Assembly (NCBI GenBank): GCA_963744145.1
Contig: CAVUSO010000001.1
Span: 4,672,001 to 4,736,000, forward strand
Direction of reading: 5' to 3'
Length of the DNA stretch: 64,000 bases
Origin: an uncultured cyanobacterium
GTDB taxonomy: Bacteria; Cyanobacteriota; Cyanobacteriia; Cyanobacteriales; CAWUOF01
This document shows, one piece after another, positions 1 to 64,000 of this stretch (positions are counted from its first letter, which is position 1; every line of letters begins with the position of its first letter). The notes beneath the pieces were generated by a model. That model was not told the origin of the DNA, did not search any database, and worked only from the letters and a program-made list of their open reading frames with translations. The position numbers and the translations under genes were made by a program.

Positions 1-696
1 GGGTGAGTGCCTTCAGTAAAAGAGTAATTTACAATGTGGGAAAAGCTTATACAAATCAATTAGGAATCGGGGAATATTATCCGGGTTTAACACCAGTAAT
101 TGGAGTGACAATCACCGATTTTATAATGTTTCCTCAGACCCCAGAAGTCATCACTCAATTTGGGTTAGTGGAGCAGACCAAAAAATTTCCCTATCCCGAC
201 CAAGAATTACAGTTCATTTTTGTGGAATTACCAAAATTTCAGAAACAACTATCAGAATTAGCTAACTTGAGGGAACAATGGATATATTTTCTGAAAGAAG
301 CAGCAAGATTAGAGACAATTCCCCAGGAATTAGGTCAGGTAAGTGAAATCGAACTAGCTTTAAATATAGCGAATCAAGCCAATATGACTGTAGAGGAATT
401 AGAAATAGTAGATAGAAGAGGAATGTTGTTACAAGATGAAAAAGGACGTTCTGACTTATGCTAGGGAAGAAGGTCGTGCTGAAGGTTTTACTGAAGGTCG
501 TGCTGAAGGTCAAAGGTTGGGTGAACAACAATTGTTACTTCGTCAATTGCACAAGCGTTTTGGTGAATTACCAACTTCTATAACTCAACCAATTGAAAAC
601 CTATCTATTTCCGATTTAATTAATTTAGGAGAAAATATTTTCGATTTCGATAGTCTCAGAGATTTGCAAGAATGGTTGGAACTTAGAGAAAACTAA
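1..696 (+). pseudogene. Rpn family PD-(D/E)XK nuclease/DUF4351 protein, copy 1 (5' cut by window edge; +1 frameshift near 450)
   Basis: Near-identical to the downstream copies. Reads GGACGTTCTGACT where copy 5 reads GGACGTCTGACT, which splits it into ORFs 3..464 and 436..696. Confidence 0.8.
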
Positions 697-936
697 CAGA
701 AATGTTCCTCTCGCTCCAAACCCAATCGGAATATCGACCGGGTGATGGAGCGAGTTTCTAATATTGATTAGAGTAATTAAGGATTATTCGCGATCGATTT
801 AGCCAAACTAGATATTGCTGAGAAATCGTCATAATTTAGTAGTCTTGACTGGCGATAAAATTCATGTTCTGATAAACTAATATATGAGCAGAAAACCTGA
901 ATCTAACTATCAAATTGCTATCCCAGGAGAACCCAG

Positions 937-1863
937 ATGAGATTTATTAGTCCCAAAATTGATTATGCCTTTAAAAAAATCTTCGGTTCGAGCCAAAGTG
1001 AACAAATTTTAATTAGTTTTCTGAATGCGATTATGTATAATGGGGAGAAAATCATTGAATCCCTCAATATTGTCAATCCCTATAATCCGGGTCAAGTGGT
1101 CAGTTTAAAGGAGTCTTATTTAGATGTAAAAGCGGTCTTAACCGATGGTTCAATAATTCTGATCGAAATGCAAATAGCGCGAGTGAGTGCCTTCAGTAAA
1201 AGAGTAATTTATAATGTGGGAAAAGCTTATACAAATCAATTAGGAATCGGGGAATATTATCCGGGTTTAACACCAGTAATTGGAGTGACAATCACCGATT
1301 TTATGATGTTTCCTCAGACCCCAGAAGTCATCACTCAATTTGGGTTGGTGGAGCAGACCAAAAAATTTCCCTATCCCGACCAAGAATTACAGTTCATTTT
1401 TGTGGAATTACCAAAATTTCAGAAACAACTATCAGAATTAGCTAACTTGAGGGAACAATGGATATATTTTCTGAAAGAAGCAGCAAGATTAGAGACAATT
1501 CCCCAGGAATTAGGTCAGGTAAGTGAAATCGAACTAGCTTTAAATATAGCGAATCAAGCCAATATGACTGTAGAGGAATTAGAAATAGTAGATAGAAGAG
1601 GAATGTTGTTACAAGATGAAAAAGGTCGTCTGACTTATGCTAGAGAAGAAGGTCGTGCTGAAGGTCGTGCTGAAGGTCAAAGGTTGGGGGAACAACAATT
1701 GTTACTTCGTCTATTGCACAAGCGTTTTGGTGAATTACCAACTTCTATAACTCAACCAATTGAAAACCTATCTATTCCCGATTTAATTAATTTAGGAGAA
1801 AATATTTTCGATTTCGATAGTCTCAGAGATTTGCAAGAATGGTTGGAACTTAGAGAAAACTAA
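937..1863 (+). CDS. Rpn family recombination-promoting nuclease/putative transposase with C-terminal DUF4351, copy 2
   Basis: MRFISPKIDYAFKKIFG start, LDVKA...IEMQ nuclease motif, FVELPKF, EGRA repeats, DUF4351-like tail. AGGAG RBS upstream. Confidence 0.9.
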   Translation: MRFISPKIDYAFKKIFGSSQSEQILISFLNAIMYNGEKIIESLNIVNPYNPGQVVSLKESYLDVKAVLTDGSIILIEMQIARVSAFSKRVIYNVGKAYTNQLGIGEYYPGLTPVIGVTITDFMMFPQTPEVITQFGLVEQTKKFPYPDQELQFIFVELPKFQKQLSELANLREQWIYFLKEAARLETIPQELGQVSEIELALNIANQANMTVEELEIVDRRGMLLQDEKGRLTYAREEGRAEGRAEGQRLGEQQLLLRLLHKRFGELPTSITQPIENLSIPDLINLGENIFDFDSLRDLQEWLELREN

Positions 1864-2095
1864 CAGAAATGTTCCTCTCGCTCCAAACCCAATCGGAATA
1901 TCAACCGGGTGATGGAGCGAGTTTCTAATATTGATTAGAGTAATTAAGGATTATTTGCGATCGCTTGAATCAAACTAGATATTGCTGAGAAATCGTTATA
2001 ATCTGGTAGTCTTGACTGGCGATATAATTCATTTTCTGATAAACTAATTGATTAGCGGAAAACCTGAATCTAACTGCCATCCCAGGAGAAATCAG

Positions 2096-3058
2096 ATGAG
2101 ATTTATTAGTCCCAAAATTGATTATGCCTTTAAAAAAATCTTCGGTTCGAGCCAAAGTGAACAAATTTTAATTAGTTTTCTGAATGCGATTATGTATAAT
2201 GGGGAGAGAATCATTGAATCCCTCAATATTGTCAATCCCTATAATCCGGGTCAAGTGGTCAGCTTAAAGGAGTCTTATTTAGATGTAAAAGCGGTCTTAA
2301 CCGATGGTTCAATAATTCTGATCGAAATGCAAATAGCGCGAGTGAGTGCCTTCAGTAAAAGAGTAATTTATAATGTGGGAAAAGCTTATACAAATCAATT
2401 AGGAATCGGGGAATATTATCCGGGTTTAACACCAGTAATTGGAGTGACAATCACCGATTTTATAATGTTTCCTCAGACCCCAGAAGTCATCACTCAATTT
2501 GGGTTGGTGGAGCAGACCAAAAAATTTCCCTATCCCGACCAAGAATTACAGTTCATTTTTGTGGAATTACCAAAATTTCAGAAACAATTATCAGAATTAG
2601 CTAATTTGAGGGAACAATGGATATATTTTCTGAAAGAAGCAGCAAGATTAGAGACAATTCCCCAGGAATTAGGTCAGGTAAGTGAAATTGAACTAGCTTT
2701 AAATATAGCGAATCAAGCCAATATGACTGTAGAGGAATTAGAAATAGTAGATAGAAGAGGAATGTTGTTACAAGATGAAAAAGGTCGTCTGACTTATGCT
2801 AGGGAAGAAGGTCGTGCTGAAGGTCTTACTGAAGGTCGTGCTGAAGGTCGTGCTGAAGGTCGTGCTGAAGGTCAAAGGTTGGGGGAACAACAATTGTTAC
2901 TTCGTCTATTGCACAAGCGTTTTGGTGAATTACCAACTTCTATAACTCAACCAATTGAAAACCTATCTATTCCCGATTTAATTACTTTAGGAGAAAATAT
3001 TTTCGATTTCGATAGTCTCAGAGATTTGCAGCAATGGCTGGAACTTAGAGAAAACTAA
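2096..3058 (+). CDS. Rpn family nuclease, copy 3
   Basis: Same protein as copy 2. ATG at 2096 after AGGAG; 5 EGxx units. Confidence 0.9.
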   Translation: MRFISPKIDYAFKKIFGSSQSEQILISFLNAIMYNGERIIESLNIVNPYNPGQVVSLKESYLDVKAVLTDGSIILIEMQIARVSAFSKRVIYNVGKAYTNQLGIGEYYPGLTPVIGVTITDFIMFPQTPEVITQFGLVEQTKKFPYPDQELQFIFVELPKFQKQLSELANLREQWIYFLKEAARLETIPQELGQVSEIELALNIANQANMTVEELEIVDRRGMLLQDEKGRLTYAREEGRAEGLTEGRAEGRAEGRAEGQRLGEQQLLLRLLHKRFGELPTSITQPIENLSIPDLITLGENIFDFDSLRDLQQWLELREN

Positions 3059-3289
3059 CAGAAATGTTCCTCTCGCTCCAAACCCAATCGGAATATCGAC
3101 CGGGTGATGGAGCGAGTTGATCAGATTGATTAGAGTAATTAAGGATTATTTGCGATCGCTTGATTCCAACTAGATATTGCTGAGAAATCGTCATAATTTA
3201 GTAGTCTTGACCGGCGATAGAATTCATTTTCTGATAAACTAATTGATTAGCGGAAAACTGAATCTAAATGCCATCCCAGGAGAACTCAG

Positions 3290-4204
3290 ATGAGATTTAT
3301 TAGTCCCAAAATTGATTATGCCTTTAAAAAAATCTTTGGTTCGAGCCAAAGTGAACAAATTTTAATTAGTTTTCTGAATGCGATTATGTATAATGGGGAG
3401 AGAATCATTGAATCCCTCAATATTGTCAATCCCTATAATCCGGGTCAAGTGGTCAGCTTAAAGGAGTCTTATTTAGATGTAAAAGCGGTCTTAACAGATG
3501 GTTCAATAATTCTGATCGAAATGCAAATAGCGCGAGTGAGTGCCTTCAGTAAAAGAGTAATTTACAATGTGGGAAAAGCTTATACAAATCAATTAGGAAT
3601 CGGGGAATATTATCCAGGTTTAACACCAGTAATTGGAGTGACAATCACCGATTTTATGATGTTTCCTCAGACCCCAGAAGTCATCACTCAATTTGGGTTG
3701 GTGGAGCAGACCAAAAAATTTCCCTATCCCGACCAAGAATTACAGTTCATTTTTGTGGAATTACCAAAATTTCAGAAACAACTATCAGAATTAGCTAACT
3801 TGAGGGAACAATGGATATATTTTCTGAAAGAAGCAGCAAGATTAGAGACAATTCCCCAGGAATTAGGTCAGGTAAGTGAAATCGAACTAGCTTTAAATAT
3901 AGCGAATCAAGCCAATATGACCGTAGAGGAATTAGAAATAGTAGATAGAAGAGGAATGTTGTTACAAGATGAAAAAGGTCGTCTGACTTATGCTAGAGAA
4001 GAAGGTCGTGCTGAAGGTCAAAGGTTGGGTGAACAACAATTGTTACTTCGTCAATTGCACAAGCGTTTTGGTGAATTACCAACTTCTATAACTCAACCAA
4101 TTGAAAACCTATCTATTCCCGATTTAAATAATTTAGGAGAAAATATTTTCGATTTCGATAGTCTCAGAGATTTGCAGCAATGGCTGGAACTTAGAGAAAA
4201 CTAA
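3290..4204 (+). CDS. Rpn family nuclease, copy 4
   Basis: Same protein; 1 EGRA unit. Confidence 0.9.
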   Translation: MRFISPKIDYAFKKIFGSSQSEQILISFLNAIMYNGERIIESLNIVNPYNPGQVVSLKESYLDVKAVLTDGSIILIEMQIARVSAFSKRVIYNVGKAYTNQLGIGEYYPGLTPVIGVTITDFMMFPQTPEVITQFGLVEQTKKFPYPDQELQFIFVELPKFQKQLSELANLREQWIYFLKEAARLETIPQELGQVSEIELALNIANQANMTVEELEIVDRRGMLLQDEKGRLTYAREEGRAEGQRLGEQQLLLRQLHKRFGELPTSITQPIENLSIPDLNNLGENIFDFDSLRDLQQWLELREN

Positions 4205-4436
4205 CATAAATGTTCCTCTCGCTCCAAACTCAATCGGAATATCAACCGCGTGATGGAGCGAGTTTCTAATATTGATTAGAGTAATTAAGGATTATTTGCG
4301 ATCGCTTGATTCCAACTAAATATTGCTGAGAAATCGTCATAATTTAGTAGTCTTGACTGGCGATAGAATTCATTTTCTGATAAACTAATATATGAGCGGA
4401 AAACCTGAATCTGACTGTTATCATAGGAGAACCCAG

Positions 4437-5387
4437 ATGAGATTTATTAGTCCCAAAATTGATTATGCCTTTAAAAAAATCTTCGGTTCGAGCCAAAGTG
4501 AACAAATTTTAATTAGTTTTCTGAATGCGATTATGTATAATGGGGAGAAAATCATTGAATCCCTCAATATTGTCAATCCCTATAATCCGGGTCAAGTGGT
4601 CAGTTTAAAGGAGTCTTATTTAGATGTAAAAGCGGTCTTAACCGATGGTTCAATAATTCTGATCGAAATGCAAATAGCGCGAGTGAGTGCCTTCAGTAAA
4701 AGAGTAATTTACAATGTGGGAAAAGCTTATACAAATCAATTAGGAATCGGGGAATATTATCCGGGTTTAACACCAGTAATTGGAGTGACAATCACCGATT
4801 TTATGATGTTTCCTCAGACCCCAGAAGTCATCACTCAATTTGGGTTAGTGGAGCAGACCAAAAAATTTCCCTATCCCGACCAAGAATTACAGTTCATTTT
4901 TGTGGAATTACCAAAATTTCAGAAACAACTATCAGAATTAGCTAATGTGAGGGAACAATGGATATATTTTCTGAAAGAAGCCGCAAGATTAGAGACAATT
5001 CCCCAGGAATTAAGTCAGGTAAGTGAAATCGAACTAGCTTTAAATATAGCGAATCAAGCCAATATGACTGTAGAGGAATTAGAAATAGTAGATAGAAGAG
5101 GAATGTTGTTACAAGATGAAAAAGGACGTCTGACTTATGCTAGAGAAGAAGGTCGTACTGAAGGTCGCGCTGAAGGTCGTGCTGAAGGTCGCGCTGAAGG
5201 TCAAAGATTGGGTGAACAACAATTGTTACTTCGCCTATTGCACAAGCGTTTTGGTGAATTACCAACTTCTATAACTCAACCAATTGAAAACCTATCTATT
5301 CCCGATTTAATTAATTTAGGAGAAAATATTTTCGATTTCGATAGTCTCAGAGATTTGCAGCAATGGCTGGAACTTAGAGAAAACTAA
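4437..5387 (+). CDS. Rpn family nuclease, copy 5
   Basis: Same protein; ATG at 4437 after AGGAG; 4 EGxx units. Confidence 0.9.
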   Translation: MRFISPKIDYAFKKIFGSSQSEQILISFLNAIMYNGEKIIESLNIVNPYNPGQVVSLKESYLDVKAVLTDGSIILIEMQIARVSAFSKRVIYNVGKAYTNQLGIGEYYPGLTPVIGVTITDFMMFPQTPEVITQFGLVEQTKKFPYPDQELQFIFVELPKFQKQLSELANVREQWIYFLKEAARLETIPQELSQVSEIELALNIANQANMTVEELEIVDRRGMLLQDEKGRLTYAREEGRTEGRAEGRAEGRAEGQRLGEQQLLLRLLHKRFGELPTSITQPIENLSIPDLINLGENIFDFDSLRDLQQWLELREN

Positions 5388-5453
5388 CAGAAATATCAAT
5401 CTGGTATTTATTACTAGTATTATAGTAAGGCTATCTTACCCCTAGAGGCATTC

Positions 5454-6218
5454 ATGGCACAAAATCGTGAAATCGCTGTAGAATTTCGACAAGTAAACTA
5501 TTATGTCAAAAATCGTCAGATTTTGCTTGATTTGAATTTTACTGTTCGTCAGGGCGAAGCACTGGTATTATTAGGACGTAGTGGTAGTGGTAAAACTACT
5601 ACCATGAAATTAGTGAATCATCTTTTAATGCCCTCCAGTGGAGAAGTTTTAGTCCAGGGAAAACCAACCACGGAATGGAATCCCATCCAGTTAAGACGAC
5701 GGATTGGTTATGTGATCCAAGAAACTGGTTTGTTTCCTCATTTTACTGTTGAACGCAATATTGGCTTAGTTCCTGCTTTAGAAGGTTGGAAACCTCACCA
5801 AATTAAAACTCGTGTCCATGAACTTTTACTTTTAGTTGGGTTAGATCCGGAACAATTTGCGTCCCGTTATCCTCATCAACTTTCTGGGGGTCAACGTCAA
5901 AGGGTTGGAGTTGCTAGAGCATTAGCTATTGATCCACCAGTGATGTTAATGGATGAACCTTTTGGGGCTCTTGACCCGATTACACGATTAGATATTCAAA
6001 AAGAATTTCGACGGTTACAAACCCAATTAGGTAAAACTGTAATTTTTGTTACTCACGATATCCAAGAAGCTTTTGTATTAGGTACTAGAATTGGATTGAT
6101 GTCGGGAGGAAAAATGGTAGTATTAGAGACGCCCACAGAATTTTCCCGATCGCAAGAACCAGAAGCACTTGCTTTTCTGGAATGTTTGCGCTCAATTGGG
6201 CGATCGCAGCCCAACTAA
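5454..6218 (+). CDS. Osmoprotectant (glycine betaine/choline) ABC transporter ATP-binding subunit
   Basis: Walker A GRSGSGKT, LSGGQRQR signature, MDEPFGALD. Confidence 0.9.
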   Translation: MAQNREIAVEFRQVNYYVKNRQILLDLNFTVRQGEALVLLGRSGSGKTTTMKLVNHLLMPSSGEVLVQGKPTTEWNPIQLRRRIGYVIQETGLFPHFTVERNIGLVPALEGWKPHQIKTRVHELLLLVGLDPEQFASRYPHQLSGGQRQRVGVARALAIDPPVMLMDEPFGALDPITRLDIQKEFRRLQTQLGKTVIFVTHDIQEAFVLGTRIGLMSGGKMVVLETPTEFSRSQEPEALAFLECLRSIGRSQPN

Positions 6219-6235
6219 TTACCCCAATTAGCACA

Positions 6236-6883
6236 ATGGACTATACTCATAATTTTTTCCTGATTCGCTATGGCACAGAAATTATCAATCGGACTGGAGA
6301 ACATTTAATTTTAGTCAGTATATCCATTGGGATTGCTACTTTAATTGGTATTCCCCTCGGAATTTTGATTACTCGTAAACCGGACTTTGCTCAGGTAATT
6401 TTAGGGGTTGCCAATATTTTCCAAACCATTCCTAGTTTAGCATTATTTGGGTTTTTAATTTCGGTTCCCTTACTAGGTGGAATTGGTAATACTCCCGCAA
6501 TTGTGGCACTTATATTATATTCCCTGCTACCAATTATTCGCAATACTTACACAGGTATTAATGGTGTTGATCCGGCAATTCGAGAAGCTGGACGTGGGAT
6601 GGGCATGACCCAGCAACAACTATTATGGCAAGTAGAAATTCCCTTAGCGATGGGAGTGATTTTAGCTGGGGTACGAATTGCTACTGTGATTGGAATTGGG
6701 ATCGCAACTATTGCTCCAGCAATTGGAGCTGGTGGATTGGGAGTATTTATTTTTCGCGGTATTGCTATAGTCAATAATCAGTTAATTTTAGCTGGGGCAA
6801 TTCCTGCTGCGGCGATCGCCTTATTAGCAGATTTTGGGATTGGTTTACTAGAAAAGAAATTAACCATTAAGGAGCTTAAATGA
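6236..6883 (+). CDS. Osmoprotectant ABC transporter permease
   Basis: Hydrophobic; QTIPSLAL and EAGRGMGM (EAA-loop) motifs of OpuCB/ProW type. Confidence 0.9.
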   Translation: MDYTHNFFLIRYGTEIINRTGEHLILVSISIGIATLIGIPLGILITRKPDFAQVILGVANIFQTIPSLALFGFLISVPLLGGIGNTPAIVALILYSLLPIIRNTYTGINGVDPAIREAGRGMGMTQQQLLWQVEIPLAMGVILAGVRIATVIGIGIATIAPAIGAGGLGVFIFRGIAIVNNQLILAGAIPAAAIALLADFGIGLLEKKLTIKELK

Positions 6884-7791
6884 TCATAAAAAAGTTTTTA
6901 TCTTTGGTCATATTAATATTTAGCTTGCTGATGGGTCTTAGTGCCTGTGCTAGTTCCCAAATTAGTTATTCTGGTGATATTACTATTGGCTCAAAAAACT
7001 TTACTGAAAATATAATTTTAGCAGAAATTTTAGCCAAATCGATCGAAACAAAAACCAATTTAAAAGTAACAAGAAAGTTTAATTTAGGTGGTACAGGTAT
7101 TTGTCATGAAGGAGTTAAATCTGGACAATTAGATGCTTATGTTGAATATACAGGTACAGCTTTTACAGCGATTTTAAAGCAAAAAAAACTCAATGATGCT
7201 CAAGCTGTTTATGACCAAGTTAAACAAGAATATATAAAACAGTTTAATCTAGTATTAACTGAACCTTTAGGATTTGAAGATACTTTTGCGATCATTATCC
7301 GGAAAAAAGATGCACAACGCTTACATATTCAAACTATATCAGAAGTAGCGAAATATATCTCCCAATGGCAAGGTGGTTTTGGTTATGAATTTACTGAACG
7401 AGAGGATGGATTACAGGGATTATCTGAAACTTATGGATTAGAATTTACTCGTTCTCCCCAGATCATGGAGTTAGGATTACTATATCGAGCGTTGGTAGAA
7501 AAAAAGGTAGATATCATAGCAGGAAATTCTACCGATGGACAAATAGCTACACTGGGGTTAGTGATTTTAAAGGATGATAAACAATATTTTCCTCCTTATC
7601 AAGCTGTCCCGATCGTGCGTCAGGAAACTTTGCAGAAATATCCCCAATTACGGGAAGTTTTTCAGCAATTGGGAGGGAAAATTACCGAATCAGAAATGCA
7701 ACGGATGAACTATAAAATCGATGGTGACTTCGATCAAGTTGAAGATGTCGCGGAGAATTTTTTAAGATCAAAAAAGTTGTTAAATAAATAA
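6880..7791 (+). CDS. Osmoprotectant ABC transporter substrate-binding lipoprotein
   Basis: Lipobox LSAC; GSKNFTE, EYTGT and DDKQYFPPY motifs (OpuAC family). Confidence 0.9.
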   Translation: MIIKKFLSLVILIFSLLMGLSACASSQISYSGDITIGSKNFTENIILAEILAKSIETKTNLKVTRKFNLGGTGICHEGVKSGQLDAYVEYTGTAFTAILKQKKLNDAQAVYDQVKQEYIKQFNLVLTEPLGFEDTFAIIIRKKDAQRLHIQTISEVAKYISQWQGGFGYEFTEREDGLQGLSETYGLEFTRSPQIMELGLLYRALVEKKVDIIAGNSTDGQIATLGLVILKDDKQYFPPYQAVPIVRQETLQKYPQLREVFQQLGGKITESEMQRMNYKIDGDFDQVEDVAENFLRSKKLLNK

Positions 7792-7914
7792 TATCCTGTC
7801 TCAACTTATTTGATTTTGTTTGAACTTAGGATATTTAGCGATCGCTGGTGATATTCTTGATCATTCTTCCCTAGGTCAAGATGACCCTGGGTAAATGGGA
7901 CAGTCAAAACTATA

Positions 7915-9024
7915 TTAAACATTAAAAACCCACACTTGTTCACCAATTTTGATCTGATCACCAGCACTCAGTATGACAGGTTGATGAGGAACAAGACGAT
8001 TATTATTAATATAAGTTCCATTGGAACTACCTAAATCGACAAATTGATATAGTCGGGGATGATTAGCATCTGCAATCTGGATAATTTGAGCATGGTAACG
8101 AGAGCAAAGAGGATCTTGAACAGCTAGATGATTATTAGGTTCACGTCCGATATTAAATGGACTAATATTGATGGGAATAACTACATTTGAGGATTGATTA
8201 ATTAGATTTGCTATGCTCTGATTACCGGGTTGATTTGCTAACACCGTAGGAGCTAATAGTACATTATCCCTGACGGTCGGTAAATTACCTAAGTGCGGTT
8301 TTTCTGGTTCAATTACAACTGCATTAGTTTCTATAGTGCGAGGATCATTGGATTTACTTGACTGAGGAGAAATTATATTTACCTGTTGCACTGATGGATT
8401 GGGTAAAACTGGACGTCCTGCTTGAGCAATTTTTATTTGCAATTCTGCTTCATAAGCTGCTTCCTGTTTAGCACTCATTCCTTCAACTTGACGAATTACT
8501 CCACTATGTTGAGGAAAATTAATATCACTGACTCTGACATCTTCTAAAGTAAATCCCAAGGAATGTATATTGGTAACATGATCAAGTAAATATTGTCGAA
8601 TCACCACTCTACCTTGATTAGTAAGATTTTGCATAGAAAGGTGACTAATTGCGATTCCAATTAGGTCTTTCACGACAGTGATTAGCGTCGCAATTGGATC
8701 AGATAATTCTAATGCTACTCTTTGGGGATCTATGACTTGATATATAATACTTAAAGATAAATTAATTAAAAACTGATCTTGAGAGAGAAAGTCTCCTTGA
8801 GAAGAAATATCTAAGTTTCGCAGTTTATGATCAACTAGAATCAACTGCGCTTGTTCTAATAAGGGTAAAGCAAAGCTAAAATGACGACCAGGTGCAAGAG
8901 TCCTGACTACATGACCATTTTTGACCAACAAACCCGTAAAACCCGCATCGATAAAGTCCATACTTAAACCAACAAAGCGATCGGGAGTTATAGTTTGGAG
9001 CAATGGGGATGAGTTAGTAGACAT
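7915..9024 (-). CDS. SPFH/Band-7 domain protein with C-terminal FHA domain
   Basis: N-terminal LAPGRH...YQVIDP Band-7-like pattern. C-terminal IGR...SRYHA...DLGSSNGTYIN...GDQIKIG FHA motifs. Confidence 0.8.
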   Translation of the reverse strand: MSTNSSPLLQTITPDRFVGLSMDFIDAGFTGLLVKNGHVVRTLAPGRHFSFALPLLEQAQLILVDHKLRNLDISSQGDFLSQDQFLINLSLSIIYQVIDPQRVALELSDPIATLITVVKDLIGIAISHLSMQNLTNQGRVVIRQYLLDHVTNIHSLGFTLEDVRVSDINFPQHSGVIRQVEGMSAKQEAAYEAELQIKIAQAGRPVLPNPSVQQVNIISPQSSKSNDPRTIETNAVVIEPEKPHLGNLPTVRDNVLLAPTVLANQPGNQSIANLINQSSNVVIPINISPFNIGREPNNHLAVQDPLCSRYHAQIIQIADANHPRLYQFVDLGSSNGTYINNNRLVPHQPVILSAGDQIKIGEQVWVFNV

Positions 9025-9144
9025 GAGATTTTCTCACCAAATTTTTCAGGGTACTATTATATAATATAATAATCTCTTCGCCATAGATGATCATTAGAGA
9101 TTACTGCGAAATAATCTTAATCAAATAATTTGGTAACCAAAACT

Positions 9145-11016
9145 ATGTCAGACTCAATTTCCATGCGCGATCGCTATTTTACCCAGATCGACCAAATTGT
9201 CGAAATTACCCTCAAAGGTCAAATCCGTTCCAAAGAACAAGTATATCAAATGCTAGTCCAAAACATTAGCATGGGTACGGGAGAAATATTTGAAAGCTGT
9301 CTTGCTGAACGTCTCCAGCATACCCAAACTCAAATAGATACTCAAAAAGATGAATTAAAACAAGCCAAATCCACCCGCATTCTGAGAGCATTAAAAACAA
9401 TTGAAGGAGAATATTCTCGTTGGCAAAAAGATCACAAAATCTCTGATGCGATCGCGATCGCAACTCAAGAAATCATGACAGCGACCAATAGCGATCGCTT
9501 GACAGCTATTTTCCGAGCAATTGATCCGAACCAACCCCAAGCTCTCAATTTAGATCAATTAAAACAACTTACTAAAAATCTCCAGCACCAACTCCCTCAA
9601 ATTACTAATCCTAAATTAGAACAAGATGTACAACAAATTATTATTGGAATTACTCGTGGAATTGAAGCTTGGCACCATTTAGAACCCCATCTAGTTAGTT
9701 GGATTTATGATCAAAGTCGTGGTGCGATTGGATTTACAGGTACTCCTGACCATAATGGTCCTTGGTCATTATGGTCAAAACAAGTCAATAGTCCTTTTCC
9801 CCAAGCACTATTTAATGCGATCGCAATTAACCAATCAATTAGTGAATTTGCTGCTGCTCAAACTCACATAGAGCCGGTTAATTTAGTCGAATTAGCGGTG
9901 ATATTACAATGTTTACAACGTGGTTTAGTTGCTTGGTTTGACCAACTAATCTATGACTCTAAAGTCGGAGCAAAATTATCAATTTCTACCTTTATTACTT
10001 TCGCAGCAATTTGGGCATACTTAGCCAATGGATTTAATTATACACAGCTAAATACTAGCGATCGCAATCACTTAACCAATGGTTGTTTTCAAATCACCTT
10101 ACAAGTCTTACGTGCTTTTGCTCAACGAGAATATTTCCCTCTCTATGGAGGTACATTCGCTTCTTTTACCGGAACTTATTTGCGCGATGCTCTCAATTAT
10201 TTAGATGCACCACTCCGACAAGCAGAAGGAACTCAAGAAAAAGCCAGAATTTTAACTTTATTAGGTTATTCCCAACGGGCACAAGGTAACTATGAACAAT
10301 CGATCGCTTTTCATCAACAAGCTTTAGATATTGCTCGTAATGCTGGCGATCGGATTTGTGAAATTGCTAACTTAAATCACTTCAGTCGGACCTATATAGC
10401 TCAAAAACAATATGAAGAAGCAATTAATTATAGCCAAAGAGCCTTAATTTATGCTCGACAAATCGGTGAACAATTAGGAGAAGCAAATGCTCTAGTAAAT
10501 TTAGGCTATTCTGAAGTCTTAAAATCCCAACAACTAGAAATCATGGAACCAGAAATTTACCAAACAGCAATTAATCATTTAGAACAAGGTTTGCAACTCT
10601 CAGAAAAATTAGGCGATCGGCAAAGTCAAGCTCTTGGTTTAAGTAGTTTAGGGATCGCTCGTGTATTATTAGACCAACCGGAAATCGCGATCGAATATTT
10701 AACCAAAGGATGGGAAACCGCTCAATATTCAGGAGACTTATATCTTCAAGGTTTAAATATGACCTATTTAGCGGAAGCTTATTACCGTCAACAAAACCAA
10801 GGAAGAACTATTTATACAGCCAGTTTAGGAATGTATTTATTAGAACAAATCGGAGCGATCGAATGGCGTCAAGCTGCTGGATTATTAGTAATCTTACAAA
10901 GACAAATGGGTCAAGAAGCTTTCCAAAAAGGATTAGCAGAACAACGTTCTCAAATTATGATGATTATCGGAGTAGATGGCTATGATTATCTGCCTGAATT
11001 ATTAAATAAATATTAA
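9145..11016 (+). CDS. Tetratricopeptide repeat protein
   Basis: C-terminal TPR-like repeats (LGYSQRAQGNYEQSIAFHQQAL etc.). Confidence 0.85.
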   Translation: MSDSISMRDRYFTQIDQIVEITLKGQIRSKEQVYQMLVQNISMGTGEIFESCLAERLQHTQTQIDTQKDELKQAKSTRILRALKTIEGEYSRWQKDHKISDAIAIATQEIMTATNSDRLTAIFRAIDPNQPQALNLDQLKQLTKNLQHQLPQITNPKLEQDVQQIIIGITRGIEAWHHLEPHLVSWIYDQSRGAIGFTGTPDHNGPWSLWSKQVNSPFPQALFNAIAINQSISEFAAAQTHIEPVNLVELAVILQCLQRGLVAWFDQLIYDSKVGAKLSISTFITFAAIWAYLANGFNYTQLNTSDRNHLTNGCFQITLQVLRAFAQREYFPLYGGTFASFTGTYLRDALNYLDAPLRQAEGTQEKARILTLLGYSQRAQGNYEQSIAFHQQALDIARNAGDRICEIANLNHFSRTYIAQKQYEEAINYSQRALIYARQIGEQLGEANALVNLGYSEVLKSQQLEIMEPEIYQTAINHLEQGLQLSEKLGDRQSQALGLSSLGIARVLLDQPEIAIEYLTKGWETAQYSGDLYLQGLNMTYLAEAYYRQQNQGRTIYTASLGMYLLEQIGAIEWRQAAGLLVILQRQMGQEAFQKGLAEQRSQIMMIIGVDGYDYLPELLNKY

Positions 11017-11035
11017 GGAAATGATTCAAGACAGT

Positions 11036-11240
11036 TCAGCTAAGTGTAGGGGTGAAGCATTCGGGCGATAATTGAACAATCAAACTAGTAATATTAGATC
11101 CGAATGCTTCACCCTTCGACTCCGCCCCCTTCGACTACGCTCAGGGTAAACTTCGACTCCGCCCTTCGACTCCGCCCTTCGACTCCGCTCAGGGTAAACT
11201 CAGGGTAAACTCAGGGTAAACCCTTTTTCTGCGCCGAGAT
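11036..11240 (+). repeat. GTAGGGGTGAAGCATTCG...CGAATGCTTCACCC REP-like element with an inserted cluster of CTTCGACT(C/A)CGC(TCAGGGTAAA) repeats
   Basis: Inverted-repeat arms. A second, uninterrupted copy lies inverted at about 48821-48915. Confidence 0.8.
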
Positions 11241-11243
11241 CCT

Positions 11244-12317
11244 CTAAACAAATATTTGTTGATACCGAATCCGAGCCATAATTAGACCATTCCAAAGAAA
11301 AAAGAGTGCTGAACTACCAGATGAGCGGAGAATTTGTTTAGCAATTTTTCTCACATCTCTCTGTTCATTTACTTTTTCATCAGCTAAATAAACACCCAGT
11401 AAAGCTCGATTAATCATGCGATGAAAGTGTTTGTGCGGTAACTGAGAAACAGCTTGATCAGCTTCTTTTAGAAAATAAATGAACCGTTCAGTTATTTCTT
11501 TTCCACTATTGTAGTAAGTACAAAAATTCAAATCACCACCAATCCTGTCTTCTTCTTGGTCAATAAAATAGTCAAGGAGGATATGAAGTCCTTGAACCCA
11601 AGGGAAATAGCTGTTTTTAACCTTTATAGCTAGTTCCTTAGAACAACTTGGATCGCAGCTATATGCAACCAGACAAAAAATTCCTAACGTTGAGCCCGTA
11701 CAAGCTGAAAATTCATACCACTTCATTTCCGGGATTTGGTGACGATGTTCTTCAAAACAAGCTTTTAAGCGAGGAACTCGCTCCTGAATTTTGACATGCT
11801 TATGAACTTGTAAATCACAATAATAATCAGCCAGCTCATGTAAACAGGGAGCAATTATTTGATAGGATGGCAGTTGTTTTAATACATTTTGACAAGTTTT
11901 CACTAACTTCATTAAATAACCACCATCCTCTTGTTCTTGACGAAATTGGTAGTAATTAATACATTCAGCGTTAGGTGTCAAAGCATCTAAGCAAGCTTGA
12001 TGGAGAGTCCGGAAATCTTCTGGATCTAGGGACGTACTGCGATCGCACAGGTTATCTAAATAATCACTAATTGTTTGATAAGCAACAATAAAACAGATGG
12101 TTAGATCAATTTTTTCTTTCGCAAGTAATCCATAGATAGAACCACCTTCACAATGAAATGTTTTGCTGTTTATACTTAATAAAGCTTGTTTCCGTAATTC
12201 CGGATCAGGAATTTTCTCAGCTTCTTTTTTCCATAGCCCTAAATATTTACGAACTCTGGGAAGCACATCAATATAAATTCTGATCATCAGTATGATCGAA
12301 CCAGATGGAACTTGCAT
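11244..12317 (-). CDS. Tetraprenyl-beta-curcumene synthase family (YtpB/DUF2600) terpene cyclase
   Basis: IPDPELRKQAL, FHCEGG, AYQTISDYLDNLCDRS, GSTLGIF and LHILLDYFIDQEED..GDLNF motifs, as recalled for Bacillus YtpB. Confidence 0.85.
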   Translation of the reverse strand: MQVPSGSIILMIRIYIDVLPRVRKYLGLWKKEAEKIPDPELRKQALLSINSKTFHCEGGSIYGLLAKEKIDLTICFIVAYQTISDYLDNLCDRSTSLDPEDFRTLHQACLDALTPNAECINYYQFRQEQEDGGYLMKLVKTCQNVLKQLPSYQIIAPCLHELADYYCDLQVHKHVKIQERVPRLKACFEEHRHQIPEMKWYEFSACTGSTLGIFCLVAYSCDPSCSKELAIKVKNSYFPWVQGLHILLDYFIDQEEDRIGGDLNFCTYYNSGKEITERFIYFLKEADQAVSQLPHKHFHRMINRALLGVYLADEKVNEQRDVRKIAKQILRSSGSSALFFLWNGLIMARIRYQQIFV

Positions 12318-12669
12318 TAATAAAGCTTTTTGGAAAAACCCCCTAATATTTCTATTAGTATCATACCACCTATTTATGAGTGTTACCATTATTTTAAATT
12401 GATTTTAATTTCTGCTTTTATATTAGCATTAAAATATTCAAATATTATCTATCACTTGGAATAAGTAGCCGGAATAAATAACAATAGTCTACACAGGTTT
12501 TAGATTCTAGTCTGAACCTCTTGATTTTTCGTTGGTAAATCTATTGACCAATGGCTCTGAAACCCTTATTCTGCCATTGATCATCAAAAACTGTCCGGAT
12601 TATTACCTTGATTTGCTCGGATTTATCCTTTATACTACAATTGTAGTATGCAAGTAAGGAATCCGAGAA

Positions 12670-13308
12670 ATGACTACTAATCAAAGACCCACAAATGGAC
12701 AATTTGACTATACACTCAAAAAACAAACCGGTGGTCCTGGTCAATTTGCTCGTGTCATTGGTCGGATTGAATCCTGTGATGAACTTTTTCTATTTGAAAA
12801 TCAAGTCACAGGTGGTGCGATTCCCTCCCCATTAATTAAAGCAGCAGAAAAAGGTTTTCGGGATGCTACCAGTAATGGTGTTTTAGCAGGTTATCCGGTA
12901 ATTGGTGTCAAAGTTATCCTTGAAGATGGTAATTATCACCCGATCGACTCAACCGAAAGAGCTTTTTATTATGCTGCTCATCAGGGATTTTACCAGGGAC
13001 TCAGAAATGCTGATTCTGTGATTATTGAACCAATTATGAACGTCACCATAGAAATACCAACCACATTTGTCGGTTTGGTACAGGGTGATTTGCGATCGCG
13101 ACGTGGTATAGTGCAAAGTTTAGAGACTATCCTAAACGGAGAAAAAATTCAAGCCAACGTTCCTCTAGCAGAAATGTTTGGTTATGCTACTAGAATCCGA
13201 TCGCTTTGTTCTGGTCAAGGAATTTTCTCAATGGAGTTTAGTCACTATGAACCTGTACCAGAAAAAATTCAACCCCAACTGATGGCAAAATATGCACATT
13301 CAAGTTGA
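12670..13308 (+). CDS. Stand-alone elongation factor G domains IV-V protein
   Basis: KKQTGGPGQFA, LAGYPV, YHPIDS, EPIM, VPLAEMFGYAT motifs; no GTPase domain. Confidence 0.8.
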   Translation: MTTNQRPTNGQFDYTLKKQTGGPGQFARVIGRIESCDELFLFENQVTGGAIPSPLIKAAEKGFRDATSNGVLAGYPVIGVKVILEDGNYHPIDSTERAFYYAAHQGFYQGLRNADSVIIEPIMNVTIEIPTTFVGLVQGDLRSRRGIVQSLETILNGEKIQANVPLAEMFGYATRIRSLCSGQGIFSMEFSHYEPVPEKIQPQLMAKYAHSS

Positions 13309-14356
13309 AACATTTACCGTACATAAACGTTTTGCTCTCACCATTAGTCGATGTACTACTGTTCAGACAACTAATGTATGGTTAAGGATAGAATCAGAAG
13401 GAATAGAAGGGTGGGGAGAAGCTTCACCCTTTTCTACTGATCATTGCTCCCAAACTACTGAGAGCATCTTAAAATCATTCCTAACGATCAAACCAATCCT
13501 CGAAAAATTTCATCCCCTCGATCGACAACAAATCGAACAGGTTTTAACAGAATATCAGCTCCCTTCTGCTGTTAAAGCTGCGATCGATGTAGCTTTATAT
13601 GATTGGTTAGGTAAAAAAGTCGGATTACCACTCTGGAGATTATGGGGATTGAATTGTAATTCTTTAGTACCGATCTCCGTAACGATTGGAATTAATTCCC
13701 CAGAAGGTGCTATAAATCGAGTCCGAGATTGGTTACAATTTGCCGAAGTTAAATTTTTGAAAGTAAAATTAGGTAATCCCACCGGAATTGACGCAGATCA
13801 AGCTATGCTAATGGCAATTAAAGCAGAAGCACCACAACTTCCTTTAATGGTAGATGCTAATGGAGGATGGAGTTTAGCACAAGCAATTAAAATGTCTGAT
13901 TGGTTAGCAACTCAGGGGGTTAAATATATAGAACAACCTTTAGCAACTGGAAATGAAGAACAATTAATTGCATTATATCACCGATCGCCTTTACCAATTT
14001 TTGTCGATGAAAGTTGTTGGATTTCCTCCGATATTATTAAATTAGCCGATCGAGTACATGGAATTAATATCAAATTAATGAAAGCTGGAGGTTTAACTGA
14101 AATCATTCGCATGATCCATATAGCCAGAGCTTGTGGATTACAGGTAATGTTTGGGTGTTATTCTGATAGTGTTATTGCTAATAGTGCGATCGCACAATTA
14201 TCACCCCTAGCTGACTATCTAGATTTAGACAGTCACCTCAACTTAATTGATGATCCATTTACCGGAGCATTAATGCAACAAGGATGTTTAGTACCTAATG
14301 ATTTACCCGGTTTAGGAGTGAGGAAAATATCCACCAACCAGATTTTGGGATTGTAG
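13292..14356 (+). CDS. Dipeptide (L-Ala-D/L-Glu) epimerase, enolase superfamily
   Basis: GWGEASP, KVKLG, DANGGW, EQP, DES, INIKLMKAGG, DLD motifs. Confidence 0.9.
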   Translation: MHIQVETFTVHKRFALTISRCTTVQTTNVWLRIESEGIEGWGEASPFSTDHCSQTTESILKSFLTIKPILEKFHPLDRQQIEQVLTEYQLPSAVKAAIDVALYDWLGKKVGLPLWRLWGLNCNSLVPISVTIGINSPEGAINRVRDWLQFAEVKFLKVKLGNPTGIDADQAMLMAIKAEAPQLPLMVDANGGWSLAQAIKMSDWLATQGVKYIEQPLATGNEEQLIALYHRSPLPIFVDESCWISSDIIKLADRVHGINIKLMKAGGLTEIIRMIHIARACGLQVMFGCYSDSVIANSAIAQLSPLADYLDLDSHLNLIDDPFTGALMQQGCLVPNDLPGLGVRKISTNQILGL

Positions 14357-14360
14357 GACA

Positions 14361-14612
14361 GACATCTTGTCTGTCAAATAAATTGAAAGACATCTTGTCT
14401 GTCAAATAAATTGAAAGACATCTTGTCTGTCAAATAAATTGAAAGACATCTTGTCTGTCAAATAAATTGAAAGACATCTTGTCTGTCAAATAAATTGAAA
14501 GACATCTTGTCTGTCAAATAAATTGAAAGACATCTTGTCTGTCAAATAAATTGAAAGACATCTTGTCTGTCAAATAAATTGAAAGACATCTTGTCTGTCA
14601 AATAAATTGAAA
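14361..14612 (+). repeat. Perfect tandem repeat, 9 x 28 bp GACATCTTGTCTGTCAAATAAATTGAAA
   Basis: Units start at 14361, 14389 ... 14585 with no spacers. Confidence 0.95.
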
Positions 14613-14638
14613 AGGTCTAATCTATTTTTGGTATTTTT

Positions 14639-15676
14639 ATGTTAAAACCTGAAGATCGAATAGCAATTTTACTGCATCAAGGTATTCGCAGTGCATTAGG
14701 AAAAACAGGCTTATCTCTACTGCGCTATAGTGAGTCTGACATAGTAGCAGTAATTGATCAGGAATCCGCAGGTAGTTCCTTACCGGAATTAACCAAAATT
14801 CAGCGTCAAGTACCTATAGTTGCTTCGGTAGAAGACTCGTTAGTCTACAAACCCAATGTCCTCGTTATTGGAATCGCTCCTTCTGGTGGAGCAATTCCCC
14901 CAGAATATCGACAGGAAATATATCATGCAGTTAGTCAAGGGTTATCCATCGTCAATGGGTTACATACACCGATCGCTAATGATCCTGATGTCGCAAGTTT
15001 ATTAAAACCAGGACAATGGATTTGGGATATTCGTCAAGAACCATCAGGAATTCCCATTGCTAGTGCTAAAGCGCGATCGCTTGCTTGTCTGCGAGTGTTA
15101 ACTGTTGGGACAGACATGGGAATTGGGAAAATGTCTACCAGTCTAGAATTAAACCGAGCTGCTCTAAAAAAAGGATATCGCTCCAAATTTATCGCTACTG
15201 GTCAAGCTGGTTTAATGATCGCTCAAGATGGAATACCATTAGATGCAATCCGAGTCGATTTTGCTGCTGGTGCAGTAGAACAGGTAGTGATGCACTTTGG
15301 TCAAAACCATGACATCTTACAAATTGAAGGACAAGGTTCTCTCCTCCATCCTGGTTCCACTGCCACTTTACCATTATTGCGCGGTTCCCAAGCAACTCAT
15401 CTAGTCCTCGTCCATCGGGTTGGACAAACCCATATTCGTAATCATCCCCATATACTGATTCCATCTTTGACTGATGTAATTAAACTATATGAAGCTATTG
15501 CTGCTGCTGGTGGAGCTTTTACTCCAGCTCAGGTAGTCGCGATCGCGCTTAATACTCATCATCTCGATGAAACTGAAGCAATCAGTGCGATCGCTCAAGT
15601 CCAACTTGCTACCGGATTACCTTGTACTGATCCAGTGCGCTTTGGTGCTGATCTATTGTTAAATGCAATTGTCTAA
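14639..15676 (+). CDS. DUF1611 domain P-loop protein
   Basis: VGTDMGIGKMST, ATGQAG, EGQGSLLHP motifs; usual partner of the dipeptide epimerase. Confidence 0.9.
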   Translation: MLKPEDRIAILLHQGIRSALGKTGLSLLRYSESDIVAVIDQESAGSSLPELTKIQRQVPIVASVEDSLVYKPNVLVIGIAPSGGAIPPEYRQEIYHAVSQGLSIVNGLHTPIANDPDVASLLKPGQWIWDIRQEPSGIPIASAKARSLACLRVLTVGTDMGIGKMSTSLELNRAALKKGYRSKFIATGQAGLMIAQDGIPLDAIRVDFAAGAVEQVVMHFGQNHDILQIEGQGSLLHPGSTATLPLLRGSQATHLVLVHRVGQTHIRNHPHILIPSLTDVIKLYEAIAAAGGAFTPAQVVAIALNTHHLDETEAISAIAQVQLATGLPCTDPVRFGADLLLNAIV

Positions 15677-15704
15677 TTAGTTTATAACCCAGCGGATATC
15701 AGTC

Positions 15705-16094
15705 ATGAGTGAAAAACTAGATGTGGAACAACCAACTAATCCGTCCTCAGTAGATTCAGATCCTACATCAATCCGACATTGGGGTACGGTCACGATGTTA
15801 GAAACTGGAACAGGTTATCGTATTAATCGAGTGGAAGTCAAACCTGGACATTGCATGACTTTACAAATGCACTATCACCGGAGTGAACACTGGATTGTCG
15901 TTTCTGGTACAGCGAAAGTAAATTGTGGTGATCAGGAAACCATTATTATCCAAAACCAATCAACCTATGTTCCTCAAGGTACACCTCATCGGGTCGAAAA
16001 CCCAGGAGTAATTCCACTGGTAATGATTGAAGTGCAAAATGGGGAATATCTGGGCGAAGATGATATTATTCGTTTGTCAGACCATCAAAATTAG
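15705..16094 (+). CDS. Mannose-6-phosphate isomerase type II C-terminal cupin protein
   Basis: LQMHYHRSEHWIVVSGTA...EVQNGEYLGEDDIIR. Confidence 0.9.
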   Translation: MSEKLDVEQPTNPSSVDSDPTSIRHWGTVTMLETGTGYRINRVEVKPGHCMTLQMHYHRSEHWIVVSGTAKVNCGDQETIIIQNQSTYVPQGTPHRVENPGVIPLVMIEVQNGEYLGEDDIIRLSDHQN

Positions 16095-16108
16095 GCAATC
16101 TCATCATT

Positions 16109-16510
16109 CTAACCATATTTATGGGTCTCGGCTGAATGACAGCGATCGCACAACCCAAAAAACTCTAGCGTGTGATAAAAAATTTTGAACTGGTGCAACT
16201 GTTGGAGTTGGTTTTCTAAATCATGAACTGGACATTCATTGATGGGAATCGATGCTCCACATTGCACACAAGTCAGATGGTGTCGGTCTTCTTTGATACA
16301 GCTATACAGAGACTCCCCACTGACCAAGGTTCGCACTTGCAAAACACCCTCCCGTTTTAAAGCTTCTAAAGAACGGTAAACGGTTGCTAGAGCCATATTT
16401 TGCTGTCGGTTACGCAGTTCAATATAAATATCTTGAGCCGATACTGCTTCCGTTAAGCTCTGAAGTAGGGTTAAAATAATCTTCTGGCTGCGAGTGTGAC
16501 GAACTGTCAT
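16109..16510 (-). CDS. Fur family transcriptional regulator (Zur-like)
   Basis: LATVYRSL, HHLTCVQC, GLCDRC. Start placed at MTVRHTRSQ. Confidence 0.88.
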   Translation of the reverse strand: MTVRHTRSQKIILTLLQSLTEAVSAQDIYIELRNRQQNMALATVYRSLEALKREGVLQVRTLVSGESLYSCIKEDRHHLTCVQCGASIPINECPVHDLENQLQQLHQFKIFYHTLEFFGLCDRCHSAETHKYG

Positions 16511-16658
16511 GGTTAGTAATTGAGGGACTATGGTCAAATTTAGCTTTTTTCTTGGCTCAATGAGTAAATGATCTCTAAATCTTGCTAGGCTAGTAAATAG
16601 CTTATCCTGAGTTTTTTCCTCAGAGTATGGCCTCGTTACCCCATTATTGTTGTCAGCT

Positions 16659-16952
16659 ATGGCTATCATTTACAAGTATCAGGCTCGGATATATGTTACA
16701 CTGCGGGCATCAGTCCTAGATCCCGCAGGAGCAGCAGTGGAATCTAGCCTCAAAAATTCAGGCTATGAAAATGTGGAAAATTTAAGAATAGGGAAATACA
16801 TTGAACTCAATCTCAGTGCTGCTGGTCCAGAGATCGCGAAGAAACAACTAAACCAAATTTGTGACCAAGTTTTAGCCAATCCCGTGATCGAAAATTATCG
16901 GTTTGAGATCACCGAAGTATCAGCAAGTGTAGAAACAGGAGTCTCCAGGTGA
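16659..16952 (+). CDS. purS: Phosphoribosylformylglycinamidine synthase subunit PurS
   Basis: VLDPAG, RIGKYIEL, LANPVIENY; adjacent to purQ. Confidence 0.95.
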   Translation: MAIIYKYQARIYVTLRASVLDPAGAAVESSLKNSGYENVENLRIGKYIELNLSAAGPEIAKKQLNQICDQVLANPVIENYRFEITEVSASVETGVSR

Positions 16953-17650
16953 AATTTGGGATCATAGTTTTTCCTGGTTCCAACTGCGATCGCGATATTG
17001 CTTATGTGACCCGGGATTTACTTGACCAACCCACCCGGATGGTTTGGCACCAAGATCCCGATATTACGGATCTAGATGTAATTGTAATTCCCGGAGGCTT
17101 TAGCTACGGGGATTACTTACGCTGTGGCGCGATCGCCCGTTTTTCCCCAGTCATGGGTGCGATTCGAGAACACGCTCAACAGGGGAAATTCGTTTTAGGG
17201 ATCTGTAATGGGTTTCAAGTGTTAACCGAAGCGGGACTATTACCGGGAGCATTAGTAAGAAACCAGAATTTGCACTTTATTTGCGATCGGATCAATCTGA
17301 AAGTCGAAAGAATTGATCTACCTTGGACTCAAGCATATTCTTCTGGACAAGTAATTACCCTACCTATTGCTCATGGTGAAGGAAGATACTATGCTGATCC
17401 AGGGACGATCGCCAAATTAGAAGATCACAATCAGATCCTATTTCGGTATTGTGATCAAACCGGAAAAACTACGAGTGCTAGTAATCCCAATGGTTCTCTA
17501 AATAATATTGCTGGGATCTGCAATCGTGAAGGGAACGTTTTAGGAATGATGCCCCACCCAGAGCGAGCATCTGATCCGGTTTTAGGGAAACCAGATGGTC
17601 GAAAATTATTTCAAGGTTTATTGCAAAAACAGAAAATTGCGATCGGCTAG
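16949..17650 (+). CDS. purQ: Phosphoribosylformylglycinamidine synthase subunit PurQ
   Basis: FPGSNCD, PGGFSYGDYLR, GICNGFQ, MMPHPER. Confidence 0.97.
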   Translation: MKFGIIVFPGSNCDRDIAYVTRDLLDQPTRMVWHQDPDITDLDVIVIPGGFSYGDYLRCGAIARFSPVMGAIREHAQQGKFVLGICNGFQVLTEAGLLPGALVRNQNLHFICDRINLKVERIDLPWTQAYSSGQVITLPIAHGEGRYYADPGTIAKLEDHNQILFRYCDQTGKTTSASNPNGSLNNIAGICNREGNVLGMMPHPERASDPVLGKPDGRKLFQGLLQKQKIAIG

Positions 17651-17699
17651 GTAATCTTAGGTTGACCACAACAACATTCAACATTTAAGGAGTAAATTT

Positions 17700-18254
17700 G
17701 TGCTAAAACTCTATGGTGCTGCTCGGAGTCGTGCGGCTATAATTCAGTGGTATCTAGAAGAATTAGCCCTTCCCTACGAATTTATCTCATTAGATCTGCA
17801 AGCAGGAGAACATTTACAGCCAGCTTACCGGAGCATCAACCCGTTTGGCAAAGTACCTGCGATCGTCGATGGAGATTTTTGTCTGTGGGAATCAGGTGCG
17901 ATTTTGCTGTATTTGGCTGAAAAATATGGTAATGTTGTAGACCCACAAACAAGAGCAATTCTGACTCAATGGGTATTATTTGCCAATGCTACCTTAACAC
18001 CACCAATTTTTGCAGAAACCAGTCGTGAAAAGGAAATGCCGAAATTATTCCCTCCCCTGCAAGAAATTTTAGAAAAACAACCATTTTTGTTAGGGGAAGA
18101 GCTGAGTGTTGCTGATGTAGCGGTTGGCTCAATGCTAGGGTATATGGTAATGATGCTCAAGTTAGACTATAGTGCTTATCCTGCACTGAGCGAATACGTG
18201 AAACGAATTGCTGATCGACCCGCATTTCACAAGACGATCGGCACAATTTTCTAA
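17700..18254 (+). CDS. Glutathione S-transferase family protein
   Basis: INPFGKVP, LWESGAILLYL, SVADVA. Confidence 0.92.
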   Translation: MLKLYGAARSRAAIIQWYLEELALPYEFISLDLQAGEHLQPAYRSINPFGKVPAIVDGDFCLWESGAILLYLAEKYGNVVDPQTRAILTQWVLFANATLTPPIFAETSREKEMPKLFPPLQEILEKQPFLLGEELSVADVAVGSMLGYMVMMLKLDYSAYPALSEYVKRIADRPAFHKTIGTIF

Positions 18255-18262
18255 AAAATCTG

Positions 18263-18292
18263 AGCGAACAGTACATAATGGCACTGTTCGCT
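18263..18292. terminator. Hairpin between convergent gst and psbK
   Basis: AGCGAACAG...CTGTTCGCT stem. Confidence 0.65.
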
Positions 18293-18305
18293 TTGAAAAA
18301 TAAAT

Positions 18306-18443
18306 TTAGCGGAAACCGATAGCGGCCTGCCAGACAAACGCTAGCAACAGGAAAAACACAGGGATAATTGGTAAAACATCGACCAGAGGATCAAAGATTG
18401 CGTAAGCTTCCGGGAGTTTGGCCAATAGTAATGCTGCTTCCAT
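18306..18443 (-). CDS. psbK: Photosystem II reaction centre protein K (not in ORF track)
   Basis: Manual translation: [45 protein letters not shown]. Confidence 0.97.
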
Positions 18444-18556
18444 TTAGATTTATTCTCCAACACAGTTTTCAGAATTGACACGAATTTTAACATGATCTGC
18501 ATCATTCCGAAGTAGAGATTAGACAAGCAAGCAAAAGTCATGTTGATCAATTTATT

Positions 18557-18621
18557 GGACAGGCAAGATGCCTGTCCCACAACAACAAAAAACTCTTGTG
18601 GGACAGGCATCTTGCCTGTCC
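18557..18621. repeat. REPIN-like inverted repeat GGACAGGCAAGATGCCTGTCCCACAA...TTGTGGGACAGGCATCTTGCCTGTCC
   Basis: 26-bp perfect arms, each itself palindromic; just downstream of tgt. Confidence 0.8.
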
Positions 18622-18624
18622 TAG

Positions 18625-19749
18625 TTATTTTGGCAAGGGATCTATTGGATTTAACCATTGAGCAAAATCCCTAGCAAAACTATTGTTCAGGATGGATTGA
18701 CGGATATCCGTGGTGAAGCGAATCAGTTCAGTCACATTATGAATTGCTAATAGGGTATAGCCTACCTGTTCGTGCGATCGGATTAAATGACTCAGATAAG
18801 CACGACTGAAATTTCTACAGGTATAGCAGGGACATTGATCATCTAAGGAAGTAAAATCTCTTTGAAAACCAGAATTTTTCAGACACAACCTTTCCCCTCC
18901 CACCAAAGCAGAACCATGACGAGCTAAACGAGTGGGAATCACACAATCAAATAAATCGATCCCCGCAGCGATCGCTTGGGCCATTTCCCGATAAGTACCA
19001 ATACCCATCAAATAACGGGGTTTATCTGGTGGTAAGAGGGGAGCAGTAACCTGGACAATCTCAGCGATTAACTCTGGTGGTTCACCTACACTCACACCAC
19101 CGATCGCATATCCGGGTAAATCAAAAGCTGCTAGAGCCCGAGCCGCACTAACCCGTAAATCCGGATATACACCTCCCTGAACAATTCCAAACAAAGCCTG
19201 ATCTGCAAATTGATGGGCAGAAATACAACGTTCTAACCAACGATAAGTTCGCTCCGTCGCTTCTACTACCTCATCCCGAGTCGCTGGATAGGGAGGACAC
19301 TCATCAAACGCCATAATCACATCTGCACCCAGCTGGTTTTGAATCTGGATCGATCGCTCTGGGGTTAAATGAATGATCCTACCATCACGAGGCGATCGAA
19401 AGGTCACACCATCTTCAGTAATTTTACGCATTTCACTCAAGCTAAATACCTGAAATCCTCCTGAGTCAGTCAATATCGGTCCATTCCATCCCATAAACCG
19501 ATGCAATCCACCAGCTCCAGCCACAATCTCTTCTCCTGGTTGGAGATGGAGATGATAGGTATTAGCTAAAACCATTTGGGCTTGCGTATCTTTTAGTTGA
19601 GCGGGGGTTAAAGTTTTGACATTTGCCAGTGTTCCTACTGGCATGAATCTAGGTGTTTCTACGGAACCATGAGGCGTAAAAAATATACCTGCCCGCGCCT
19701 GCGTATGGCCACAATGCGCTTGACATTCAAACTTAAATTTTTCACTCAT
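18625..19749 (-). CDS. tgt: tRNA-guanine(34) transglycosylase
   Basis: [43 protein letters not shown]. Confidence 0.97.
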
Positions 19750-19971
19750 ATTAGTTATGTTTAACCACTTAATTACCACTCTATAGGGTAGTGGGGAATG
19801 GAGCATCACTAAAAGGTAAGAGGACAAGATAAATTTATCGACTTAAATCGCCAACTTATCATCTAAATAACTATTAGCTAAGAGCTAAATCAGTCAATTA
19901 CCTATAAATAGGGATCTCCAGTTATTAACCATTAGCAAATATGCCTATAGAATTAGTGATATTAAGGATAT

Positions 19972-20424
19972 TTAATATGAGAAATCTTCTTCATCTTCAA
20001 TATGAAAATCCCAATCAGAGGATAGAGTTTGAGTGACTACAGATTCGAGGGTGGCTACATCTAAATTACGAGACGCTTGATCTTGCAAAGCATTAGAGAG
20101 CGGGATCAACCTCAGTTTGCGACCATGGTGAATCAGATCAAAATAAGCCCCTTTTTGAGGAGTCTGTTTTAATTCTAGGTAATCAAAACTATAAACATTT
20201 AGATAGATCGCATGGTTCGCAACTAGAGTAGCACGCTGGGGATCAGCAAATACATCAAGGACATAGCCTTCTCCCTCACTTTGTCGTTTCCCATCCTGAG
20301 TATGGATATAGCGAACTGGGCCTAAACCTGCCAATAAGACCTGCATATCGCGCTTATTGACAACAATACCTGCATCGACAATGCAAGGAGCGGCTACCCT
20401 GGTATTAGATTTTTCTTGATTCAT
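19972..20424 (-). CDS. Conserved cyanobacterial hypothetical protein
   Basis: Clean ORF divergent from cobS; looks like a conserved cyanobacterial protein, with no functional motif recognised. Confidence 0.65.
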   Translation of the reverse strand: MNQEKSNTRVAAPCIVDAGIVVNKRDMQVLLAGLGPVRYIHTQDGKRQSEGEGYVLDVFADPQRATLVANHAIYLNVYSFDYLELKQTPQKGAYFDLIHHGRKLRLIPLSNALQDQASRNLDVATLESVVTQTLSSDWDFHIEDEEDFSY

Positions 20425-20592
20425 ATTGAACAAGCCTCTGAAATAATTTTCTTTCTGGCACGTAATCAAAGATAGTCAATGCTTACGCGCTTAGAGAAGA
20501 AATTGTCAAAATTCCTACTGATATCTTCGTTACAATTCTGGCATAGGTTAGTGCAGATGGTATCCCCTTTTGGGATGAAAAACAGTAATTTT

Positions 20593-21388
20593 ATGGCAAA
20601 TGATCCAGGGTCGGAAAATCAGGGTAATCGATGGTGGCAAAGATGGGGAAAAGCGATCGCTGCGGCGATAGCATTTTATACAGTGCTACCGATCCCGACA
20701 AGTTGGACTTTGGAATTTCGCGGAATTGCCCGTTTGGCACCATTGATTGGGTTGATGATTGGGGGCATCTTAGGACTAGCAGATTTTGGGCTAAATTTGT
20801 TAGGAATGCCGCCGCTCACTCGTTCGGCTTTGGTGGTGGTAAGTTGGATCGGTTTAACTGGAGGTTTACATCTAGATGGTGTCATGGATACCGCTGATGG
20901 TCTAGCGGTCCCTGACCCCCAACGACGTTTAGAAGTCATGTCTGATAGTGTGACTGGAGCTTTTGGTGCTATGGCAGCGATCGCGTTAATATTGTTAAAA
21001 ACTGCGGCTCTAAGTGATATTCATGCTCATCGTTGGTTAGCTTTAATGACTGCTGGAGGTTGGGGGAGATGGGGTCAATTAGTCGCGATCGCTCGTTATC
21101 CCTACCTCAAATCCACGGGTAAAGGTGCCATCCACAAAGCATCGATTCATTCTCCGCTAGATTTATTGCCAGGATTATTGTTATTACTGGGATTAAGTGG
21201 GATAAAAATTTTGTTAAACCCCGATCAGTGGTTAGTGGCGATCGGGATGGCGGTTAGGTGGAAGTGCGATCGCGATTCTGACTGGAGCTTGGTTGAACCA
21301 TAAATTAGGTGGTCATACTGGTGATACTTATGGTGCAGTGGTTGAATGGACTGAAGCGCTTTTACTTTGTCTAATCGCTGGATTGTAA
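20593..21388 (+). pseudogene. cobS: Adenosylcobinamide-GDP ribazoletransferase, apparent +1 frameshift near 21253 (possibly a sequencing error)
   Basis: [15 protein letters not shown] and [10 protein letters not shown] motifs. The conserved tail [17 protein letters not shown] lies in another frame ending TAA 21388. Confidence 0.88.
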
Positions 21389-21405
21389 AGTCTTAAGTTA
21401 GTTTT

Positions 21406-22035
21406 CTACAAAGTAAGGTTCAAAATCTGCTGTAGGGATAAATTGAACTGGGGAAAAGTTGGGGAAGCGATCGGCGTATTTCCTGTGAATGGAATCATCT
21501 GATATTCTCCGTCAATCAAACTACAAACAAAAAATGTGGGTTTTTTAGGATTACCGATAAATTTTCTTGCCCCTAAAGCTGCGTAATCGATTATCCAATA
21601 TTCCTCAATCCCCATTTCCTCATAATCTCGCAGTTTATTATAGTAATCATCACGCCAATTAGTTGAAACCACCTCAACGATTAATTTGACTGAATTACAA
21701 TTTTGGATAATTGATTCACTTTCCCACCGGGATTCCGCTCCAATAACTTCTTGATTTAAAACGATGATATCTGGTTCATAACCTGAGTTTTCCCTAGAAG
21801 GTTTGACAATTGCTTCCCTAGGAATAGTCCAAATACCTCCTTTACCGATCTGTCTAATCATGATCAATAATTGCTCAATCAGGGAACCAGTTAGATTTGA
21901 ATGTTTTCCCTTTGGTTTAGGCATTTCGATGATTACTCCATCATGCAGTTCGTATCGGATTTTCGAGTTTTCAGGATACCATCTGATAAATTGGTCAAAG
22001 TTATATAATTTGGGTTCAGATTGGGCTTGATTCAT
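21406..22035 (-). CDS. Uma2 family endonuclease
   Basis: YELHDG, EPD, VEVVSTNWRDDY, GIEEYWIID. Confidence 0.9.
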   Translation of the reverse strand: MNQAQSEPKLYNFDQFIRWYPENSKIRYELHDGVIIEMPKPKGKHSNLTGSLIEQLLIMIRQIGKGGIWTIPREAIVKPSRENSGYEPDIIVLNQEVIGAESRWESESIIQNCNSVKLIVEVVSTNWRDDYYNKLRDYEEMGIEEYWIIDYAALGARKFIGNPKKPTFFVCSLIDGEYQMIPFTGNTPIASPTFPQFNLSLQQILNLTL

Positions 22036-22115
22036 AAATTTGGTTAAGGTTTTCTTGATAAGAAAATCTGAAAAACAGGATCTTTAAATACATGAGAAGC
22101 CTGGTTTTAATAAAT

Positions 22116-25100
22116 TTAACACGATCGCAAAATTGGTTCCAGAAATTGGATAATCCCAGCATCATCAAATTGGTCAGCTAATGCTACAATCCGAGCCACA
22201 AAAGGTTTATATTTTTGATTAAAGTTTTCTAACCGAGTAGCTTCACTTTTCACCAGCTCGATATCACCAATCCGACTAGCTTGGTAGATTTGGTTCAGTT
22301 CTGCTGCTGATGGGAAGATCATTTCTTCTTCTTGTTCTGATGCTATTTCTATAGCCTCATAATTCCAAGTAATTGGTAAATTATTGGCTAGAGCATCAAA
22401 TAAATCTTGAGCATTAACTGGTTTAGCTAAAAAATTATCTCCACCAGCTTCTCTACTCATTTGTTGATCCAATTGTCCTACAGATGCAGATGAAACTAGG
22501 ACTTTTAAGTGTTTCAAATCAGGATCATTCCGTAACTGTTTCAGCATTTCAAAACCATCCATTACTGGCATCGCTAGGTCTGTAATTACTAAATCTGGTT
22601 GCTCCGATCGCATTTTTTCTAAACCGATCTGTCCATTCTCAGCTTCTATAACTACAAAACCGATAGGTTCTAATAAATTCACAATTACAGACCTATTTTC
22701 CCACCGATCATCCACAATTAAAATCTTTTGTTTTTCCCCATGATAAGTCACAATATGACCAGCCATACTGGTTTGTTGCTGGACCCATTCCTGATTTAAA
22801 GGTAATTCTACTTCAAAAAAGAATTTACTACCTACGCCCAGTTGACTCTCGACTTGAATTTGTCCCCCCATTAATTGGACAATTTGCTGGCTAATTGCTA
22901 ATCCTAAACCTGTACCTTCCGATTGACGAGTGCGATCGCCGACTTGTTCAAAAGCACGGAATAGTTTCTGAATATCTTCGTGGCTAATCCCAACTCCCGT
23001 ATCCATAACGGCAAAGTGTAGATAAGCAAAAGACTTGGTCTCTGAGCGGTAGTCGAAGAGTGGATCAATATTGGAGTTTAATAGTTCAACTTTTAGAGTG
23101 ACACTACCTCGATCAGTAAATTTAATCGCATTACCTAAGAGATTAATTAGGACCTGTCTCAATCGTTTTTCATCAGCGATAATACCATGAGGTAAATTAG
23201 GATCAGGTGTGTAGTAAAAATCAATTATTTTCTGTTGAGCGCGGATTTGAGAGATTTCCACCACACCTTGCAGGAGTGAAGGTAAATGAATAGCAGTAGG
23301 TGCTAGTTCAAGTTTCCGAGCTTCAATTTTGGCAATGTCGAGAATATCATTAATTAAAGTGAGCAGATGAGAACCACATTGGTGAATAACGTTGACCCCA
23401 TGAAGTTCTTTTTTGGGCATAACTTTGGAACGTTCAAGAATTTGGGCATAACCCAAGATTCCATTGAGTGGTGTTCGTAGTTCGTGACTTATATTAGCGA
23501 GAAATTCACTTTTGGCTTGATTAGCTATTTCGGCAGTCACTTTAGCTTGTTGGAGTTGGGCTTCAACCTGTTTACGTTCAGTAATATTCATCGCTACTCC
23601 CAAAACTTGTGGAGTTTCCCCAGGAAGTGAGACTTTAATCGATTGGAAATAAGACACTTCTCCCGTTGGGGTGGTGACAGTTTCTTCCAAAATTTTGGTA
23701 ACTCCAGTTTCCATCACTTGTCGATCAGCTTCCAGGTAACGAATAACTTCCTCAGCATTACTATTGAAGTCAGCATCAGTCTTGCCGATTAGTTCTTCAA
23801 TAGTTGTACCATAAACTTTGGCAAGGGTTTGATTAACAAGAACAAATCTGCCATACCAATCTTTCACAAAAATCACATTAGGATCGCTATCAATAACAGT
23901 CCGGAGAAACATTTGTTGTTGTTTCAGTTCGGTGGTACGTTTTTCTACTCTTTGTTCTAGTTCAGCATTAGTTTGGGCTAGGGTATCAAAGGAAACTTGG
24001 AGTTTTTCACTCATCTCATTAAAGATTTGTCCTAGCTGATCTAGTTCTTGGATGTTTTCTGGTTGGATTTTTTGGTCAAGATTACCTCTGGTGATTTCTT
24101 GGGAGGCATTTTTTAAACGAACAATGGGTTGTAAAATCCATCGGGATGTATAGATACCAGAGATTACAGCTAAGACTAAAGCTAAGGTACAAAGGATAAT
24201 TGTAGTGCGAGTGTTGGCGTTAATATGTTCCATGAAATCAGACGCTGGCACTACTACTATAATGAGTAAATTTAAGCCAAATTTATCTTTAAATGGTAGT
24301 ACATGAATAAAATTTATCTGACCATTTTGAGTAAATTCAAGTTGTTGATCCTGGTCGATTTTACCAATTTGGCCAAATTTTGATATCAAATATTGACTGG
24401 TTTGATTAATCAAAACGTCATTGGTTTCTTGGGGATTCAGTCGCTGAAACTTTTTTTGACCATCAGGTTGCTGACTACTCAAAAAAATTCGGGGATTTTT
24501 TTGAGAACTTGCTACTAGGTTTCCCTCCTTGTCAACAATAAAAATTTTTCCTGATTTTCCCACTTTTAGACTAGCTAAAAATTTACTAATATCTAAAAGA
24601 GAAAGAGCCACAGCAAACGTACCTAATTGGTTATTTTTTTGATCAAAAACTGGACGGTAGGCACTAATAACTAGGGTTTCATTATTGTCAATTGGAAAAA
24701 TATTACTCCATCCTGGCTGGGTCGTTTTTTGCCCTTTTTGATACCAGATTTTTGTCCTTAGATCATAAGCGGGAATCTTCTCCAACAATTTAATTCGATT
24801 ACCATTCCTGTCTAGAGAATACTCAGAATATTGATCAGAACTAGCAGGATCTACTACTACCATCTGCACTTGGTAATTTTTCTGATAAATCATTCTTCCC
24901 ACTTTCTGTAAATTAGCAAATAAAATATAACTCACGTTAGAATCAACTTCTAATAGTTGAAAGTAGAGGTGATGCTCGATCGCCGAGAAATCTTGTAAAT
25001 CTAATTTACCCAGACGAACATCATCTGCGCTAATACGATTAATGAAATGAGGGGTAGCTAAATAGGTATCTAGGTACTGGTTGACCCTCGCGCTAATCTC

Positions 25101-25322
25101 AGTCTGTAGCTGATTAGCTACATCATTAACAGCTTTTTCACCATTACGAATTGAGAGATAACCAGTCAAACCAACAGCAGCAAATATTTGGATAATAAAT
25201 GGGGCAATAAGGATTAGTCTTAGAGGTATGGAAGAGCGACGGTACTGGATTTTAACTGGTTGTGGGATTGGTTCGGAGATGGACATAGATGTATTTAATT
25301 CAGGAGATTGGTTCTTTAACAT
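22116..25322 (-). CDS. Hybrid sensor histidine kinase (Cache-HAMP-PAS-HisKA-HATPase-REC)
   Basis: Two TMs flanking a periplasmic domain; [38 protein letters not shown]. Confidence 0.93.
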   Translation of the reverse strand: MLKNQSPELNTSMSISEPIPQPVKIQYRRSSIPLRLILIAPFIIQIFAAVGLTGYLSIRNGEKAVNDVANQLQTEISARVNQYLDTYLATPHFINRISADDVRLGKLDLQDFSAIEHHLYFQLLEVDSNVSYILFANLQKVGRMIYQKNYQVQMVVVDPASSDQYSEYSLDRNGNRIKLLEKIPAYDLRTKIWYQKGQKTTQPGWSNIFPIDNNETLVISAYRPVFDQKNNQLGTFAVALSLLDISKFLASLKVGKSGKIFIVDKEGNLVASSQKNPRIFLSSQQPDGQKKFQRLNPQETNDVLINQTSQYLISKFGQIGKIDQDQQLEFTQNGQINFIHVLPFKDKFGLNLLIIVVVPASDFMEHINANTRTTIILCTLALVLAVISGIYTSRWILQPIVRLKNASQEITRGNLDQKIQPENIQELDQLGQIFNEMSEKLQVSFDTLAQTNAELEQRVEKRTTELKQQQMFLRTVIDSDPNVIFVKDWYGRFVLVNQTLAKVYGTTIEELIGKTDADFNSNAEEVIRYLEADRQVMETGVTKILEETVTTPTGEVSYFQSIKVSLPGETPQVLGVAMNITERKQVEAQLQQAKVTAEIANQAKSEFLANISHELRTPLNGILGYAQILERSKVMPKKELHGVNVIHQCGSHLLTLINDILDIAKIEARKLELAPTAIHLPSLLQGVVEISQIRAQQKIIDFYYTPDPNLPHGIIADEKRLRQVLINLLGNAIKFTDRGSVTLKVELLNSNIDPLFDYRSETKSFAYLHFAVMDTGVGISHEDIQKLFRAFEQVGDRTRQSEGTGLGLAISQQIVQLMGGQIQVESQLGVGSKFFFEVELPLNQEWVQQQTSMAGHIVTYHGEKQKILIVDDRWENRSVIVNLLEPIGFVVIEAENGQIGLEKMRSEQPDLVITDLAMPVMDGFEMLKQLRNDPDLKHLKVLVSSASVGQLDQQMSREAGGDNFLAKPVNAQDLFDALANNLPITWNYEAIEIASEQEEEMIFPSAAELNQIYQASRIGDIELVKSEATRLENFNQKYKPFVARIVALADQFDDAGIIQFLEPILRSC

Positions 25323-25562
25323 GATGAGATTTGATTATCAATGTTAGTTTTTCAATAAGTTTGGATAATTAGGACATTTTAGCTTGTAGCATATTTTAAA
25401 TAAAAATATAGTTTTATATATCACTATTTTATTTTTATTATTAATGCGATCATTTTTGTGATCTTTATAGTATCTTTATCGTATCTTTAACTAGGTTAAG
25501 AAATGAAGAATCAATCTGGGTTATAGTATCTGAGTTACTAGATCAGGAGTTTAATAAACAGG

Positions 25563-26894
25563 ATGTTAAGGCGAATCAGTAGGCGTAAATTCCTTATCTA
25601 TAGCTCCGTTATTTTAGGAACAAGTATTTTTATAAAAGCTTGTAGCAATCCTACCCCATCAATAACTAAGTCAGAGAATAACCCTAGTCCTGAAACATTA
25701 CCTTTACCAGCTAATATATCTACCAAGAGTGGAAATAGGATCAAGGTCGGGATTTTACATTCTCTGAGTGGTACAATGGCAATTAGCGAAAACAGCGTCG
25801 TCGATGCTGAAATGCTAGCCATTGAGGAAATAAATAAATCTGGTGGTGTGCTTGGTAAACAGATTGAAGTCATCCAAGAAGATGGAAACTCTGACGAGCA
25901 AACTTTTGCCCAGAAAGCGCAAAAGCTGATCGATCAAGATCAAGTGGTGACAATTTTCGGCTGTTGGACTTCATCTAGTCGGAAAGCAGTGTTGTCTGTG
26001 GTTGAAAGTAAAAAACATCTGCTCTGGTATCCTGTCCAATATGAGGGTCAAGAGTGTTCTGATTATATTTTCTATACGGGTGCTACACCGAACCAACAAA
26101 TCGAGCCATCAGTTGATTGGCTATTAGAAAATAAAGGTAAAGAATTCTTTTTATTTGGCTCAGATTACATTTTTCCTCGGACTGCTAATACCATCATCAA
26201 AGCGCAATTAAAAGCCAAAGGTGCTAAAACAGTCGGAGAATATTATTTACCTTTAGGCAGTACGGAAGTGATGCCAATTATTAATAAAATTAAACAAGCT
26301 CTTCCTCATGGTGGAGTAATCTATAACACTCTCAATGGAGACAGTAATATCGCATTTTTCAAGCAACTACAAAAGGCGGATTTAAGTCCAGATAAATATC
26401 CCACCATGTCGGTAAGTATTGGCGAAGAAGAAGTGAAATCGATCGGCGTAGAATATCTTAAAGATCATTATGCTACTTGGAACTATTTCCAGACGGTGGA
26501 GACACCAGCCAATAAAAAGTTTGTCGAAGCTTTTAAAAGCAAATATGGATCAGTTCGAGTAATAAATGACCCAATGGAAGCAGCTTATATAGCTGTTTAT
26601 CTATGGAAACAAGCTGTAGAAAAAGCCAGAACACCTAACGATTTAGAAAAAGTACGTGCAGCAGCTTATGGGTTAACGTTTGATGCTCCTGAAGGTAAAG
26701 TGATGATGAACTCCAACCATCATCTTTCTAAATTTGTCCGTATTGGTCGAGTTAGGACGGATGGTTTGTTCAAGATTGTCCAATCTAGTGACAAAGTAAT
26801 TGATCCGCTACCGTGGAATCAATTTGTAGCAGAAACACAAGGATTTAGTTGTGACTGGTCTGATCCGACTAAAGGTGGTAAGTACAAAACTTGA
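25563..26894 (+). CDS. urtA: Urea ABC transporter substrate-binding protein (UrtA-like)
   Basis: Tat/lipoprotein-like leader; KVGILHSLSGTMAISE, FGCWTSSSRK, YPVQYEGQE, YTGATPNQQ. Confidence 0.85.
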   Translation: MLRRISRRKFLIYSSVILGTSIFIKACSNPTPSITKSENNPSPETLPLPANISTKSGNRIKVGILHSLSGTMAISENSVVDAEMLAIEEINKSGGVLGKQIEVIQEDGNSDEQTFAQKAQKLIDQDQVVTIFGCWTSSSRKAVLSVVESKKHLLWYPVQYEGQECSDYIFYTGATPNQQIEPSVDWLLENKGKEFFLFGSDYIFPRTANTIIKAQLKAKGAKTVGEYYLPLGSTEVMPIINKIKQALPHGGVIYNTLNGDSNIAFFKQLQKADLSPDKYPTMSVSIGEEEVKSIGVEYLKDHYATWNYFQTVETPANKKFVEAFKSKYGSVRVINDPMEAAYIAVYLWKQAVEKARTPNDLEKVRAAAYGLTFDAPEGKVMMNSNHHLSKFVRIGRVRTDGLFKIVQSSDKVIDPLPWNQFVAETQGFSCDWSDPTKGGKYKT

Positions 26895-27145
26895 TCACCA
26901 TCTAAAGTAACTTTGCCACTGTCCTAGTTTAAAGGCTAAATTACCCAATTATTCATCAACAGAAAAAAACCACCGATCATAATAATATTAGCGATCGCGC
27001 TTATCAAATTAAACGTCATCCCCAGTTTCAAAATTATCAAGATCAAGTTTTACAACTGTTGAATATACAAGCAGAAAAGAAGCAATTTAAAAACCATAAT
27101 GATGTTCACTTATTAGCCGGATGAACCCATTTTACTCTCAAGATT

Positions 27146-28027
27146 TTAGGATGACCAAATTCGTTGCAGATTGAGTACAAATCCAGGTAAAATATTTTCA
27201 CCAGAAATGCTTTGAGGTGCTTTTAAAACTTCCACTTCTTGTCCAGGACGATAAATTTCTACTTCTTGTCTTTTGCGGTTGATTAACCAACCTAGACGAC
27301 AACCATTTTCCAGATATTCTTGCATTTTCTGCTGAGTTTTTTTCAAGTTGTCATTAGGTGAAAGGATCTCAATCACAAAATCAGGACACAGGGGAATAAA
27401 TTTTTCTTTTTGTGCTTGAGTCAATCCATCCCAACGGGATTTTTCTACCCAAGCAACATCAGGTCATACCAATTCACCATGAAGATACATTGATGTATAT
27501 TGATCTGTGGGTGAGGGTGGGTTTTGATGATTAGTAGGTAAATGTCAAACATCTCGGTGAACCCGGGCGGGTTTTTCTAATTAATTGGTAAATTTCAAAA
27601 ATCTGGGCGAACCCGCCCCTACTACAGAAATCCGCAAATTGAGGATAAAATTGGTAGGGGCAGGTTCACCAGTCAATTTTGCCACCAACAGATCACCATT
27701 ATAAACCTGCCCTGGCCTAACAGATCAACCTCAGATTAAGTGCAATTTCATAGTTAATTGGTATGAGCGATCTGCACCATTCGGTAAAGTAAACCCTGTG
27801 GATGAATCAAAAACTTCACCAAGTTGATTTTGATCATTCCAAAACCAAATTTGAGCGTTAAATGTAGAGTTGATTTTACCCGTTTCTCCTCCTGTAGGTG
27901 GCATAATAATTAATTCTCCCTGAGCATTGCGTTCTAATTTTAAATCAGAATTTTCTTCACATAATTGAAAAAATTGCTCTCTGGTTAGTTTAATTACAGA
28001 ATTGAGGTTGAATGTAAGTGCTGTCAT
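27146..28027 (-). pseudogene. Uma2 family endonuclease interrupted by a 300-bp MITE
   Basis: ...FTLPNGADRS | PDVAWVEKSRWDGLTQ... joins in frame when 27464-27763 is removed. Confidence 0.9.
27464..27766. mobile_element. MITE with TACCAATT...AATTGGTA ends (family A)
   Basis: Terminal inverted repeats TCATACCAATT / AATTGGTATGA, internal GTAGGGGC REP-like arms; disrupts Uma2. Confidence 0.85.
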
Positions 28028-28189
28028 AAAATCACCAACCGCCCAAGTAAAATCAAAATAGACACTCCCATTAGGACATTTGACAATTTCTCTAGATTGT
28101 CGTGATGGGTATCCATTGGCTTACCTCCTTTCTAGTTAAATCTATGATCATCAACTTTAAAAGTAGTTGAGCGATCGCTAATTTTCCAA

Positions 28190-28520
28190 TGGGCACACTA
28201 TATTCGCGCTAGGTGCCGTCAGATTCAGGTAATTGAGTATGATCGGGAAAAAGAGGGGGTAATAGGGTGGGGTCAAGACTTCTACTCATAGTTCTTAGTT
28301 ATCCACAACAGAAATGACTAGATGCTTGATTTAAGGGCGTTGCTTAACCAGGGTATGATATAATTGGAAAATCCTGTAGGGGCGTATTGCCATACGCCCC
28401 TACAAATTATTTATTCATACCGTAAATCAGCAACGCCAATTTAAGTATAGCAATTTCAGATTGAGCAGTTTAATCTTACTACTAAAAAATCAATCCAAAC
28501 CAGTGAAAATTGAGATCATA
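28190..28520. pseudogene. Relic of a third Uma2 / small-ORF module
   Basis: Matches 29937-29955 and 30187-30402: deleted Uma2 start, shared intergenic region, then only GTGAAAATTGA of the small gene. Confidence 0.75.
28336..28437. mobile_element. 102-bp MITE with GGCGTTGCT...AGCAACGCC TIRs and 7-8 bp target duplication
   Basis: Flanked by gATTTAAG / aATTTAAG. The empty site GCTTGATTTAAGTATAGC is present at about 30298 and 35129. Confidence 0.88.
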
Positions 28521-28812
28521 TAGCTCTCTCAAAGATTAATGAGTTATTGAAAGTTTCCGCTACATCCTGAATCCCATAGTTATCTATCAGTCACGATCGC
28601 ACAATAGTATTACATTTACTTCCTCATCTACAAGTAGAAATAGAAAGCGCGATCGCCACTATCCTTTTGAGGTGTGTCGCTAGATATTGATGCTTTAAAG
28701 TTTTATATCAGACCTTCTGATATAGCCAGGTAATTTGTTCCAATCTACTTATACCGCGTTAACTCGCTTATTGTGATACAATGAAATTAATTAATAGATA
28801 TAAGAGTAAAAT

Positions 28813-29040
28813 ATGGCCAATCACTCTGATGCTTATAAGCGACAACCACGGGTTAAGGGATCGTTTAGTCTTCTCTATGAGGAGCCATTGAGTAAGAAAA
28901 TTTACGCAACCCAGGTGCCTAAATCAGTAGCGATCGCACTAGAGCAATTACCTAATAAAAATGCCTGGTTAAAACGGGTTATCTATGAAGCAGCCCGCCA
29001 AGAATTGATGCAAAACTCAACTGTTGACAGTTTTGAGTAA
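28813..29040 (+). CDS. Small hypothetical protein, possibly DNA-binding
   Basis: 75-aa ORF with ATG, first gene of an apparent 3-gene operon. Confidence 0.55.
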   Translation: MANHSDAYKRQPRVKGSFSLLYEEPLSKKIYATQVPKSVAIALEQLPNKNAWLKRVIYEAARQELMQNSTVDSFE

Positions 29041-29054
29041 AAGGACTTGTTAAA

Positions 29055-29402
29055 TTGTTATTACCGAATAATGAAAATGCCTTTATTGCTCCAGCAAAAC
29101 TTACAGAATATTTACTTTCAGAGACACACAAAGATGGAAAGTCAAAAGCCAAGTTTTTTCGTAAATATGGATTTAATGAAGAAAATGTTGATCTTTTGGA
29201 GAAAGAGTTATTAAACCTTGCTCGTGATCGTGAGGTTACAGAAATTGAACCGACCGAATACGGGATAAAATATAAAATAGTAGGGACAATTAACACCCCA
29301 GTTGAGAAAACAATCAGTATTCTAACGATATGGATTATTAACACAGACCAAGATTGTCCTGGATTTGTTACTGCAAGACCATTTTCAGAAAAACGGAGTT
29401 AA
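29055..29402 (+). CDS. DUF6883-like protein
   Basis: KLTEYLLS.TH.DGKSKAKFF..GF, TEYGIKY, TIWI, FVTA pattern. Confidence 0.75.
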   Translation: MLLPNNENAFIAPAKLTEYLLSETHKDGKSKAKFFRKYGFNEENVDLLEKELLNLARDREVTEIEPTEYGIKYKIVGTINTPVEKTISILTIWIINTDQDCPGFVTARPFSEKRS

Positions 29403-29408
29403 ATATAT

Positions 29409-29822
29409 ATGTTTAAAGAGTTAGATATAGTCAATTTAACCATTGATATTGACGACCATAATTTAAAGAAAGGGCGTCATGGAACTATTGTTCATTGTTA
29501 CAATAATCAACAAGCATTTGAGGTGGAGTTTGTTGACGATGACGGAGATACACTAGCACTATTGACCTTAGAAAAATCTCAGATTGAATTAGAGCAAGAA
29601 AGTCTTAAAAGCCATGTTGTAGAAATTATTAATACCTTACCTGTTGATGATCTAGCTGACATTAGAGATAACGCTGAAGTTTTACAGTTCCTACATAATC
29701 ATGCCAGATTTAACATTATTAATTCCACCGAAATAACCCAGTTATTAAAGTTGAAACAAGACCGTGATGAATTAATTACTAAGTTACTTGACCAAATCAA
29801 CTGTAAAAATATTCAATCTTAG
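29409..29822 (+). CDS. DUF4926 domain protein with C-terminal extension
   Basis: KELDIV.L...LKKG..GTIVH.Y....FEVEF...G.TLALLTL pattern. Confidence 0.8.
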   Translation: MFKELDIVNLTIDIDDHNLKKGRHGTIVHCYNNQQAFEVEFVDDDGDTLALLTLEKSQIELEQESLKSHVVEIINTLPVDDLADIRDNAEVLQFLHNHARFNIINSTEITQLLKLKQDRDELITKLLDQINCKNIQS

Positions 29823-29837
29823 GTTGCTATGCTCAAA

Positions 29838-30263
29838 TCAAATCGGGATCGATTCCTTGCGATCGCAAATAAGCAGCCAATCGTTCTTTCTGTTGCTGTT
29901 GTGCCCATTACCACTGGCTAATTCGATCGCAATTAAGGGCACACTATATTCGCGCCAGATCACATAAGAACGGCGAATTTGACCGTCTAAGAGGGGTAGA
30001 ACGTTAGGGACATAGAACCAATCCGGTGCTTCTGCTCCCCGTTCGGTCGGATCAGTTTCCCGCCAGTATATCCCACTATCTTGTCCGATCGCATATTGAC
30101 CATCTGGATGGAGAGTTTGTAATGTAGTTTCCAGAGAGTCAGTCAGCAAGATACATTGGGGATGTTCTTGAAAGTTTTTCACGAAAGTGCCGTCGGATTC
30201 AGGTAATTGAGTATGATCTGGAAAAGGAGGGGGTAAGATGGTGGGGTCAAGACTTATGCCCAT
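29838..30263 (-). pseudogene. Uma2 family endonuclease, internally deleted
   Basis: Homologous to 39356..40123 up to IELASGNG, then jumps out of frame to the terminal KERLAAYLRSQGIDP DNA. Confidence 0.85.
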
Positions 30264-30391
30264 AGTTCTGAGCGATCCACAACAGGAATGACGAGATGCT
30301 TGATTTAAGTATAGCAATTTGAGATTGAGCAGTTTAATACTTACTACTAAAAAATCAATCCAAACAGCGAATATATAGAGGAGATCCACCA

Positions 30392-30709
30392 GTGAAAATT
30401 GAAATTGATGGTCAAGATGCGGTTAGCGCTGCTGAGGAATTGCTGAGAATTGAAGGGCTTGAAGGTAGTTATAAAATAGTTGATGAAGTGGAGCGAGAAG
30501 GAATATTAGCTACGATCGCTACAATCGTAGGGATTGCCAGTGGTACGGTGACAATTGCTAAAGAGATATATGAGTGGTATCAGAAATACCAGAAGTCTCA
30601 AGGGGCAAAGGCAAAAATTGAGAAAGTTTTAATTATTGGTTCTAATAATCGTCGTTTGTTGCTCAAGGATGCGACGGTAGAGCAGATTCAGAAGATTCTA
30701 GAAGATTAG
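30392..30709 (+). CDS. Small single-TM protein co-encoded with CHAT protease (EACC1-like candidate), copy 1
   Basis: GGAG RBS plus GTG start; hydrophobic ILATIATIVGIASGTVTIA segment; duplicated at 35233. Confidence 0.75.
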   Translation: MKIEIDGQDAVSAAEELLRIEGLEGSYKIVDEVEREGILATIATIVGIASGTVTIAKEIYEWYQKYQKSQGAKAKIEKVLIIGSNNRRLLLKDATVEQIQKILED

Positions 30710-30719
30710 GACAGAAACC

Positions 30720-33700
30720 ATGAAAATCCTCCACATTAGTTTAACTGAACTGGGTAAGGATTATGCTGCTTTGCGTTACTTTTGGGAGAATCCTCCTGAT
30801 TACAAGGAACACAGATTACCTCTGGCTGAAATTAAAGATTTAGGCAATCAATCAGAAGCTGATTACTATACTCGTATTCCTGTGGATTATGCTACTACCG
30901 GACAATCACTCTATAACTGGTTAGATCAGAGTGATCGCTTGTTAGCTAATGCTTTAAATCAGCCTCGTCAGGACGGGTTAGTAATTGCGATCGCGACGGA
31001 TAAAGGACTAGCAAAGTTGCCTTGGGAATTGTTGCATGATGGGAATTGTTTCTTAGTAGAGAAAAGACCTGCAATTATTCCGGTGCGGTGGGTGTCTAAT
31101 GGTCAACCGATCGCGATCGCTAACTCTCCACAAAATCGACCTCTTAATCTGTTATTTATGGCGACTTCGCCTTTAGGAGTTGAACCAGAATTAGAGTATG
31201 AAGCGGAAGAAGGGCAAATTTTAAAGACAACCCATACTCCAGTAAACTTGATAGTAGAAGAAAGTGGCTGTTTAACTGAATTGGGTCGTCTGGTTCGAGA
31301 ATATGAAAAAGGATATTTTGATATTTTTCATTTAACAGGTCATGCAACTACTGATGGGGGAAAACCCTGCTTTTTGACTGAAGACGAATACGGCAACCGA
31401 GTTGATAGCAGTACCGCCAAAATATACGATGAGCTGACATCTCCCTTACCGTCTTTAATTTTCCTCTCTGGTTGTCGAACTGGTTATTCTTCTGAGGGGA
31501 CAGTTCTCTTAATGGCCGAAGAATTATTAAAGATGGGAGGAACAGCAATTTTAGGATGGGGGGAAAGAGTCCGCGATACCCATGCAACAGCGGCTGCGAG
31601 TAAATTGTATTGTCATTTGGCTCAAGGGGACGCGATTACAGATGCACTATCTTTTACCTACAAAACCTTGATTAATGACCAGGTACAAGAGTGGCATAAA
31701 TTACGGTTATATGTGGCAAATACCTTACCCCAGGCGTTAGTAACTCCTTTAAGAACAAAGGGACGCAAACAATTGCCCAAACCGACGACAACAATCGAAT
31801 TTAGGGATGATGAACAACGGTTAAGGGTGGCAAAGAGAGAAGATTTTGTTGGTCATCGCCGCCAGTTACAGAACTGTTTGCGAACTCTGAAGCGAGATCA
31901 GGAAAAAGTAGGGGTATTAATTCATGGGATGGGGGGATTAGGAAAAAGTAGTATTGCCTCGCGATTGTGGGATAGACTACCTGAACATGAAAAAGTTTTC
32001 TGGTGGCGACAAATTGATGACTCCAACTTGATAAAAAAGCTATCATCCAAATTAATAAAAACCGAGTTACGGGCTATTCGTAATGATTTAAACACTAGCG
32101 ATGACAGTTTAGAAATAAAACTCGCTAATTTATTCAATCAATTGGCAGAACTGGGCGAAAACCCGTTTCTCTTGATTCTTGATGATTTTGAATGGAATCT
32201 CGAACCCCGTCAAGGTCGATTTATTCTCAAGCCTGAAGTTGCGACAGTTTTGTCAGCATTAGTCTGGGCAATCCAAGAGACGGGAACTGGGCATCGGATT
32301 TTGATTACCTGTCGCTATGAGTTTAATTCTGAGTTATTGGAATTTTTCTTCTCACAAGGTCTAGAATCTTTTAAAAAAGCTGAATTAACTAAAAAGCTGA
32401 ATCGCCTAGAACATTTTAGTTCTGGTAAGCTCTCTGAATATCTACGCGATCGGGCGCTAAGTTTAGCCGATGGCAATCCTCGTTTACTGGAATATCTCAA
32501 TGATGAAGTTTTAGGTAAACCAGATGCAGCAGCTAAATTAATCGAGCTAGAACAAAGTCCTGAACTGTGGAAAGACAAAATTATTTGGGAGGAACTGTAT
32601 AAGGTTATTGATGAGCCATTACAACGGGTTATTAGCCATTGCCTAATCTACCAAATTCCTGTACCGATGATAGCTTTAGAAGGAGTTTGTGGCTCTCCCG
32701 TAATAGCGTTGGAAAATCCCGTTTTTCGGCAGGGGAGAGCACGGAGCAGGGTAGAAGCTTATCACATAAGCTTATGGAACTTAAATAATTTTTACTTATC
32801 ACCGCAAGTACGGGACAACCGAGTTTGTGACGCTCTTCCTAATTACCAACAACAGTTACAACGGGGTCAAAAACTGGGGCTTATTGAAATTAGTCCTGAA
32901 ATTCAAGAAGAAAATCAAGTCTATTATGTCTCTCGAATTTTACCTCATATAATTCCCAATATTCGACTTTCTGAAGCACCAGAAGTTTATTCGTTGTACA
33001 AGAATGCTCATGAAATATTACATGAGTTATGGGGAAAAATTTACAATGAAAGTAAAGAAAAGTGGCAGGAGATTTTTCGGTTATTGTTTGCGGATAAAGA
33101 AAATCCAGAGCGATTCAGACAGGGATTCTTTAAAATGTTGGCAGTTCAATGCCATTTAGAAGCAGATGAAGCCTTAGAATCAGAAATGAGGAAACTAAAA
33201 GATGAGTTGTCAACGGAGAATTTTTGCGGTCAACTAGAGAACTATTTAAGTCAAAAAGAATGGAGAAAAGCTGATGAGGAAACTGCTTGGATCTTTTATC
33301 AAATGATGGTGCAGAAAGGCTACAAAAATTGGGATGAGTTATGTAAAAACTTTCCCAATGAAATCCTCAACCAGATTGACCAGCTTTGGGTTGATAACAG
33401 TAAAGGACGCTTTGGATTCAGTATTCAAAAACAAATTTGGGAAAGTGTTAATTCAGAAACACGTAAATCGGAAAAATTTGGAAACCTAATAGGTTGGAAT
33501 AAAATAGTAACAGAAAAATGCAATTGGATGTACTACAACACTTTGCTATTCTCGACTGAAGCTGCCACTGGAAGCCTTCCAGCCCTTTGTTATATGAAGG
33601 GAGAATTCATCAAGACAAATGGTGGAGTTTGGGTTGGTGGTTGGATGTTTTATTGTGTAGTTGGGTTTGGGTGGTTATGTGAGTGTGGGTGGGTTGGATT

Positions 33701-33737
33701 TCTTCTCTCACGCAAAGATATAAGTTATAAAATATAG
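30720..33737 (+). CDS. CHAT (caspase-like protease) - STAND/NB-ARC-type NTPase - GUN4 domain protein, copy 1
   Basis: LPWELL, FHLTGHA (His), LSGCRT (Cys), Walker A GMGGLGKS, Walker B LILDDFE, GUN4 WRKADEET...IDQLW...GRFGFSIQKQIW. Confidence 0.9.
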   Translation: MKILHISLTELGKDYAALRYFWENPPDYKEHRLPLAEIKDLGNQSEADYYTRIPVDYATTGQSLYNWLDQSDRLLANALNQPRQDGLVIAIATDKGLAKLPWELLHDGNCFLVEKRPAIIPVRWVSNGQPIAIANSPQNRPLNLLFMATSPLGVEPELEYEAEEGQILKTTHTPVNLIVEESGCLTELGRLVREYEKGYFDIFHLTGHATTDGGKPCFLTEDEYGNRVDSSTAKIYDELTSPLPSLIFLSGCRTGYSSEGTVLLMAEELLKMGGTAILGWGERVRDTHATAAASKLYCHLAQGDAITDALSFTYKTLINDQVQEWHKLRLYVANTLPQALVTPLRTKGRKQLPKPTTTIEFRDDEQRLRVAKREDFVGHRRQLQNCLRTLKRDQEKVGVLIHGMGGLGKSSIASRLWDRLPEHEKVFWWRQIDDSNLIKKLSSKLIKTELRAIRNDLNTSDDSLEIKLANLFNQLAELGENPFLLILDDFEWNLEPRQGRFILKPEVATVLSALVWAIQETGTGHRILITCRYEFNSELLEFFFSQGLESFKKAELTKKLNRLEHFSSGKLSEYLRDRALSLADGNPRLLEYLNDEVLGKPDAAAKLIELEQSPELWKDKIIWEELYKVIDEPLQRVISHCLIYQIPVPMIALEGVCGSPVIALENPVFRQGRARSRVEAYHISLWNLNNFYLSPQVRDNRVCDALPNYQQQLQRGQKLGLIEISPEIQEENQVYYVSRILPHIIPNIRLSEAPEVYSLYKNAHEILHELWGKIYNESKEKWQEIFRLLFADKENPERFRQGFFKMLAVQCHLEADEALESEMRKLKDELSTENFCGQLENYLSQKEWRKADEETAWIFYQMMVQKGYKNWDELCKNFPNEILNQIDQLWVDNSKGRFGFSIQKQIWESVNSETRKSEKFGNLIGWNKIVTEKCNWMYYNTLLFSTEAATGSLPALCYMKGEFIKTNGGVWVGGWMFYCVVGFGWLCECGWVGFLLSRKDISYKI
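32691..32820. mobile_element. 130-bp ISL3-like MITE inserted in frame in the CHAT-NTPase-GUN4 gene
   Basis: 8-bp TSD GAGTTTGT (32683-32690 and 32821-32828); imperfect TIRs GGCTCTCCCGTA / TACGGGACAACC; absent from the paralog. Confidence 0.9.
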
Positions 33738-33821
33738 GCTTTTCAGGTATTTTGTCAAGCTAATTTTTTAGTTATTTTTTTACGAAAACATAAATAAGTA
33801 GGCGACTGAACAGCCACCTGG

Positions 33822-33897
33822 CATAGCAATTAGCCATCACAAATTTTTCAGCCACCTGGAGAATTTCTGAATTAGTCGATTTCCGTTCGTCCCAAGA
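33822..33897 (-). pseudogene. 3' fragment of Y1/HUH transposase-like gene
   Basis: High nucleotide similarity to about 38659-38735 (TNSEI.QVAEKFVMANCY). Confidence 0.75.
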
Positions 33898-34079
33898 TAT
33901 TAGTAACAAGTTAAGGTGATGGGTAAATTAGTTGCGATCGCACAATAGTATTAAATTTAATTCCTAACTGACAAATAGAAAGCGCGATCGCATTTTGTGG
34001 GAGAGCTGAGGTGCGATCGCGACTCAAAAAAATATTAATCAGGTATTTATTCTGTTAAAATTTTGAGATTGTTTTGAAT

Positions 34080-34502
34080 TTATAACTGAGTAGGAATAAT
34101 TAAATCTATAATCTGATTTTTATTCTGACGATAAACTAGAAAATCACGATCTAATGTTAATACACAACTGCCAGCAATTAACTCGGTCATTCTCACTAAA
34201 CAAGCATCGGCTAAAGACATTGGTACATTCTGATAACGTTGCAGCAGTTGTCTAATCGTTTCGCTGTCATCATTCAGTTGAAAAGGAATTTGAATAATTT
34301 TTCTACTGATTAAATTTATCACTGCGTCCTGACCTTTATAGACATCTTGCAACAGAAAACAAGTTTCTGTTATTACCCCTTCGCAAGTCAATAAATGTGG
34401 TTCAATTATTTTCCATTGTTCAATTGCCCAGGAATGTAGATTTTCTTTTTTATTAATAAATGCAACTAATACTCCTGTATCTAGTAACACTTTTTTTCTC
34501 AT
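34080..34502 (-). CDS. VapC-type PIN domain toxin
   Basis: VLLDTGVLVA, VITET, MSLADACLV, TLDRDF. Confidence 0.9.
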   Translation of the reverse strand: MRKKVLLDTGVLVAFINKKENLHSWAIEQWKIIEPHLLTCEGVITETCFLLQDVYKGQDAVINLISRKIIQIPFQLNDDSETIRQLLQRYQNVPMSLADACLVRMTELIAGSCVLTLDRDFLVYRQNKNQIIDLIIPTQL

Positions 34503-34753
34503 TTTTTACCCATTCCTTTTAGATATTCTTTATTCGTCCCTAAATCACCAGGGCCAAAATCAACAGATCCAGCAAATTCTTGGGCTGCTTCATAAGCAGA
34601 GATGGGTTGTTTTTCCTTAACTTGCTGTTTCTCCTGCTTTTGGGTTTTATATCGCAAAAACTCAATAAATTCCAAAACAGTATCCTGCTGTTCTATTGTT
34701 AGCATTTCAAGATAATCTAAAATTACATCTTTTTTATTGATCCCCATACTCAT
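34499..34753 (-). CDS. Putative antitoxin (DUF2281-like)
   Basis: QDTVLEFIEFL, AGSVDFGPGDL; overlaps the PIN gene start. Confidence 0.8.
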   Translation of the reverse strand: MSMGINKKDVILDYLEMLTIEQQDTVLEFIEFLRYKTQKQEKQQVKEKQPISAYEAAQEFAGSVDFGPGDLGTNKEYLKGMGKK

Positions 34754-34770
34754 AGTTATATTCTCCTAAA

Positions 34771-35094
34771 TTAAATTAAATCGGGATCGATTCCTTGCGA
34801 TCGCAAATAAGCAGCCAATCGTTCTTTCTGTTGTTGTTCTCGATCAGCTCGTACCGTTTCAGCATCAGTCCGTTCGGTCGGATCAGTTTCACGCCAGTAT
34901 ATCCCACTATCTTGTCCGATCGCATATTGACCATCTGGATGAAGATTTTGGAGTGTAGTTGACCGGGAGTCAGTCAGCAAGATACATTGGGCATGTTCTT
35001 GAAAATTTTTCACGAAGGTGCCGTCAGATTCAGGTAATTGAGTATGATTGGGAAAAGGAGGGGGTAAGATGGTGGGGTCAAGACTTTGGACCAT
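34771..35094 (-). pseudogene. Uma2 family endonuclease, large in-frame internal deletion
   Basis: N-terminus up to YWRETDPTER fused directly to the terminal coiled coil. Confidence 0.85.
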
Positions 35095-35232
35095 AGTTCT
35101 GAGCGATCCACAACAGGAATGACGAGATGCTTGATTTAAGTATAGCAATTTGAGATTGAGCAGTTTGTTCAGGTTTAATACTTACTACTAAAAAATTAAT
35201 CCAAACAGCGAATATATAGAGGAGATCCACCA

Positions 35233-35553
35233 GTGAAAATTGAAATTGATGGTCAAGATGCGGTTAGCGCTGCTGAGGAATTGCTGAGAATTGAAGGGCT
35301 TGAAGGTAGTTGTAAAATAGTTGATAAAGTGGAGCGAGAAGGAATATTATTAGCTACGATCGCTACAATCGTAGGGATTACCAGTGGTGCTGTGACCATT
35401 GCTAAAGAAATATATGAGTGGTATCAGAAATACCAGAAATCTCAAGGGGCAAAGGCAAAAATTGAGAAAGTGCTAATTATTGGGTCTAATAATCGTCGTT
35501 TGTTGCTCAAGGATGCGACGGTAGAGCAGATTCAGAAGATTCTAGAAGATTAG
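35233..35553 (+). CDS. Small single-TM protein co-encoded with CHAT protease, copy 2
   Basis: Near-identical to 30392..30709. Confidence 0.75.
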   Translation: MKIEIDGQDAVSAAEELLRIEGLEGSCKIVDKVEREGILLATIATIVGITSGAVTIAKEIYEWYQKYQKSQGAKAKIEKVLIIGSNNRRLLLKDATVEQIQKILED

Positions 35554-35562
35554 GCAGGAACC

Positions 35563-38427
35563 ATGAAAATCCTCCATATTAGTTTAACTGAACAGGGTAA
35601 GGATTATGCTAGTTTGCGTTACTTTTGGAATCATCCTGCTGATTACAAAGAACACAGATTGTCTCTGGCTGAAATTAAAGATTTAGGCAATCAAGCAGAG
35701 ACTGATTACTATACTCGTATTCCTGTGGATTATGCGATTACTGGACAAGCACTCTACAACTGGTTAGATCAGAGCGATCGCGTGTTAGCCAATGCCTTAA
35801 ATCAGCCCCGTCAGGAAGGATTAGTAATTGCGATCGCGACGGATAAAGGAATGGCAAAGTTGCCTTGGGAATTATTGCATGATGGGAAGTGTTTCTTAGT
35901 AGAGAAAAGACCTGCTATTATTCCGGTGCGGTGGGTGCCTAATGGTCAACCGACGATCACGATCGCTAATTCTCCGCAAAATCGACATCTTAATCTGTTA
36001 TTTATGGCCACTTCTCCTTTAGGAGTTGAACCTGAATTAGATTATGAAGCAGAGGAAGGGAAAATTTTAAAGGCGACCCAGCGTACTCCAGTGAATTTGA
36101 GAGTAGAAGAAAGTGGCTCTTTAAGTGAATTGAGTTATCTGGTGCGGAAACAGGAAAAAGACCCAAACCATCCTGATGTTAGCTATTTTGATGTTTTTCA
36201 TTTAACAGGTCATGCAACTTATCAGGAGGGAAAACCCTGCTTTTTGACTGAAGACGAATATGGCAACCGAGTTGATAGTATTACCACAGAAATACGCGAT
36301 GCGCTGACATCTCCCTTACCGCCTTTAATTTTCCTCTCTGGTTGTCGAACTGGTTATTATTCTGAGGAAACAGTTCCCTCAATGGCAGAAGAATTATTAA
36401 AGATGGGAGGAACAGCAATTTTAGGATGGGGGGAAAGAGTCCGTGATACTGATGCAACAGCAGCTGCGTGTAAATTATATTGGCATTTGTCTCAGGGGGA
36501 AGCGGTTACAGATGCTCTATTTTCTACCTATCAAGCCTTGATTCGACAACAAGCACACGATTGGCATAAATTACGGTTATATGTGGCAAATACCTTACCC
36601 CAGATGTTAGTAACTCCTGTAAACACAAGAGGACGAACACAATTGCCTAAACCGAAATTTAGGGATAGTGATCAGCAGTTAAAAGTGGCAAGGGGTGAAG
36701 ATTTTGTTGGTCGTCGCCGTCAGCTCCAGAACTGTTTGCGAATACTAAAGATAGATAATGACAAAGTAGGAGTATTAATTCATGGCATGGGGGGATTGGG
36801 AAAAAGTAGCATTGCCATTCGACTGTCGGATCGGCTATATGAACATGAAAAAGTTCTGTGGCGACAACAAATTGATGCCTCAAGCTTGATAAAAGAGCTA
36901 TCTGATAAATTAATTAAACCAACGTTACGCGATATTCGTGATGATTTAAACAGCAATGACAGATTATATTTTAAGATAGCTAATCTATTCAATCAATTAG
37001 CAGAACTGGGTGAGAAACCGTTTCTCTTGATTCTTGATGAATTTGAATTGAATCTAGAACCCCGTCAAGATCGATACATTCTCAAACCTGAAGTTGCTAC
37101 AGTTTTAGAAGCATTAGTTAGGGCAATCCAAGATACGGGAACTCAAAATCGAATTATTATTACCTGTCGCTATAAGTTTGATTTTAATTTATTGAATTCT
37201 TTTTTCTCTCAAGGTCTAGAAGCTTTTCAAAAAGCTGAATTAACTAAAAAACTGAACCGCTTAGAACATTTTAGTTCTGATCAGCTCTCTCAAGAGCTAC
37301 GCGATCAATCGCTAAGTTTAGCCGATGGCAATCCTCGTTTACTGGAATATCTCAATGATGAAGTTTTAGGTAAACCAGATGCAGCAGCTAAATTAACGGA
37401 ACTAGAACAAAGTCCTGAACAGTGGAAAAACAAAATTATTTGGCCAGACTTGTATAAGCTTATTGATGAGCCTTTACAACAGGTTCTTAGTCATTGCTTA
37501 ATCTATGAAATTCCTGTACCAATGGAAGCTTTAGAAGTAGTTTGTGCTGCTCTTCCTAATTACCAACAGCAATTACATCGAGGGCGTGAACTGGGATTCA
37601 TTGAAATCAGTCCTGACGTTCAAGCAGAAAATCAAGTCTTTCGTTTCTCTCGAATTTTACCTCATATTATTCCTAATATCCGACTTCCTGAAGCACCTGA
37701 AGTTTATTCTTTGTACAAGAAAGCTTATGAAAAGTTACATCAGTTGTGGGGAAACAAACAAAATGAAAGTCCGGAAAAGTGGCAGGAAATTTTTCGGTTA
37801 TTGTTTGCCGATCAAGAAAATCCAGAACGATTCAGACAGGGATTCTATGAGATGTTGGCAGTTCAATATAATTCAGAAGCAGATCAAGCCTTAGAATCAG
37901 ACCTGAGACAACTGAAAAATGAATTATCAACAGATAATCTTTGCCGTCAATTAGAGGATTATTTAAGGCAACAAGAATGGAGAAAAGCTGACGAGGAAAC
38001 TGCCTGGATTTTTTATCAAGTGATGGTGCAGCAAGACTATGAAGATTGGTCCGAGCTATGCAGAAACTTTCCCTGCGAAACCCTCAAGCAGATAGATCAG
38101 CTTTGGGTTGATAACAGTCAAGGACGTTTTGGATTCAGCATTCAAAAGCAAATCTGGGAAAGTGTGGGCGGACATCCTGATGCAAAATATGAAATATATG
38201 AAAAATTTTGTGATAAAGTAGAATGGAGAAAAGAGGGCGAATGGTTGCTTTATAGTAACCTTACTTTTAATAATAACACTACTCCAGAGGGCTACCTCCC
38301 AGTCCTACCGCTCGCTCGCTTTCGCGAGTTTGGGGGTTGGTTGGGATTTATGGGGATGGGATACAAGGGGGATTGGAGATTTGTGAGGGTTGTTGTTGGG
38401 GTGGGTCTCTTCTCTCGCGCAAAGTAA
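35563..38427 (+). CDS. CHAT - STAND NTPase - GUN4 domain protein, copy 2
   Basis: Same motifs as copy 1 (FHLTGHA, LSGCRT, GMGGLGKS, LILDEFE, GUN4 core); divergent C-terminal tip. Confidence 0.9.
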   Translation: MKILHISLTEQGKDYASLRYFWNHPADYKEHRLSLAEIKDLGNQAETDYYTRIPVDYAITGQALYNWLDQSDRVLANALNQPRQEGLVIAIATDKGMAKLPWELLHDGKCFLVEKRPAIIPVRWVPNGQPTITIANSPQNRHLNLLFMATSPLGVEPELDYEAEEGKILKATQRTPVNLRVEESGSLSELSYLVRKQEKDPNHPDVSYFDVFHLTGHATYQEGKPCFLTEDEYGNRVDSITTEIRDALTSPLPPLIFLSGCRTGYYSEETVPSMAEELLKMGGTAILGWGERVRDTDATAAACKLYWHLSQGEAVTDALFSTYQALIRQQAHDWHKLRLYVANTLPQMLVTPVNTRGRTQLPKPKFRDSDQQLKVARGEDFVGRRRQLQNCLRILKIDNDKVGVLIHGMGGLGKSSIAIRLSDRLYEHEKVLWRQQIDASSLIKELSDKLIKPTLRDIRDDLNSNDRLYFKIANLFNQLAELGEKPFLLILDEFELNLEPRQDRYILKPEVATVLEALVRAIQDTGTQNRIIITCRYKFDFNLLNSFFSQGLEAFQKAELTKKLNRLEHFSSDQLSQELRDQSLSLADGNPRLLEYLNDEVLGKPDAAAKLTELEQSPEQWKNKIIWPDLYKLIDEPLQQVLSHCLIYEIPVPMEALEVVCAALPNYQQQLHRGRELGFIEISPDVQAENQVFRFSRILPHIIPNIRLPEAPEVYSLYKKAYEKLHQLWGNKQNESPEKWQEIFRLLFADQENPERFRQGFYEMLAVQYNSEADQALESDLRQLKNELSTDNLCRQLEDYLRQQEWRKADEETAWIFYQVMVQQDYEDWSELCRNFPCETLKQIDQLWVDNSQGRFGFSIQKQIWESVGGHPDAKYEIYEKFCDKVEWRKEGEWLLYSNLTFNNNTTPEGYLPVLPLARFREFGGWLGFMGMGYKGDWRFVRVVVGVGLFSRAK

Positions 38428-38620
38428 TCTGTAAGATATAACAATTTCAGGCCATTTGTCAAGCTTAATTTTGGTACTAATTTTTACGAAAACATCGGCT
38501 TTCCGCCAATTCGATACCTGGCACTGTTCCGTCTGTCCGTTTTGGCTGTCTGTCTGTTGTTGGAATATATATTTTAGACAGAATAAAGACAGAATGGCCA
38601 GGTGACCAGAACAACACAAA

Positions 38621-38956
38621 CTAAGAATCATTGAAAAACTGTGCAGCGACCTTGGGGTCATAGCAATTAGCCATCACAAACTTTTCAGCTACCTGGCGAA
38701 TTTCTGAATTAGTCGGTTCCCATTCATCCCAAGGCAATTTCATCTGTCCAGGAATACGTCTTTTCGTTTCCTTTGCACTCAAAACCTTGGGCAGTAATTT
38801 ACTTCCCCAGTGACAACGGTTTTCCGGTTTGGGTTGAGGTTTATATTTCTTACAGAACTTGCGATATTTCTCGGCACATTCATCCAAACTTTTCCCCAGA
38901 GCCAAAAAAGCAGGATGCCACTGAGTTAGTCCATCATCGCTCAATCGGTCATATAC
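38621..38956 (-). pseudogene. C-terminal half of a cyanobacterial IS200-like/RAYT-like Y1 (HUH) transposase, 5' part lost at a MITE end
   Basis: VYDRLSDDGLTQWHPAFLALG.SLDECAEKYR.FCKKYKP...HWGSKLL matches, from memory, the C-terminus of a cyanobacterial Y1_Tnp family. The HUH motif itself is not present. Confidence 0.65.
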
Positions 38957-39309
38957 AGCAGATTCGGTCGTTGATGAAGTACAGTAAGATTTGGCATGAA
39001 TGGCGATCGGTTAAAGTCGCTTGTGAGTGATCTGTGTTGGTTGGGCAGGTTTATGATAGTTATCTGTTTGCAGCAGAATTGATTGGTGAACCTGCCCCTA
39101 CAAATCCCGGTTGATTGTGATCATAAATTCATTCACCTGCCCCTACAAATCCTGTTAATCTTGTAATCCTCTAATCCTGATCGATTTTTTGGTGAATCTC
39201 TGTAGGGATGGGTCTACTGAAATTTTTGCTATTTACCCACTAATCATCACGCACCCACCCCCACCCACAGATCAATCTGCTCAATGTATCTTCATAGTCA
39301 ATTGGTATA
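38954..39309. mobile_element. Chimeric MITE: TACAGCA-family left end joined to TACCAATT-family right end
   Basis: Left end TACAGCAGATTC...TGATGAAGTAC matches the reverse complement of 48545-48572. Right end AATGTATCTTCATAGTCAATTGGTAT matches the reverse complement of 27466-27491. Confidence 0.75.
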
Positions 39310-39355
39310 AGTAAAATAAAAATAGACACTCCCATCAGGACAAGTGTGAACAACC

Positions 39356-40123
39356 ATGACTTCTGTGATCAAAACGACATCAAGGTTAAGACCAGATTTA
39401 CCCGACCATACTGAATTACCTGACTCCGACGATAACTTCGTGAAAAATTTTCAGGAACATCCTCAAAGTATTCTCCTCACCGATTCGATTCAACCAGTAT
39501 TAGACCGTTTACATCCAGATGGACAATATTGTATCGGACAGGACAGTGGTATTTATTGGCGATTAACTGAACCACCTCTAGATGGAGCTGAAGCACCGGA
39601 TTGGTTTTATGTCCCCGATGTCCCCCGGACACTGAATGGACAACTACGACGATCTTATGTGATCTGGCAAGAATTAACTCCCCCAGCGATCGCGATCGAA
39701 TTTGTCTCCGGAAATGGGAAAGAAGAAAGAGATCCTACTCCCTTAAAGGGAAAATTTTGGGTCTATGAACAAGGAATTAAAATCCCCTATTATGCGATCT
39801 ATGAAGTCCAGAAAGCGAGGGTGGAAGTCTATCAACTCCAAGACGATCGCTATGTCAAATTAAGTCCAAATTTCCAGGGACGTTATCCGATTCACTTGAT
39901 GGGAGTAGAATTAGGAATCTGGTCCGGAAGATATCAAACCATGCAACTACCCTGGTTAAGATGGTGGGATGAGCAAGGAAACTTGTTATTAACGGGAAGT
40001 GAAAGAGCCGAAATCGAGCAACGGGAAAAACAACTAGCCCAACAACAACTTGAACAGGAACGACAACGAGTTGAACGTTTAGCGGCTCAATTACGCAGTT
40101 TAGGGATTGAACCGGAATTATAG
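39356..40123 (+). CDS. Uma2 family endonuclease (intact)
   Basis: LPDSD..FVKNFQEHPQS, APDWFYVP, IEFVSG, KFWVYEQ, WLRWWD. Confidence 0.9.
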   Translation: MTSVIKTTSRLRPDLPDHTELPDSDDNFVKNFQEHPQSILLTDSIQPVLDRLHPDGQYCIGQDSGIYWRLTEPPLDGAEAPDWFYVPDVPRTLNGQLRRSYVIWQELTPPAIAIEFVSGNGKEERDPTPLKGKFWVYEQGIKIPYYAIYEVQKARVEVYQLQDDRYVKLSPNFQGRYPIHLMGVELGIWSGRYQTMQLPWLRWWDEQGNLLLTGSERAEIEQREKQLAQQQLEQERQRVERLAAQLRSLGIEPEL

Positions 40124-40177
40124 TTGACTCGGTGGAGCCGATCGGATCTTATCTAATCAGCAATGATCATAAAACCT

Positions 40178-40206
40178 GGTAGGGGCATATTGCAATATGC
40201 CCCTAC
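40178..40206. repeat. REP-like palindrome GTAGGGGCATATTGCAATATGCCCCTAC
   Basis: Perfect palindrome between convergent genes. Related GTAGGGGC...GCCCCTAC units at about 28376-28403, 54271-54312 and 63991. Confidence 0.75.
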
Positions 40207-40216
40207 TGTCAAAAAA

Positions 40217-41101
40217 TTATTTCCGCTTAATCCATACCTTTAACGATTCAATTCGCAAGGACTGTCCCCTTGTTCCGCAATATTGACCATTGGAACACAC
40301 CGCATAGTCCCCTACATTCTGGATATGAGCAGTGTAAAAAACATCATATTTAGATGCTTCTGGACCAGTTAGCTGAATTGAAAAACCTTCAATTCGTCGT
40401 TCTTGATTTCTCGTCCCAGCAAACTTTCCTTCTTCTAACCATGCTGTATCCCCAATTCCTTGAATATGGGCTTGATATCTCAGACTTAATCCTGGCACAG
40501 GTGGATGGATATTGATCTGAAATCCTTCTAAACGGAGGGATTGTCCACGAGTGCCCACCATTTCATTATCTTTGAATTCCCGATCGCCCAAACTCTGGAT
40601 ATTAGCCAAAATTTTTAGAGATACGTCTGAATTTCCTACTGTACTCAAACCTGTGGTAGTGAATCCAGGAGAAACTCCAGTCACAGCACTTTTTGGGTCA
40701 GGCTCATCAAATCTCGGTAGAATAATCACTTCTGGAGTTGCATCCGGGGACGTGGGTTGTCCAAAAATAAAGATATCCGATTGTGGTGTAGGTGCCTTGA
40801 CAGGTGCTGATATTTGATTCACTGGTGGATTTTGGGCGTCAGTCACCTGATTTACTAACAACTCTAAATCTTTCAGGGCAGAAATTTCCCCAGCTTTTGG
40901 GGTCAATGCTGTTAATGTTTGCAAATGTAACTGGGTAAATTCGGTTTGGTAATTTGCCAGTTCCGCTATTAAATTTCCTGATGGTGGGATACCTTTTGCT
41001 TGAAGTTCTTTACCTGCTTGGGATAGACGCTCTCCCAAACTTGAAAATTTTTCTTTAAGTAGGCTTAGTTGTTGGGACAAATCTTTATGGGCTTGGTTCA
41101 T
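40217..41101 (-). CDS. Protein with N-terminal helical region and C-terminal ChW-like (clostridial hydrophobic W) repeats
   Basis: Three repeats of (A)HIQ..GD....G...GT.(G)Q..R(L/I)E. Confidence 0.75.
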   Translation of the reverse strand: MNQAHKDLSQQLSLLKEKFSSLGERLSQAGKELQAKGIPPSGNLIAELANYQTEFTQLHLQTLTALTPKAGEISALKDLELLVNQVTDAQNPPVNQISAPVKAPTPQSDIFIFGQPTSPDATPEVIILPRFDEPDPKSAVTGVSPGFTTTGLSTVGNSDVSLKILANIQSLGDREFKDNEMVGTRGQSLRLEGFQINIHPPVPGLSLRYQAHIQGIGDTAWLEEGKFAGTRNQERRIEGFSIQLTGPEASKYDVFYTAHIQNVGDYAVCSNGQYCGTRGQSLRIESLKVWIKRK

Positions 41102-41217
41102 AACTCAATTACTTTCACTTAGTTCCGATTTAATTTTGCCCTGTCTCGTTCCAGAGTTATAGGGACATTATATGAATTGAGCTAAATTACCAAAAAAAAA
41201 TTTGTTGCTCTCGTCAT

Positions 41218-41254
41218 TTCCGATATATCGCGATATGATATTGATATATCGGAA
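41218..41254. promoter_or_regulatory. Putative PadR operator (inverted repeat)
   Basis: TTCCGATATATC-N13-GATATATCGGAA just upstream of the padR start. Confidence 0.6.
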
Positions 41255-41272
41255 TGAAACAAGGACAAATTT

Positions 41273-41887
41273 ATGGGTAGAAGATTTCGGTCTTATTTTT
41301 CTGTACCTGCTTGGGTAGGAGTTGATCAAGAAGAGGAGTTGCTGGTCAATCAATGGTTTGCTCAGAGTAAACATGATGGTAAGCGTTTTATGCAAGAAAT
41401 GTTCGGACAAGCTTGGGGTGATGAACCCCGATCGCGTCGTGGGGACATTAAGTTTCTGTTGTTGGAGCTGTTATCGGAGCAACCAAATCACGGTTATGAC
41501 TTGATCAAGCAGATTGAAAACCGTCATGGGGGGGTCCGTCGTCCTAGTCCTGGTTCGGTCTATCCCACTCTGCAATTACTAGAGGATGGGGGTTATGTCA
41601 CGAGTGAACAAAGAGAAGGAAAAAAGATTTACACAATTACAGATGAGGGAAGAAAGCTGCTCAATGAGCGGATTCCACCAGAACCTGCTACTGATTTTGC
41701 TCAGAGTCCTTTTAGTAACTTTCCCGCTAAATTCCAAGAGTTTCATGCACTCAGGAAAGCTGCAACTGATTTAGCTGCTGCGATTATCCAGGTTTCCAGT
41801 TTTGCTGATCCCGAACAAATGAAACGAGTCAGGGAATTGATTGAAGAAACCAAACGGGATATTTATGCTATTCTGGCAGAAAAATAA
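41273..41887 (+). CDS. PadR family transcriptional regulator (YqjI-like)
   Basis: RRGDIKFLLL, HGYDLIK, PSPGSVYPTL, KIYTITDEG. Confidence 0.92.
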   Translation: MGRRFRSYFSVPAWVGVDQEEELLVNQWFAQSKHDGKRFMQEMFGQAWGDEPRSRRGDIKFLLLELLSEQPNHGYDLIKQIENRHGGVRRPSPGSVYPTLQLLEDGGYVTSEQREGKKIYTITDEGRKLLNERIPPEPATDFAQSPFSNFPAKFQEFHALRKAATDLAAAIIQVSSFADPEQMKRVRELIEETKRDIYAILAEK

Positions 41888-41996
41888 GTCCTGCGCGTGA
41901 GCATTGGTAATCTTTGTTTACTCGAAGGTATTGTGTGTGTGTTTTCAGATCGTTGAAACCTCAATAAATTAAATCAGGTTAATCAAATTAAAACTG

Positions 41997-43547
41997 ATGA
42001 TGACACCAACAGGAAAAGTATATTTGGTGGGTGCTGGTCCGGGAGATGTTGCGTATCTGACTGTGCGATCGCAACAACTTCTGAGTCAAGCTCAAGTTTT
42101 AGTCTATGATGCACTGGTAGATCGTAATTTATTGGGTTTAGTCCCTCAAAATTGTCACCTGTTTAATGTGGGTAAACGTGGTGGTAAACCTTCTTTAGCA
42201 CAAACTAAAATTAATCATCTCCTGGTAGAACAATGTCAAAAAGGTTACCAGGTAGTACGTCTGAAAAGTGGTGATCCATTTATTTTTGGTCGCACTACTA
42301 CAGAAATTCAAGCTTTAATTGCAGCTAATTGTGAATTTGAAGTCATCCCGGGAATTTCGACCGCACTAGCTGCACCTTTATTAGCTGGAATTCCTTTAAC
42401 TGATCCGGTTTTAAGTCGTTGTTTTGCTGTTGCTACTGCTCATAATCCAGAAGAATTGGATTGGGAAATTTTAGCAAATATTGAGACTTTGGTAATTTTG
42501 ATGGGAGGAGGAAATTTACCAGAAATTATCCATCAGTTACATAAACATGGGCGATCGCTTTCTTGTCCAATTGCGATTATACGCTGGGTTGGTCATCCTC
42601 AACAACAGATTTGGACTGGTACTTTAGGAAATATTATTACCCAAACTCAAAATGAGTCTCTTTCTCCCTGTGTCATTGCGATCGGTGAAGTCGTAAATTT
42701 AAGAACGTATTTACAAATTCCACCCACTCCGGAGTTAGTTCTTATGAATCAAAAAAATTCTCTTTCCCATCCTCTACTGAACAAAACTATTTTAGTAACT
42801 CGTGCGATTAGTCAATCCCATGATTTTCGCGATCTGCTCGAATCCCAAGGAGCAAAAGTAATTGAAATGCCCACTTTAGAAATCGGTCCTCCCTCTAGTT
42901 GGGTAGCTTTAGATCATGGGATTAAACAAATTCATACTTTTAACTGGTTAATCTTAACTTCTACTAATGGGGTAGATTATTTTTTTGACAGATTAAGGGT
43001 TTTAAAGAAAGATATTCGCGCTTTAGCTGGATTAAAAATTGCTGTAGTTGGTCAGAAGACCGCAGCAAGTCTCAAACAGTATCAGATTCAACCAGATTTT
43101 ATTCCTCCCAATTTTGTAGCTGATGACTTAGTCGCAAATTTTCCTGAAGATGTAGCTGGGAAAAAAATTATGTTTCCTCGAGTCGAAACCGGAGGAAGGG
43201 AAGTATTAGTAAAGGAATTAGTGGAGCGAGGAGCGGAAGTAGTTGAAATTCCTGCTTATGAATCGCGCTGTCCCCAAGCAATATCCCCTCTAGCATTATC
43301 AGCATTACAGGAACATCAGGTAGATGTAGTTACTTTTGCTAGTTCTAAAACTGTCCAATATTTTGTGAATCTGATTAAAGCTCACGACGGTATATCGTTA
43401 GAAAATGTTTTAATCGCGTCTATTGGTCCACAAACTTCCCACACCTGTCAAACATTATTTGGAAAAGTAGATATAGAAGCAGAAGAATTTACTTTAGAAG
43501 GGTTAACTAACGCCATCATCAATTTTTTTACTTGCGCGAGTAAATAA
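41997..43547 (+). CDS. cobA: Uroporphyrinogen-III C-methyltransferase / uroporphyrinogen-III synthase fusion (CobA-HemD)
   Basis: VYLVGAGPGD and RLKSGDPFIFGR, then HemD motifs ILVTRA, TSTNGV, FASSKTV, SIGPQT. Confidence 0.93.
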   Translation: MMTPTGKVYLVGAGPGDVAYLTVRSQQLLSQAQVLVYDALVDRNLLGLVPQNCHLFNVGKRGGKPSLAQTKINHLLVEQCQKGYQVVRLKSGDPFIFGRTTTEIQALIAANCEFEVIPGISTALAAPLLAGIPLTDPVLSRCFAVATAHNPEELDWEILANIETLVILMGGGNLPEIIHQLHKHGRSLSCPIAIIRWVGHPQQQIWTGTLGNIITQTQNESLSPCVIAIGEVVNLRTYLQIPPTPELVLMNQKNSLSHPLLNKTILVTRAISQSHDFRDLLESQGAKVIEMPTLEIGPPSSWVALDHGIKQIHTFNWLILTSTNGVDYFFDRLRVLKKDIRALAGLKIAVVGQKTAASLKQYQIQPDFIPPNFVADDLVANFPEDVAGKKIMFPRVETGGREVLVKELVERGAEVVEIPAYESRCPQAISPLALSALQEHQVDVVTFASSKTVQYFVNLIKAHDGISLENVLIASIGPQTSHTCQTLFGKVDIEAEEFTLEGLTNAIINFFTCASK

Positions 43548-43911
43548 AATCAATTCTAACCATAGAACAGCTAAATTAGTGCTGAATTGTAGGGTAATAA
43601 TTACCCTTAATTCAGCATTAACTGATTGGGGCATATTCTTGACTAAATAAATATTAGTGTAGCACAAAAAGGCAAATAAAGCAACTATAGAACCGGAAAA
43701 ATAAGAATGAAAAAAAATTCCTACAACCTTTGAGAAATAAGGATTGTAACCTTTTTGATTAGAGATAATTAGTCTAATATTAAGAACTTCACAATAATAG
43801 TTAGAATAATATCATGCCTATAAGAAAAATTAATCAAAAATCTATTGCGTTTATTGAATTTATCAGATAGAATTTGAATGTAAAGATATCTTTGATCTTT
43901 AAGGTTCTAAC

Positions 43912-44997
43912 ATGAAGAAAGGGTTCAAATTACTGATTGCTTTAGTCATTGCTTTCTTTAGCATTACTAATGCTGTAAGAGCAGAAGACTTACCAAAGTT
44001 ACCAGGTTATCAAGCAGATTTAAGCCAAACATCTGTTTCTGGTCTTTCATCAGGAGCATTTATGACGGCGCAACTGCACGTAGCCTATTCTGATAAACTG
44101 ATTGGAGCAGGTATCGTTGCTGGTGGGCCTTTCGATTGTGTGGATTCTAGAACTGACAATCCTAATAATTTTCTGAAAGAAGCCACCACAACTTGCATGA
44201 CGCCAGCAGCAAAAATTTCAGGACCAAAAGGTGAGAAGTTATTTGAGCGATCCCAGAAACTTGCCAGTGAAAATAAAATTGCTGATGTAAACAACTTAAA
44301 AGATGATAAAGTTTATCTCTTCAGTGGTGCTAACGACGAAACTGTTAAAACCATAGTAGTTGATGCAGTAGAGCAATTTTATAAATCAGCTGGAGTGCCA
44401 GAAGCAAACATTAAATACGAGAAAGGCGTAAAAGCAGGTCAGGCTAGAGGTGCAGGTCATGCAATTATTGTAGCTGATGGCCCTGTTCCCTGCGATACTA
44501 CAGCACCACCGTATATTAATGACTGTGATGTTACCCAATCCCATGAAATTCTCAAGCATATTTATGGCAAATTAAACGAGCCAACTACATCAGATCAGCT
44601 TAGTGGTAAATTCATCAGGTTTGACCAGAGCGAGTTTGTTAAGGCTAAGGGAACCAGCATGGATGACGTAGGAGTTGTTTATGTACCTGCTGCTTGTGAA
44701 ACCGAATCTTGTAAAGTTCATATTGCTATTCATGGCTGTAAGCAGGGACAAGCAGTGATTGGTGCTCAGTACTATACGACAACTGGCTATAATGAAATAG
44801 CTGATACCAACAAAATTATCGTTTTGTATCCACAGGTTAAGCCTTCAGGTTCAGTTCCACTTAATCCAAAAGGATGTTGGGACTTTTGGGGCTATTCCAG
44901 TCAAGAACCGGCAAAACCAGTTTTTTATACCAGACAGTCTCCCCAAATGCAGGCTATCATAGGTATGGTAGAACGGTTAGGTCAACCCCGTTCTTAA
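43912..44997 (+). CDS. Secreted poly(3-hydroxybutyrate) depolymerase-like esterase
   Basis: Signal peptide; N-terminal lipase box SVSGLSSGAFM; VAGGP; HGCKQ; YNEIADTNKIIVLYPQ; NPKGCWDFWGY. Confidence 0.85.
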   Translation: MKKGFKLLIALVIAFFSITNAVRAEDLPKLPGYQADLSQTSVSGLSSGAFMTAQLHVAYSDKLIGAGIVAGGPFDCVDSRTDNPNNFLKEATTTCMTPAAKISGPKGEKLFERSQKLASENKIADVNNLKDDKVYLFSGANDETVKTIVVDAVEQFYKSAGVPEANIKYEKGVKAGQARGAGHAIIVADGPVPCDTTAPPYINDCDVTQSHEILKHIYGKLNEPTTSDQLSGKFIRFDQSEFVKAKGTSMDDVGVVYVPAACETESCKVHIAIHGCKQGQAVIGAQYYTTTGYNEIADTNKIIVLYPQVKPSGSVPLNPKGCWDFWGYSSQEPAKPVFYTRQSPQMQAIIGMVERLGQPRS

Positions 44998-45063
44998 TCA
45001 CCAATAATTTGGTGGTTGAAGAGATGGGAAAATTCATTTTCTAATAAAAGAGGAAATCTTGTT

Positions 45064-45616
45064 ATGTCAAACGAACTGACTAAAGAATTCGTGAAAATAA
45101 ACGAGTTAGCAGTAGAGTCATTTACGAATCTTGCTGCTAGTAATGTTGAAGCCGTGAATAATACGTTAACAACCTTTGTGGTGAATCCGGCTGCGATCGC
45201 TACCGCAACTAAGTCTTCCATCAGGTACTTTTAAAAAGTTAAATGAAATTTACACTCATAGTGTGAATAGCTTGTTTCGTAGCCAAATAAAACTGCTGAA
45301 GTTAGATGTCGTATCTCAGTCCTACAAAGATTTAGGCGAGGTGGTGATCGGTTCAATCAATGACTTGACCAAAAAACAAACTGAATTAGTCACAATCTAC
45401 ACCGATGCGATCGCTTCGTCTTTTGAGAAATTAAACAATGCTACGAAAGTAGATGATCTAGGTTGGATTGCAAGTGATACATCTAAGCTGAAAGAAGCCG
45501 TGCAAGAAAACCTAACAAATACAGCTGCGGTGATTACAAGTATCCAGTCTGGGCTAGAAGCTGTGGCTGAAAGTGTTCTTGATGGACTAGCAAAAGAGGA
45601 ACCAGCAAAAGAGTAA
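45064..45616 (+). pseudogene. Phasin-like amphipathic helical protein, split by a +1 frameshift near 45220
   Basis: The frame of ORF 45263 is open back to 45185 and overlaps the upstream ORF; helical Ala/Thr/Ser-rich sequence; AGAGGA RBS before ATG 45064. Confidence 0.5.
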
Positions 45617-45804
45617 GGGAAAACAGACTAAAGACCTACTTAGTCTCAGTTTAGCCTGTTCCTATTTGCACTTTCTGCTCATAGATGATCAATAACTAAT
45701 GAAGTGGTAGGGGTAATTATTCCCTCTACCGCTTCAGTTTAAATGTTTTTTTTTAATTTTCTGGTGAGACTGGGTACACATACTTTAGAAAAAAACATTG
45801 TTAC

Positions 45805-46029
45805 ATGAATGAAATCTTTATCCTCACTGATGAATATATTCCTTTATGCAATCTGCTAAAGTTTTGTGGTGTCACTCCGAGTGGGGGTATGGCAAAATCA
45901 ATGATCTCAGCGGGATTAGTTAGAGTTGATGGTGCAATAGAACTACGGAAAACCTGCAAGATTCGTGCTGGTCAAATAGTTAGTGGTGAGGGTTTTCAGA
46001 TTCAAGTTCAGCATCCTGAATGCCCATAG
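45805..46029 (+). CDS. S4-like RNA-binding protein (YbcJ/YaaA family)
   Basis: YIPLCNLLK..G...SGG.AK..I..G.V.VDG..E.RK..KIR.G. Confidence 0.88.
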   Translation: MNEIFILTDEYIPLCNLLKFCGVTPSGGMAKSMISAGLVRVDGAIELRKTCKIRAGQIVSGEGFQIQVQHPECP

Positions 46030-46281
46030 ATTACTTGATGATTGACACTATTTTCAACCGATCTTGTTGCCCTGTCAGAATAACTTAGTAAAGTTGTTTG
46101 ATTTTCCTATATTAAAATCTATTTATAAATAAGCGCATTATCCCGGCGTTTTTGTTTACATATCTTTATGTTTTGTTGGCACTATCAGAGGTTATACTAA
46201 TTGAGTAATGAAATTGCTTAGTTGGGTTTTTATAACCAATTGGGCGATGTGATTATCTAATATAAACCTTTACAGTCGCTT

Positions 46282-47013
46282 ATGAAACTCCAATATTTAT
46301 GTGGGTTAGTGGTATCTTTATCACTTTTTGTTCCAAAAATTGCTAGTGCAAGTACCTATACCAATAATGATAGAAGTTTTTCTTTGTCCCTGAATGAAAT
46401 TCAAAGGACAAATAACAGTTTTTATTATATCAATAAAGGTGATCAGGAGTTTCTGGGAGATATTAACATCGATCATATTTCAGAAACCGGAGACATCGTG
46501 ACTTATGATGGTAGTTTTAAAGAAAGTTTACTGGGCAGAAACAGAAATAAAATAATTTGTTCAGGTGATATTAATATGGTGCGACAAAAAAATGGTGATC
46601 GGGTGGAAATGCAATTAAATCGGATATTTAAAAGTGGGGAAAATTGCCTATCTATGGGACAAACCTTTAATATAAAATTAATAGAATCTTTACCGATCGC
46701 TGACGAAAATGGTGATTTTACTAGAAACAATAGTGATACAGATTTATCAGAAACATCAGGTTTTCTAACTTGGTCAAAATGGGAAATTGTGTCTAGTGAT
46801 GGTGATTTAAATTGTCGCGAAAAACCCGATTCGGATGCTTCTATAAAATCTGTTTTTCATGCTGGGCGCGATCGCATTAGTCCCCTGACCAGAGGAGCTA
46901 GTGCTATTGAATTAATTAATGGTGAAACATGGATGAAAATAGGAACAAAGATGGGAATTTGTTATGTTCGTGCTAATTCTAAATATATTCAACCTGTTTC
47001 AATCCCTTATTAA
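46282..47013 (+). CDS. Secreted hypothetical protein with C-terminal SH3b-like motif
   Basis: Signal peptide; LNCREKP...W......CYVRANSKYIQPV. Confidence 0.65.
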   Translation: MKLQYLCGLVVSLSLFVPKIASASTYTNNDRSFSLSLNEIQRTNNSFYYINKGDQEFLGDINIDHISETGDIVTYDGSFKESLLGRNRNKIICSGDINMVRQKNGDRVEMQLNRIFKSGENCLSMGQTFNIKLIESLPIADENGDFTRNNSDTDLSETSGFLTWSKWEIVSSDGDLNCREKPDSDASIKSVFHAGRDRISPLTRGASAIELINGETWMKIGTKMGICYVRANSKYIQPVSIPY

Positions 47014-47840
47014 TTTAACTTAAAGCCTAAGTGGTTTAAAGTAGTTCGTAATTGCTCTCGTCCCGATAAAGATTCTGGACCAGCAATGCGTTTGATCGAA
47101 TGTTCAGACCAATCACCATTAACAGACATTTTTTGTTGAGAATAAAAAGTTTTCATAACTTCATTGTAACGACTAATTGCCTCATCTTGAACAGATAAAC
47201 TATAATTTTCTTGGTGCAATACAGCCTGTTGAGGTAAACGCGGTTTAATCTCTGCTGGATGATTAAGATCGGGATATCCTAAGCACATTCCAAAAACTGC
47301 AAATACCTGGGGAGGAAGTTGAAGTAATGCAGCTACTTCTTCTGGATGATTGCGGATTCCTCCAATATAAACTGTTCCTAAACCAAGTGATTCAGCAGCA
47401 ATAGTGGCATTTTGTGCTGCTAGGGTAGCATCAATAGTTGCAGTGACAAACATTTCTAAATAATCCAGTCCCACCTGGGGTAATTCAGATTGATTAGCAA
47501 TATAACTTAATCGGGCTAAATCTGCTAACCATACTAAAAATAAGGGACATTGACGAATATGTGCTTGATTACCAGCTAATTGAGATAACTGTTCCTTTTT
47601 GTTGGTTGTCTCAACTGCAACTACACTCCAAGTTTGGAGATTAGCAGAAGTAGCAGCAGATTGAGCTGCGGCTATAATAATTTCTAAGGTTCCTTTTGGC
47701 AGTGGTGTTGGCAAATAAGCCCGAATTGAACGATGATTCAGTAATGTTTGCAGAGATTCATTAATAATATTTTCTGGCGAAAATGCTTCGGCTCCATAAC
47801 GCTGAACAATTAATTCAGCTAGATTTAAACTTTGCTTCAT
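47010..47840 (-). CDS. NADPH-dependent nitroreductase/flavin reductase (NfsA family)
   Basis: HRSIRAY, AATSANLQTWS, AESLGLGTVYIGGIRN, KPRLPQ. Confidence 0.92.
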   Translation of the reverse strand: MKQSLNLAELIVQRYGAEAFSPENIINESLQTLLNHRSIRAYLPTPLPKGTLEIIIAAAQSAATSANLQTWSVVAVETTNKKEQLSQLAGNQAHIRQCPLFLVWLADLARLSYIANQSELPQVGLDYLEMFVTATIDATLAAQNATIAAESLGLGTVYIGGIRNHPEEVAALLQLPPQVFAVFGMCLGYPDLNHPAEIKPRLPQQAVLHQENYSLSVQDEAISRYNEVMKTFYSQQKMSVNGDWSEHSIKRIAGPESLSGREQLRTTLNHLGFKLN

Positions 47841-47940
47841 TGATTTACCCAACTCTACTATATGATCATATTATACTTGGAACTCAGCCATGTCAATATT
47901 TCGGACAGGTTTTGATTAGCAATAAGAGAATAAGGATTTA

Positions 47941-48234
47941 ATGGCGATCGCCTCAGAGCTAAAAACTGTCTGGGCACAAGGAAAAGGTATTCTTACTCTT
48001 CAGGATCTCCCCATTCCACTCCATGGATATGTCTATCGATTATGGGTAATGATCGATCGCGATCAGATTCCTTGTGGAATTGTCAATATCAATACTAAAG
48101 AACTAACTTCTGAGCAATTTTTCCTGCCTATTGATCTCTATGAAGATGGCATATCTGGAGTTTTTATTACCTTAGAATCTTCCCAATTAAGTCGATATCC
48201 AACCGGATCTATAGTCATGCAGAATGTGTGGTAA
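47941..48234 (+). CDS. Anti-sigma factor RskA-like C-terminal fragment
   Basis: LPIP..GYVYRLW...ITLE......PTGSIV; lacks the N-terminal TM part. Confidence 0.55.
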   Translation: MAIASELKTVWAQGKGILTLQDLPIPLHGYVYRLWVMIDRDQIPCGIVNINTKELTSEQFFLPIDLYEDGISGVFITLESSQLSRYPTGSIVMQNVW

Positions 48235-48245
48235 ATTTTATAATA

Positions 48246-48572
48246 TACAGCATCTTCCAGGTTTATGAAGTATAGCAGTGTTGTTTGTAATGTCAGATGG
48301 GTGAGGTTCATTCAGGTGATCTGTGGGGCAGGGCGGGTTCATTAAGGTTATTTGTGTGTGGCAAATTCATCGGTGAACCCGCCCCTACAGGGGATAAAAA
48401 TATTCGGATCTGGGATTATTTACCAAAAAATCGATGAATTTATGATGATAATCAACCAGGATTTGTAGGGGCGGGTTCACCAATCAATTCTGATCCAAAT
48501 CGATCACCATCATAAACCCGCCCAACCAAACGAGATAACTGAATGTACTTCATCAATGTAGAATCTGCTGTA
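48246..48572. mobile_element. MITE with TACAGCA...TGCTGTA ends (family B)
   Basis: Imperfect TIRs including ATGAAGTA / TACTTCAT; internal GTAGGGGCGGGTTCACC REP-like arms. Confidence 0.7.
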
Positions 48573-48606
48573 AATTGTAGCGATCGCCAGATATCGGTCA
48601 ATCCGG

Positions 48607-48915
48607 GTAGGGGCTTTCGCATTTCGGCAAATCAATCATTACTTAAACGTTTACCCTGAGTTTACCCTGAGCGGAGTCGAAGTTTACCCTGAGCGTAGTC
48701 GAAGGGGGCGTAGTCGAAGGGAAGAATAATATTACCGAAATGCTTTGCCCTTGCCATTTATGCAACAAACCGATCAACTATATATTATAAAATCCATTCA
48801 GTTAAGATTTTTTGGGATATCTCAGCGCAGAAGAAGGGTGAAGCATTCGGATATAATATTACTAGTTTGATTGTTCAATTGTCGCCCGAATGCTTCACCC
48901 CTACACTTAACTGAA
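48607..48915. repeat. Cluster of REP-like elements including inverted CTTCGACT(A/C)CGCTCAGGGTAAA repeats and an inverted copy of the 11036 element
   Basis: TTTACCCTGAGCGGAGTCGAAG units at about 48650-48722; AAGGGTGAAGCATTCG...CGAATGCTTCACCCCTAC at 48834-48904. Confidence 0.8.
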
Positions 48916-48941
48916 TCGCAACAGAGGTATCTAATGCAATC

Positions 48942-49151
48942 TCACCACTCATTAAAATCTACCTGGCGACAGTCTGTGGTAATTGCTCGTTGTAGTTCCT
49001 CCGCTTCAGAGTCACTTAAAATTCCGGCAAATTTGGCAAGGGAATTTTTTTGGCGTATTGCCTTAACCCGATAGAAAAAATCTAGCACTGTTTGTACTAG
49101 GTCATCTGGGGCTTGTTCTAGTTCCTGAATCAACTGCTCAAGATTAGTCAT
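48942..49151 (-). CDS. Small antitoxin-like protein (DUF2281-like), orphan
   Basis: LIQELEQAPDDLVQTVLDF and FAGILSDSEAEEL pattern. Confidence 0.6.
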   Translation of the reverse strand: MTNLEQLIQELEQAPDDLVQTVLDFFYRVKAIRQKNSLAKFAGILSDSEAEELQRAITTDCRQVDFNEW

Positions 49152-49241
49152 AGACTTTTTTAGGTTCTTTTACCATAAAGCATAGTACGGTTAAAGTATC
49201 TATAGACATTTTAGCTAAATTTGAAGCAAAAACCGACCTGT

Positions 49242-52200
49242 TCAAGTCTCCTCTAACCAAGTTTGAATCGCAGATAATAAATTGGCTTGATGAGGTGGAA
49301 AGCCTTTTAACGGTGCTTCTAGGGGTTCATTGGTTAGCCAGGCGATCGCCAGGGTATCAGTGAGTTGGTAACAAAAGTCGATCACTTCTGGGGTGGGATG
49401 TTCGCAATGGGTAAGCAGGAGGTTGAGTTTTGGTAAGTTGAAGGTTAATTTGCATTGATCAATGCTATAACATAGGTCAGCGGGGGTGGCAACTCTGGGA
49501 TACATTTGCTCAGGAAATGCTTGTTTCCAGATGCGTCTGCACAGGATTTGGGCAATTTCGCCTTCTCTGGTTTCCGTTGCTAGAATGTCGGCATTGATAC
49601 AAACAATTGGCAGATTTTGCAATTTGATGGAAAGTTCTATCTGTTGATTGTCTAGATTATCAACAGTTGAATTATTTCCCACTGGAATCTGTTCGGTAGT
49701 TTCTGGATGGTAGATAGTGGTGGGATGATGCCATGCTTGATAAAATTGGGGATAGGGAAGTTTCATAGCACAGTCCCAAACAACTTTGTAGCATTGATCA
49801 AATCTGTCAAAGTTACTTTTGTAAACTTCATTACTGAGACAGTCTTTTAAAGCTGAGACAACCCCTGCATATTGTTCAGGTGTGGTTAATATTTTCTCCA
49901 AACTGGATACTACTTGCGAACGAGTAGATTCATCCTCAGTGGTGGCCAGAAGTTTGACTAAAGTGTCGATCAGACCACGGGTATTTTTACTGTCAGTAGT
50001 TGACAGATGTTTGACTAAAGCGGTGAATACTTTCGGATGATGTTTGACTAAAATGGTGAGCGCTTCAAGATTTCGAGCAATTTTCTCAAAAATCTTTGCC
50101 GCTAAACGACGGGTATTTTCACTGTCAGTGATTGACAGATATTTGACTAAAGTAGTGAGCGCTTCCGGACGTTTGACTAAAAAAGCAGTGAGCGCTTCCG
50201 GATTTCGAGCAATTTTCTCAAAAATCTCTATCATTTTCCCCAAAATCTCTGCCGCTTGCCGACGGGTCAATTCATTTTCATTGGTTTTCAGAAGTTTAAC
50301 TAAAGCGGTGAGCGATTCCGGATTTCCTGGAACAATTTTATCCAAACTACCTGCCGCTTTCAAACGGGTTAATACATTTTCACTGGTTTTTAGAATTTCG
50401 ACTAAAGCCGCGATCGCTTCCAGATTTCCTGGAGCAATTTTCCCCAAACTATCTGCCGCTTGCCAACGGATATCTTCATCGTCAGTGGTTGCCAGAATTC
50501 TGACTAAAGCGGTGATCACTGCCTGATTTCCTGGATCAATTTCCTCCAATATTTTTGCCGTTTGCCAACGGGTAAATTCATTGTCAGTAGTTGCCAGAAT
50601 TCTCACTAAAGTGGAGATCGCTTCCAGATTTCCCGGAGCAATTTTCCCCAAACTATCTGCCGCTTGTAAACGGATCAATTCATTTTCACTGTTTTTCAGA
50701 AGTTCGACTAAAGCCGCGATCGCTTCCGGATTTCCTGGCGCAATTTTCTCCAAACTATCTGCCGCTTGCTGACGGGTAGATTTATTGTTAGTGGTTGCCA
50801 GAATTCTGACTAAAGCAGCGATCGCTTCCAGATTTCCTGGAGCAATTTTCCCCAAACTATCTGCCGCTTGCCAACGGATATCTTCATCGTCACTGTTTTT
50901 CAGAAGTTCGACTAAAGCAGTGATCACATCCAGATTTCCTGGAGCAATTTTCCCTAAACTAGATGCTGCTATCTGACAAATAACTTTATTTTCATTGGTT
51001 TTCAGAAGTTCGACTAAAGCAGCGATCACCTTCAGATTTTCTGGAGCAATTTTCCCCAAAATATCTGCCGCTAGACCACAGGTAATAAATTCATTTTTAT
51101 TGGTTTTCAGAAGTTTGACTAAAGCGGTGATCGCTTCCGGATTTCCTGGAGCAATTTGCTTCAAACTATATGCCGCTTGCAAACGACAACGAATAAATGA
51201 TGTATCATTATTGGTTGCCAGAATTCTGACTAAAGCGGCGATCGCTTCCAGATTGCCTAGAGCGATTTCAGCCAAATGCTCTACCGCCTCACTAAAATTA
51301 TCTGGGCAATGTTCGAGGATTTCACTAAGTTTTGTAATAAGTTCTGTAATGGCTAGTTGTCGAATCGTTTCTGGTATTATCTCTCTTGCCTCTGCTTCAA
51401 TTCGATAAAAATAAGTTCTCCATTCCCTTTTCTCAATATTAAAATCACCAAATGCCCATTTAATTACCTGTTTAACAATTTGTGAAGCCAGGGAACAATT
51501 TTTAAATTCATTAATTGCTGCTGCTGCTATAAAATAGGGTTGATATTCATAAAAATCTCTGCATCCATCATCAAAATTTACTAACGCCTGAATCAACCTC
51601 TCCTTTTCCTTATTTTCAATATTCTCACGCCCCACCCACAACAAAATGACATGCTTCCATTGCGGCTGAAAAATCCGATATTCTTTCCCATCAATCGGAA
51701 AATCATCATGATCTTTAGGTAAAAAATAATCCCAATCATCCACTGCCAATGCTGCAAAATACTCCTGAAATGTGGCATGATAAAAGGCATACACTGGCTC
51801 CCTAAGATTTTCGGCTGCTACCCCCACCTCATTTAACCAACCCAACCTTAATGCCTGATCTAAGAGCGAATTCTCATTCCGGTTACCCAAATATTGACAA
51901 ATAAACTGATGGGTTAACCGAAACCTTGTTCCCTCTCCATCTAGGGACGCTTTTGCTAACTTTCCTAAACCTGCATTCAAACTATCTATTTCCGTTTTTG
52001 TCATAGGAAACTCTTTTTTCTTCCAATCATACATATAGTCCACAAAACTCTGATACAGCTCGGCAGTTGTATCGGGTAAACTTCCCTCTTGCCAAATCGA
52101 TGATAATAAGGTTAACCGGAGGGGATTGCGGCATAAATCCTTAATCCGTTCTTTCCCTGGGGTTTGCAGTGCTTCCCACAAAGATTCACCTAACTTCATT

Positions 52201-53363
52201 TCTGGTTTTTCCCCAGACAAACTCCGAAACCACCTTTGGTTAAACTGCTGCATTTGTTCATCCTGAAATGGTTGAGTCAGATAGGTTTGAAAACCCTGTA
52301 ACTGGGATGGGTTACCTTGCCACAGATTCAATCGACAGGAGATGATTAATTGAGATTGTGTCACCCAACCTTGCAACGATAAAGCATCTCTAGCTGTATC
52401 GTTCATTTCATCCAATCCATCCAAGAGTAACCAGACTCTACCCTCCTTAAATTTTTGCTCCCAGTCTGCCTTAATTTCTTCGGTGGGATTTATAAAAGCA
52501 TCTTCCAGCCAAATTTCTTGTAAATAGTCCCCCAAGCGTTTATTACCCAAATTTCCGAGGGATATCCAAATCACTAAATCATCGGTTTCTTCTAATAACC
52601 AAAATGCTAATTTCTGTAATAAAGTAGTTTTTCCGGCTCCGGGTTCCCCACTAATAACAAGATTTTTTTGTTTCCCTTGGCTAAGTACTTCCTGGAGAAA
52701 CTCACCGTAGGTAAACCGTTTTTCCACTTCCTGTCGATCATAAAATTCCGAACCGCGCTCTGGAGCGATATCTTGTTTGTGTGCTTCATGGTGATGGGGC
52801 TTCAGTTTAACCAGTGCTAAATCAATAAATAATTCTTCTTCAACTAAATTCCGATTAAACTGGGCTTTTAATAAACTATTACTGCTTAACTGTTTATGAC
52901 TTTCCAACATCCGTAGACAAACATCTTGCCACTCCTCAAGTTTTAGTTGGCGATTTTCTCCTATGTTGATATCAATTGATGGCAAATTTATTTCGTTTTC
53001 AGATTGCCATTGCGGATATTTTTCGTTCCAAAGCCAATTAAAAATATCTCGCCAGGCTTCTTGTCCTTTCGGTGGTCTTGCTTTCTTTCTTTTTTGGCTT
53101 CCTGGGTTTATTGTTTGCGAAGAAATCGGACAATCTTGATTGTCATAAAATTTTTGACAAATGGTCTCTACGTGGTATGTAATACTTTGTTGTATATGCA
53201 ATACTTTTTTTTCTTCTTCAACAATACTTTTTAGGAGAGTCATATTTTCCTTATGTTCATTCTCTTTATCGAACCTTAGCAGAAACATTTTTTCTTTTTT
53301 TTCTGTAATGCCATATTGTCTAGCAATTGTTTTGAGAAAAACCTGCTCTCGTGACTGTTTCAT
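49242..53363 (-). CDS. NACHT NTPase with HEAT (PBS-lyase-like) repeats, NLR-like
   Basis: Walker A GEPGAGKTT, LLLDGLDE, NPLRL, FYHATFQEYFAA; many ~33-aa repeats IRWQAADSLGKIAPGNLEAIAALV. Confidence 0.92.
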   Translation of the reverse strand: MKQSREQVFLKTIARQYGITEKKEKMFLLRFDKENEHKENMTLLKSIVEEEKKVLHIQQSITYHVETICQKFYDNQDCPISSQTINPGSQKRKKARPPKGQEAWRDIFNWLWNEKYPQWQSENEINLPSIDINIGENRQLKLEEWQDVCLRMLESHKQLSSNSLLKAQFNRNLVEEELFIDLALVKLKPHHHEAHKQDIAPERGSEFYDRQEVEKRFTYGEFLQEVLSQGKQKNLVISGEPGAGKTTLLQKLAFWLLEETDDLVIWISLGNLGNKRLGDYLQEIWLEDAFINPTEEIKADWEQKFKEGRVWLLLDGLDEMNDTARDALSLQGWVTQSQLIISCRLNLWQGNPSQLQGFQTYLTQPFQDEQMQQFNQRWFRSLSGEKPEMKLGESLWEALQTPGKERIKDLCRNPLRLTLLSSIWQEGSLPDTTAELYQSFVDYMYDWKKKEFPMTKTEIDSLNAGLGKLAKASLDGEGTRFRLTHQFICQYLGNRNENSLLDQALRLGWLNEVGVAAENLREPVYAFYHATFQEYFAALAVDDWDYFLPKDHDDFPIDGKEYRIFQPQWKHVILLWVGRENIENKEKERLIQALVNFDDGCRDFYEYQPYFIAAAAINEFKNCSLASQIVKQVIKWAFGDFNIEKREWRTYFYRIEAEAREIIPETIRQLAITELITKLSEILEHCPDNFSEAVEHLAEIALGNLEAIAALVRILATNNDTSFIRCRLQAAYSLKQIAPGNPEAITALVKLLKTNKNEFITCGLAADILGKIAPENLKVIAALVELLKTNENKVICQIAASSLGKIAPGNLDVITALVELLKNSDDEDIRWQAADSLGKIAPGNLEAIAALVRILATTNNKSTRQQAADSLEKIAPGNPEAIAALVELLKNSENELIRLQAADSLGKIAPGNLEAISTLVRILATTDNEFTRWQTAKILEEIDPGNQAVITALVRILATTDDEDIRWQAADSLGKIAPGNLEAIAALVEILKTSENVLTRLKAAGSLDKIVPGNPESLTALVKLLKTNENELTRRQAAEILGKMIEIFEKIARNPEALTAFLVKRPEALTTLVKYLSITDSENTRRLAAKIFEKIARNLEALTILVKHHPKVFTALVKHLSTTDSKNTRGLIDTLVKLLATTEDESTRSQVVSSLEKILTTPEQYAGVVSALKDCLSNEVYKSNFDRFDQCYKVVWDCAMKLPYPQFYQAWHHPTTIYHPETTEQIPVGNNSTVDNLDNQQIELSIKLQNLPIVCINADILATETREGEIAQILCRRIWKQAFPEQMYPRVATPADLCYSIDQCKLTFNLPKLNLLLTHCEHPTPEVIDFCYQLTDTLAIAWLTNEPLEAPLKGFPPHQANLLSAIQTWLEET

Positions 53364-53514
53364 ATTCCCTTCACTGCTTTTTACCTTAGCACTGATTGTA
53401 ATTAAAGTGGAAGAAAATGTCAAGAGGAATCCATAAAAATCATTAAATAGAAAATTTCTATTTAATTTCTATTTAATTTCTATTATTTGCCTAATTTACT
53501 CTCTATTTAAGTTT

Positions 53515-53910
53515 TTGATAGTTTGGCATTGTCGAATTCAAATAACAATTATGCAGCATATTACAGACATTCTTCCCAAGGTCACAGCTAACTCTCTCGC
53601 TGTAAATAACAGACTGATTGTAGAAAATGCGATCGCCATGTCTAAAGTAACCGTTAATCCCTTGCTCTATTCCCTTGTTTGTCAAGTGCCTACTACCAAG
53701 CTTTCCAAAACCAAACTGCACATCCATAAAATAATCAAACCATGTAGCGGTTACAATGGTTCTCTCTCTAACCGAAATTGGCTTGATCCCAAAGCTAATC
53801 GCTGGTATCCTGAACCTACTCCACAACTTTGCAAACGTCCTCCGCAATGGTTAAATCCTTGGGAGAAAGTGCGATCGCGATCGAAGTTCTTACCCAGAAT
53901 TTCATGTTAA
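53515..53910 (+). CDS. Hypothetical protein
   Basis: ORF divergent from the NACHT gene; start uncertain (ATG 53551 likely). Confidence 0.45.
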   Translation: MIVWHCRIQITIMQHITDILPKVTANSLAVNNRLIVENAIAMSKVTVNPLLYSLVCQVPTTKLSKTKLHIHKIIKPCSGYNGSLSNRNWLDPKANRWYPEPTPQLCKRPPQWLNPWEKVRSRSKFLPRISC

Positions 53911-53957
53911 TCATCCCGACGGATTGATTTTTACTTCCCCACTCTTCTTAGAAAAAT

Positions 53958-53990
53958 AGGGCTGTTCTATTCATAAGGAATAGCCCTTTT
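53958..53990 (+). terminator. Intrinsic terminator-like hairpin
   Basis: AGGGCTGTTC...GAATAGCCCT followed by TTT. Confidence 0.55.
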
Positions 53991-54037
53991 CCTCTCAAAT
54001 TATTAACTTGATTAACTAACTTTTAGGTAAATCATCA

Positions 54038-54256
54038 ATGTTGTTCATTAAAGAAAAACCGGAATTATTTCCTCAAGCGATCGAGGGAATAGTGACCGAA
54101 CAAATTTCGTCAGTGCAACCGGGAAGAATCAAATGTGTAGGAACTTATTGGCCCGCACGACTTTATCAGATGGAATCTCCTATCACCCTAATACCTGAGC
54201 AAGTAGTCTCCGTTGTGGGTCGTATAGGTATTACATTGCTAGTCATACCCCAATAG
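54038..54256 (+). CDS. NfeD-like OB-fold small protein
   Basis: GIV...I....PGRIK..GTYWPARL.....V.VVGR.GITLLV.P. Confidence 0.75.
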   Translation: MLFIKEKPELFPQAIEGIVTEQISSVQPGRIKCVGTYWPARLYQMESPITLIPEQVVSVVGRIGITLLVIPQ

Positions 54257-54414
54257 GTTTCAGTTAATTGTAGGGGCGTTCGCGCAGCGTGCCGTAGAGT
54301 AAACGCCCCTACAGGTAACTTGCATTGGTTTATGAATCTTATGCTTTAGAGGCTATACGTTGATGTTGGCTGTTTTTAGCTAACTATTATAGTTGATCTG
54401 TTGGCTTTATCTAT

Positions 54415-55395
54415 TTAATATCCCCGCTGATTAAACCAATCTACAGCATCTTTTAATGCGATCGTAATCGGTGTTTGTGATAATCCTAGTTCTTGAACTG
54501 CTTTACTAGCATCATAATACATCGGTTCGATTGCCATTCGCACTCCATCTAAAGGAATTGAGGGAGTTTTACCTAAGTTCGCGAGAATTTTTTCGTCAAT
54601 CCAAGCAATGCTTAAGGGTAACCAATGGGGTACGGATTGCTGTGGTGCTTTTAATCCAGTAATTTGCTCTAAGTAATCTAATAGTGTTTTGAGAGTCATA
54701 TTTTCATAACCCAGAATATATCGATCGCCCGTTTTTCCTTTTTTCCAAGCTAGCAAATGTCCTCTAGCGACATCACGCACATCGATAAAATTTAACCCTG
54801 TATTTACATAAAATGGCATTTGTCTTCGCAAAAAACGTAAAATAATATCTCCGGTTGGAGTTGGTTTAATATCCCAAGGTCCAATGGGACTGCTAGGATT
54901 GACGATTACCACATCTTGTCCAGATTCTACTGCTTGAAATGCTGCTTGTTCAGCCAGAAATTTAGACTTTTTGTAGTGACCGACTAAGTCCTCTAACTTG
55001 CTTTGATAACTTTCTGTTGCGATCGCTCCTTTTTTAACTCCAATTGCCGCGACTGAGCTAGTATAAACTACACGCTCAACTCCAGCTTGACGAGCTGCAC
55101 TTAAGACATTTTTTGTTCCTAATACATTATGACGATAAAGTAAATCCCGATCGGTTTGCCATAAGGAATAATAAGCAGCAACATGAAAAACACATTCACA
55201 ATCTAGCATTTGCTGCCATAAATTTTGATCATTTAGATCCCCAGTCACTATTTCTACGGTTAGATTCTGCAAGTTATCGAGAACACTGTGAGGACGAACT
55301 AAACATTTGACAGTGTAACCTTCATTTAATAACAATCGGACTAAATTGGCACCAATAAAACCCGTACCACCAGTGACAAAAACTTTCTTAGTCAT
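54415..55395 (-). CDS. hpnA: Hopanoid-associated sugar epimerase (dihydroflavonol reductase-like SDR)
   Basis: VTGGTGFIG, HVAAYYSLW, YKKSK, PIGPWDIKPTPTG, TGLNFIDVRDVA. Confidence 0.88.
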   Translation of the reverse strand: MTKKVFVTGGTGFIGANLVRLLLNEGYTVKCLVRPHSVLDNLQNLTVEIVTGDLNDQNLWQQMLDCECVFHVAAYYSLWQTDRDLLYRHNVLGTKNVLSAARQAGVERVVYTSSVAAIGVKKGAIATESYQSKLEDLVGHYKKSKFLAEQAAFQAVESGQDVVIVNPSSPIGPWDIKPTPTGDIILRFLRRQMPFYVNTGLNFIDVRDVARGHLLAWKKGKTGDRYILGYENMTLKTLLDYLEQITGLKAPQQSVPHWLPLSIAWIDEKILANLGKTPSIPLDGVRMAIEPMYYDASKAVQELGLSQTPITIALKDAVDWFNQRGY

Positions 55396-58148
55396 GAGGA
55401 TTTTGACGATTGATTTTTCCCAAACCGAGGATAGATTTTATCTACCACAGCATACATCACCGGAATGACAAATAAACTTAGTATAGTTGATGTTACCAAA
55501 CCACCAGCGATCGAGACAGCCATAGGCGATCGCAATTCTGAACCTGCACCGAGACCTAAAGCAATGGGCACCATCCCTAAAATTGTAGCCGCAGTTGTCA
55601 TCATAATCGGTCTCAGACGTACAGGTCCTGCGGTAAGGATCGCTTCATGACAATCTAATCCGGTCTTGCGTAACTGATTAATATAATCTACCAACAAAAT
55701 TCCATTTTTATTGGTTAATCCCAGCAAAAAGATAAAACCAATCAGTGAGATCATGCCAAAATCACTTTTAGTCAAATATAACGCTAACATCGCTCCGACT
55801 AAAGACAATGGTAAAGAAAACGCAATAATTAACGGATCAACCAAACTTTTGAATAACAAAATTAGCACTACCAGAATCGACAAAACCGAGAGTGCTGAAG
55901 TAGTGCCAAAACTACCAAATATTTCCCCAATTCGGGCTGAATCGCTACCCAAATCTAACTTCACACCTGGAGGTAAAATTGGTTTTGCTTGAGCAACAAT
56001 CTGATCGGTAGCATCTCCGAGACTTAAATCTTTGCTTAAATTAGCAGATACATAAGCTACTCGTCGAGCATTTAAGTGTTGGATTTCAAATACATTACCT
56101 TTACCATTTTCTTCACCTGTCGCAGTTACATCAGCAAATCCGGGCAATTTTTTCATTTGCTCTTTAATATCTTTAGCTGCTTGACTGAGGGATTTTAGAT
56201 CATCACCTTGTAAGGCAATTTGGAGAGGTTTTTGACCACCAGTATCTACAAATTGAATATCTTCGACACTGGTATTCACCCCAGCTAAATTCGGTAATTG
56301 TTGCCGAATTTGGTCTTGTACTGCTACAGTTGATCTTGTGCGATCGCTTTTAAGTTTAATATAGAGAGTACCTTTATTTGGTTCACCTTCACGGGAACCA
56401 ACGATGGTAAAAATTTTGTCTACTTCTGGTGATTTGCTCACCACATCTTCGAGTTTTTTTGCTACCTCAAGTGAATCATTTAAAGGATTGGGCATGACGA
56501 TTTGCGATTTCAAATAATCCTCAGCTGATTCAGGAGGTATATCTGAATTGTCCGGTTCTGCGCTATTTGATTGGGAAAGGTCTTGACTTAATTCCTGTTG
56601 AGCAAAAGTTGGCAATGGTGCAGTATAAACAATATTAAATTCTCCCCGATCAAGTTTCGGAATAAACCCTTTTGGAATCAGAGGAATCATCCCCATCCCA
56701 GCAATAAAACTGGATATAGCTAAGGCAATTACTATCTTTTTGTGATTTAATGACCATTGTAATAAATTTCGATAAATATGAGCAATATTTTTGCCTAAAA
56801 TTCCTTCTTGATGAGCAGATTGATGGGGATTTTGTTTAAGCCAAAAAACAGCTAATACTGGTGATAAAGTTCGAGAAACTAGCAAAGAAATGAGTAGTGC
56901 TGCGGAGACAGTCACCCCAAACGGTTTAAAAAATTGACCAATTAGACCACTCATTAATGCGATCGGCATAAATACAGCTACAGCAGTTAAGGTTGCTGCT
57001 GTAACAGTTAAACCAATTTCATTAGTAGCAGTAATTGCCGCTTGTCGAGGTGGTTCACCCAATTCTAAATGTCGAGTAATATTTTCCACATCAACAATCG
57101 CATCATCGACAATAATCCCAATTACTAATGCTAGGGCTAATAAAGTAATAGTTTCTAAATTGAAACCATAACTTGCCATAATCATAAACGTTCCCAATAG
57201 AGAAGTTGGAATCGCTAGAGCCGAAATAAAAGTAGCTCTCCAATTCCACAAAAATGGAAATATAACAATTACCGATAAGACAATCGCTTCAATTAAAGCA
57301 TCAATAGTAGATTGGGTAGCTTGACGAATATATTCTGCTTGGGTTGCTGCTAAGTGTAATCGCACATTGGGCAACTGAGATTGTAATCTTCCGACGGCTT
57401 TTTCTACTTCAGAGACAACATCTAAAGTATTAGCATTACCACGTTTAATCACCTGAAAAGCTAAAGCTTCTTTACCATTAAATCTAACTAATGTTGGTGG
57501 TTGTTGAGGATTGGGAGGAGGAATTTCTGATTTGGCAGTTGGAGGATTATTATTATTCTGAGACCCTAAATCGGCTTCATTAGTACCGAGCAGAATAACT
57601 TTCAGCACTCCAGTCAAATTAGTAATTGCAGGTACAATTTGCGATCGCGCGGTTTTAGTTAGTTCGGTCAGATTCTGAGTGGAACTCTCAATCGTATAAC
57701 TAATAGCAGCTGACTCATTCAGATTGAGCGGAATAATTTTAAAAGCTGCTCCCTTGGGTAAAGTCAACTGGTTCAGTTTTTTTTCCACTTGATGACTCGA
57801 CTCTTCTAGGTTTGTCCCCACAATAAAAGCCACACTAATGGCACTTTGACCCGGATAACTAGAAGAATGGATGTCATCTAGTCCATTCAGAGATTGGAGT
57901 TGCTGTTCGATCGGTTGCGTCAGTTTTGCTTCTGTATCCAGAGCAGTATTAAAAGGACCAGTCGCGTTTACCACCACTACCGGAAAGGTAATATCTGGAA
58001 ACAGCGCGTATTTAAGGGAGGTAAAAGCCAAAAATCCTGCTACAGTTACAGCAATCCAAAACCCCAGAGTTAACCAGGGATAGGCGATCGCTAATCGAGA
58101 AATATTAAATTGTTCTCTGAGGGATGCACTGTCATTTGACTTAGCCAT
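55392..58148 (-). CDS. RND efflux transporter permease (AcrB/AcrD/AcrF family)
   Basis: GIIVDDAIVDVENI, KNGILLVDY, RLRPIMMTT. Confidence 0.93.
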   Translation of the reverse strand: MAKSNDSASLREQFNISRLAIAYPWLTLGFWIAVTVAGFLAFTSLKYALFPDITFPVVVVNATGPFNTALDTEAKLTQPIEQQLQSLNGLDDIHSSSYPGQSAISVAFIVGTNLEESSHQVEKKLNQLTLPKGAAFKIIPLNLNESAAISYTIESSTQNLTELTKTARSQIVPAITNLTGVLKVILLGTNEADLGSQNNNNPPTAKSEIPPPNPQQPPTLVRFNGKEALAFQVIKRGNANTLDVVSEVEKAVGRLQSQLPNVRLHLAATQAEYIRQATQSTIDALIEAIVLSVIVIFPFLWNWRATFISALAIPTSLLGTFMIMASYGFNLETITLLALALVIGIIVDDAIVDVENITRHLELGEPPRQAAITATNEIGLTVTAATLTAVAVFMPIALMSGLIGQFFKPFGVTVSAALLISLLVSRTLSPVLAVFWLKQNPHQSAHQEGILGKNIAHIYRNLLQWSLNHKKIVIALAISSFIAGMGMIPLIPKGFIPKLDRGEFNIVYTAPLPTFAQQELSQDLSQSNSAEPDNSDIPPESAEDYLKSQIVMPNPLNDSLEVAKKLEDVVSKSPEVDKIFTIVGSREGEPNKGTLYIKLKSDRTRSTVAVQDQIRQQLPNLAGVNTSVEDIQFVDTGGQKPLQIALQGDDLKSLSQAAKDIKEQMKKLPGFADVTATGEENGKGNVFEIQHLNARRVAYVSANLSKDLSLGDATDQIVAQAKPILPPGVKLDLGSDSARIGEIFGSFGTTSALSVLSILVVLILLFKSLVDPLIIAFSLPLSLVGAMLALYLTKSDFGMISLIGFIFLLGLTNKNGILLVDYINQLRKTGLDCHEAILTAGPVRLRPIMMTTAATILGMVPIALGLGAGSELRSPMAVSIAGGLVTSTILSLFVIPVMYAVVDKIYPRFGKNQSSKSS

Positions 58149-58245
58149 TTGAGGAAATTATTGCACCAAGTATTAAGGGTAGTAGTTATACTAGCGTCCT
58201 GAGAGTAGTTTTGTTACTTTAGTTGATTTATCGGGGACATGAGTA

Positions 58246-59103
58246 ATGAAAATCGGATCTGAAGCCCATAAACAGTTGTTCTGTCAAAGCTTTCTAGAGA
58301 GTTACCTGGAATATGAACCCCAAGCTTTAGCTTGGCCCAATTTAGATCAGGTGACCCTCGATCGCTTACGCAGTATTCCTTTTTGGGAAGAAGCTCTGTA
58401 TACTGAACGTACTGCTGGGGTTATGGTGAGTAGTTTTGCCGAAACCATCGATGACCCCATGATTAAAACCGCGATCGCACTTCAAGGAAAAGAGGAAACT
58501 CGTCACGGTCAGATGCTCGAATTTTTGGTTAATCATTATGATATCAAGATCGGCGATCGCCAGGTTTTGCCAATTCCCGACCAGATCGAACAAGCGTTTA
58601 TCAGTTTTGGGTATTCCGAGTGTCTTGATTCTTTCTTTGCTTTTGGTTTATTTGAAATTGCCCGTCAATCTAGGATATTTCCCGAAGCATTTTTTACGAT
58701 TTTCGATCCTATTCTAGACGAAGAAGCCCGTCATATTGTTTTTTTTGTCAATTGGGTAGCTTATTTACAAGCTAATCGTGGTCGGGGTGCTAGAATTTTC
58801 CGAGCAGCCCATTCTCTCTGGAATTATGGTGGAGCATTGCGTCATCTTTTTGACATTATCAGCGGTACTGGACCACAAAATGAAGGATTTACCGCCACTA
58901 GCGCTGATAGTTTTGATCTTGATATCACACCAGAGATTTTTCTCTCTACCTGTGTGCAAGAAAATAAACGACGGATGAGTAAATATGATCCCCAACTACT
59001 TCAACCGGAACTATTACCGAGATTAGCAACAGTGGCTCAACAAACACTGAACTTATGGCCAAAAAAAGCCCAAGCTGCCAATCATCGCACCCAACTAAAT
59101 TAA
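58246..59103 (+). CDS. Ferritin-like domain protein
   Basis: Two EExRH di-iron motifs (EETRH, EEARH). Confidence 0.8.
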   Translation: MKIGSEAHKQLFCQSFLESYLEYEPQALAWPNLDQVTLDRLRSIPFWEEALYTERTAGVMVSSFAETIDDPMIKTAIALQGKEETRHGQMLEFLVNHYDIKIGDRQVLPIPDQIEQAFISFGYSECLDSFFAFGLFEIARQSRIFPEAFFTIFDPILDEEARHIVFFVNWVAYLQANRGRGARIFRAAHSLWNYGGALRHLFDIISGTGPQNEGFTATSADSFDLDITPEIFLSTCVQENKRRMSKYDPQLLQPELLPRLATVAQQTLNLWPKKAQAANHRTQLN

Positions 59104-59111
59104 ATCGCTTA

Positions 59112-59279
59112 TACCAATTCTTGATCAAGCTGCATAGAATTGATCCCCCCAGCCCCCTTAAAAAGGGGGAGCAATCCCCCCAGCCCCCTTAAAAAGGGGG
59201 AGCCGGAATTCTTAAAGTCCCCCTTTTTAAGGAGGATTTAGGGGGATCGGGATCTGTGCAACTTCACATTAAATTGGTA
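59112..59279. mobile_element. MITE family A (TACCAATT...AATTGGTA) flanked by TTA/TTA, carrying ATCCCCCCAGCCCCCTTAAAAAGGGGGAG repeats
   Basis: TIRs and 3-bp direct TTA flanks; two tandem copies of the palindromic repeat plus one inverted copy. Confidence 0.8.
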
Positions 59280-59591
59280 TTAATAGTAGGAACGTGATTT
59301 AATCAGGATACGTTCCTACCAAAATCGGATATCGCGATCGCTCCTAAGTCTGATCTAGGCGAGCGTGATCAAAAATAACTCTGATTAGAGAAATATAGTT
59401 TTCATTATTTAATATTTAAGATATCTTAAAGTTAAGGTCTATAAACATTAACTTAATCATAATATAAATAACATAAAGTTAATCATAGTTAAACTGTTAA
59501 CACCATTAATAAAAATCCAAAAAAAGTGTTATTTATAGACATAAAATATATCAAAAAATATGTTAAATCTATAAAAGCACAAAAAAAATCT

Positions 59592-61976
59592 ATGAAAATC
59601 AAACAGTTATTTATAACTAATAGAGATTATTTCTGGCAAATACTGCTATTAATTCTTACTTATTTCTGCGTTGGAAAAATATCTATATCAATAGGTTCTT
59701 TACCTGGAAACGTAACCGCAGTATGGCCATTAGCTGGAATTAATTTAGCCGCACTACTATTACTGGGATATCGCGTTTGGTGGGGAATTGGACTGGGGTG
59801 TTTTTTTCTAGAATTTTCCATTTATGGACTTACACAAATTGGGATCTTCCTGGAATTAAGCATAACAATAGGAGTTATAGCAGAATTAATTTTAGCTACC
59901 TATTTGATTAAGCGATTTGTGAAAAATCGTTATTTACTAGATCGATCTCAGGATATTTTCTTATTTTTAATAATAACTACTTTGTGTTTTTTCATATCCC
60001 CTAGTATCAGTGTTACAGCTATATGTCTTGGGGGAAAAGCTCCTTGGGAAGCCTATAGCATAATTTGGTATACATGGTGGACGTCAGAAGTAGTTGGGAT
60101 GATTATTTTCGCTCCTATATTTTTAGCATGGAGCCAGAAAGGCGAACAAATTCAAGAAATTATCAAACAAAAGATTAGTGAAGCAACTATTTTAATAGTA
60201 TTAGTAATTACCATTAGTTTAATTACCTTTCGTCTTAGCTATCCCATCGAATATATCTTGATTCCCCTATTAATGTGGTCGGCTTTTAGCTTAAAACAGA
60301 TAGGGGCAACTTTACTAATCGTAATTGTCTCACTGATTTCAATTATCGGCACCGCTCATGGTTTCGGTCCTTTTGTTCGTCCATCAGTTAATGAGTCTTT
60401 AGTATTATTGCAATCTTTTGTAGCTGTGGTTGCTTTAACTACCCTAATTTTATCCGCTCTAATTACTGAAAACCAGCAGGGACAAGCAAAACTGATTACA
60501 GTTAATCAAGAACTAGAAAGATTTAATCAAGAATTAGATTTACGAGTCAAAGAAAGAACAAATGAACTGAAAATAGCTAAAGAAGTTGCTGATAATGCTA
60601 ATCAAGCTAAAAGCGAATTTCTGGCTAATATGAGTCACGAATTACGAACACCTCTAAATGGGATTTTAGGTTATGCTCAAATTCTCGGACGTGCCAAAGT
60701 TATTCCTGAGAAAGAAAAACATCAAGTCAACATTATTTATCAGTGTGGTTCTCATCTACTAACTCTAATTAATGACGTTCTAGATATTGCCAAAATTGAG
60801 GCTCGTAAACTTGAACTTGTACCTAGTGCCATTCATTTACCATCTCTAGTACAAGGTGTGGTGGAAATCTCCCAAATCCGCGCTCAACAAAAAGGTATTG
60901 ATTTTTACTATACTCCAGATCCTAGGTTACCTCATGGTGTTATTGCTGATGAAAAACGTTTGCGACAGGTACTAATTAACCTCTTAGGTAATGCAATTAA
61001 ATTTACTGATCAAGGTAGTGTCACTCTAAAAGTTGAGCCATTAAACTCAAATACTAATCCAACTCTATTTGCTTACCTCCGCTTTTCTGTTGTCGATACT
61101 GGAATTGGAATTAGTGATGAAAATATTCCGAAACTATTCCAAGCATTTCAACAAGTAGGCGATCGCACTCGTCAAGCGGAAGGAACTGGATTAGGATTAG
61201 CGATTAGTCAACAAATTGTCCAATTGATGGGAGGGAAAATTAAAGTAGAGAGTACCTTGGGAGTAGGAAGTAAATTCTTTTTTGAAGTCAAATTACCACT
61301 CAATAAGGAATGGGTACAACAACAAACAAATAAGGCTGGGAATATTATTAGCTATAATGGAGATAAAAAACAAATATTAATTATAGACGATCGTTGGGAA
61401 AATCGAGCAGTAATTGTTAATTTATTATCACCGATTGGTTTTGTAGTTAGGGAAGCGGAGAATGGAAAAGAAGGATTAGATAAAATCAGGGAAAATCACC
61501 CAGATTTAGTAATTACAGATTTAGCAATGCCCGTAATGGATGGATTTGAATTTCTTAAACAATTGCGAAATAATCAAAATTTAAAACATACAAAAGTTCT
61601 AGTTTCCTCAGCATCTGTAGCTGAAATAGATCAACAAATGAGCTTAGATGCAGGTGGGGATGATTTTCTTGCTAAACCAGTTTATGCCCAAGATTTATTT
61701 AACCTCTTAGCCCATCACTTACAAATTACTTGGAATTATGAAGAAGTCGAAATAGCCCAGCAACAAGAAATCATATTTCCCCCAGTAACAGAACTAGAAA
61801 AAATCTACCAATCTAGTAGAATTGGTGATATGGATACAGTGATCAATGAAGCTACTCGGTTAGAACAGTTGAATCCAGCATATCAACCTTTTGTTACTCG
61901 TTTAATTGAGTTTACCGACAATTTTGATGATACTGGTATTATCGAATTTCTGGAACCTATTATGCGATCGCCATAA
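59592..61976 (+). CDS. MASE1-domain hybrid sensor histidine kinase
   Basis: TAVWPLAGI and WYTWW MASE1 TMs; [41 protein letters not shown]. Confidence 0.92.
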
Positions 61977-62245
61977 TTTAATCTGTAAAAATACTTAGCG
62001 ATTAATCTGGAACCTAACTTCACCTTAAGACTGAAACTTCACTGGTAATTTGAATTTTATCTCTGACCACGAGACGGATGAGACGGTCTCAGGACCTACG
62101 TGAGCTTTGGCAAGCTAGAAAACTTAAAAGATGCTGTACAGAAAAATTTTAGGGTTTTCTGTGAAAATTTCTGCGTAATTTTTTGGCACTGGTCCGATAC
62201 GTAAATGAACCTCCTTAAAAATCGTCAAAATTGGTCAGTGTAACT

Positions 62246-62485
62246 ATGGCTAATATGTCGCCTTCCTCTAAACGCAGTAAAAGACGCCAGTTACTTTCAC
62301 TATATGGAAACTACTGTTGCTGGTGCCGTAAGCAGATGAGAAGATCGGAAAGAACCATTGAACATTTAATTCCCAAAAGTCTGGGAGGTTCCAACGCACT
62401 CTCCAACCTACGTTTGGCTTGTTTTAGTTGTAATAATTCGCGGGGCAACAGCCTCATCCCCCCAGTTAGAAAAAATTTATTGTAA
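62246..62485 (+). CDS. Small HNH endonuclease
   Basis: CCWC...TIEHLIPKSLGGSNALSNLRLACFSCNNSRG. Confidence 0.88.
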   Translation: MANMSPSSKRSKRRQLLSLYGNYCCWCRKQMRRSERTIEHLIPKSLGGSNALSNLRLACFSCNNSRGNSLIPPVRKNLL

Positions 62486-62540
62486 TTTTACAGTAAATAC
62501 AGTAAATTGGTATAAGCCACTAGTACCTGTAAAAAATGGT

Positions 62541-63233
62541 ATGGATGATTTAGATAAACGGCTAGCTAATTTAATTACCCAACTACAGCAAGCTCCACCA
62601 CAAACGAGTAAATGGCGATCGGCTATGAATTATTTACTGCGGGAAATTCAGCAACTCCCTGGATTAGTCAAATCTTCTCACCCAGACTATCCGACTGCAT
62701 TAAACCTTACCTTAGTATGGGTCAGCCATAATATAGCTAATTTTCAGCTACGTTCTTCTTCGGTTTCAAAGAGTTTAGAAATCTGGATTAACGGCTATCA
62801 TCGTTGGCGAATTAAAGATTTGTATGCTCCAGATAAAGATGCTGCAATTAGCTTAGATGCTCCGATTCAAGAAGAAGCTGGTGAAAGAACTCTACTTGAA
62901 CAAATACCTGCTTTTACACTTAGCGGTTTGGATGGTTTAATTGAAAATAACCAAAAAGAAACGACTCAACGTATCGGGTTAGAATTAGAGGTATACATCG
63001 AACAAGATCCAGAAGAAAACCTTAAAAATAGCTATCCTCGCTCGTACCCTGAATGTAACTGTCAATTTCTCAGCAAAAGACGAATCCTAAAAGAACCCCC
63101 AGACAAATTTGCAGATGTCGCAAGAGAACTCAATATTAAATACACTACAGTTAATTCTCATTGGCAGAGGAAATGCCAACCATTGCTACAAGAAATCGCT
63201 AAAAATCTGGGATATCAACAGGAGCAACAATAA
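62541..63233 (+). CDS. Sigma-70-like / HetZ-like transcription factor
   Basis: WING....RIKD, ISLDAPI, YIEQDP, PECNCQ.L, C-terminal HTH (ARELNIKYTTVNSHWQRKC.P.L). Confidence 0.7.
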   Translation: MDDLDKRLANLITQLQQAPPQTSKWRSAMNYLLREIQQLPGLVKSSHPDYPTALNLTLVWVSHNIANFQLRSSSVSKSLEIWINGYHRWRIKDLYAPDKDAAISLDAPIQEEAGERTLLEQIPAFTLSGLDGLIENNQKETTQRIGLELEVYIEQDPEENLKNSYPRSYPECNCQFLSKRRILKEPPDKFADVARELNIKYTTVNSHWQRKCQPLLQEIAKNLGYQQEQQ

Positions 63234-63994
63234 TGAACAATACAGAAACACCTTTACTAAGAGTAATGCTAGAACCAGAAGCACACAAAATTGCGCGGCA
63301 ATTGGCGGCTGTGCAAGCAACAGTTAATAAAGGAAAGCGAGTTTACTTGAATACTTTAGCTGTTTACGCAGTCTCTACCTATTTAAAATGGTTGCAAATT
63401 AAAACCGATCTGAATAATTCAGATAGCTTTGATCCAGTAAAAACCGCTTTATCCAATGTAGCTGATTTAGTGATTCCTGGTATGGGTAAACTAGAGTGTT
63501 GTCCGGTTTTACCAGGTGAAAAAACCATCTCTTTATCATCAGATGTAATAGAAAATCCCATCGGTTATGTTGCCGTCCAATTTACAGAGAATTTAGACTC
63601 CGTACAACTATTGGGATTTGCGCCAAGTCAAGATCCGTTAAATATTCCACAATTGTTAGCATTAACAGAACTTATGCCTATTGATGCTCTGAGCGAACAA
63701 ATTACTCGCTTGGAAAATGCGATCGCATTTCTAGAAACAGATGACCAAGTAGCAGTGCAGGTGCGTTCTCAGATAGAAACCCAATCTTGGAGTGATATTA
63801 TTAATCAGTTAGAACGCATTTACCGAACTTGTGATGAGTATGAATGGCGGTATGCAGGAGGAGAAATATTAGCTGGAGATGCGATCGCTGTTGATGCTAC
63901 TCGCGAAACAATTCAACAAAATGATAGCGAATTACAAGATTTAGCCGAAATACTAATGGAAAAATTAGCAAAAATTTGGAGAGATATTGTGTAG
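63233..63994 (+). CDS. DUF1822 family protein
   Basis: KRVYLNTLAVYAV..YL, ADLVIPG.GKLEC.PV, IGYVAVQF.E.L....LLGF. Confidence 0.88.
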   Translation: MNNTETPLLRVMLEPEAHKIARQLAAVQATVNKGKRVYLNTLAVYAVSTYLKWLQIKTDLNNSDSFDPVKTALSNVADLVIPGMGKLECCPVLPGEKTISLSSDVIENPIGYVAVQFTENLDSVQLLGFAPSQDPLNIPQLLALTELMPIDALSEQITRLENAIAFLETDDQVAVQVRSQIETQSWSDIINQLERIYRTCDEYEWRYAGGEILAGDAIAVDATRETIQQNDSELQDLAEILMEKLAKIWRDIV

Positions 63995-64000
63995 GGGCGA

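Follow-up and report, generated by a model that had tools for sequence, protein, structure and literature searches.

Tandem EACC1-like and CHAT-STAND-GUN4 gene pairs in a cyanobacterium: two probable protease-gated cell-death modules of a known kind

What do two small genes, each placed directly upstream of a large gene for a caspase-like protease, do in a cyanobacterium? We asked this of a locus in the window, by which we mean the whole 64,000-nucleotide stretch of DNA that was analyzed, from an uncultured member of the Cyanobacteriales. The first-pass annotation described a protein of 105 or 106 residues encoded about 10 bp upstream of each of two CHAT genes. The open reading frames are as it described, with small-to-large gene spacings of 10 nt in copy 1 and 9 nt in copy 2. 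The features of the locus are as follows.

30392..30709, plus strand: copy 1 small gene, EACC1-like, 105 aa, GTG start (open reading frame and translation)
30720..33737, plus strand: copy 1 large gene, CHAT-STAND-GUN4, 1005 aa (open reading frame and Pfam)
35233..35553, plus strand: copy 2 small gene, EACC1-like, 106 aa, GTG start (open reading frame and translation)
35563..38427, plus strand: copy 2 large gene, CHAT-STAND-GUN4, 954 aa (open reading frame and Pfam)
30050..30391, no strand assigned: upstream duplicated region, made up of a divergent intergenic segment and the 5' portion of a Uma2-family gene (~90 to 98% nucleotide identity to 34880-35232)
32688..32825, plus strand: in-frame MITE-like insertion in the copy 1 large gene, 138 nt = 46 aa, residues 657 to 702 (gap in the copy 1/copy 2 alignment)
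33582..33734, plus strand: copy 1 hypervariable C-terminal tail, 51 aa, after the G-x-L-P motif, in G+T-rich DNA (homolog comparison)
34771..35148, minus strand: Uma2-family gene, a truncated duplicate of 29838-30389 and the left-hand part of the duplicated unit (85/93 residues identical)
34080..34753, minus strand: PIN/VapB-like toxin-antitoxin pair between the copies (Pfam PIN, 4.6e-09; NCBIfam TA_VapB, 1.4e-4, below cutoff)

Between the copies, the small proteins are identical at 101 of 106 residues (95%) and the large proteins at 700 of 998 (70%). A GAGGAG Shine-Dalgarno sequence, read from the nucleotide alignment of the two copies, lies 8 to 9 nt upstream of the GTG of the copy 1 small gene. 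Scans of positions 29800 to 38900 for promoters (28 versus 23.5 ± 5.3 in shuffles) and terminators (7 versus 6.6 ± 2.6) gave counts at the level of shuffled sequence. The surroundings are loosely island-like, with Uma2 nucleases, the VapBC pair, and, at a distance of 11 kb, a NACHT protein. The PIN/VapB-like pair is a neighbor outside the two-gene module, and a neighborhood scan found no recognized defense system adjoining the module. A uroporphyrinogen-III methylase/synthase gene lies at 41997 to 43547, 3.6 kb downstream, which may be a coincidence.

Is the small protein a real gene product, and to what is it related? At E ≤ 0.001, 216 relatives were found in one database, and another held 172 cluster representatives; as judged from these homologs, the reading frame is therefore not a chance one. 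The listed family members carry no Pfam domain and are named "hypothetical" where they are named at all. The Pfam model of EACC1 (PF19953) matched neither small protein even at E ≤ 10, found nothing in the same genome, and gave no hit above its cutoff in any of the 301 cyanobacterial genomes sampled. Scans of the small protein against Pfam, NCBIfam, and PADLOC returned only noise (circular bacteriocin, 15.6 bits; PADLOC "Effector/Peptidase," 13.8 bits). A comparison with the EACC1, Trypco, and Pepco families, as the first-pass annotation had suggested, led to EACC1. A profile of the small-protein family (24 sequences) matched a profile of PF19953-bearing proteins (18 sequences, 6 of them with precomputed PF19953) with an hhalign probability of 99.4% and an E value of 4e-21 over 105 columns. 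Collinear matches to PF19953 below the threshold were present in 9 of 44 distant relatives scanned. One relative (P0270) reached the copy 1 small protein (P0001) with a phmmer E value of 7.7e-5 in a search of 1.8 billion sequences; the 37 hits of the P0270 search included 6 close relatives carrying precomputed PF19953. There is no direct Pfam match to EACC1, so membership rests on this profile-profile and transitive evidence, and the PF19953 miss is a limit of the Pfam model and not a biological criterion. Because its family profile matches that of the PF19953-bearing proteins, the small protein is, by sequence comparison, a divergent branch of EACC1 in cyanobacteria.

The build of the small protein is also that of EACC1: about 100 to 115 residues, with one hydrophobic segment rich in small residues between alpha+beta elements. 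The best 19-residue Kyte-Doolittle mean, at residue 38, was 1.97 in copy 1 and 2.08 in copy 2. This hydrophobic segment had been read as a single transmembrane helix. Its hydrophobicity stands, but AlphaFold2 (AF2) confidently modeled the small protein as a soluble fold (pLDDT, 87.5; pTM, 0.81), weak only at the block with loop 32-38 (block mean, 63), with strands at residues 2-6, 23-31, 39-48, 78-82, and 88-90. In this model, the hydrophobic segment is a buried strand and not a transmembrane helix. The strands agree with the arrangement given in a preprint on another EACC1 protein, in which the N-terminal fragment lies in a sheet with two C-terminal strands (10.1101/2025.11.14.688446). In the linker before the segment, R or K occupies position 35 in 95 of 98 aligned family members, and 72 of the 98 have E or D at position 36. 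A Foldseek search of the model against the PDB returned nothing at E ≤ 0.001. The highest Z in a wide VIA-align search was 7.3; its matches were ferredoxin-like or ribosomal-protein arrangements of a generic sort, with no informative relative among them. These blanks carry no weight on whether the fold is new.

The large protein of copy 1 consists of a CHAT domain (approximately residues 60 to 322), a STAND NTPase (approximately 371 to 541), a helical region, a GUN4-like domain (837 to 962), and a hydrophobic Gly/Trp-rich tail. The layout of copy 2 is the same, with CHAT at approximately 60 to 332, the NTPase at approximately 381 to 524, a helical region, the GUN4-like domain at 795 to 916, and the tail at 917 to 954. 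Pfam CHAT (PF12770; cutoff, 24 bits) matched copy 1 with E 8.3e-17 (62.0 bits) and copy 2 with E 5.8e-18 (65.8 bits). As had been noted at first pass, the catalytic His (FHLTGH) and Cys (LSGC) are intact in both large proteins, and so are Walker A (GMGGLGKS) and Walker B (LLILDD/LLILDE), read directly from the translations; H204, H208, and C252 are invariant across 38 homologous CHAT domains. The AAA_16 model (cutoff, 32.6 bits) matched copy 1 with E 4.5e-10 (40.7 bits) and copy 2 with E 3.8e-09 (37.7 bits), and NB-ARC matched copy 1 with E 7.5e-06 (25.8 bits; cutoff, 23.5). The nSTAND1 domain, which is present in EACC1 systems (Kaur et al. 2021), scored 21.0 bits in copy 1, under its cutoff of 27.1, and exceeded the cutoff in 6 of 19 CHAT-bearing homologs scanned. 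This P-loop NTPase thus combines both Walker motifs with a match to a STAND-family model. No PADLOC model recognizes the gene pair as a defense system, and the Avs models in PADLOC (PADLOC-DB v2.0.0, 2023, which may hold no Avs12 model) gave no match at E ≤ 0.1.

Does the pairing hold beyond this locus? The earlier expectation that homologs of the small protein would be linked to proteases was borne out: a CHAT homolog is present in 71 of 80 related loci, directly downstream of the small gene in 70 and directly upstream in 1. Of the nine loci that lack CHAT, four have no more than 672 nt of downstream sequence, and five have the small gene and ample flanks (L034, L045, L062, L067, and L081). 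Among 38 pairs measured, 28 have their small and large genes no more than 12 nt apart, and in 10 of these 28 the genes overlap by 4 nt. The arrangement is that of EACC1 systems, with the small gene directly 5' of a caspase-superfamily gene whose caspase part is constant and whose C terminus varies. CHAT and NTPase are constant; the C-terminal sensor is GUN4 in 35 of the 80 loci, and TPR repeats were found in 16 of 18 non-GUN4 large reading frames scanned. Both kinds of module occur together in one genome in two cases (L016 with L079, and L009 with L043). Of the 301 sampled cyanobacterial genomes, 33 contain the family, as do 23 of 134 genera. It was found only in families of the window's own order (Cyanobacteriales), with 0 of 165 genomes in eight other families.

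The first-pass annotation also described the small protein as almost invariant and the large one as diverging toward its C terminus. This holds for the pair at hand: dS between the copies is 0.11 in the small gene and climbs to 0.71 in the GUN4 core, the 290 bp upstream of the small genes are ~95% identical, and divergence grows toward the C terminus of the large protein. As a contrast in constraint, it is unsupported. Across 40 loci of the family, the small protein and CHAT are equally divergent (mean p-distance, 0.41 versus 0.40). The near-invariance is peculiar to this pair, and the contrast mostly reflects recent 5' homogenization, not stronger constraint. Gene conversion at the 5' end fits both the dS gradient and the mosaic copies. 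An old tandem duplication would have given the two copies, and the promoter region, the small gene, and the first part of CHAT would have been homogenized later, while the sensor ends stayed different. Between the copies, dN/dS is 0.15 for the small gene, ~0.48 for CHAT, 0.37 for the NTPase, and 0.19 for the GUN4 core. The insertion in copy 1 has 11 further copies in the same genome (74 to 88% identity), is flanked by 15-nt direct repeats that lie 138 nt from each other, and ends in 21-nt imperfect inverted repeats. Copy 2 has the empty site. The element lies in the helical region and may impair copy 1.

What might the large protein sense? Pfam GUN4 (PF05419; cutoff, 29.2 bits) matched its C-terminal domain with E 4.3e-25 (88.9 bits) in copy 1 and E 7e-30 (104.5 bits) in copy 2, and an AF2 model of copy 2 residues 780 to 954 matched the solved GUN4 structures 7E2R, 4XKC, and 1Z3X (Foldseek probability, 1.00). 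The Asn of the LxNxLR bilin motif of GUN4, which is lost in GUN4 paralogs (PMC10156173), is absent from both copies by inspection, with the register placed by eye. The six residues past G-x-L-P are V-L-P-L-A-R in copy 2, A-L-C-Y-M-K in copy 1, and A-L-I-Y-T-R in most homologs; by eye, none is the LxNxLR with conserved Asn that follows G-H-L-P in GUN4 orthologs. The last ~85 residues of the large protein, which are the distal GUN4 part and the Gly/aromatic-rich tail, are hypervariable, and the tail after the GUN4-like domain is 20 to 75 aa long across homologs. The variable stretch is flanked by the conserved anchors L-P-x-L-I-Y-T-R and L-L-S-R-x-D-L and cannot be aligned even among relatives that are ~80% identical elsewhere; the two copies carry different versions. 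The initial proposal that the GUN4 tip senses a ligand is unsupported as written: the GUN4 fold is present, yet the Asn is lost and the distal part is hypervariable. A diversity-generating retroelement target was considered and rejected, as no template repeat for the variable 3' end was found in the genome. A search with the copy 1 tail gave no match but itself, and the copy 2 tail matches elsewhere over at most its last 64 nt, which are the conserved end plus the 3' flank. The only strong PADLOC match of the module is between the GUN4-like domain and PD-T4-6 (E 1e-26 to 1e-30); on sensing by the GUN4-like part of PD-T4-6, literature searches listed, by titles and abstracts, only surveys. Less likely than not, but conceivably, this fold was co-opted as a variable sensor resembling an immune receptor, either diversified by selection to recognize phage proteins or responding at the membrane to a phage-induced tetrapyrrole or bilin change that leads to suicide through pores. 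If so, its variable surface would be a new sensor type for STAND-caspase-EACC1 modules, common to the genome's kinase-GUN4 proteins and to PD-T4-6-like defense kinases.

How could these parts work together? The preprint of Evans et al. 2025 (10.1101/2025.11.14.688446) reports that KrAvs12 of Ktedonobacter racemifer, which senses a phage tail connector, cleaves KrEACC1 and that a C152A mutation abolishes cleavage. In the same preprint, only the C-terminal fragment of KrEACC1 is toxic and only cleaved EACC1 makes liposomes leak; the cleavage site, Asp49, is described as putative and derives from a model. On the combined strength of sequence, model, and analogy, each of our copies is probably a two-gene, protease-gated cell-death module (abortive-infection type) of the EACC1-caspase kind. 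The small protein would be a soluble, self-inhibited monomer, with hydrophobic residues 38 to 58 packed as one strand of a sheet to which the N-terminal beta-alpha-beta unit and two strands of the C-terminal part also contribute. The large protein would be a latent STAND switch whose trigger meets the C-terminal GUN4-like sensor with its hypervariable tail. The triggered NTPase would then oligomerize and bring the N-terminal CHAT domains together; this step we infer solely from the STAND class. Active CHAT would cut the small protein at the exposed acidic-basic linker E32-V-E-R-E-G37, before the hydrophobic segment, and the freed C-terminal fragment of ~70 residues would oligomerize into membrane pores that kill or arrest the cell. 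We place the predicted cut no finer than this linker because the register of Asp49 against the Kr sequence is ambiguous by ~3 residues by eye. For our small/large pair, we infer the cleavage, its exact site, oligomerization, and the trigger. The earlier proposal that CHAT cleaves the small protein and so damages the membrane gains support, by analogy, from homology to the EACC1 pair for which the preprint reports cleavage.

The same machinery could instead be a physiological or developmental suicide switch of a filamentous cyanobacterium (such as sacrificial death of cells when filaments break, or death under photo-oxidative or tetrapyrrole stress), set off through the GUN4-like domain by an endogenous tetrapyrrole or bilin and not by phage. 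The true GUN4 fold of the sensor, the finding of the family only within its own order, and the uroporphyrinogen-III gene downstream, coincidental or not, are in keeping with this; GUN4 fusions have been proposed as readers of tetrapyrrole status (Kaur et al. 2020, PMC7159879), and the preprint raises stress roles for EACC1-DnaK fusions (10.1101/2025.11.14.688446). We nevertheless consider such a switch unlikely: besides the Asn lost by inspection and the match to anti-phage PD-T4-6, hypervariability of distal GUN4 and tail between close relatives would not be expected if the sensor read an invariant metabolite, and sister modules replace GUN4 by TPR.

Decay, with one or both copies being relics that lack a current function, is less probable still. 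A MITE does sit within the coding region of copy 1, and the unit lies among truncated or split Uma2 genes. The MITE is, however, in frame and without a stop codon, both pairs keep full-length frames with every catalytic motif, and the copy 1/copy 2 comparison gives dN/dS values under 1 overall and in all but one of its 15 windows. We regard as very unlikely the model of 2020, which was proposed from the conserved Gly-rich hydrophobic segment (Kaur et al. 2020, PMC7159879) and in which the small protein, resident in the membrane as sensor or anchor, switches on the caspase, which then processes itself and frees its C-terminal domain as the effector; the small protein would thus be neither substrate nor killer. 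Although the segment is hydrophobic enough to span a membrane, AF2 buries it; GUN4 and TPR resemble sensors rather than effectors; and the cleavage of EACC1 and the toxicity of its C-terminal fragment alone, as reported in the preprint, argue against this order of events.

The kind of module that we prefer, a protease-triggered cell-suicide or defense system, has already been described, and the find is real but largely ordinary. What it adds is the placement in EACC1 of a widespread, unannotated cyanobacterial small-protein family, a clade that Pfam PF19953 and defense-finder models evidently miss. With this placement and the reported cleavage-and-pore mechanism, the genes of the family can therefore be annotated. 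The tandem pair, with its identical effector ends and different sensor ends, is a natural experiment on the trigger of a GUN4-like sensor in filamentous cyanobacteria.

Among known systems, bacterial gasdermins with caspase-like proteases offer an analogy, drawn in the preprint (10.1101/2025.11.14.688446), in that a protease strips an inhibitory part from a pore former. No sequence or fold relationship to gasdermin was detected, and the small protein is about one-third the size, with a ferredoxin-like alpha/beta model. Canonical GUN4, the Mg-chelatase cofactor, shares the fold of the sensor (PDB 1Y6I, 1Z3X, and 7E2R; Foldseek E 4e-6 to 3e-4, probability 1.00) and matches it in sequence (phmmer E 4e-11). 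Here, in contrast, the domain ends a protease-NTPase, lacks the LxNxLR Asn by inspection, and carries a hypervariable tail. PD-T4-6 (PADLOC PDLC04062) and the genome's own kinase-GUN4 protein, the latter with a similar Trp-rich tail, likewise have a GUN4-like C-terminal domain on a signaling or effector enzyme, but their effector is a Ser/Thr kinase, and they have no EACC1 partner.

The closest comparisons are with EACC1 systems. EACC1 is the constant partner of "System 4" (Kaur, Burroughs, Iyer & Aravind 2020, PMC7159879; PF19953), which has the same 5' gene of ~105 aa with a Gly/small-residue-rich hydrophobic core and the same kind of 3' gene, in which the caspase-superfamily domain at the N terminus is constant, a STAND NTPase is optional, and the C terminus varies. 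"System 4" is described in that paper as prevalent in actinobacteria and sporadic in proteobacteria, whereas the present clade is cyanobacterial, and the linker motif is E-V-E-R-E-G here versus T-R-D-G-G in the PF19953-bearing set. The text of the 2020 supplement, figures aside, holds no EACC1 or GUN4 entries, and the main text and table file of the 2025 preprint make no mention of GUN4. Cyanobacterial CHAT-STAND-TPR modules share the homologous small gene, the NTPase, and CHAT (41 to 59% identity) and differ in having TPR repeats, not GUN4, as the C-terminal sensor. KrEACC1-KrAvs12 belongs to a bacterium of a different phylum and differs in its STAND sensor, which recognizes a phage tail connector; the sensor here is a GUN4-like domain. 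As proposed, both systems follow the same logic, from sensor to protease to a pore of cleaved EACC1, and in both the putative cut falls just on the N-terminal side of the hydrophobic segment (for Kr, by inspection of Table S1, without a tool alignment).

The window carries two copies of a gene pair in which a small ORF lies just upstream of a large CHAT ORF on the same strand, as the first-pass annotation had described (ORF list and translations):

30392-30709, small ORF of pair 1, 105 aa, same strand as its large ORF
30720-33737, large ORF of pair 1, 1005 aa, starting 10 nt after the small ORF
35233-35553, small ORF of pair 2, 106 aa, same strand as its large ORF
35563-38427, large ORF of pair 2, 954 aa, starting 9 nt after the small ORF

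Both small genes begin with GTG, preceded by GAGGAG, and a search of the 7.70-Mb genome (4 contigs) revealed no copy of the small gene besides these two. In both large proteins, CHAT, AAA_16 and GUN4 scored above the curated Pfam cut-offs, as did NB-ARC in the copy 1 protein. The earlier statement that the catalytic His and Cys and the Walker motifs are intact also held: FHLTGH, LSGC, GMGGLGKS and LLILDD/E are legible in both translations, and His204, His208 and Cys252 did not vary among 38 aligned homologous CHAT domains.

Can the small protein be assigned to a known family? Searches against Pfam, NCBIfam and PADLOC returned matches at noise level only, with no family of its own. The Pfam EACC1 model (PF19953, 107 positions) had no match in this genome and scored at or above its cut-off in none of the 301 cyanobacterial genomes sampled. 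Relatives are nonetheless numerous: 216 of 222 candidates matched at E ≤ 0.001, with named members from Kamptonema, Phormidium, Nostoc, Tolypothrix, Calothrix, Aulosira and Aerosakkonema; a precomputed Pfam domain was absent from all 120 relatives listed. Searching exhaustively with the small protein yielded 172 cluster representatives at E ≤ 0.001. Collinear PF19953 matches just under the 23.6-bit cut-off were found in 9 of the 44 distant representatives scanned, the best being P0270 (23.0 bits), and 6 of 37 relatives of P0270 carry a precomputed PF19953 annotation. When a profile of 24 cyanobacterial sequences was aligned with a profile of P0270's set of relatives (hhalign), the two matched end to end over 105 aligned columns (probability 99.4%, E 4e-21), so that the suggested comparison with EACC1 returned a clear profile match. 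On the basis of the subthreshold PF19953 matches, the annotated relatives of P0270 and this alignment, we assign the small protein, as judged from profile comparison, to a divergent EACC1 branch beyond the reach of the Pfam model. In a sample of equal size, the cyanobacterial profile detected the family in 33 of 301 genomes (23 of 134 genera); its matches were confined to families of the window's own order, with none in 165 genomes of eight other families.

The association of the small protein with a protease gene extends beyond this genome. The best 80 related loci were retained, each species being represented by a single genome (97 confirmed relatives). With the copy 2 domains as tblastn queries, a CHAT homologue was located in 71 of them, directly downstream of the small gene in 70 and directly upstream in one (L048), which bears out the proposed linkage. 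A CHAT homologue was absent from the other 9. In four of these the sequence runs out close to the small gene (≤51 nt in L052, L057 and L060; ≤672 nt in L035), and in five (L034, L045, L062, L067 and L081) the flank is ample and the homologue is genuinely missing. The neighbors of the small gene in L034, L045, L062 and L081 are unrelated genes. In L067, a Microcystaceae MAG contig, an extended small ORF is followed by a PIN gene and then by a GUN4 ORF that stands alone, CHAT and NTPase both being absent; this locus looks like a degraded form of the module. The spacer between small and large genes was ≤12 nt in 28 of 38 measured pairs, 10 of which overlap by 4 nt.

Evans et al. (preprint, 10.1101/2025.11.14.688446) report that EACC1 of Ktedonobacter racemifer (Kr) is cut into two fragments by its partner protease, that mutation of the catalytic Cys abolishes both cleavage and toxicity, that toxicity is limited to the C-terminal fragment and that only cleaved EACC1 causes liposome leakage; the cut was placed at Asp49 from a model. 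By our own reading of the sequence printed in their Table S1, Asp49 lies a few residues ahead of the Kr hydrophobic segment. The idea put forward in the first-pass annotation, that CHAT cleaves the small protein and thereby damages the membrane, draws support from homology with this system. The AlphaFold model of the window's small protein (pLDDT 87.5, pTM 0.81, 98 aligned relatives) is a compact alpha/beta fold in which the hydrophobic segment makes up a buried strand (39-48) and then a helix (52-68). The segment shares a sheet with strands from the N-terminal part (2-6, 23-31) and two from the C-terminal part (78-82, 88-90), and the loop at 32-38 is the sole poorly defined stretch. As a model, this fits the self-inhibited soluble monomer described in the preprint. 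Fold searches with it (Foldseek against the PDB; VIA-align) returned no informative relative. Within the loop, position 35 is basic in 95 of 98 aligned family members and position 36 is acidic in 72 of 98. Many bacterial caspase-like enzymes cleave after Arg or Lys. Based on this preference and the conserved pair of residues, the CHAT cut would fall at R35 or E36, a register uncertain by about 3 residues relative to Asp49.

The two copies are identical at 101 of 106 positions in the small protein and at 700 of 998 in the large one. The repeated unit spans ∼30050-33450 and ∼34880-38180; the 290 bp ahead of the small gene (∼95% identity between copies) belong to it, as does the 5' portion of a divergent Uma2-family gene, of which a truncated duplicate remains:

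34771-35148, minus strand, truncated Uma2-family duplicate, 85/93 residues identical

Synonymous divergence between the copies varied by region.

Divergence between copy 1 and copy 2 by region
Small gene: dS 0.11, dN/dS 0.15
CHAT: dS 0.20, dN/dS about 0.48
NTPase: dS 0.41, dN/dS 0.37
GUN4 core: dS 0.71, dN/dS 0.19
Tail: dS saturated, dN/dS not applicable

The rise in dS from CHAT through the GUN4 core to the tail confirms that the large protein diverges toward its C terminus. Relative to L004, the locus with the nearest foreign homologue, the copies are mosaic: in the NTPase, copy 1 is nearer to L004 (0.88) than to copy 2 (0.74), and for the GUN4 core it is copy 2 that is nearer to L004 (0.78) than to copy 1 (0.62). 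The uneven dS and this mosaicism point to an old, recombinant duplication whose 5' end was homogenized recently, which explains why the small protein is nearly invariant in this pair. The description "almost invariant" therefore applies to the pair but not to the family; over 40 loci, its conservation is no better than that of CHAT (mean p-distance of the small protein, 0.41; of CHAT, 0.40).

The large protein of copy 1 also contains an insertion:

32688-32825, MITE-like insertion of 138 nt, in frame, residues 657-702 of the copy 1 large protein, in a helical region

Direct repeats (GAGTTTGTG...) flank it at a spacing of 138 nt, its terminal inverted repeats are 21 nt and imperfect, and 11 further copies (74 to 88% identity) occur in this genome. 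This MITE may or may not impair the copy 1 large protein.

Residues 780-954 of copy 2 were modeled as a GUN4 fold to about residue 920; Foldseek matched the model to 7E2R, 4XKC and 1Z3X (probability 1.00), and phmmer against PDB GUN4 chains gave E 4e-11. The GUN4 part is also matched by the PADLOC PD-T4-6 model (E 1e-26 to 1e-30). By inspection, the domain has no Asn in the place where the LxNxLR bilin motif carries one; that residue is described as essential, and its loss is reported for GUN4 paralogues (PMC10156173). Among 30 GUN4-type homologues, conservation per 30-residue window was 0.55-0.80 over residues 1-870 and then fell to 0.43, 0.29 and 0.27. A conserved G-x-L-P motif is followed by a tail of 20-75 aa that is unalignable even among close relatives:

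33582-33734, hypervariable C-terminal tail of copy 1
38311-38424, hypervariable C-terminal tail of copy 2
loci L004-L080 in other genomes, likewise

In the tail, Gly, Met, Phe, Cys, Tyr and Trp are over-represented, whereas Glu, Gln and Lys are under-represented; the DNA encoding it is A-poor (A 0.23 versus 0.32) and G+T-rich, and its pLDDT is <50 (AlphaFold). Its end is marked by one of two conserved motifs, L-L-S-R-x-D-L or A-Q-R-L-V-x-C-x-I, and the reading frame is thus maintained. A diversity-generating retroelement was considered as the cause of this variability and ruled out because the genome holds no template repeat for the tail. A similar Trp-rich tail and C-terminal motif occur in another protein of this genome, encoded outside the window:

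L085:295-1899, minus strand, Ser/Thr protein kinase fused to GUN4

Stretches of 57-64 nt at the 3' end of copy 2 recur in this gene and at a few other genome sites. It is possible that the sensed signal is an endogenous tetrapyrrole; possibly, the sensor end is a rapidly evolving phage-recognition surface.

The surrounding genes include many of the Uma2 family (putative restriction endonucleases):

21406-22035, Uma2-family gene, intact, matching PADLOC candidate PDC-S03 (1.7e-86)
27146-27424 and 27731-28027, minus strand, one Uma2 gene apparently split into N- and C-terminal halves ∼300 nt apart
29838-30389, 34771-35148 and 39356-40123, Uma2-family genes
34080-34753, minus strand, PIN-domain toxin and VapB-like antitoxin pair between the module copies
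29055-29822, adjacent DUF6883 and DUF4926 genes just upstream of the module, possibly a small pair of toxin-antitoxin type
49242-53423, minus strand, another, unrelated STAND protein (1393 aa) 11 kb downstream, with NACHT, HEAT repeats, NCC-H and NCAB1
937-5387, four tandem paralogous genes, PD-(D/E)XK "transposase" (PDDEXK_2) with DUF4351
62541-63994, DUF1822 protein, preceded by a 230-aa ORF without a Pfam family

DUF1822 is described beside ECF sigma factors in EACC2-caspase neighborhoods (Kaur et al. 2021).

By tblastn, the NTPase was found in 63 of the 80 related loci and the GUN4 end in 35. All 18 scanned large ORFs without GUN4 contained CHAT and AAA_16; 16 of them end in TPRs, and no C-terminal domain was recognized in the other 2. 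nSTAND1, noted within EACC1 systems (Kaur et al. 2021), scored above cut-off in 6 of 19 scanned ORFs that carry CHAT. These data place a clade of a known EACC1-caspase kind in cyanobacteria that current family models overlook. EACC1 System 4 is described as prevalent among actinobacteria, with sporadic occurrence in proteobacteria, and as combining a constant small partner, a constant caspase, a variable C terminus and optional STAND NTPases (Kaur et al. 2020, PMC7159879). The related loci share this organization: a constant EACC1-like partner and a constant caspase are joined to a C terminus that varies.

Follow-up and report, generated by a model that had tools for sequence, protein, structure and literature searches.

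The hypervariable C-terminal tips of two CHAT-STAND NTPase-GUN4 proteins encoded in a 64-kb stretch of cyanobacterial DNA (hereafter, the window) are copies of a module with which many GUN4-paralog genes of cyanobacteria end. The module comprises, in this order, a GUN4 core ending with G-H-L-P codons, a variable tract, a DNA element of ~130 nt and a convergent gene for a RAYT-like Y1 transposase. The element is tied to GUN4 tails, its three reading frames are equally used, and fast tail turnover is restricted to the genes that carry it. We give a probability of about one half to nuclease-linked diversifying recombination, as proposed for the prochlorosin genes (procA) that face tnpA_REP; the mechanism itself we infer.

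Two GUN4 paralogs that diverge abruptly at their C termini

Two genes on the forward strand, copy 1 (30720..33737, 1005 residues) and copy 2 (35563..38427, 954 residues), encode CHAT-STAND NTPase-GUN4 proteins as defined by Pfam domains (CHAT 60-322, AAA_16/NB-ARC 380-493 and GUN4 837-962 in copy 1; CHAT, AAA_16 and GUN4 795-916 in copy 2). The GUN4 matches (PF05419) scored 88.9 and 104.5 bits, well above the gathering cut-off of 29.2. The two proteins are 70% identical (700/998). As the initial annotation had stated, they align through the GUN4 core, and the alignment breaks down past G(S/Y)LP. A small ORF on the same strand precedes each gene, at 30392..30709 (105 residues, directly upstream of copy 1) and at 35233..35553 (106 residues, recognized by its 95% identity to the former). 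The ORF at 30392..30709 has no Pfam or NCBIfam match and shares 67% identity with the gene that precedes a CHAT-GUN4 gene on N. punctiforme pNPUN01; it is a conserved partner gene without family assignment.

Alignments of copy 1 with its relatives stop at the G-S-L-P codons (33570..33581, forward strand), where GUN4 conservation ends and the variable tract has its 5′ border. The corresponding G-Y-L-P codons of copy 2 are located by sequence at 38290..38301 on the same strand. According to PMC10156173, true GUN4 orthologs, cofactors of Mg-chelatase, have an LxNxLR bilin-binding motif immediately past G-H-L-P. The variable tract occupies that position in both window proteins, and we therefore classify them as GUN4 paralogs. 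The tract puts a variable hydrophobic tip in place of the LxNxLR ligand-binding motif, in proteins that include kinase, caspase, CHAT-STAND and AAA_35 types. The variable-tract residues of copy 1 were modeled by AlphaFold2 with pLDDT values below 50.

Both tracts lie on the forward strand, at 33582..33699 in copy 1 (118 nt, A21 C6 G46 T45; length modulo 3 of 1) and 38302..38406 in copy 2 (105 nt, A13 C12 G46 T34; length modulo 3 of 0). The extreme composition first reported for them was confirmed: positions 33617-33701 contain no C in 85 nt (G38 T37 A10), the longest C-free run of the whole window, and positions 38326-38406 a single C in 81 nt (G41 T27 A12 C1). Stretches of 80 nt with at most two C occur in the window only within 33609-33706 and 38324-38408, while base frequency predicts 0.0003 such C-poor runs per 64 kb. 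With the codon usage of both genes, the peptide of copy 1 would be encoded by its 28 codons without any C with a probability of 0.0046, showing that C depletion exceeds what amino-acid choice accounts for. Separately, C-free runs of 43 nt at 389, 1569, 2728 and 5069 belong to one purine-rich coding repeat of paralogous genes and are unrelated to the tracts.

Across the family, the tracts range from 35 to 166 nt, and neither sequence, length nor frame is conserved; length modulo 3 is 0, 1 or 2 in nine, eight and eight of 25 genes, respectively. Their composition (G 0.40, T 0.32, C 0.11) differs from that of GUN4 coding DNA, and G runs reach 9 nt. G/T skew and C depletion, which the initial annotation had suggested testing in other GUN4 genes, are a strong tendency, with exceptions that are not G/T-rich, such as the tracts of loci L007, L016 (second gene) and L024. 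DNA made of G and T alone cannot contain a stop codon and codes for Gly, Val, Trp, Cys, Leu and Phe only. We dropped the idea that all three frames are always open, as both off-frames are open in just 5 of 25 tracts; off-frame stops are only halved, at 0.046 per codon versus 0.084.

A DNA element translated in three frames follows the tract

Downstream of both tracts lies the anchor TCTTCTCTC(A/G)CGCAAAG, which occurs exactly twice in the window, at 33701-33717 and 38408-38424. No further match with up to three mismatches was found there (0.24 expected; two were reached in 2 of 100 shuffles). The anchor is translated as L-L-S-R-K in copy 1 and as L-F-S-R-A-K in copy 2, that is, in different frames, and the non-coding DNA past both stop codons is conserved between the copies, as the DNA alignment established. 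The initial annotation had proposed that the anchor is conserved as DNA independently of frame, and the family bears this out with a third frame. The anchor is the start of an element of ~130 nt, whose nucleotide sequence is conserved between orders of cyanobacteria. In the window, we delimited it by alignment and nhmmer on the forward strand at 33699..33825 (E = 3e-14) and 38406..38528 (E = 8e-24); copy 2 holds the strongly conserved motif GATACCTGGCAC.

The first ~40 nt of the element are the translated part, read about equally in the three frames, each with its own stop. In copy 1, the first 39 nt, anchor included, are coded in frame b (LLSRKDISYKI, stop at 33735-33737), and in copy 2, the anchor is coded in frame c (LFSRAK, stop at 38425-38427). 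Identical DNA is read in three frames among the genes of the related loci L016 (two genes), L018 (one) and L019 (two). The resulting protein ends fall into three classes, SSLASRLVNCNI, LLSRRDL and FFSRVETCKL. When 141 proteins were sorted with our own sequence patterns for these ends, the classes comprised 36, 23 and 40 proteins, and 42 were unclassified. For annotation, this means that three common GUN4 C-terminal motifs are one DNA sequence. A single DNA block that provides a usable C terminus and a stop in each frame is unusual in itself.

Searches with nhmmer identified 29 element copies in 25 of 79 GUN4 loci in addition to the two of the window, always on the strand of the gene and each preceded by a GUN4 tail. 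For an unbiased test, we used the element DNA alone as the query and obtained matches in seven Nostoc plasmid records. The best place in each record, to which this count is confined, lies at the 3′ end of a gene whose C-terminal domain is GUN4. None of the 31 copies and seven plasmid copies lies away from a GUN4 tail, and the anchor is shared by other GUN4 genes. The window's own variant of the element had no match in the plasmids. In Nostoc punctiforme PCC 73102, the module is found on two plasmids.

We found little sign of a conserved fold in the element. An Rfam scan of 33500-39100 gave no match at E values up to 1, RNAalifold predicted zero pairs and hence no consensus structure for 22 element copies, and the DNA fold of 38490-38625 had a z-score of -0.5. 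Support for two hand-picked candidate hairpins was poor: 57% and 65% of cells were paired, and the controls were weak. Copy 2 has a stretch of its own (38529..38620, no strand assigned) that separates the element from the transposase remnant, corresponds to an alignment gap in copy 1 and contains an imperfect inverted repeat (38546-38560/38578-38592). A scan of five loci for inverted repeats yielded short unconserved pairs only.

The element adjoins a RAYT-like Y1 transposase gene

The transposase remnants noticed downstream of both genes were verified. In copy 2, a RAYT-like Y1 (HUH) transposase gene reduced to its C-terminal half lies on the reverse strand (38624..39010), convergent with the GUN4 gene. 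It is 58% identical over 105 residues (tblastn, 38648-38959) to the intact Y1 gene of locus L073, which codes for 264 residues. The remnant has no Pfam match of its own and is devoid of the catalytic N-terminal half. Copy 1 retains ~75 nt of the coding end for the transposase C terminus (33822..33896, reverse strand, by DNA alignment with copy 2). Since both are dead stubs, any activity in the window would be in trans or past.

Checking for co-occurrence with intact transposases showed Y1 to be a consistent neighbor. Intact Y1_Tnp genes are present in five loci, L009, L065, L073, L080 and L084 (Pfam E = 1e-15 to 1e-20), and all 11 tblastn transposase matches in ~1 Mb of sequence adjoin an element. 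Intact genes of 256 residues are present on Nostoc flagelliforme pNFSY08 and Nostoc edaphicum pNe_2. The Y1 gene is convergent with the GUN4 gene, its 3′ end extends into the element, and frequently all that is left of it is a C-terminal stub, the window copies being examples. The motifs NHVH and YIHANP are invariant in 25 Y1 sequences. A protein atlas returned only cyanobacterial Y1_Tnp clusters, with no link to picocyanobacteria, and PDB sequence searches with the Y1 protein and with the 25-sequence profile returned nothing at E values up to 0.01.

The element and the Y1 gene might together be an ordinary IS200-type insertion sequence that inserted many times into GUN4 3′ ends; varying insertion sites would then give random frames, and the tract would be the leftover native tail. 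The adjoining Y1 gene, which has the HUH and Tyr motifs of the IS200/IS605 family, agrees with this scenario, as do the stops in three frames, all of them used. We nevertheless consider it very unlikely. No conserved DNA was found past the Y1 start codon in five loci, and hence no second conserved end, and instead of occupying unrelated sites all copies sit at GUN4 tails. The 5′ border is constant at the G-H-L-P codons despite the varying tract length, and the tract composition is unlike that of GUN4 coding DNA. Furthermore, the best NCBIfam match of the Y1 protein is REP_Tyr_transpos, with 67.6 to 73.7 bits (family cut-off, 80), compared with 22 to 27 bits for the IS200 model.

RAYT (TnpA_REP) proteins are said, in work by Bertels and Rainey, to go with REP or REPIN sequences. 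The GUN4-linked protein resembles them by its Y1 HUH domain with NHVH and YIHANP, its long C-terminal tail, its high conservation and the lack of a two-ended transposon structure, and it fits the signature of subclass 2.1 as tabulated by Quentin et al. 2018 (PMC6006769). In contrast with RAYTs, its NCBIfam score is under the family cut-off, GTAG-tagged palindromes were not found, and the associated repeat is a block of ~130 nt that stays with the 3′ ends of a single gene family.

The closest precedent is that of the procA genes facing tnpA_REP in marine picocyanobacteria, for which diversifying recombination was proposed (Laurenceau et al., bioRxiv 10.1101/2020.03.09.984088); its authors later stated that there was strong evidence neither for nor against causality. 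They also reported that the closest cyanobacterial relatives of TnpA_REP are not adjacent to lanthipeptide genes. The GUN4 loci share with procA a conserved 5′ part followed by an indel-rich hypervariable 3′ coding end, a facing Y1 gene of the TnpA_REP type, whose distance and intergenic DNA are both conserved, and frequent truncated C-terminal fragments of the transposase. They differ in their target, which is the GUN4 domain of kinase, caspase, CHAT-STAND and AAA_35 proteins, and in being found in filamentous and other non-marine cyanobacteria. The tract is G/T-biased, and the conserved block is itself translated, in any of three frames that end at staggered stops. The two groups of transposases were compared by motifs only.

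Fast tail turnover is restricted to element-bearing genes

We compared the tails of closely related genes (flank identity of at least 75%). With the element, tail identity was 0 to 0.09 in 12 of 12 pairs, which are not independent as 10 come from five genes of one clade; without it, tail identity was 0.58 to 1.0 in 37 of 37 pairs. If the flanks evolve in concert, the contrast between flank and tract could be inflated. Tract similarity is all-or-none: among 893 pairs at 80 to 95% flank identity, tract identity was below 0.4 in 883, between 0.4 and 0.6 in 4 and above 0.8 in 6. In the proteins P0144 and P0146, bodies that match at 424 of 428 positions are followed by unrelated tails in different frames, and four Planktothrix agardhii proteins with bodies 94 to 97% identical have four unrelated tails. 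The tract borders are sharp, within a few bases. The tract is therefore the sharply bounded zone of fast turnover that its first description suggested.

The accompanying claim that the tract is being rewritten stood in part. Turnover was detected between strains, paralogs and species, but no ongoing variation within populations was seen: four clusters at 90% identity had one tail each, with one single-residue difference, among the listed members with a readable tail (15, 15, 15 and 11 proteins). Replacement events are thus rare, and the loci do not behave as phase-variable contingency loci.

Such stability within populations would also be expected of passive decay, in which slippage of the replication machinery at G and T runs lets an unconstrained low-complexity linker drift, the flanks are kept alike by purifying selection and gene conversion, and the transposase is a bystander lodged downstream. 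The long G runs and small slippage-type changes (P0091 and P0142 differ by a 6-nt duplication, P0146 and P0213 by a frameshift) are in line with this explanation, and causality is unsettled for procA too. We regard passive decay as unlikely, because the element-free paralogs keep their tails, which argues that the tail is not free by nature. Nor does drift account for all-or-none similarity, borders sharp to a few bases, or unrelated tails of different lengths on bodies that are 99% identical.

The module also has the outward features of a diversity-generating retroelement (DGR), focused variation of a C-terminal ligand-binding tip beside a conserved DNA site at the 3′ border. According to PMC7517822, filamentous cyanobacteria commonly have DGRs, and these target the C-terminal domains of multidomain signaling proteins, whereas GUN4 is listed there among N-terminal domain features. 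That a DGR elsewhere in the genome rewrites the tract is exceedingly improbable. The tracts vary in length and frame, changes also affect positions other than adenine, no reverse transcriptase family was found among 40 other window ORFs of at least 130 residues, and searches of the window and the 79 loci for a template-like repeat of the tract gave nothing beyond matches of 13 to 18 nt (E values of 0.006 to 1). The non-DGR interpretation put forward at the outset, with its statement that the window holds neither reverse transcriptase nor template repeat, is thus supported.

Some tails recur on different bodies. The tail of P0144 is the same as those of P0109 and P0118 and one residue off that of P0129, the tail of P0143 resembles those of P0092 and P0093, and the flanks are ~95 to 100% identical among five genes of three species. 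All of this could reflect ordinary homologous exchange of tails among paralogs and strains, with the element and the conserved GUN4 DNA serving as arms; the process would not require a dedicated nuclease, and new tails would arise by ordinary mutation. Recombination alone seems rather improbable to us, as it leaves unexplained the cross-order conservation of non-coding DNA, the constant Y1 neighbor and the source of unrelated G/T-rich tracts, of which no template-like copy was found in any locus.

A model for tail diversification

In the nuclease-linked model that we favor, the HUH nuclease, acting in cis or supplied by another genomic copy, would bind the element as single-stranded DNA and nick at or near the anchor. 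Repair would then substitute the tract, either by copying the tail of another GUN4 gene with the conserved flanks as homology arms or by an error-prone, indel-rich fill-in. Only stop-free tracts would survive, which would favor G/T richness since G/T-only DNA has no stops, and the anchor would give a usable protein end in any frame. Several observations speak against this model: the stable tails within populations, the dead transposase stubs of the window, the missing consensus fold of the element, the small number of tracts with open off-frames or a G-quadruplex motif, the dependence among the element-bearing pairs, the possible concerted evolution of the flanks and the later statement of the procA authors on causality.

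Few bacterial ways to focus variation on one part of a protein are known to us. To our knowledge, a link between a RAYT-type transposase and a variable gene end was proposed only once before, for prochlorosin peptides, and was left unresolved. The GUN4 tails represent an independent second case, in another gene family and other cyanobacteria, and the paralogs that lack the element and keep their tails provide a built-in control, which makes the idea of RAYT-linked diversification much stronger. It is now testable in tractable strains, such as N. punctiforme PCC 73102. Kinase, caspase, CHAT-STAND and AAA_35 proteins are thought to be active in conflict systems of multicellular bacteria, and the targets are C-terminal sensor domains of such putative conflict proteins, hence their relevance to sensor diversification. 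We found no description of the GUN4 tail module in the literature, and it seems to be a little-known means by which protein tips are diversified.

By analogy only, the tract recalls the junction of V(D)J recombination, which is likewise of variable length, G-rich and set between two conserved DNA segments of an immune-type receptor. Recombinase signal sequences, a template-independent polymerase and a somatic timescale are known from the V(D)J side; at GUN4 tails, every frame yields a finished protein. A more ambitious version of the nuclease-linked model, which we hold to be doubtful, is that the RAYT-like nuclease and the element form a dedicated generator of new, untemplated, any-length junctions at the ligand-binding tips of immune-type sensors, and that the three-frame anchor and the G/T-only code, with hydrophobic residues only and no stops, evolved to make each product a complete protein. 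If true, bacteria would have their own counterpart of junctional diversity, and this class of tamed Y1 transposases would have its first assigned function.

A further parallel with procA is the G-quadruplex motif present in a subset of the genes. We dropped this motif as a defining feature of the tract, as its canonical form is present in just 5 of 31 tracts; one of them is the copy 2 tract, at 38332-38360.

Variable C-terminal tails of two tandem CHAT-GUN4 genes

Pfam domains identify two CHAT-STAND NTPase-GUN4 genes on the plus strand of the window, copy 1 at 30720-33737 and copy 2 at 35563-38427. They are tandem paralogs with 700 of 998 positions identical (70%), and their alignment holds through the GUN4 core up to G(S/Y)LP and is lost afterwards. 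The variable DNA that follows (the tract, which encodes the tail of the protein) contains no C in 85 nt in copy 1 (33617-33701) and a single C in 81 nt in copy 2 (38326-38406). Runs with no more than two C per 80 nt occur only at these two sites in the 64-kb window; base frequency predicts 0.0003 such runs, making chance negligible. Given the encoded peptide and the codon usage of both genes, the C-free tract of copy 1 has a probability of 0.0046. Both tracts are closed by an anchor, TCTTCTCTC(A/G)CGCAAAG, which has no further occurrence in the window and is translated as LLSRK in copy 1 and LFSRAK in copy 2. Conserved noncoding DNA follows in both copies, and then a common minus-strand coding remnant. 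The initial annotation, which had described the C-poor tracts, the anchor, its two frames, the noncoding DNA and the remnant, was right on all checkable points.

The two copies differ in two further respects. Copy 1 carries a 46-residue in-frame insertion absent from copy 2 (32691-32829, approximately residues 658 to 703). In copy 2, additional DNA with an imperfect inverted repeat (38529-38620), which has no counterpart in copy 1, separates the conserved block from the transposase remnant; similar DNA is found at approximately 7540-7600 of a relative locus, L001.

A conserved element is read in three frames

A search with the tail region retrieved 19 more proteins of 552 to 1759 residues. In all of them, alignment was lost past G(H/N/S)LP, and a G/W/V-rich stretch of variable length was followed by one of a few short end motifs. 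Genome contigs were scanned with an alignment of twelve GUN4 domains, giving 79 relative loci that represent the 80 top-ranked stretches among 183 confirmed ones. Three classes of C terminus occur among their GUN4 proteins, SSLASRLVNCNI, LLSRRDL and FFSRVETCKL, and comparison of the locus DNA showed that these are one DNA sequence in three reading frames (a, b and c). DNA starting with TCTTCTCTCGCG is shared by two Dolichospermum genes (L016), one Aphanizomenon gene (L018) and two Cuspidothrix genes (L019), among which it is read as a, b and c; each frame has its own stop, with a stop-to-stop spacing of 7 nt.

A profile built from 21 copies of this element matched 29 copies, spread over 25 of the 79 loci, as well as the two window copies, all of them on the same strand as the GUN4 gene; 10 of the copies found lay outside the profile seed. 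A GUN4 tail precedes every copy found in the loci and the window. The copy at 9345 of L026 sits behind a decayed GUN4 gene, and that at 11234 of L073 behind a second intact GUN4 gene, whose tract is nearly all G and T. The element is about 130 nt long; averaged over 22 copies, which represent several orders, its column identity is 65%, and its end is a strongly conserved GATACCTGGCAC. The variant present in the window is common to Xenococcus-type loci, with copy 1 read in frame b (LLSRKDISYKI) and copy 2 in frame c. Measured between P codon and anchor, tract length ranges from 35 to 166 nt in 25 genes, and its remainder modulo 3 is 0, 1 or 2 in 9, 8 and 8 of them. With six extra sites classed by eye from their peptides, the 31 sites divide into about 10 in frame a, 11 in b and 10 in c, and pattern sorting of 141 proteins assigned 36 to a, 23 to b and 40 to c, leaving 42, mostly variants, unclassified. 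The element region matches no Rfam family, and a search for a conserved hairpin there yielded none that could be supported.

At L016, L018 and L019, the element is broken at approximately position 62 in three genes by one kind of short repeat (TCAGAATCAGGAT...), which is probably a miniature mobile element.

Because these loci had been picked through GUN4, we also took 142 nt of element DNA from L011 as the sole query for plasmids. It matched nine places in seven records, all from Nostoc, and the best place of each record was inspected. Six of the seven are at the stops of annotated genes that encode a C-terminal GUN4 domain (Pfam, E = 1e-20 to 1e-45), the N-terminal parts being CHAT-STAND or AAA_35; the seventh is behind an unannotated GUN4 remnant, beside an ISL3 insertion. 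Two are read in frame a, two in b and three in c. The window's own element variant as plasmid query gave no match. The anchor is kept in other GUN4 genes: in the 25 loci and at the best place of each of the seven plasmid records, the element stands behind a GUN4 tail or remnant. The tail observation is confirmed and extends beyond the window.

In the 45 nt 5′ of the anchor, mean base frequencies over 31 sites are G 0.40, T 0.32, A 0.175 and C 0.11, compared with roughly 0.33 A and 0.15 C in the upstream GUN4 coding DNA. The L073 tract of 43 nt is pure G/T (29 G, 14 T); G/T richness is not universal, as some tracts lack any G/T excess. Codons made of G and T only cannot be stops and encode just G, V, W, C, L and F. 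Off-frame stops per codon are halved but not abolished (0.046 versus 0.084), and in 5 of 25 tracts neither off-frame contains a stop.

Tails are replaced between strains

The five Dolichospermum, Aphanizomenon and Cuspidothrix genes are about 95% identical in DNA through GUN4 to G-H-L-P, cannot be aligned over the next 40 to 60 nt, and then return to near-identity. Similarly, two syntenic Nostoc orthologs (L067 and L077) are more than 90% identical, then approximately 35% over 45 nt, then approximately 97%. Pairs of database proteins show all-or-none tract identity: it is below 0.4 in 883 of the 893 pairs at 80 to 95% flank identity, 0.4 to 0.6 in 4 and above 0.8 in 6, and all 16 pairs at a flank identity of at least 99% have the same tract. 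Two proteins whose bodies match at 424 of 428 positions (P0144 and P0146) end in unrelated tails, one of 51 and one of 32 residues, that use different frames, and four Planktothrix agardhii proteins that are 94 to 97% identical carry four unrelated tails. Loci devoid of the element provide a natural control. At a flank identity of at least 75%, tail identity is 0 to 0.09 in 12/12 element-bearing locus pairs, a small independent sample as 10 of them come from one clade, versus 0.58 to 1.0 in 37/37 pairs without the element.

The proposed rewriting of the tip is seen as tail turnover between strains, paralogs and species. Against rapid change, each of four 90% clusters has a single tail among the listed members with a readable one. 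Tail turnover is episodic and occurs between strains, not within populations. An identical tail was also found on different bodies, which counts as evidence for exchange. Smaller changes were seen as well: a 6-nt duplication, a frameshift from class b to class a, and partly duplicated anchors or G-H-L-P codons.

In several database proteins (P0110-P0112, P0004, P0011 and P0130), translation continues past the anchor peptide into a second GUN4 domain, or the anchor peptide is partly duplicated, which suggests that GUN4 domain, tail and anchor duplicate as one unit.

A convergent Y1 transposase adjoins the element

Directly 3′ of the element lies a gene for a Y1 transposase, a RAYT-like (TnpA_REP-like) HUH nuclease, convergent with the GUN4 gene. 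Intact versions occur in L009, L065 and L073 (264 to 271 aa, stop-to-stop frames) and in L080 and L084 (256 aa); other versions, that of window copy 2 among them, are partial or retain only the C-terminal half. In tblastn over about 1 Mb of DNA, 11/11 transposase matches adjoin an element. The final codons of the transposase overlap the element in some lineages; in others, such as that of the window, GATACCTGGCAC falls beyond the transposase stop, yet it is still conserved. No conserved DNA was found past the transposase start codon in the five loci compared, which therefore rules out a two-ended insertion sequence.

The best NCBIfam match of the Y1 protein is the REP-associated tyrosine transposase, at 68 to 74 bits (cut-off 80), with IS200 at 22 to 27 bits. 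The family is large and strikingly conserved: it comprises 851 clusters, of which the 120 listed are 67 to 100% identical across orders; all organism names listed are cyanobacterial, with one row of truncated UniRef text as the lone exception. Both NHVH and YIHANP are preserved without change in 25 Y1 sequences and, together with the long C-terminal tail, agree with the subclass 2.1 signature as it appears in the table of Quentin et al. (PMC6006769).

The initial annotation had proposed a candidate diversity-generating system. Its notion of a targeted process, possibly other than a diversity-generating retroelement (DGR), is partly supported. A DGR-like reading is rejected: there is no reverse transcriptase among 40 window ORFs, no template-like tract copy was found in the window or the 79 loci, length and frame vary, and the changes extend beyond adenines. 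A targeted, transposase-linked process would best explain the comparative patterns.

The closest description is a preprint on prochlorosins (bioRxiv 10.1101/2020.03.09.984088). In procA genes, a conserved leader is followed by a core rich in indels; the genes face tnpA_REP at a fixed distance across conserved intergenic DNA; the transposase C termini are frequently truncated, and a subset has a G-quadruplex. Its authors proposed diversifying recombination and later considered causality unresolved. They also reported that the nearest cyanobacterial relatives of that transposase are not beside lanthipeptide genes. The GUN4 tail module appears to be the site of at least some such putative tnpA_REP relatives; no account of it was found in the literature searched.

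The tract replaces a ligand-binding motif of GUN4

An AlphaFold2 model from a 12-row alignment has a folded GUN4 core (block means of 74 to 91), with tract residues 128 to 161 below 50. Alignment to solved GUN4 structures places the tract where true GUN4 has LxNxLR, a motif required for bilin binding and missing from paralogs (PMC10156173). Where GUN4 is attached to kinases, caspases and TIR proteins, it has been interpreted as a tetrapyrrole sensor of conflict systems (PMC7159879).

Other genes of the window

Small ORFs of 105 and 106 aa without a family precede the two CHAT-GUN4 genes (30392-30709 and 35233-35553). They are 95% identical, versus 70% for the adjoining large genes, and a gene 67% identical to them stands before a CHAT-GUN4 gene on N. 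punctiforme pNPUN01; the small ORF is probably a conserved partner of the CHAT-GUN4 gene. Between the two GUN4 modules, a minus-strand PIN-domain gene (140 aa) and an overlapping small upstream ORF (84 aa; together 34080-34753) look like a VapBC-type toxin-antitoxin pair. Three genes for Uma2-family putative endonucleases surround the GUN4 locus (21406-22035, 29838-30389 and 39356-40123).

Five tandem PDDEXK_2 (+DUF4351) transposase-like paralogs (3-5387, the first truncated by the window edge) differ in the number of EGRA repeats in their C-terminal parts and share a 43-nt C-free run that is ordinary purine-rich coding sequence. Lastly, a minus-strand gene for a NACHT-HEAT repeat protein of 1393 aa (49242-53423) has a 55-nt A-free run within its 5′ part (53055-53109), with a G-poor stretch just upstream.
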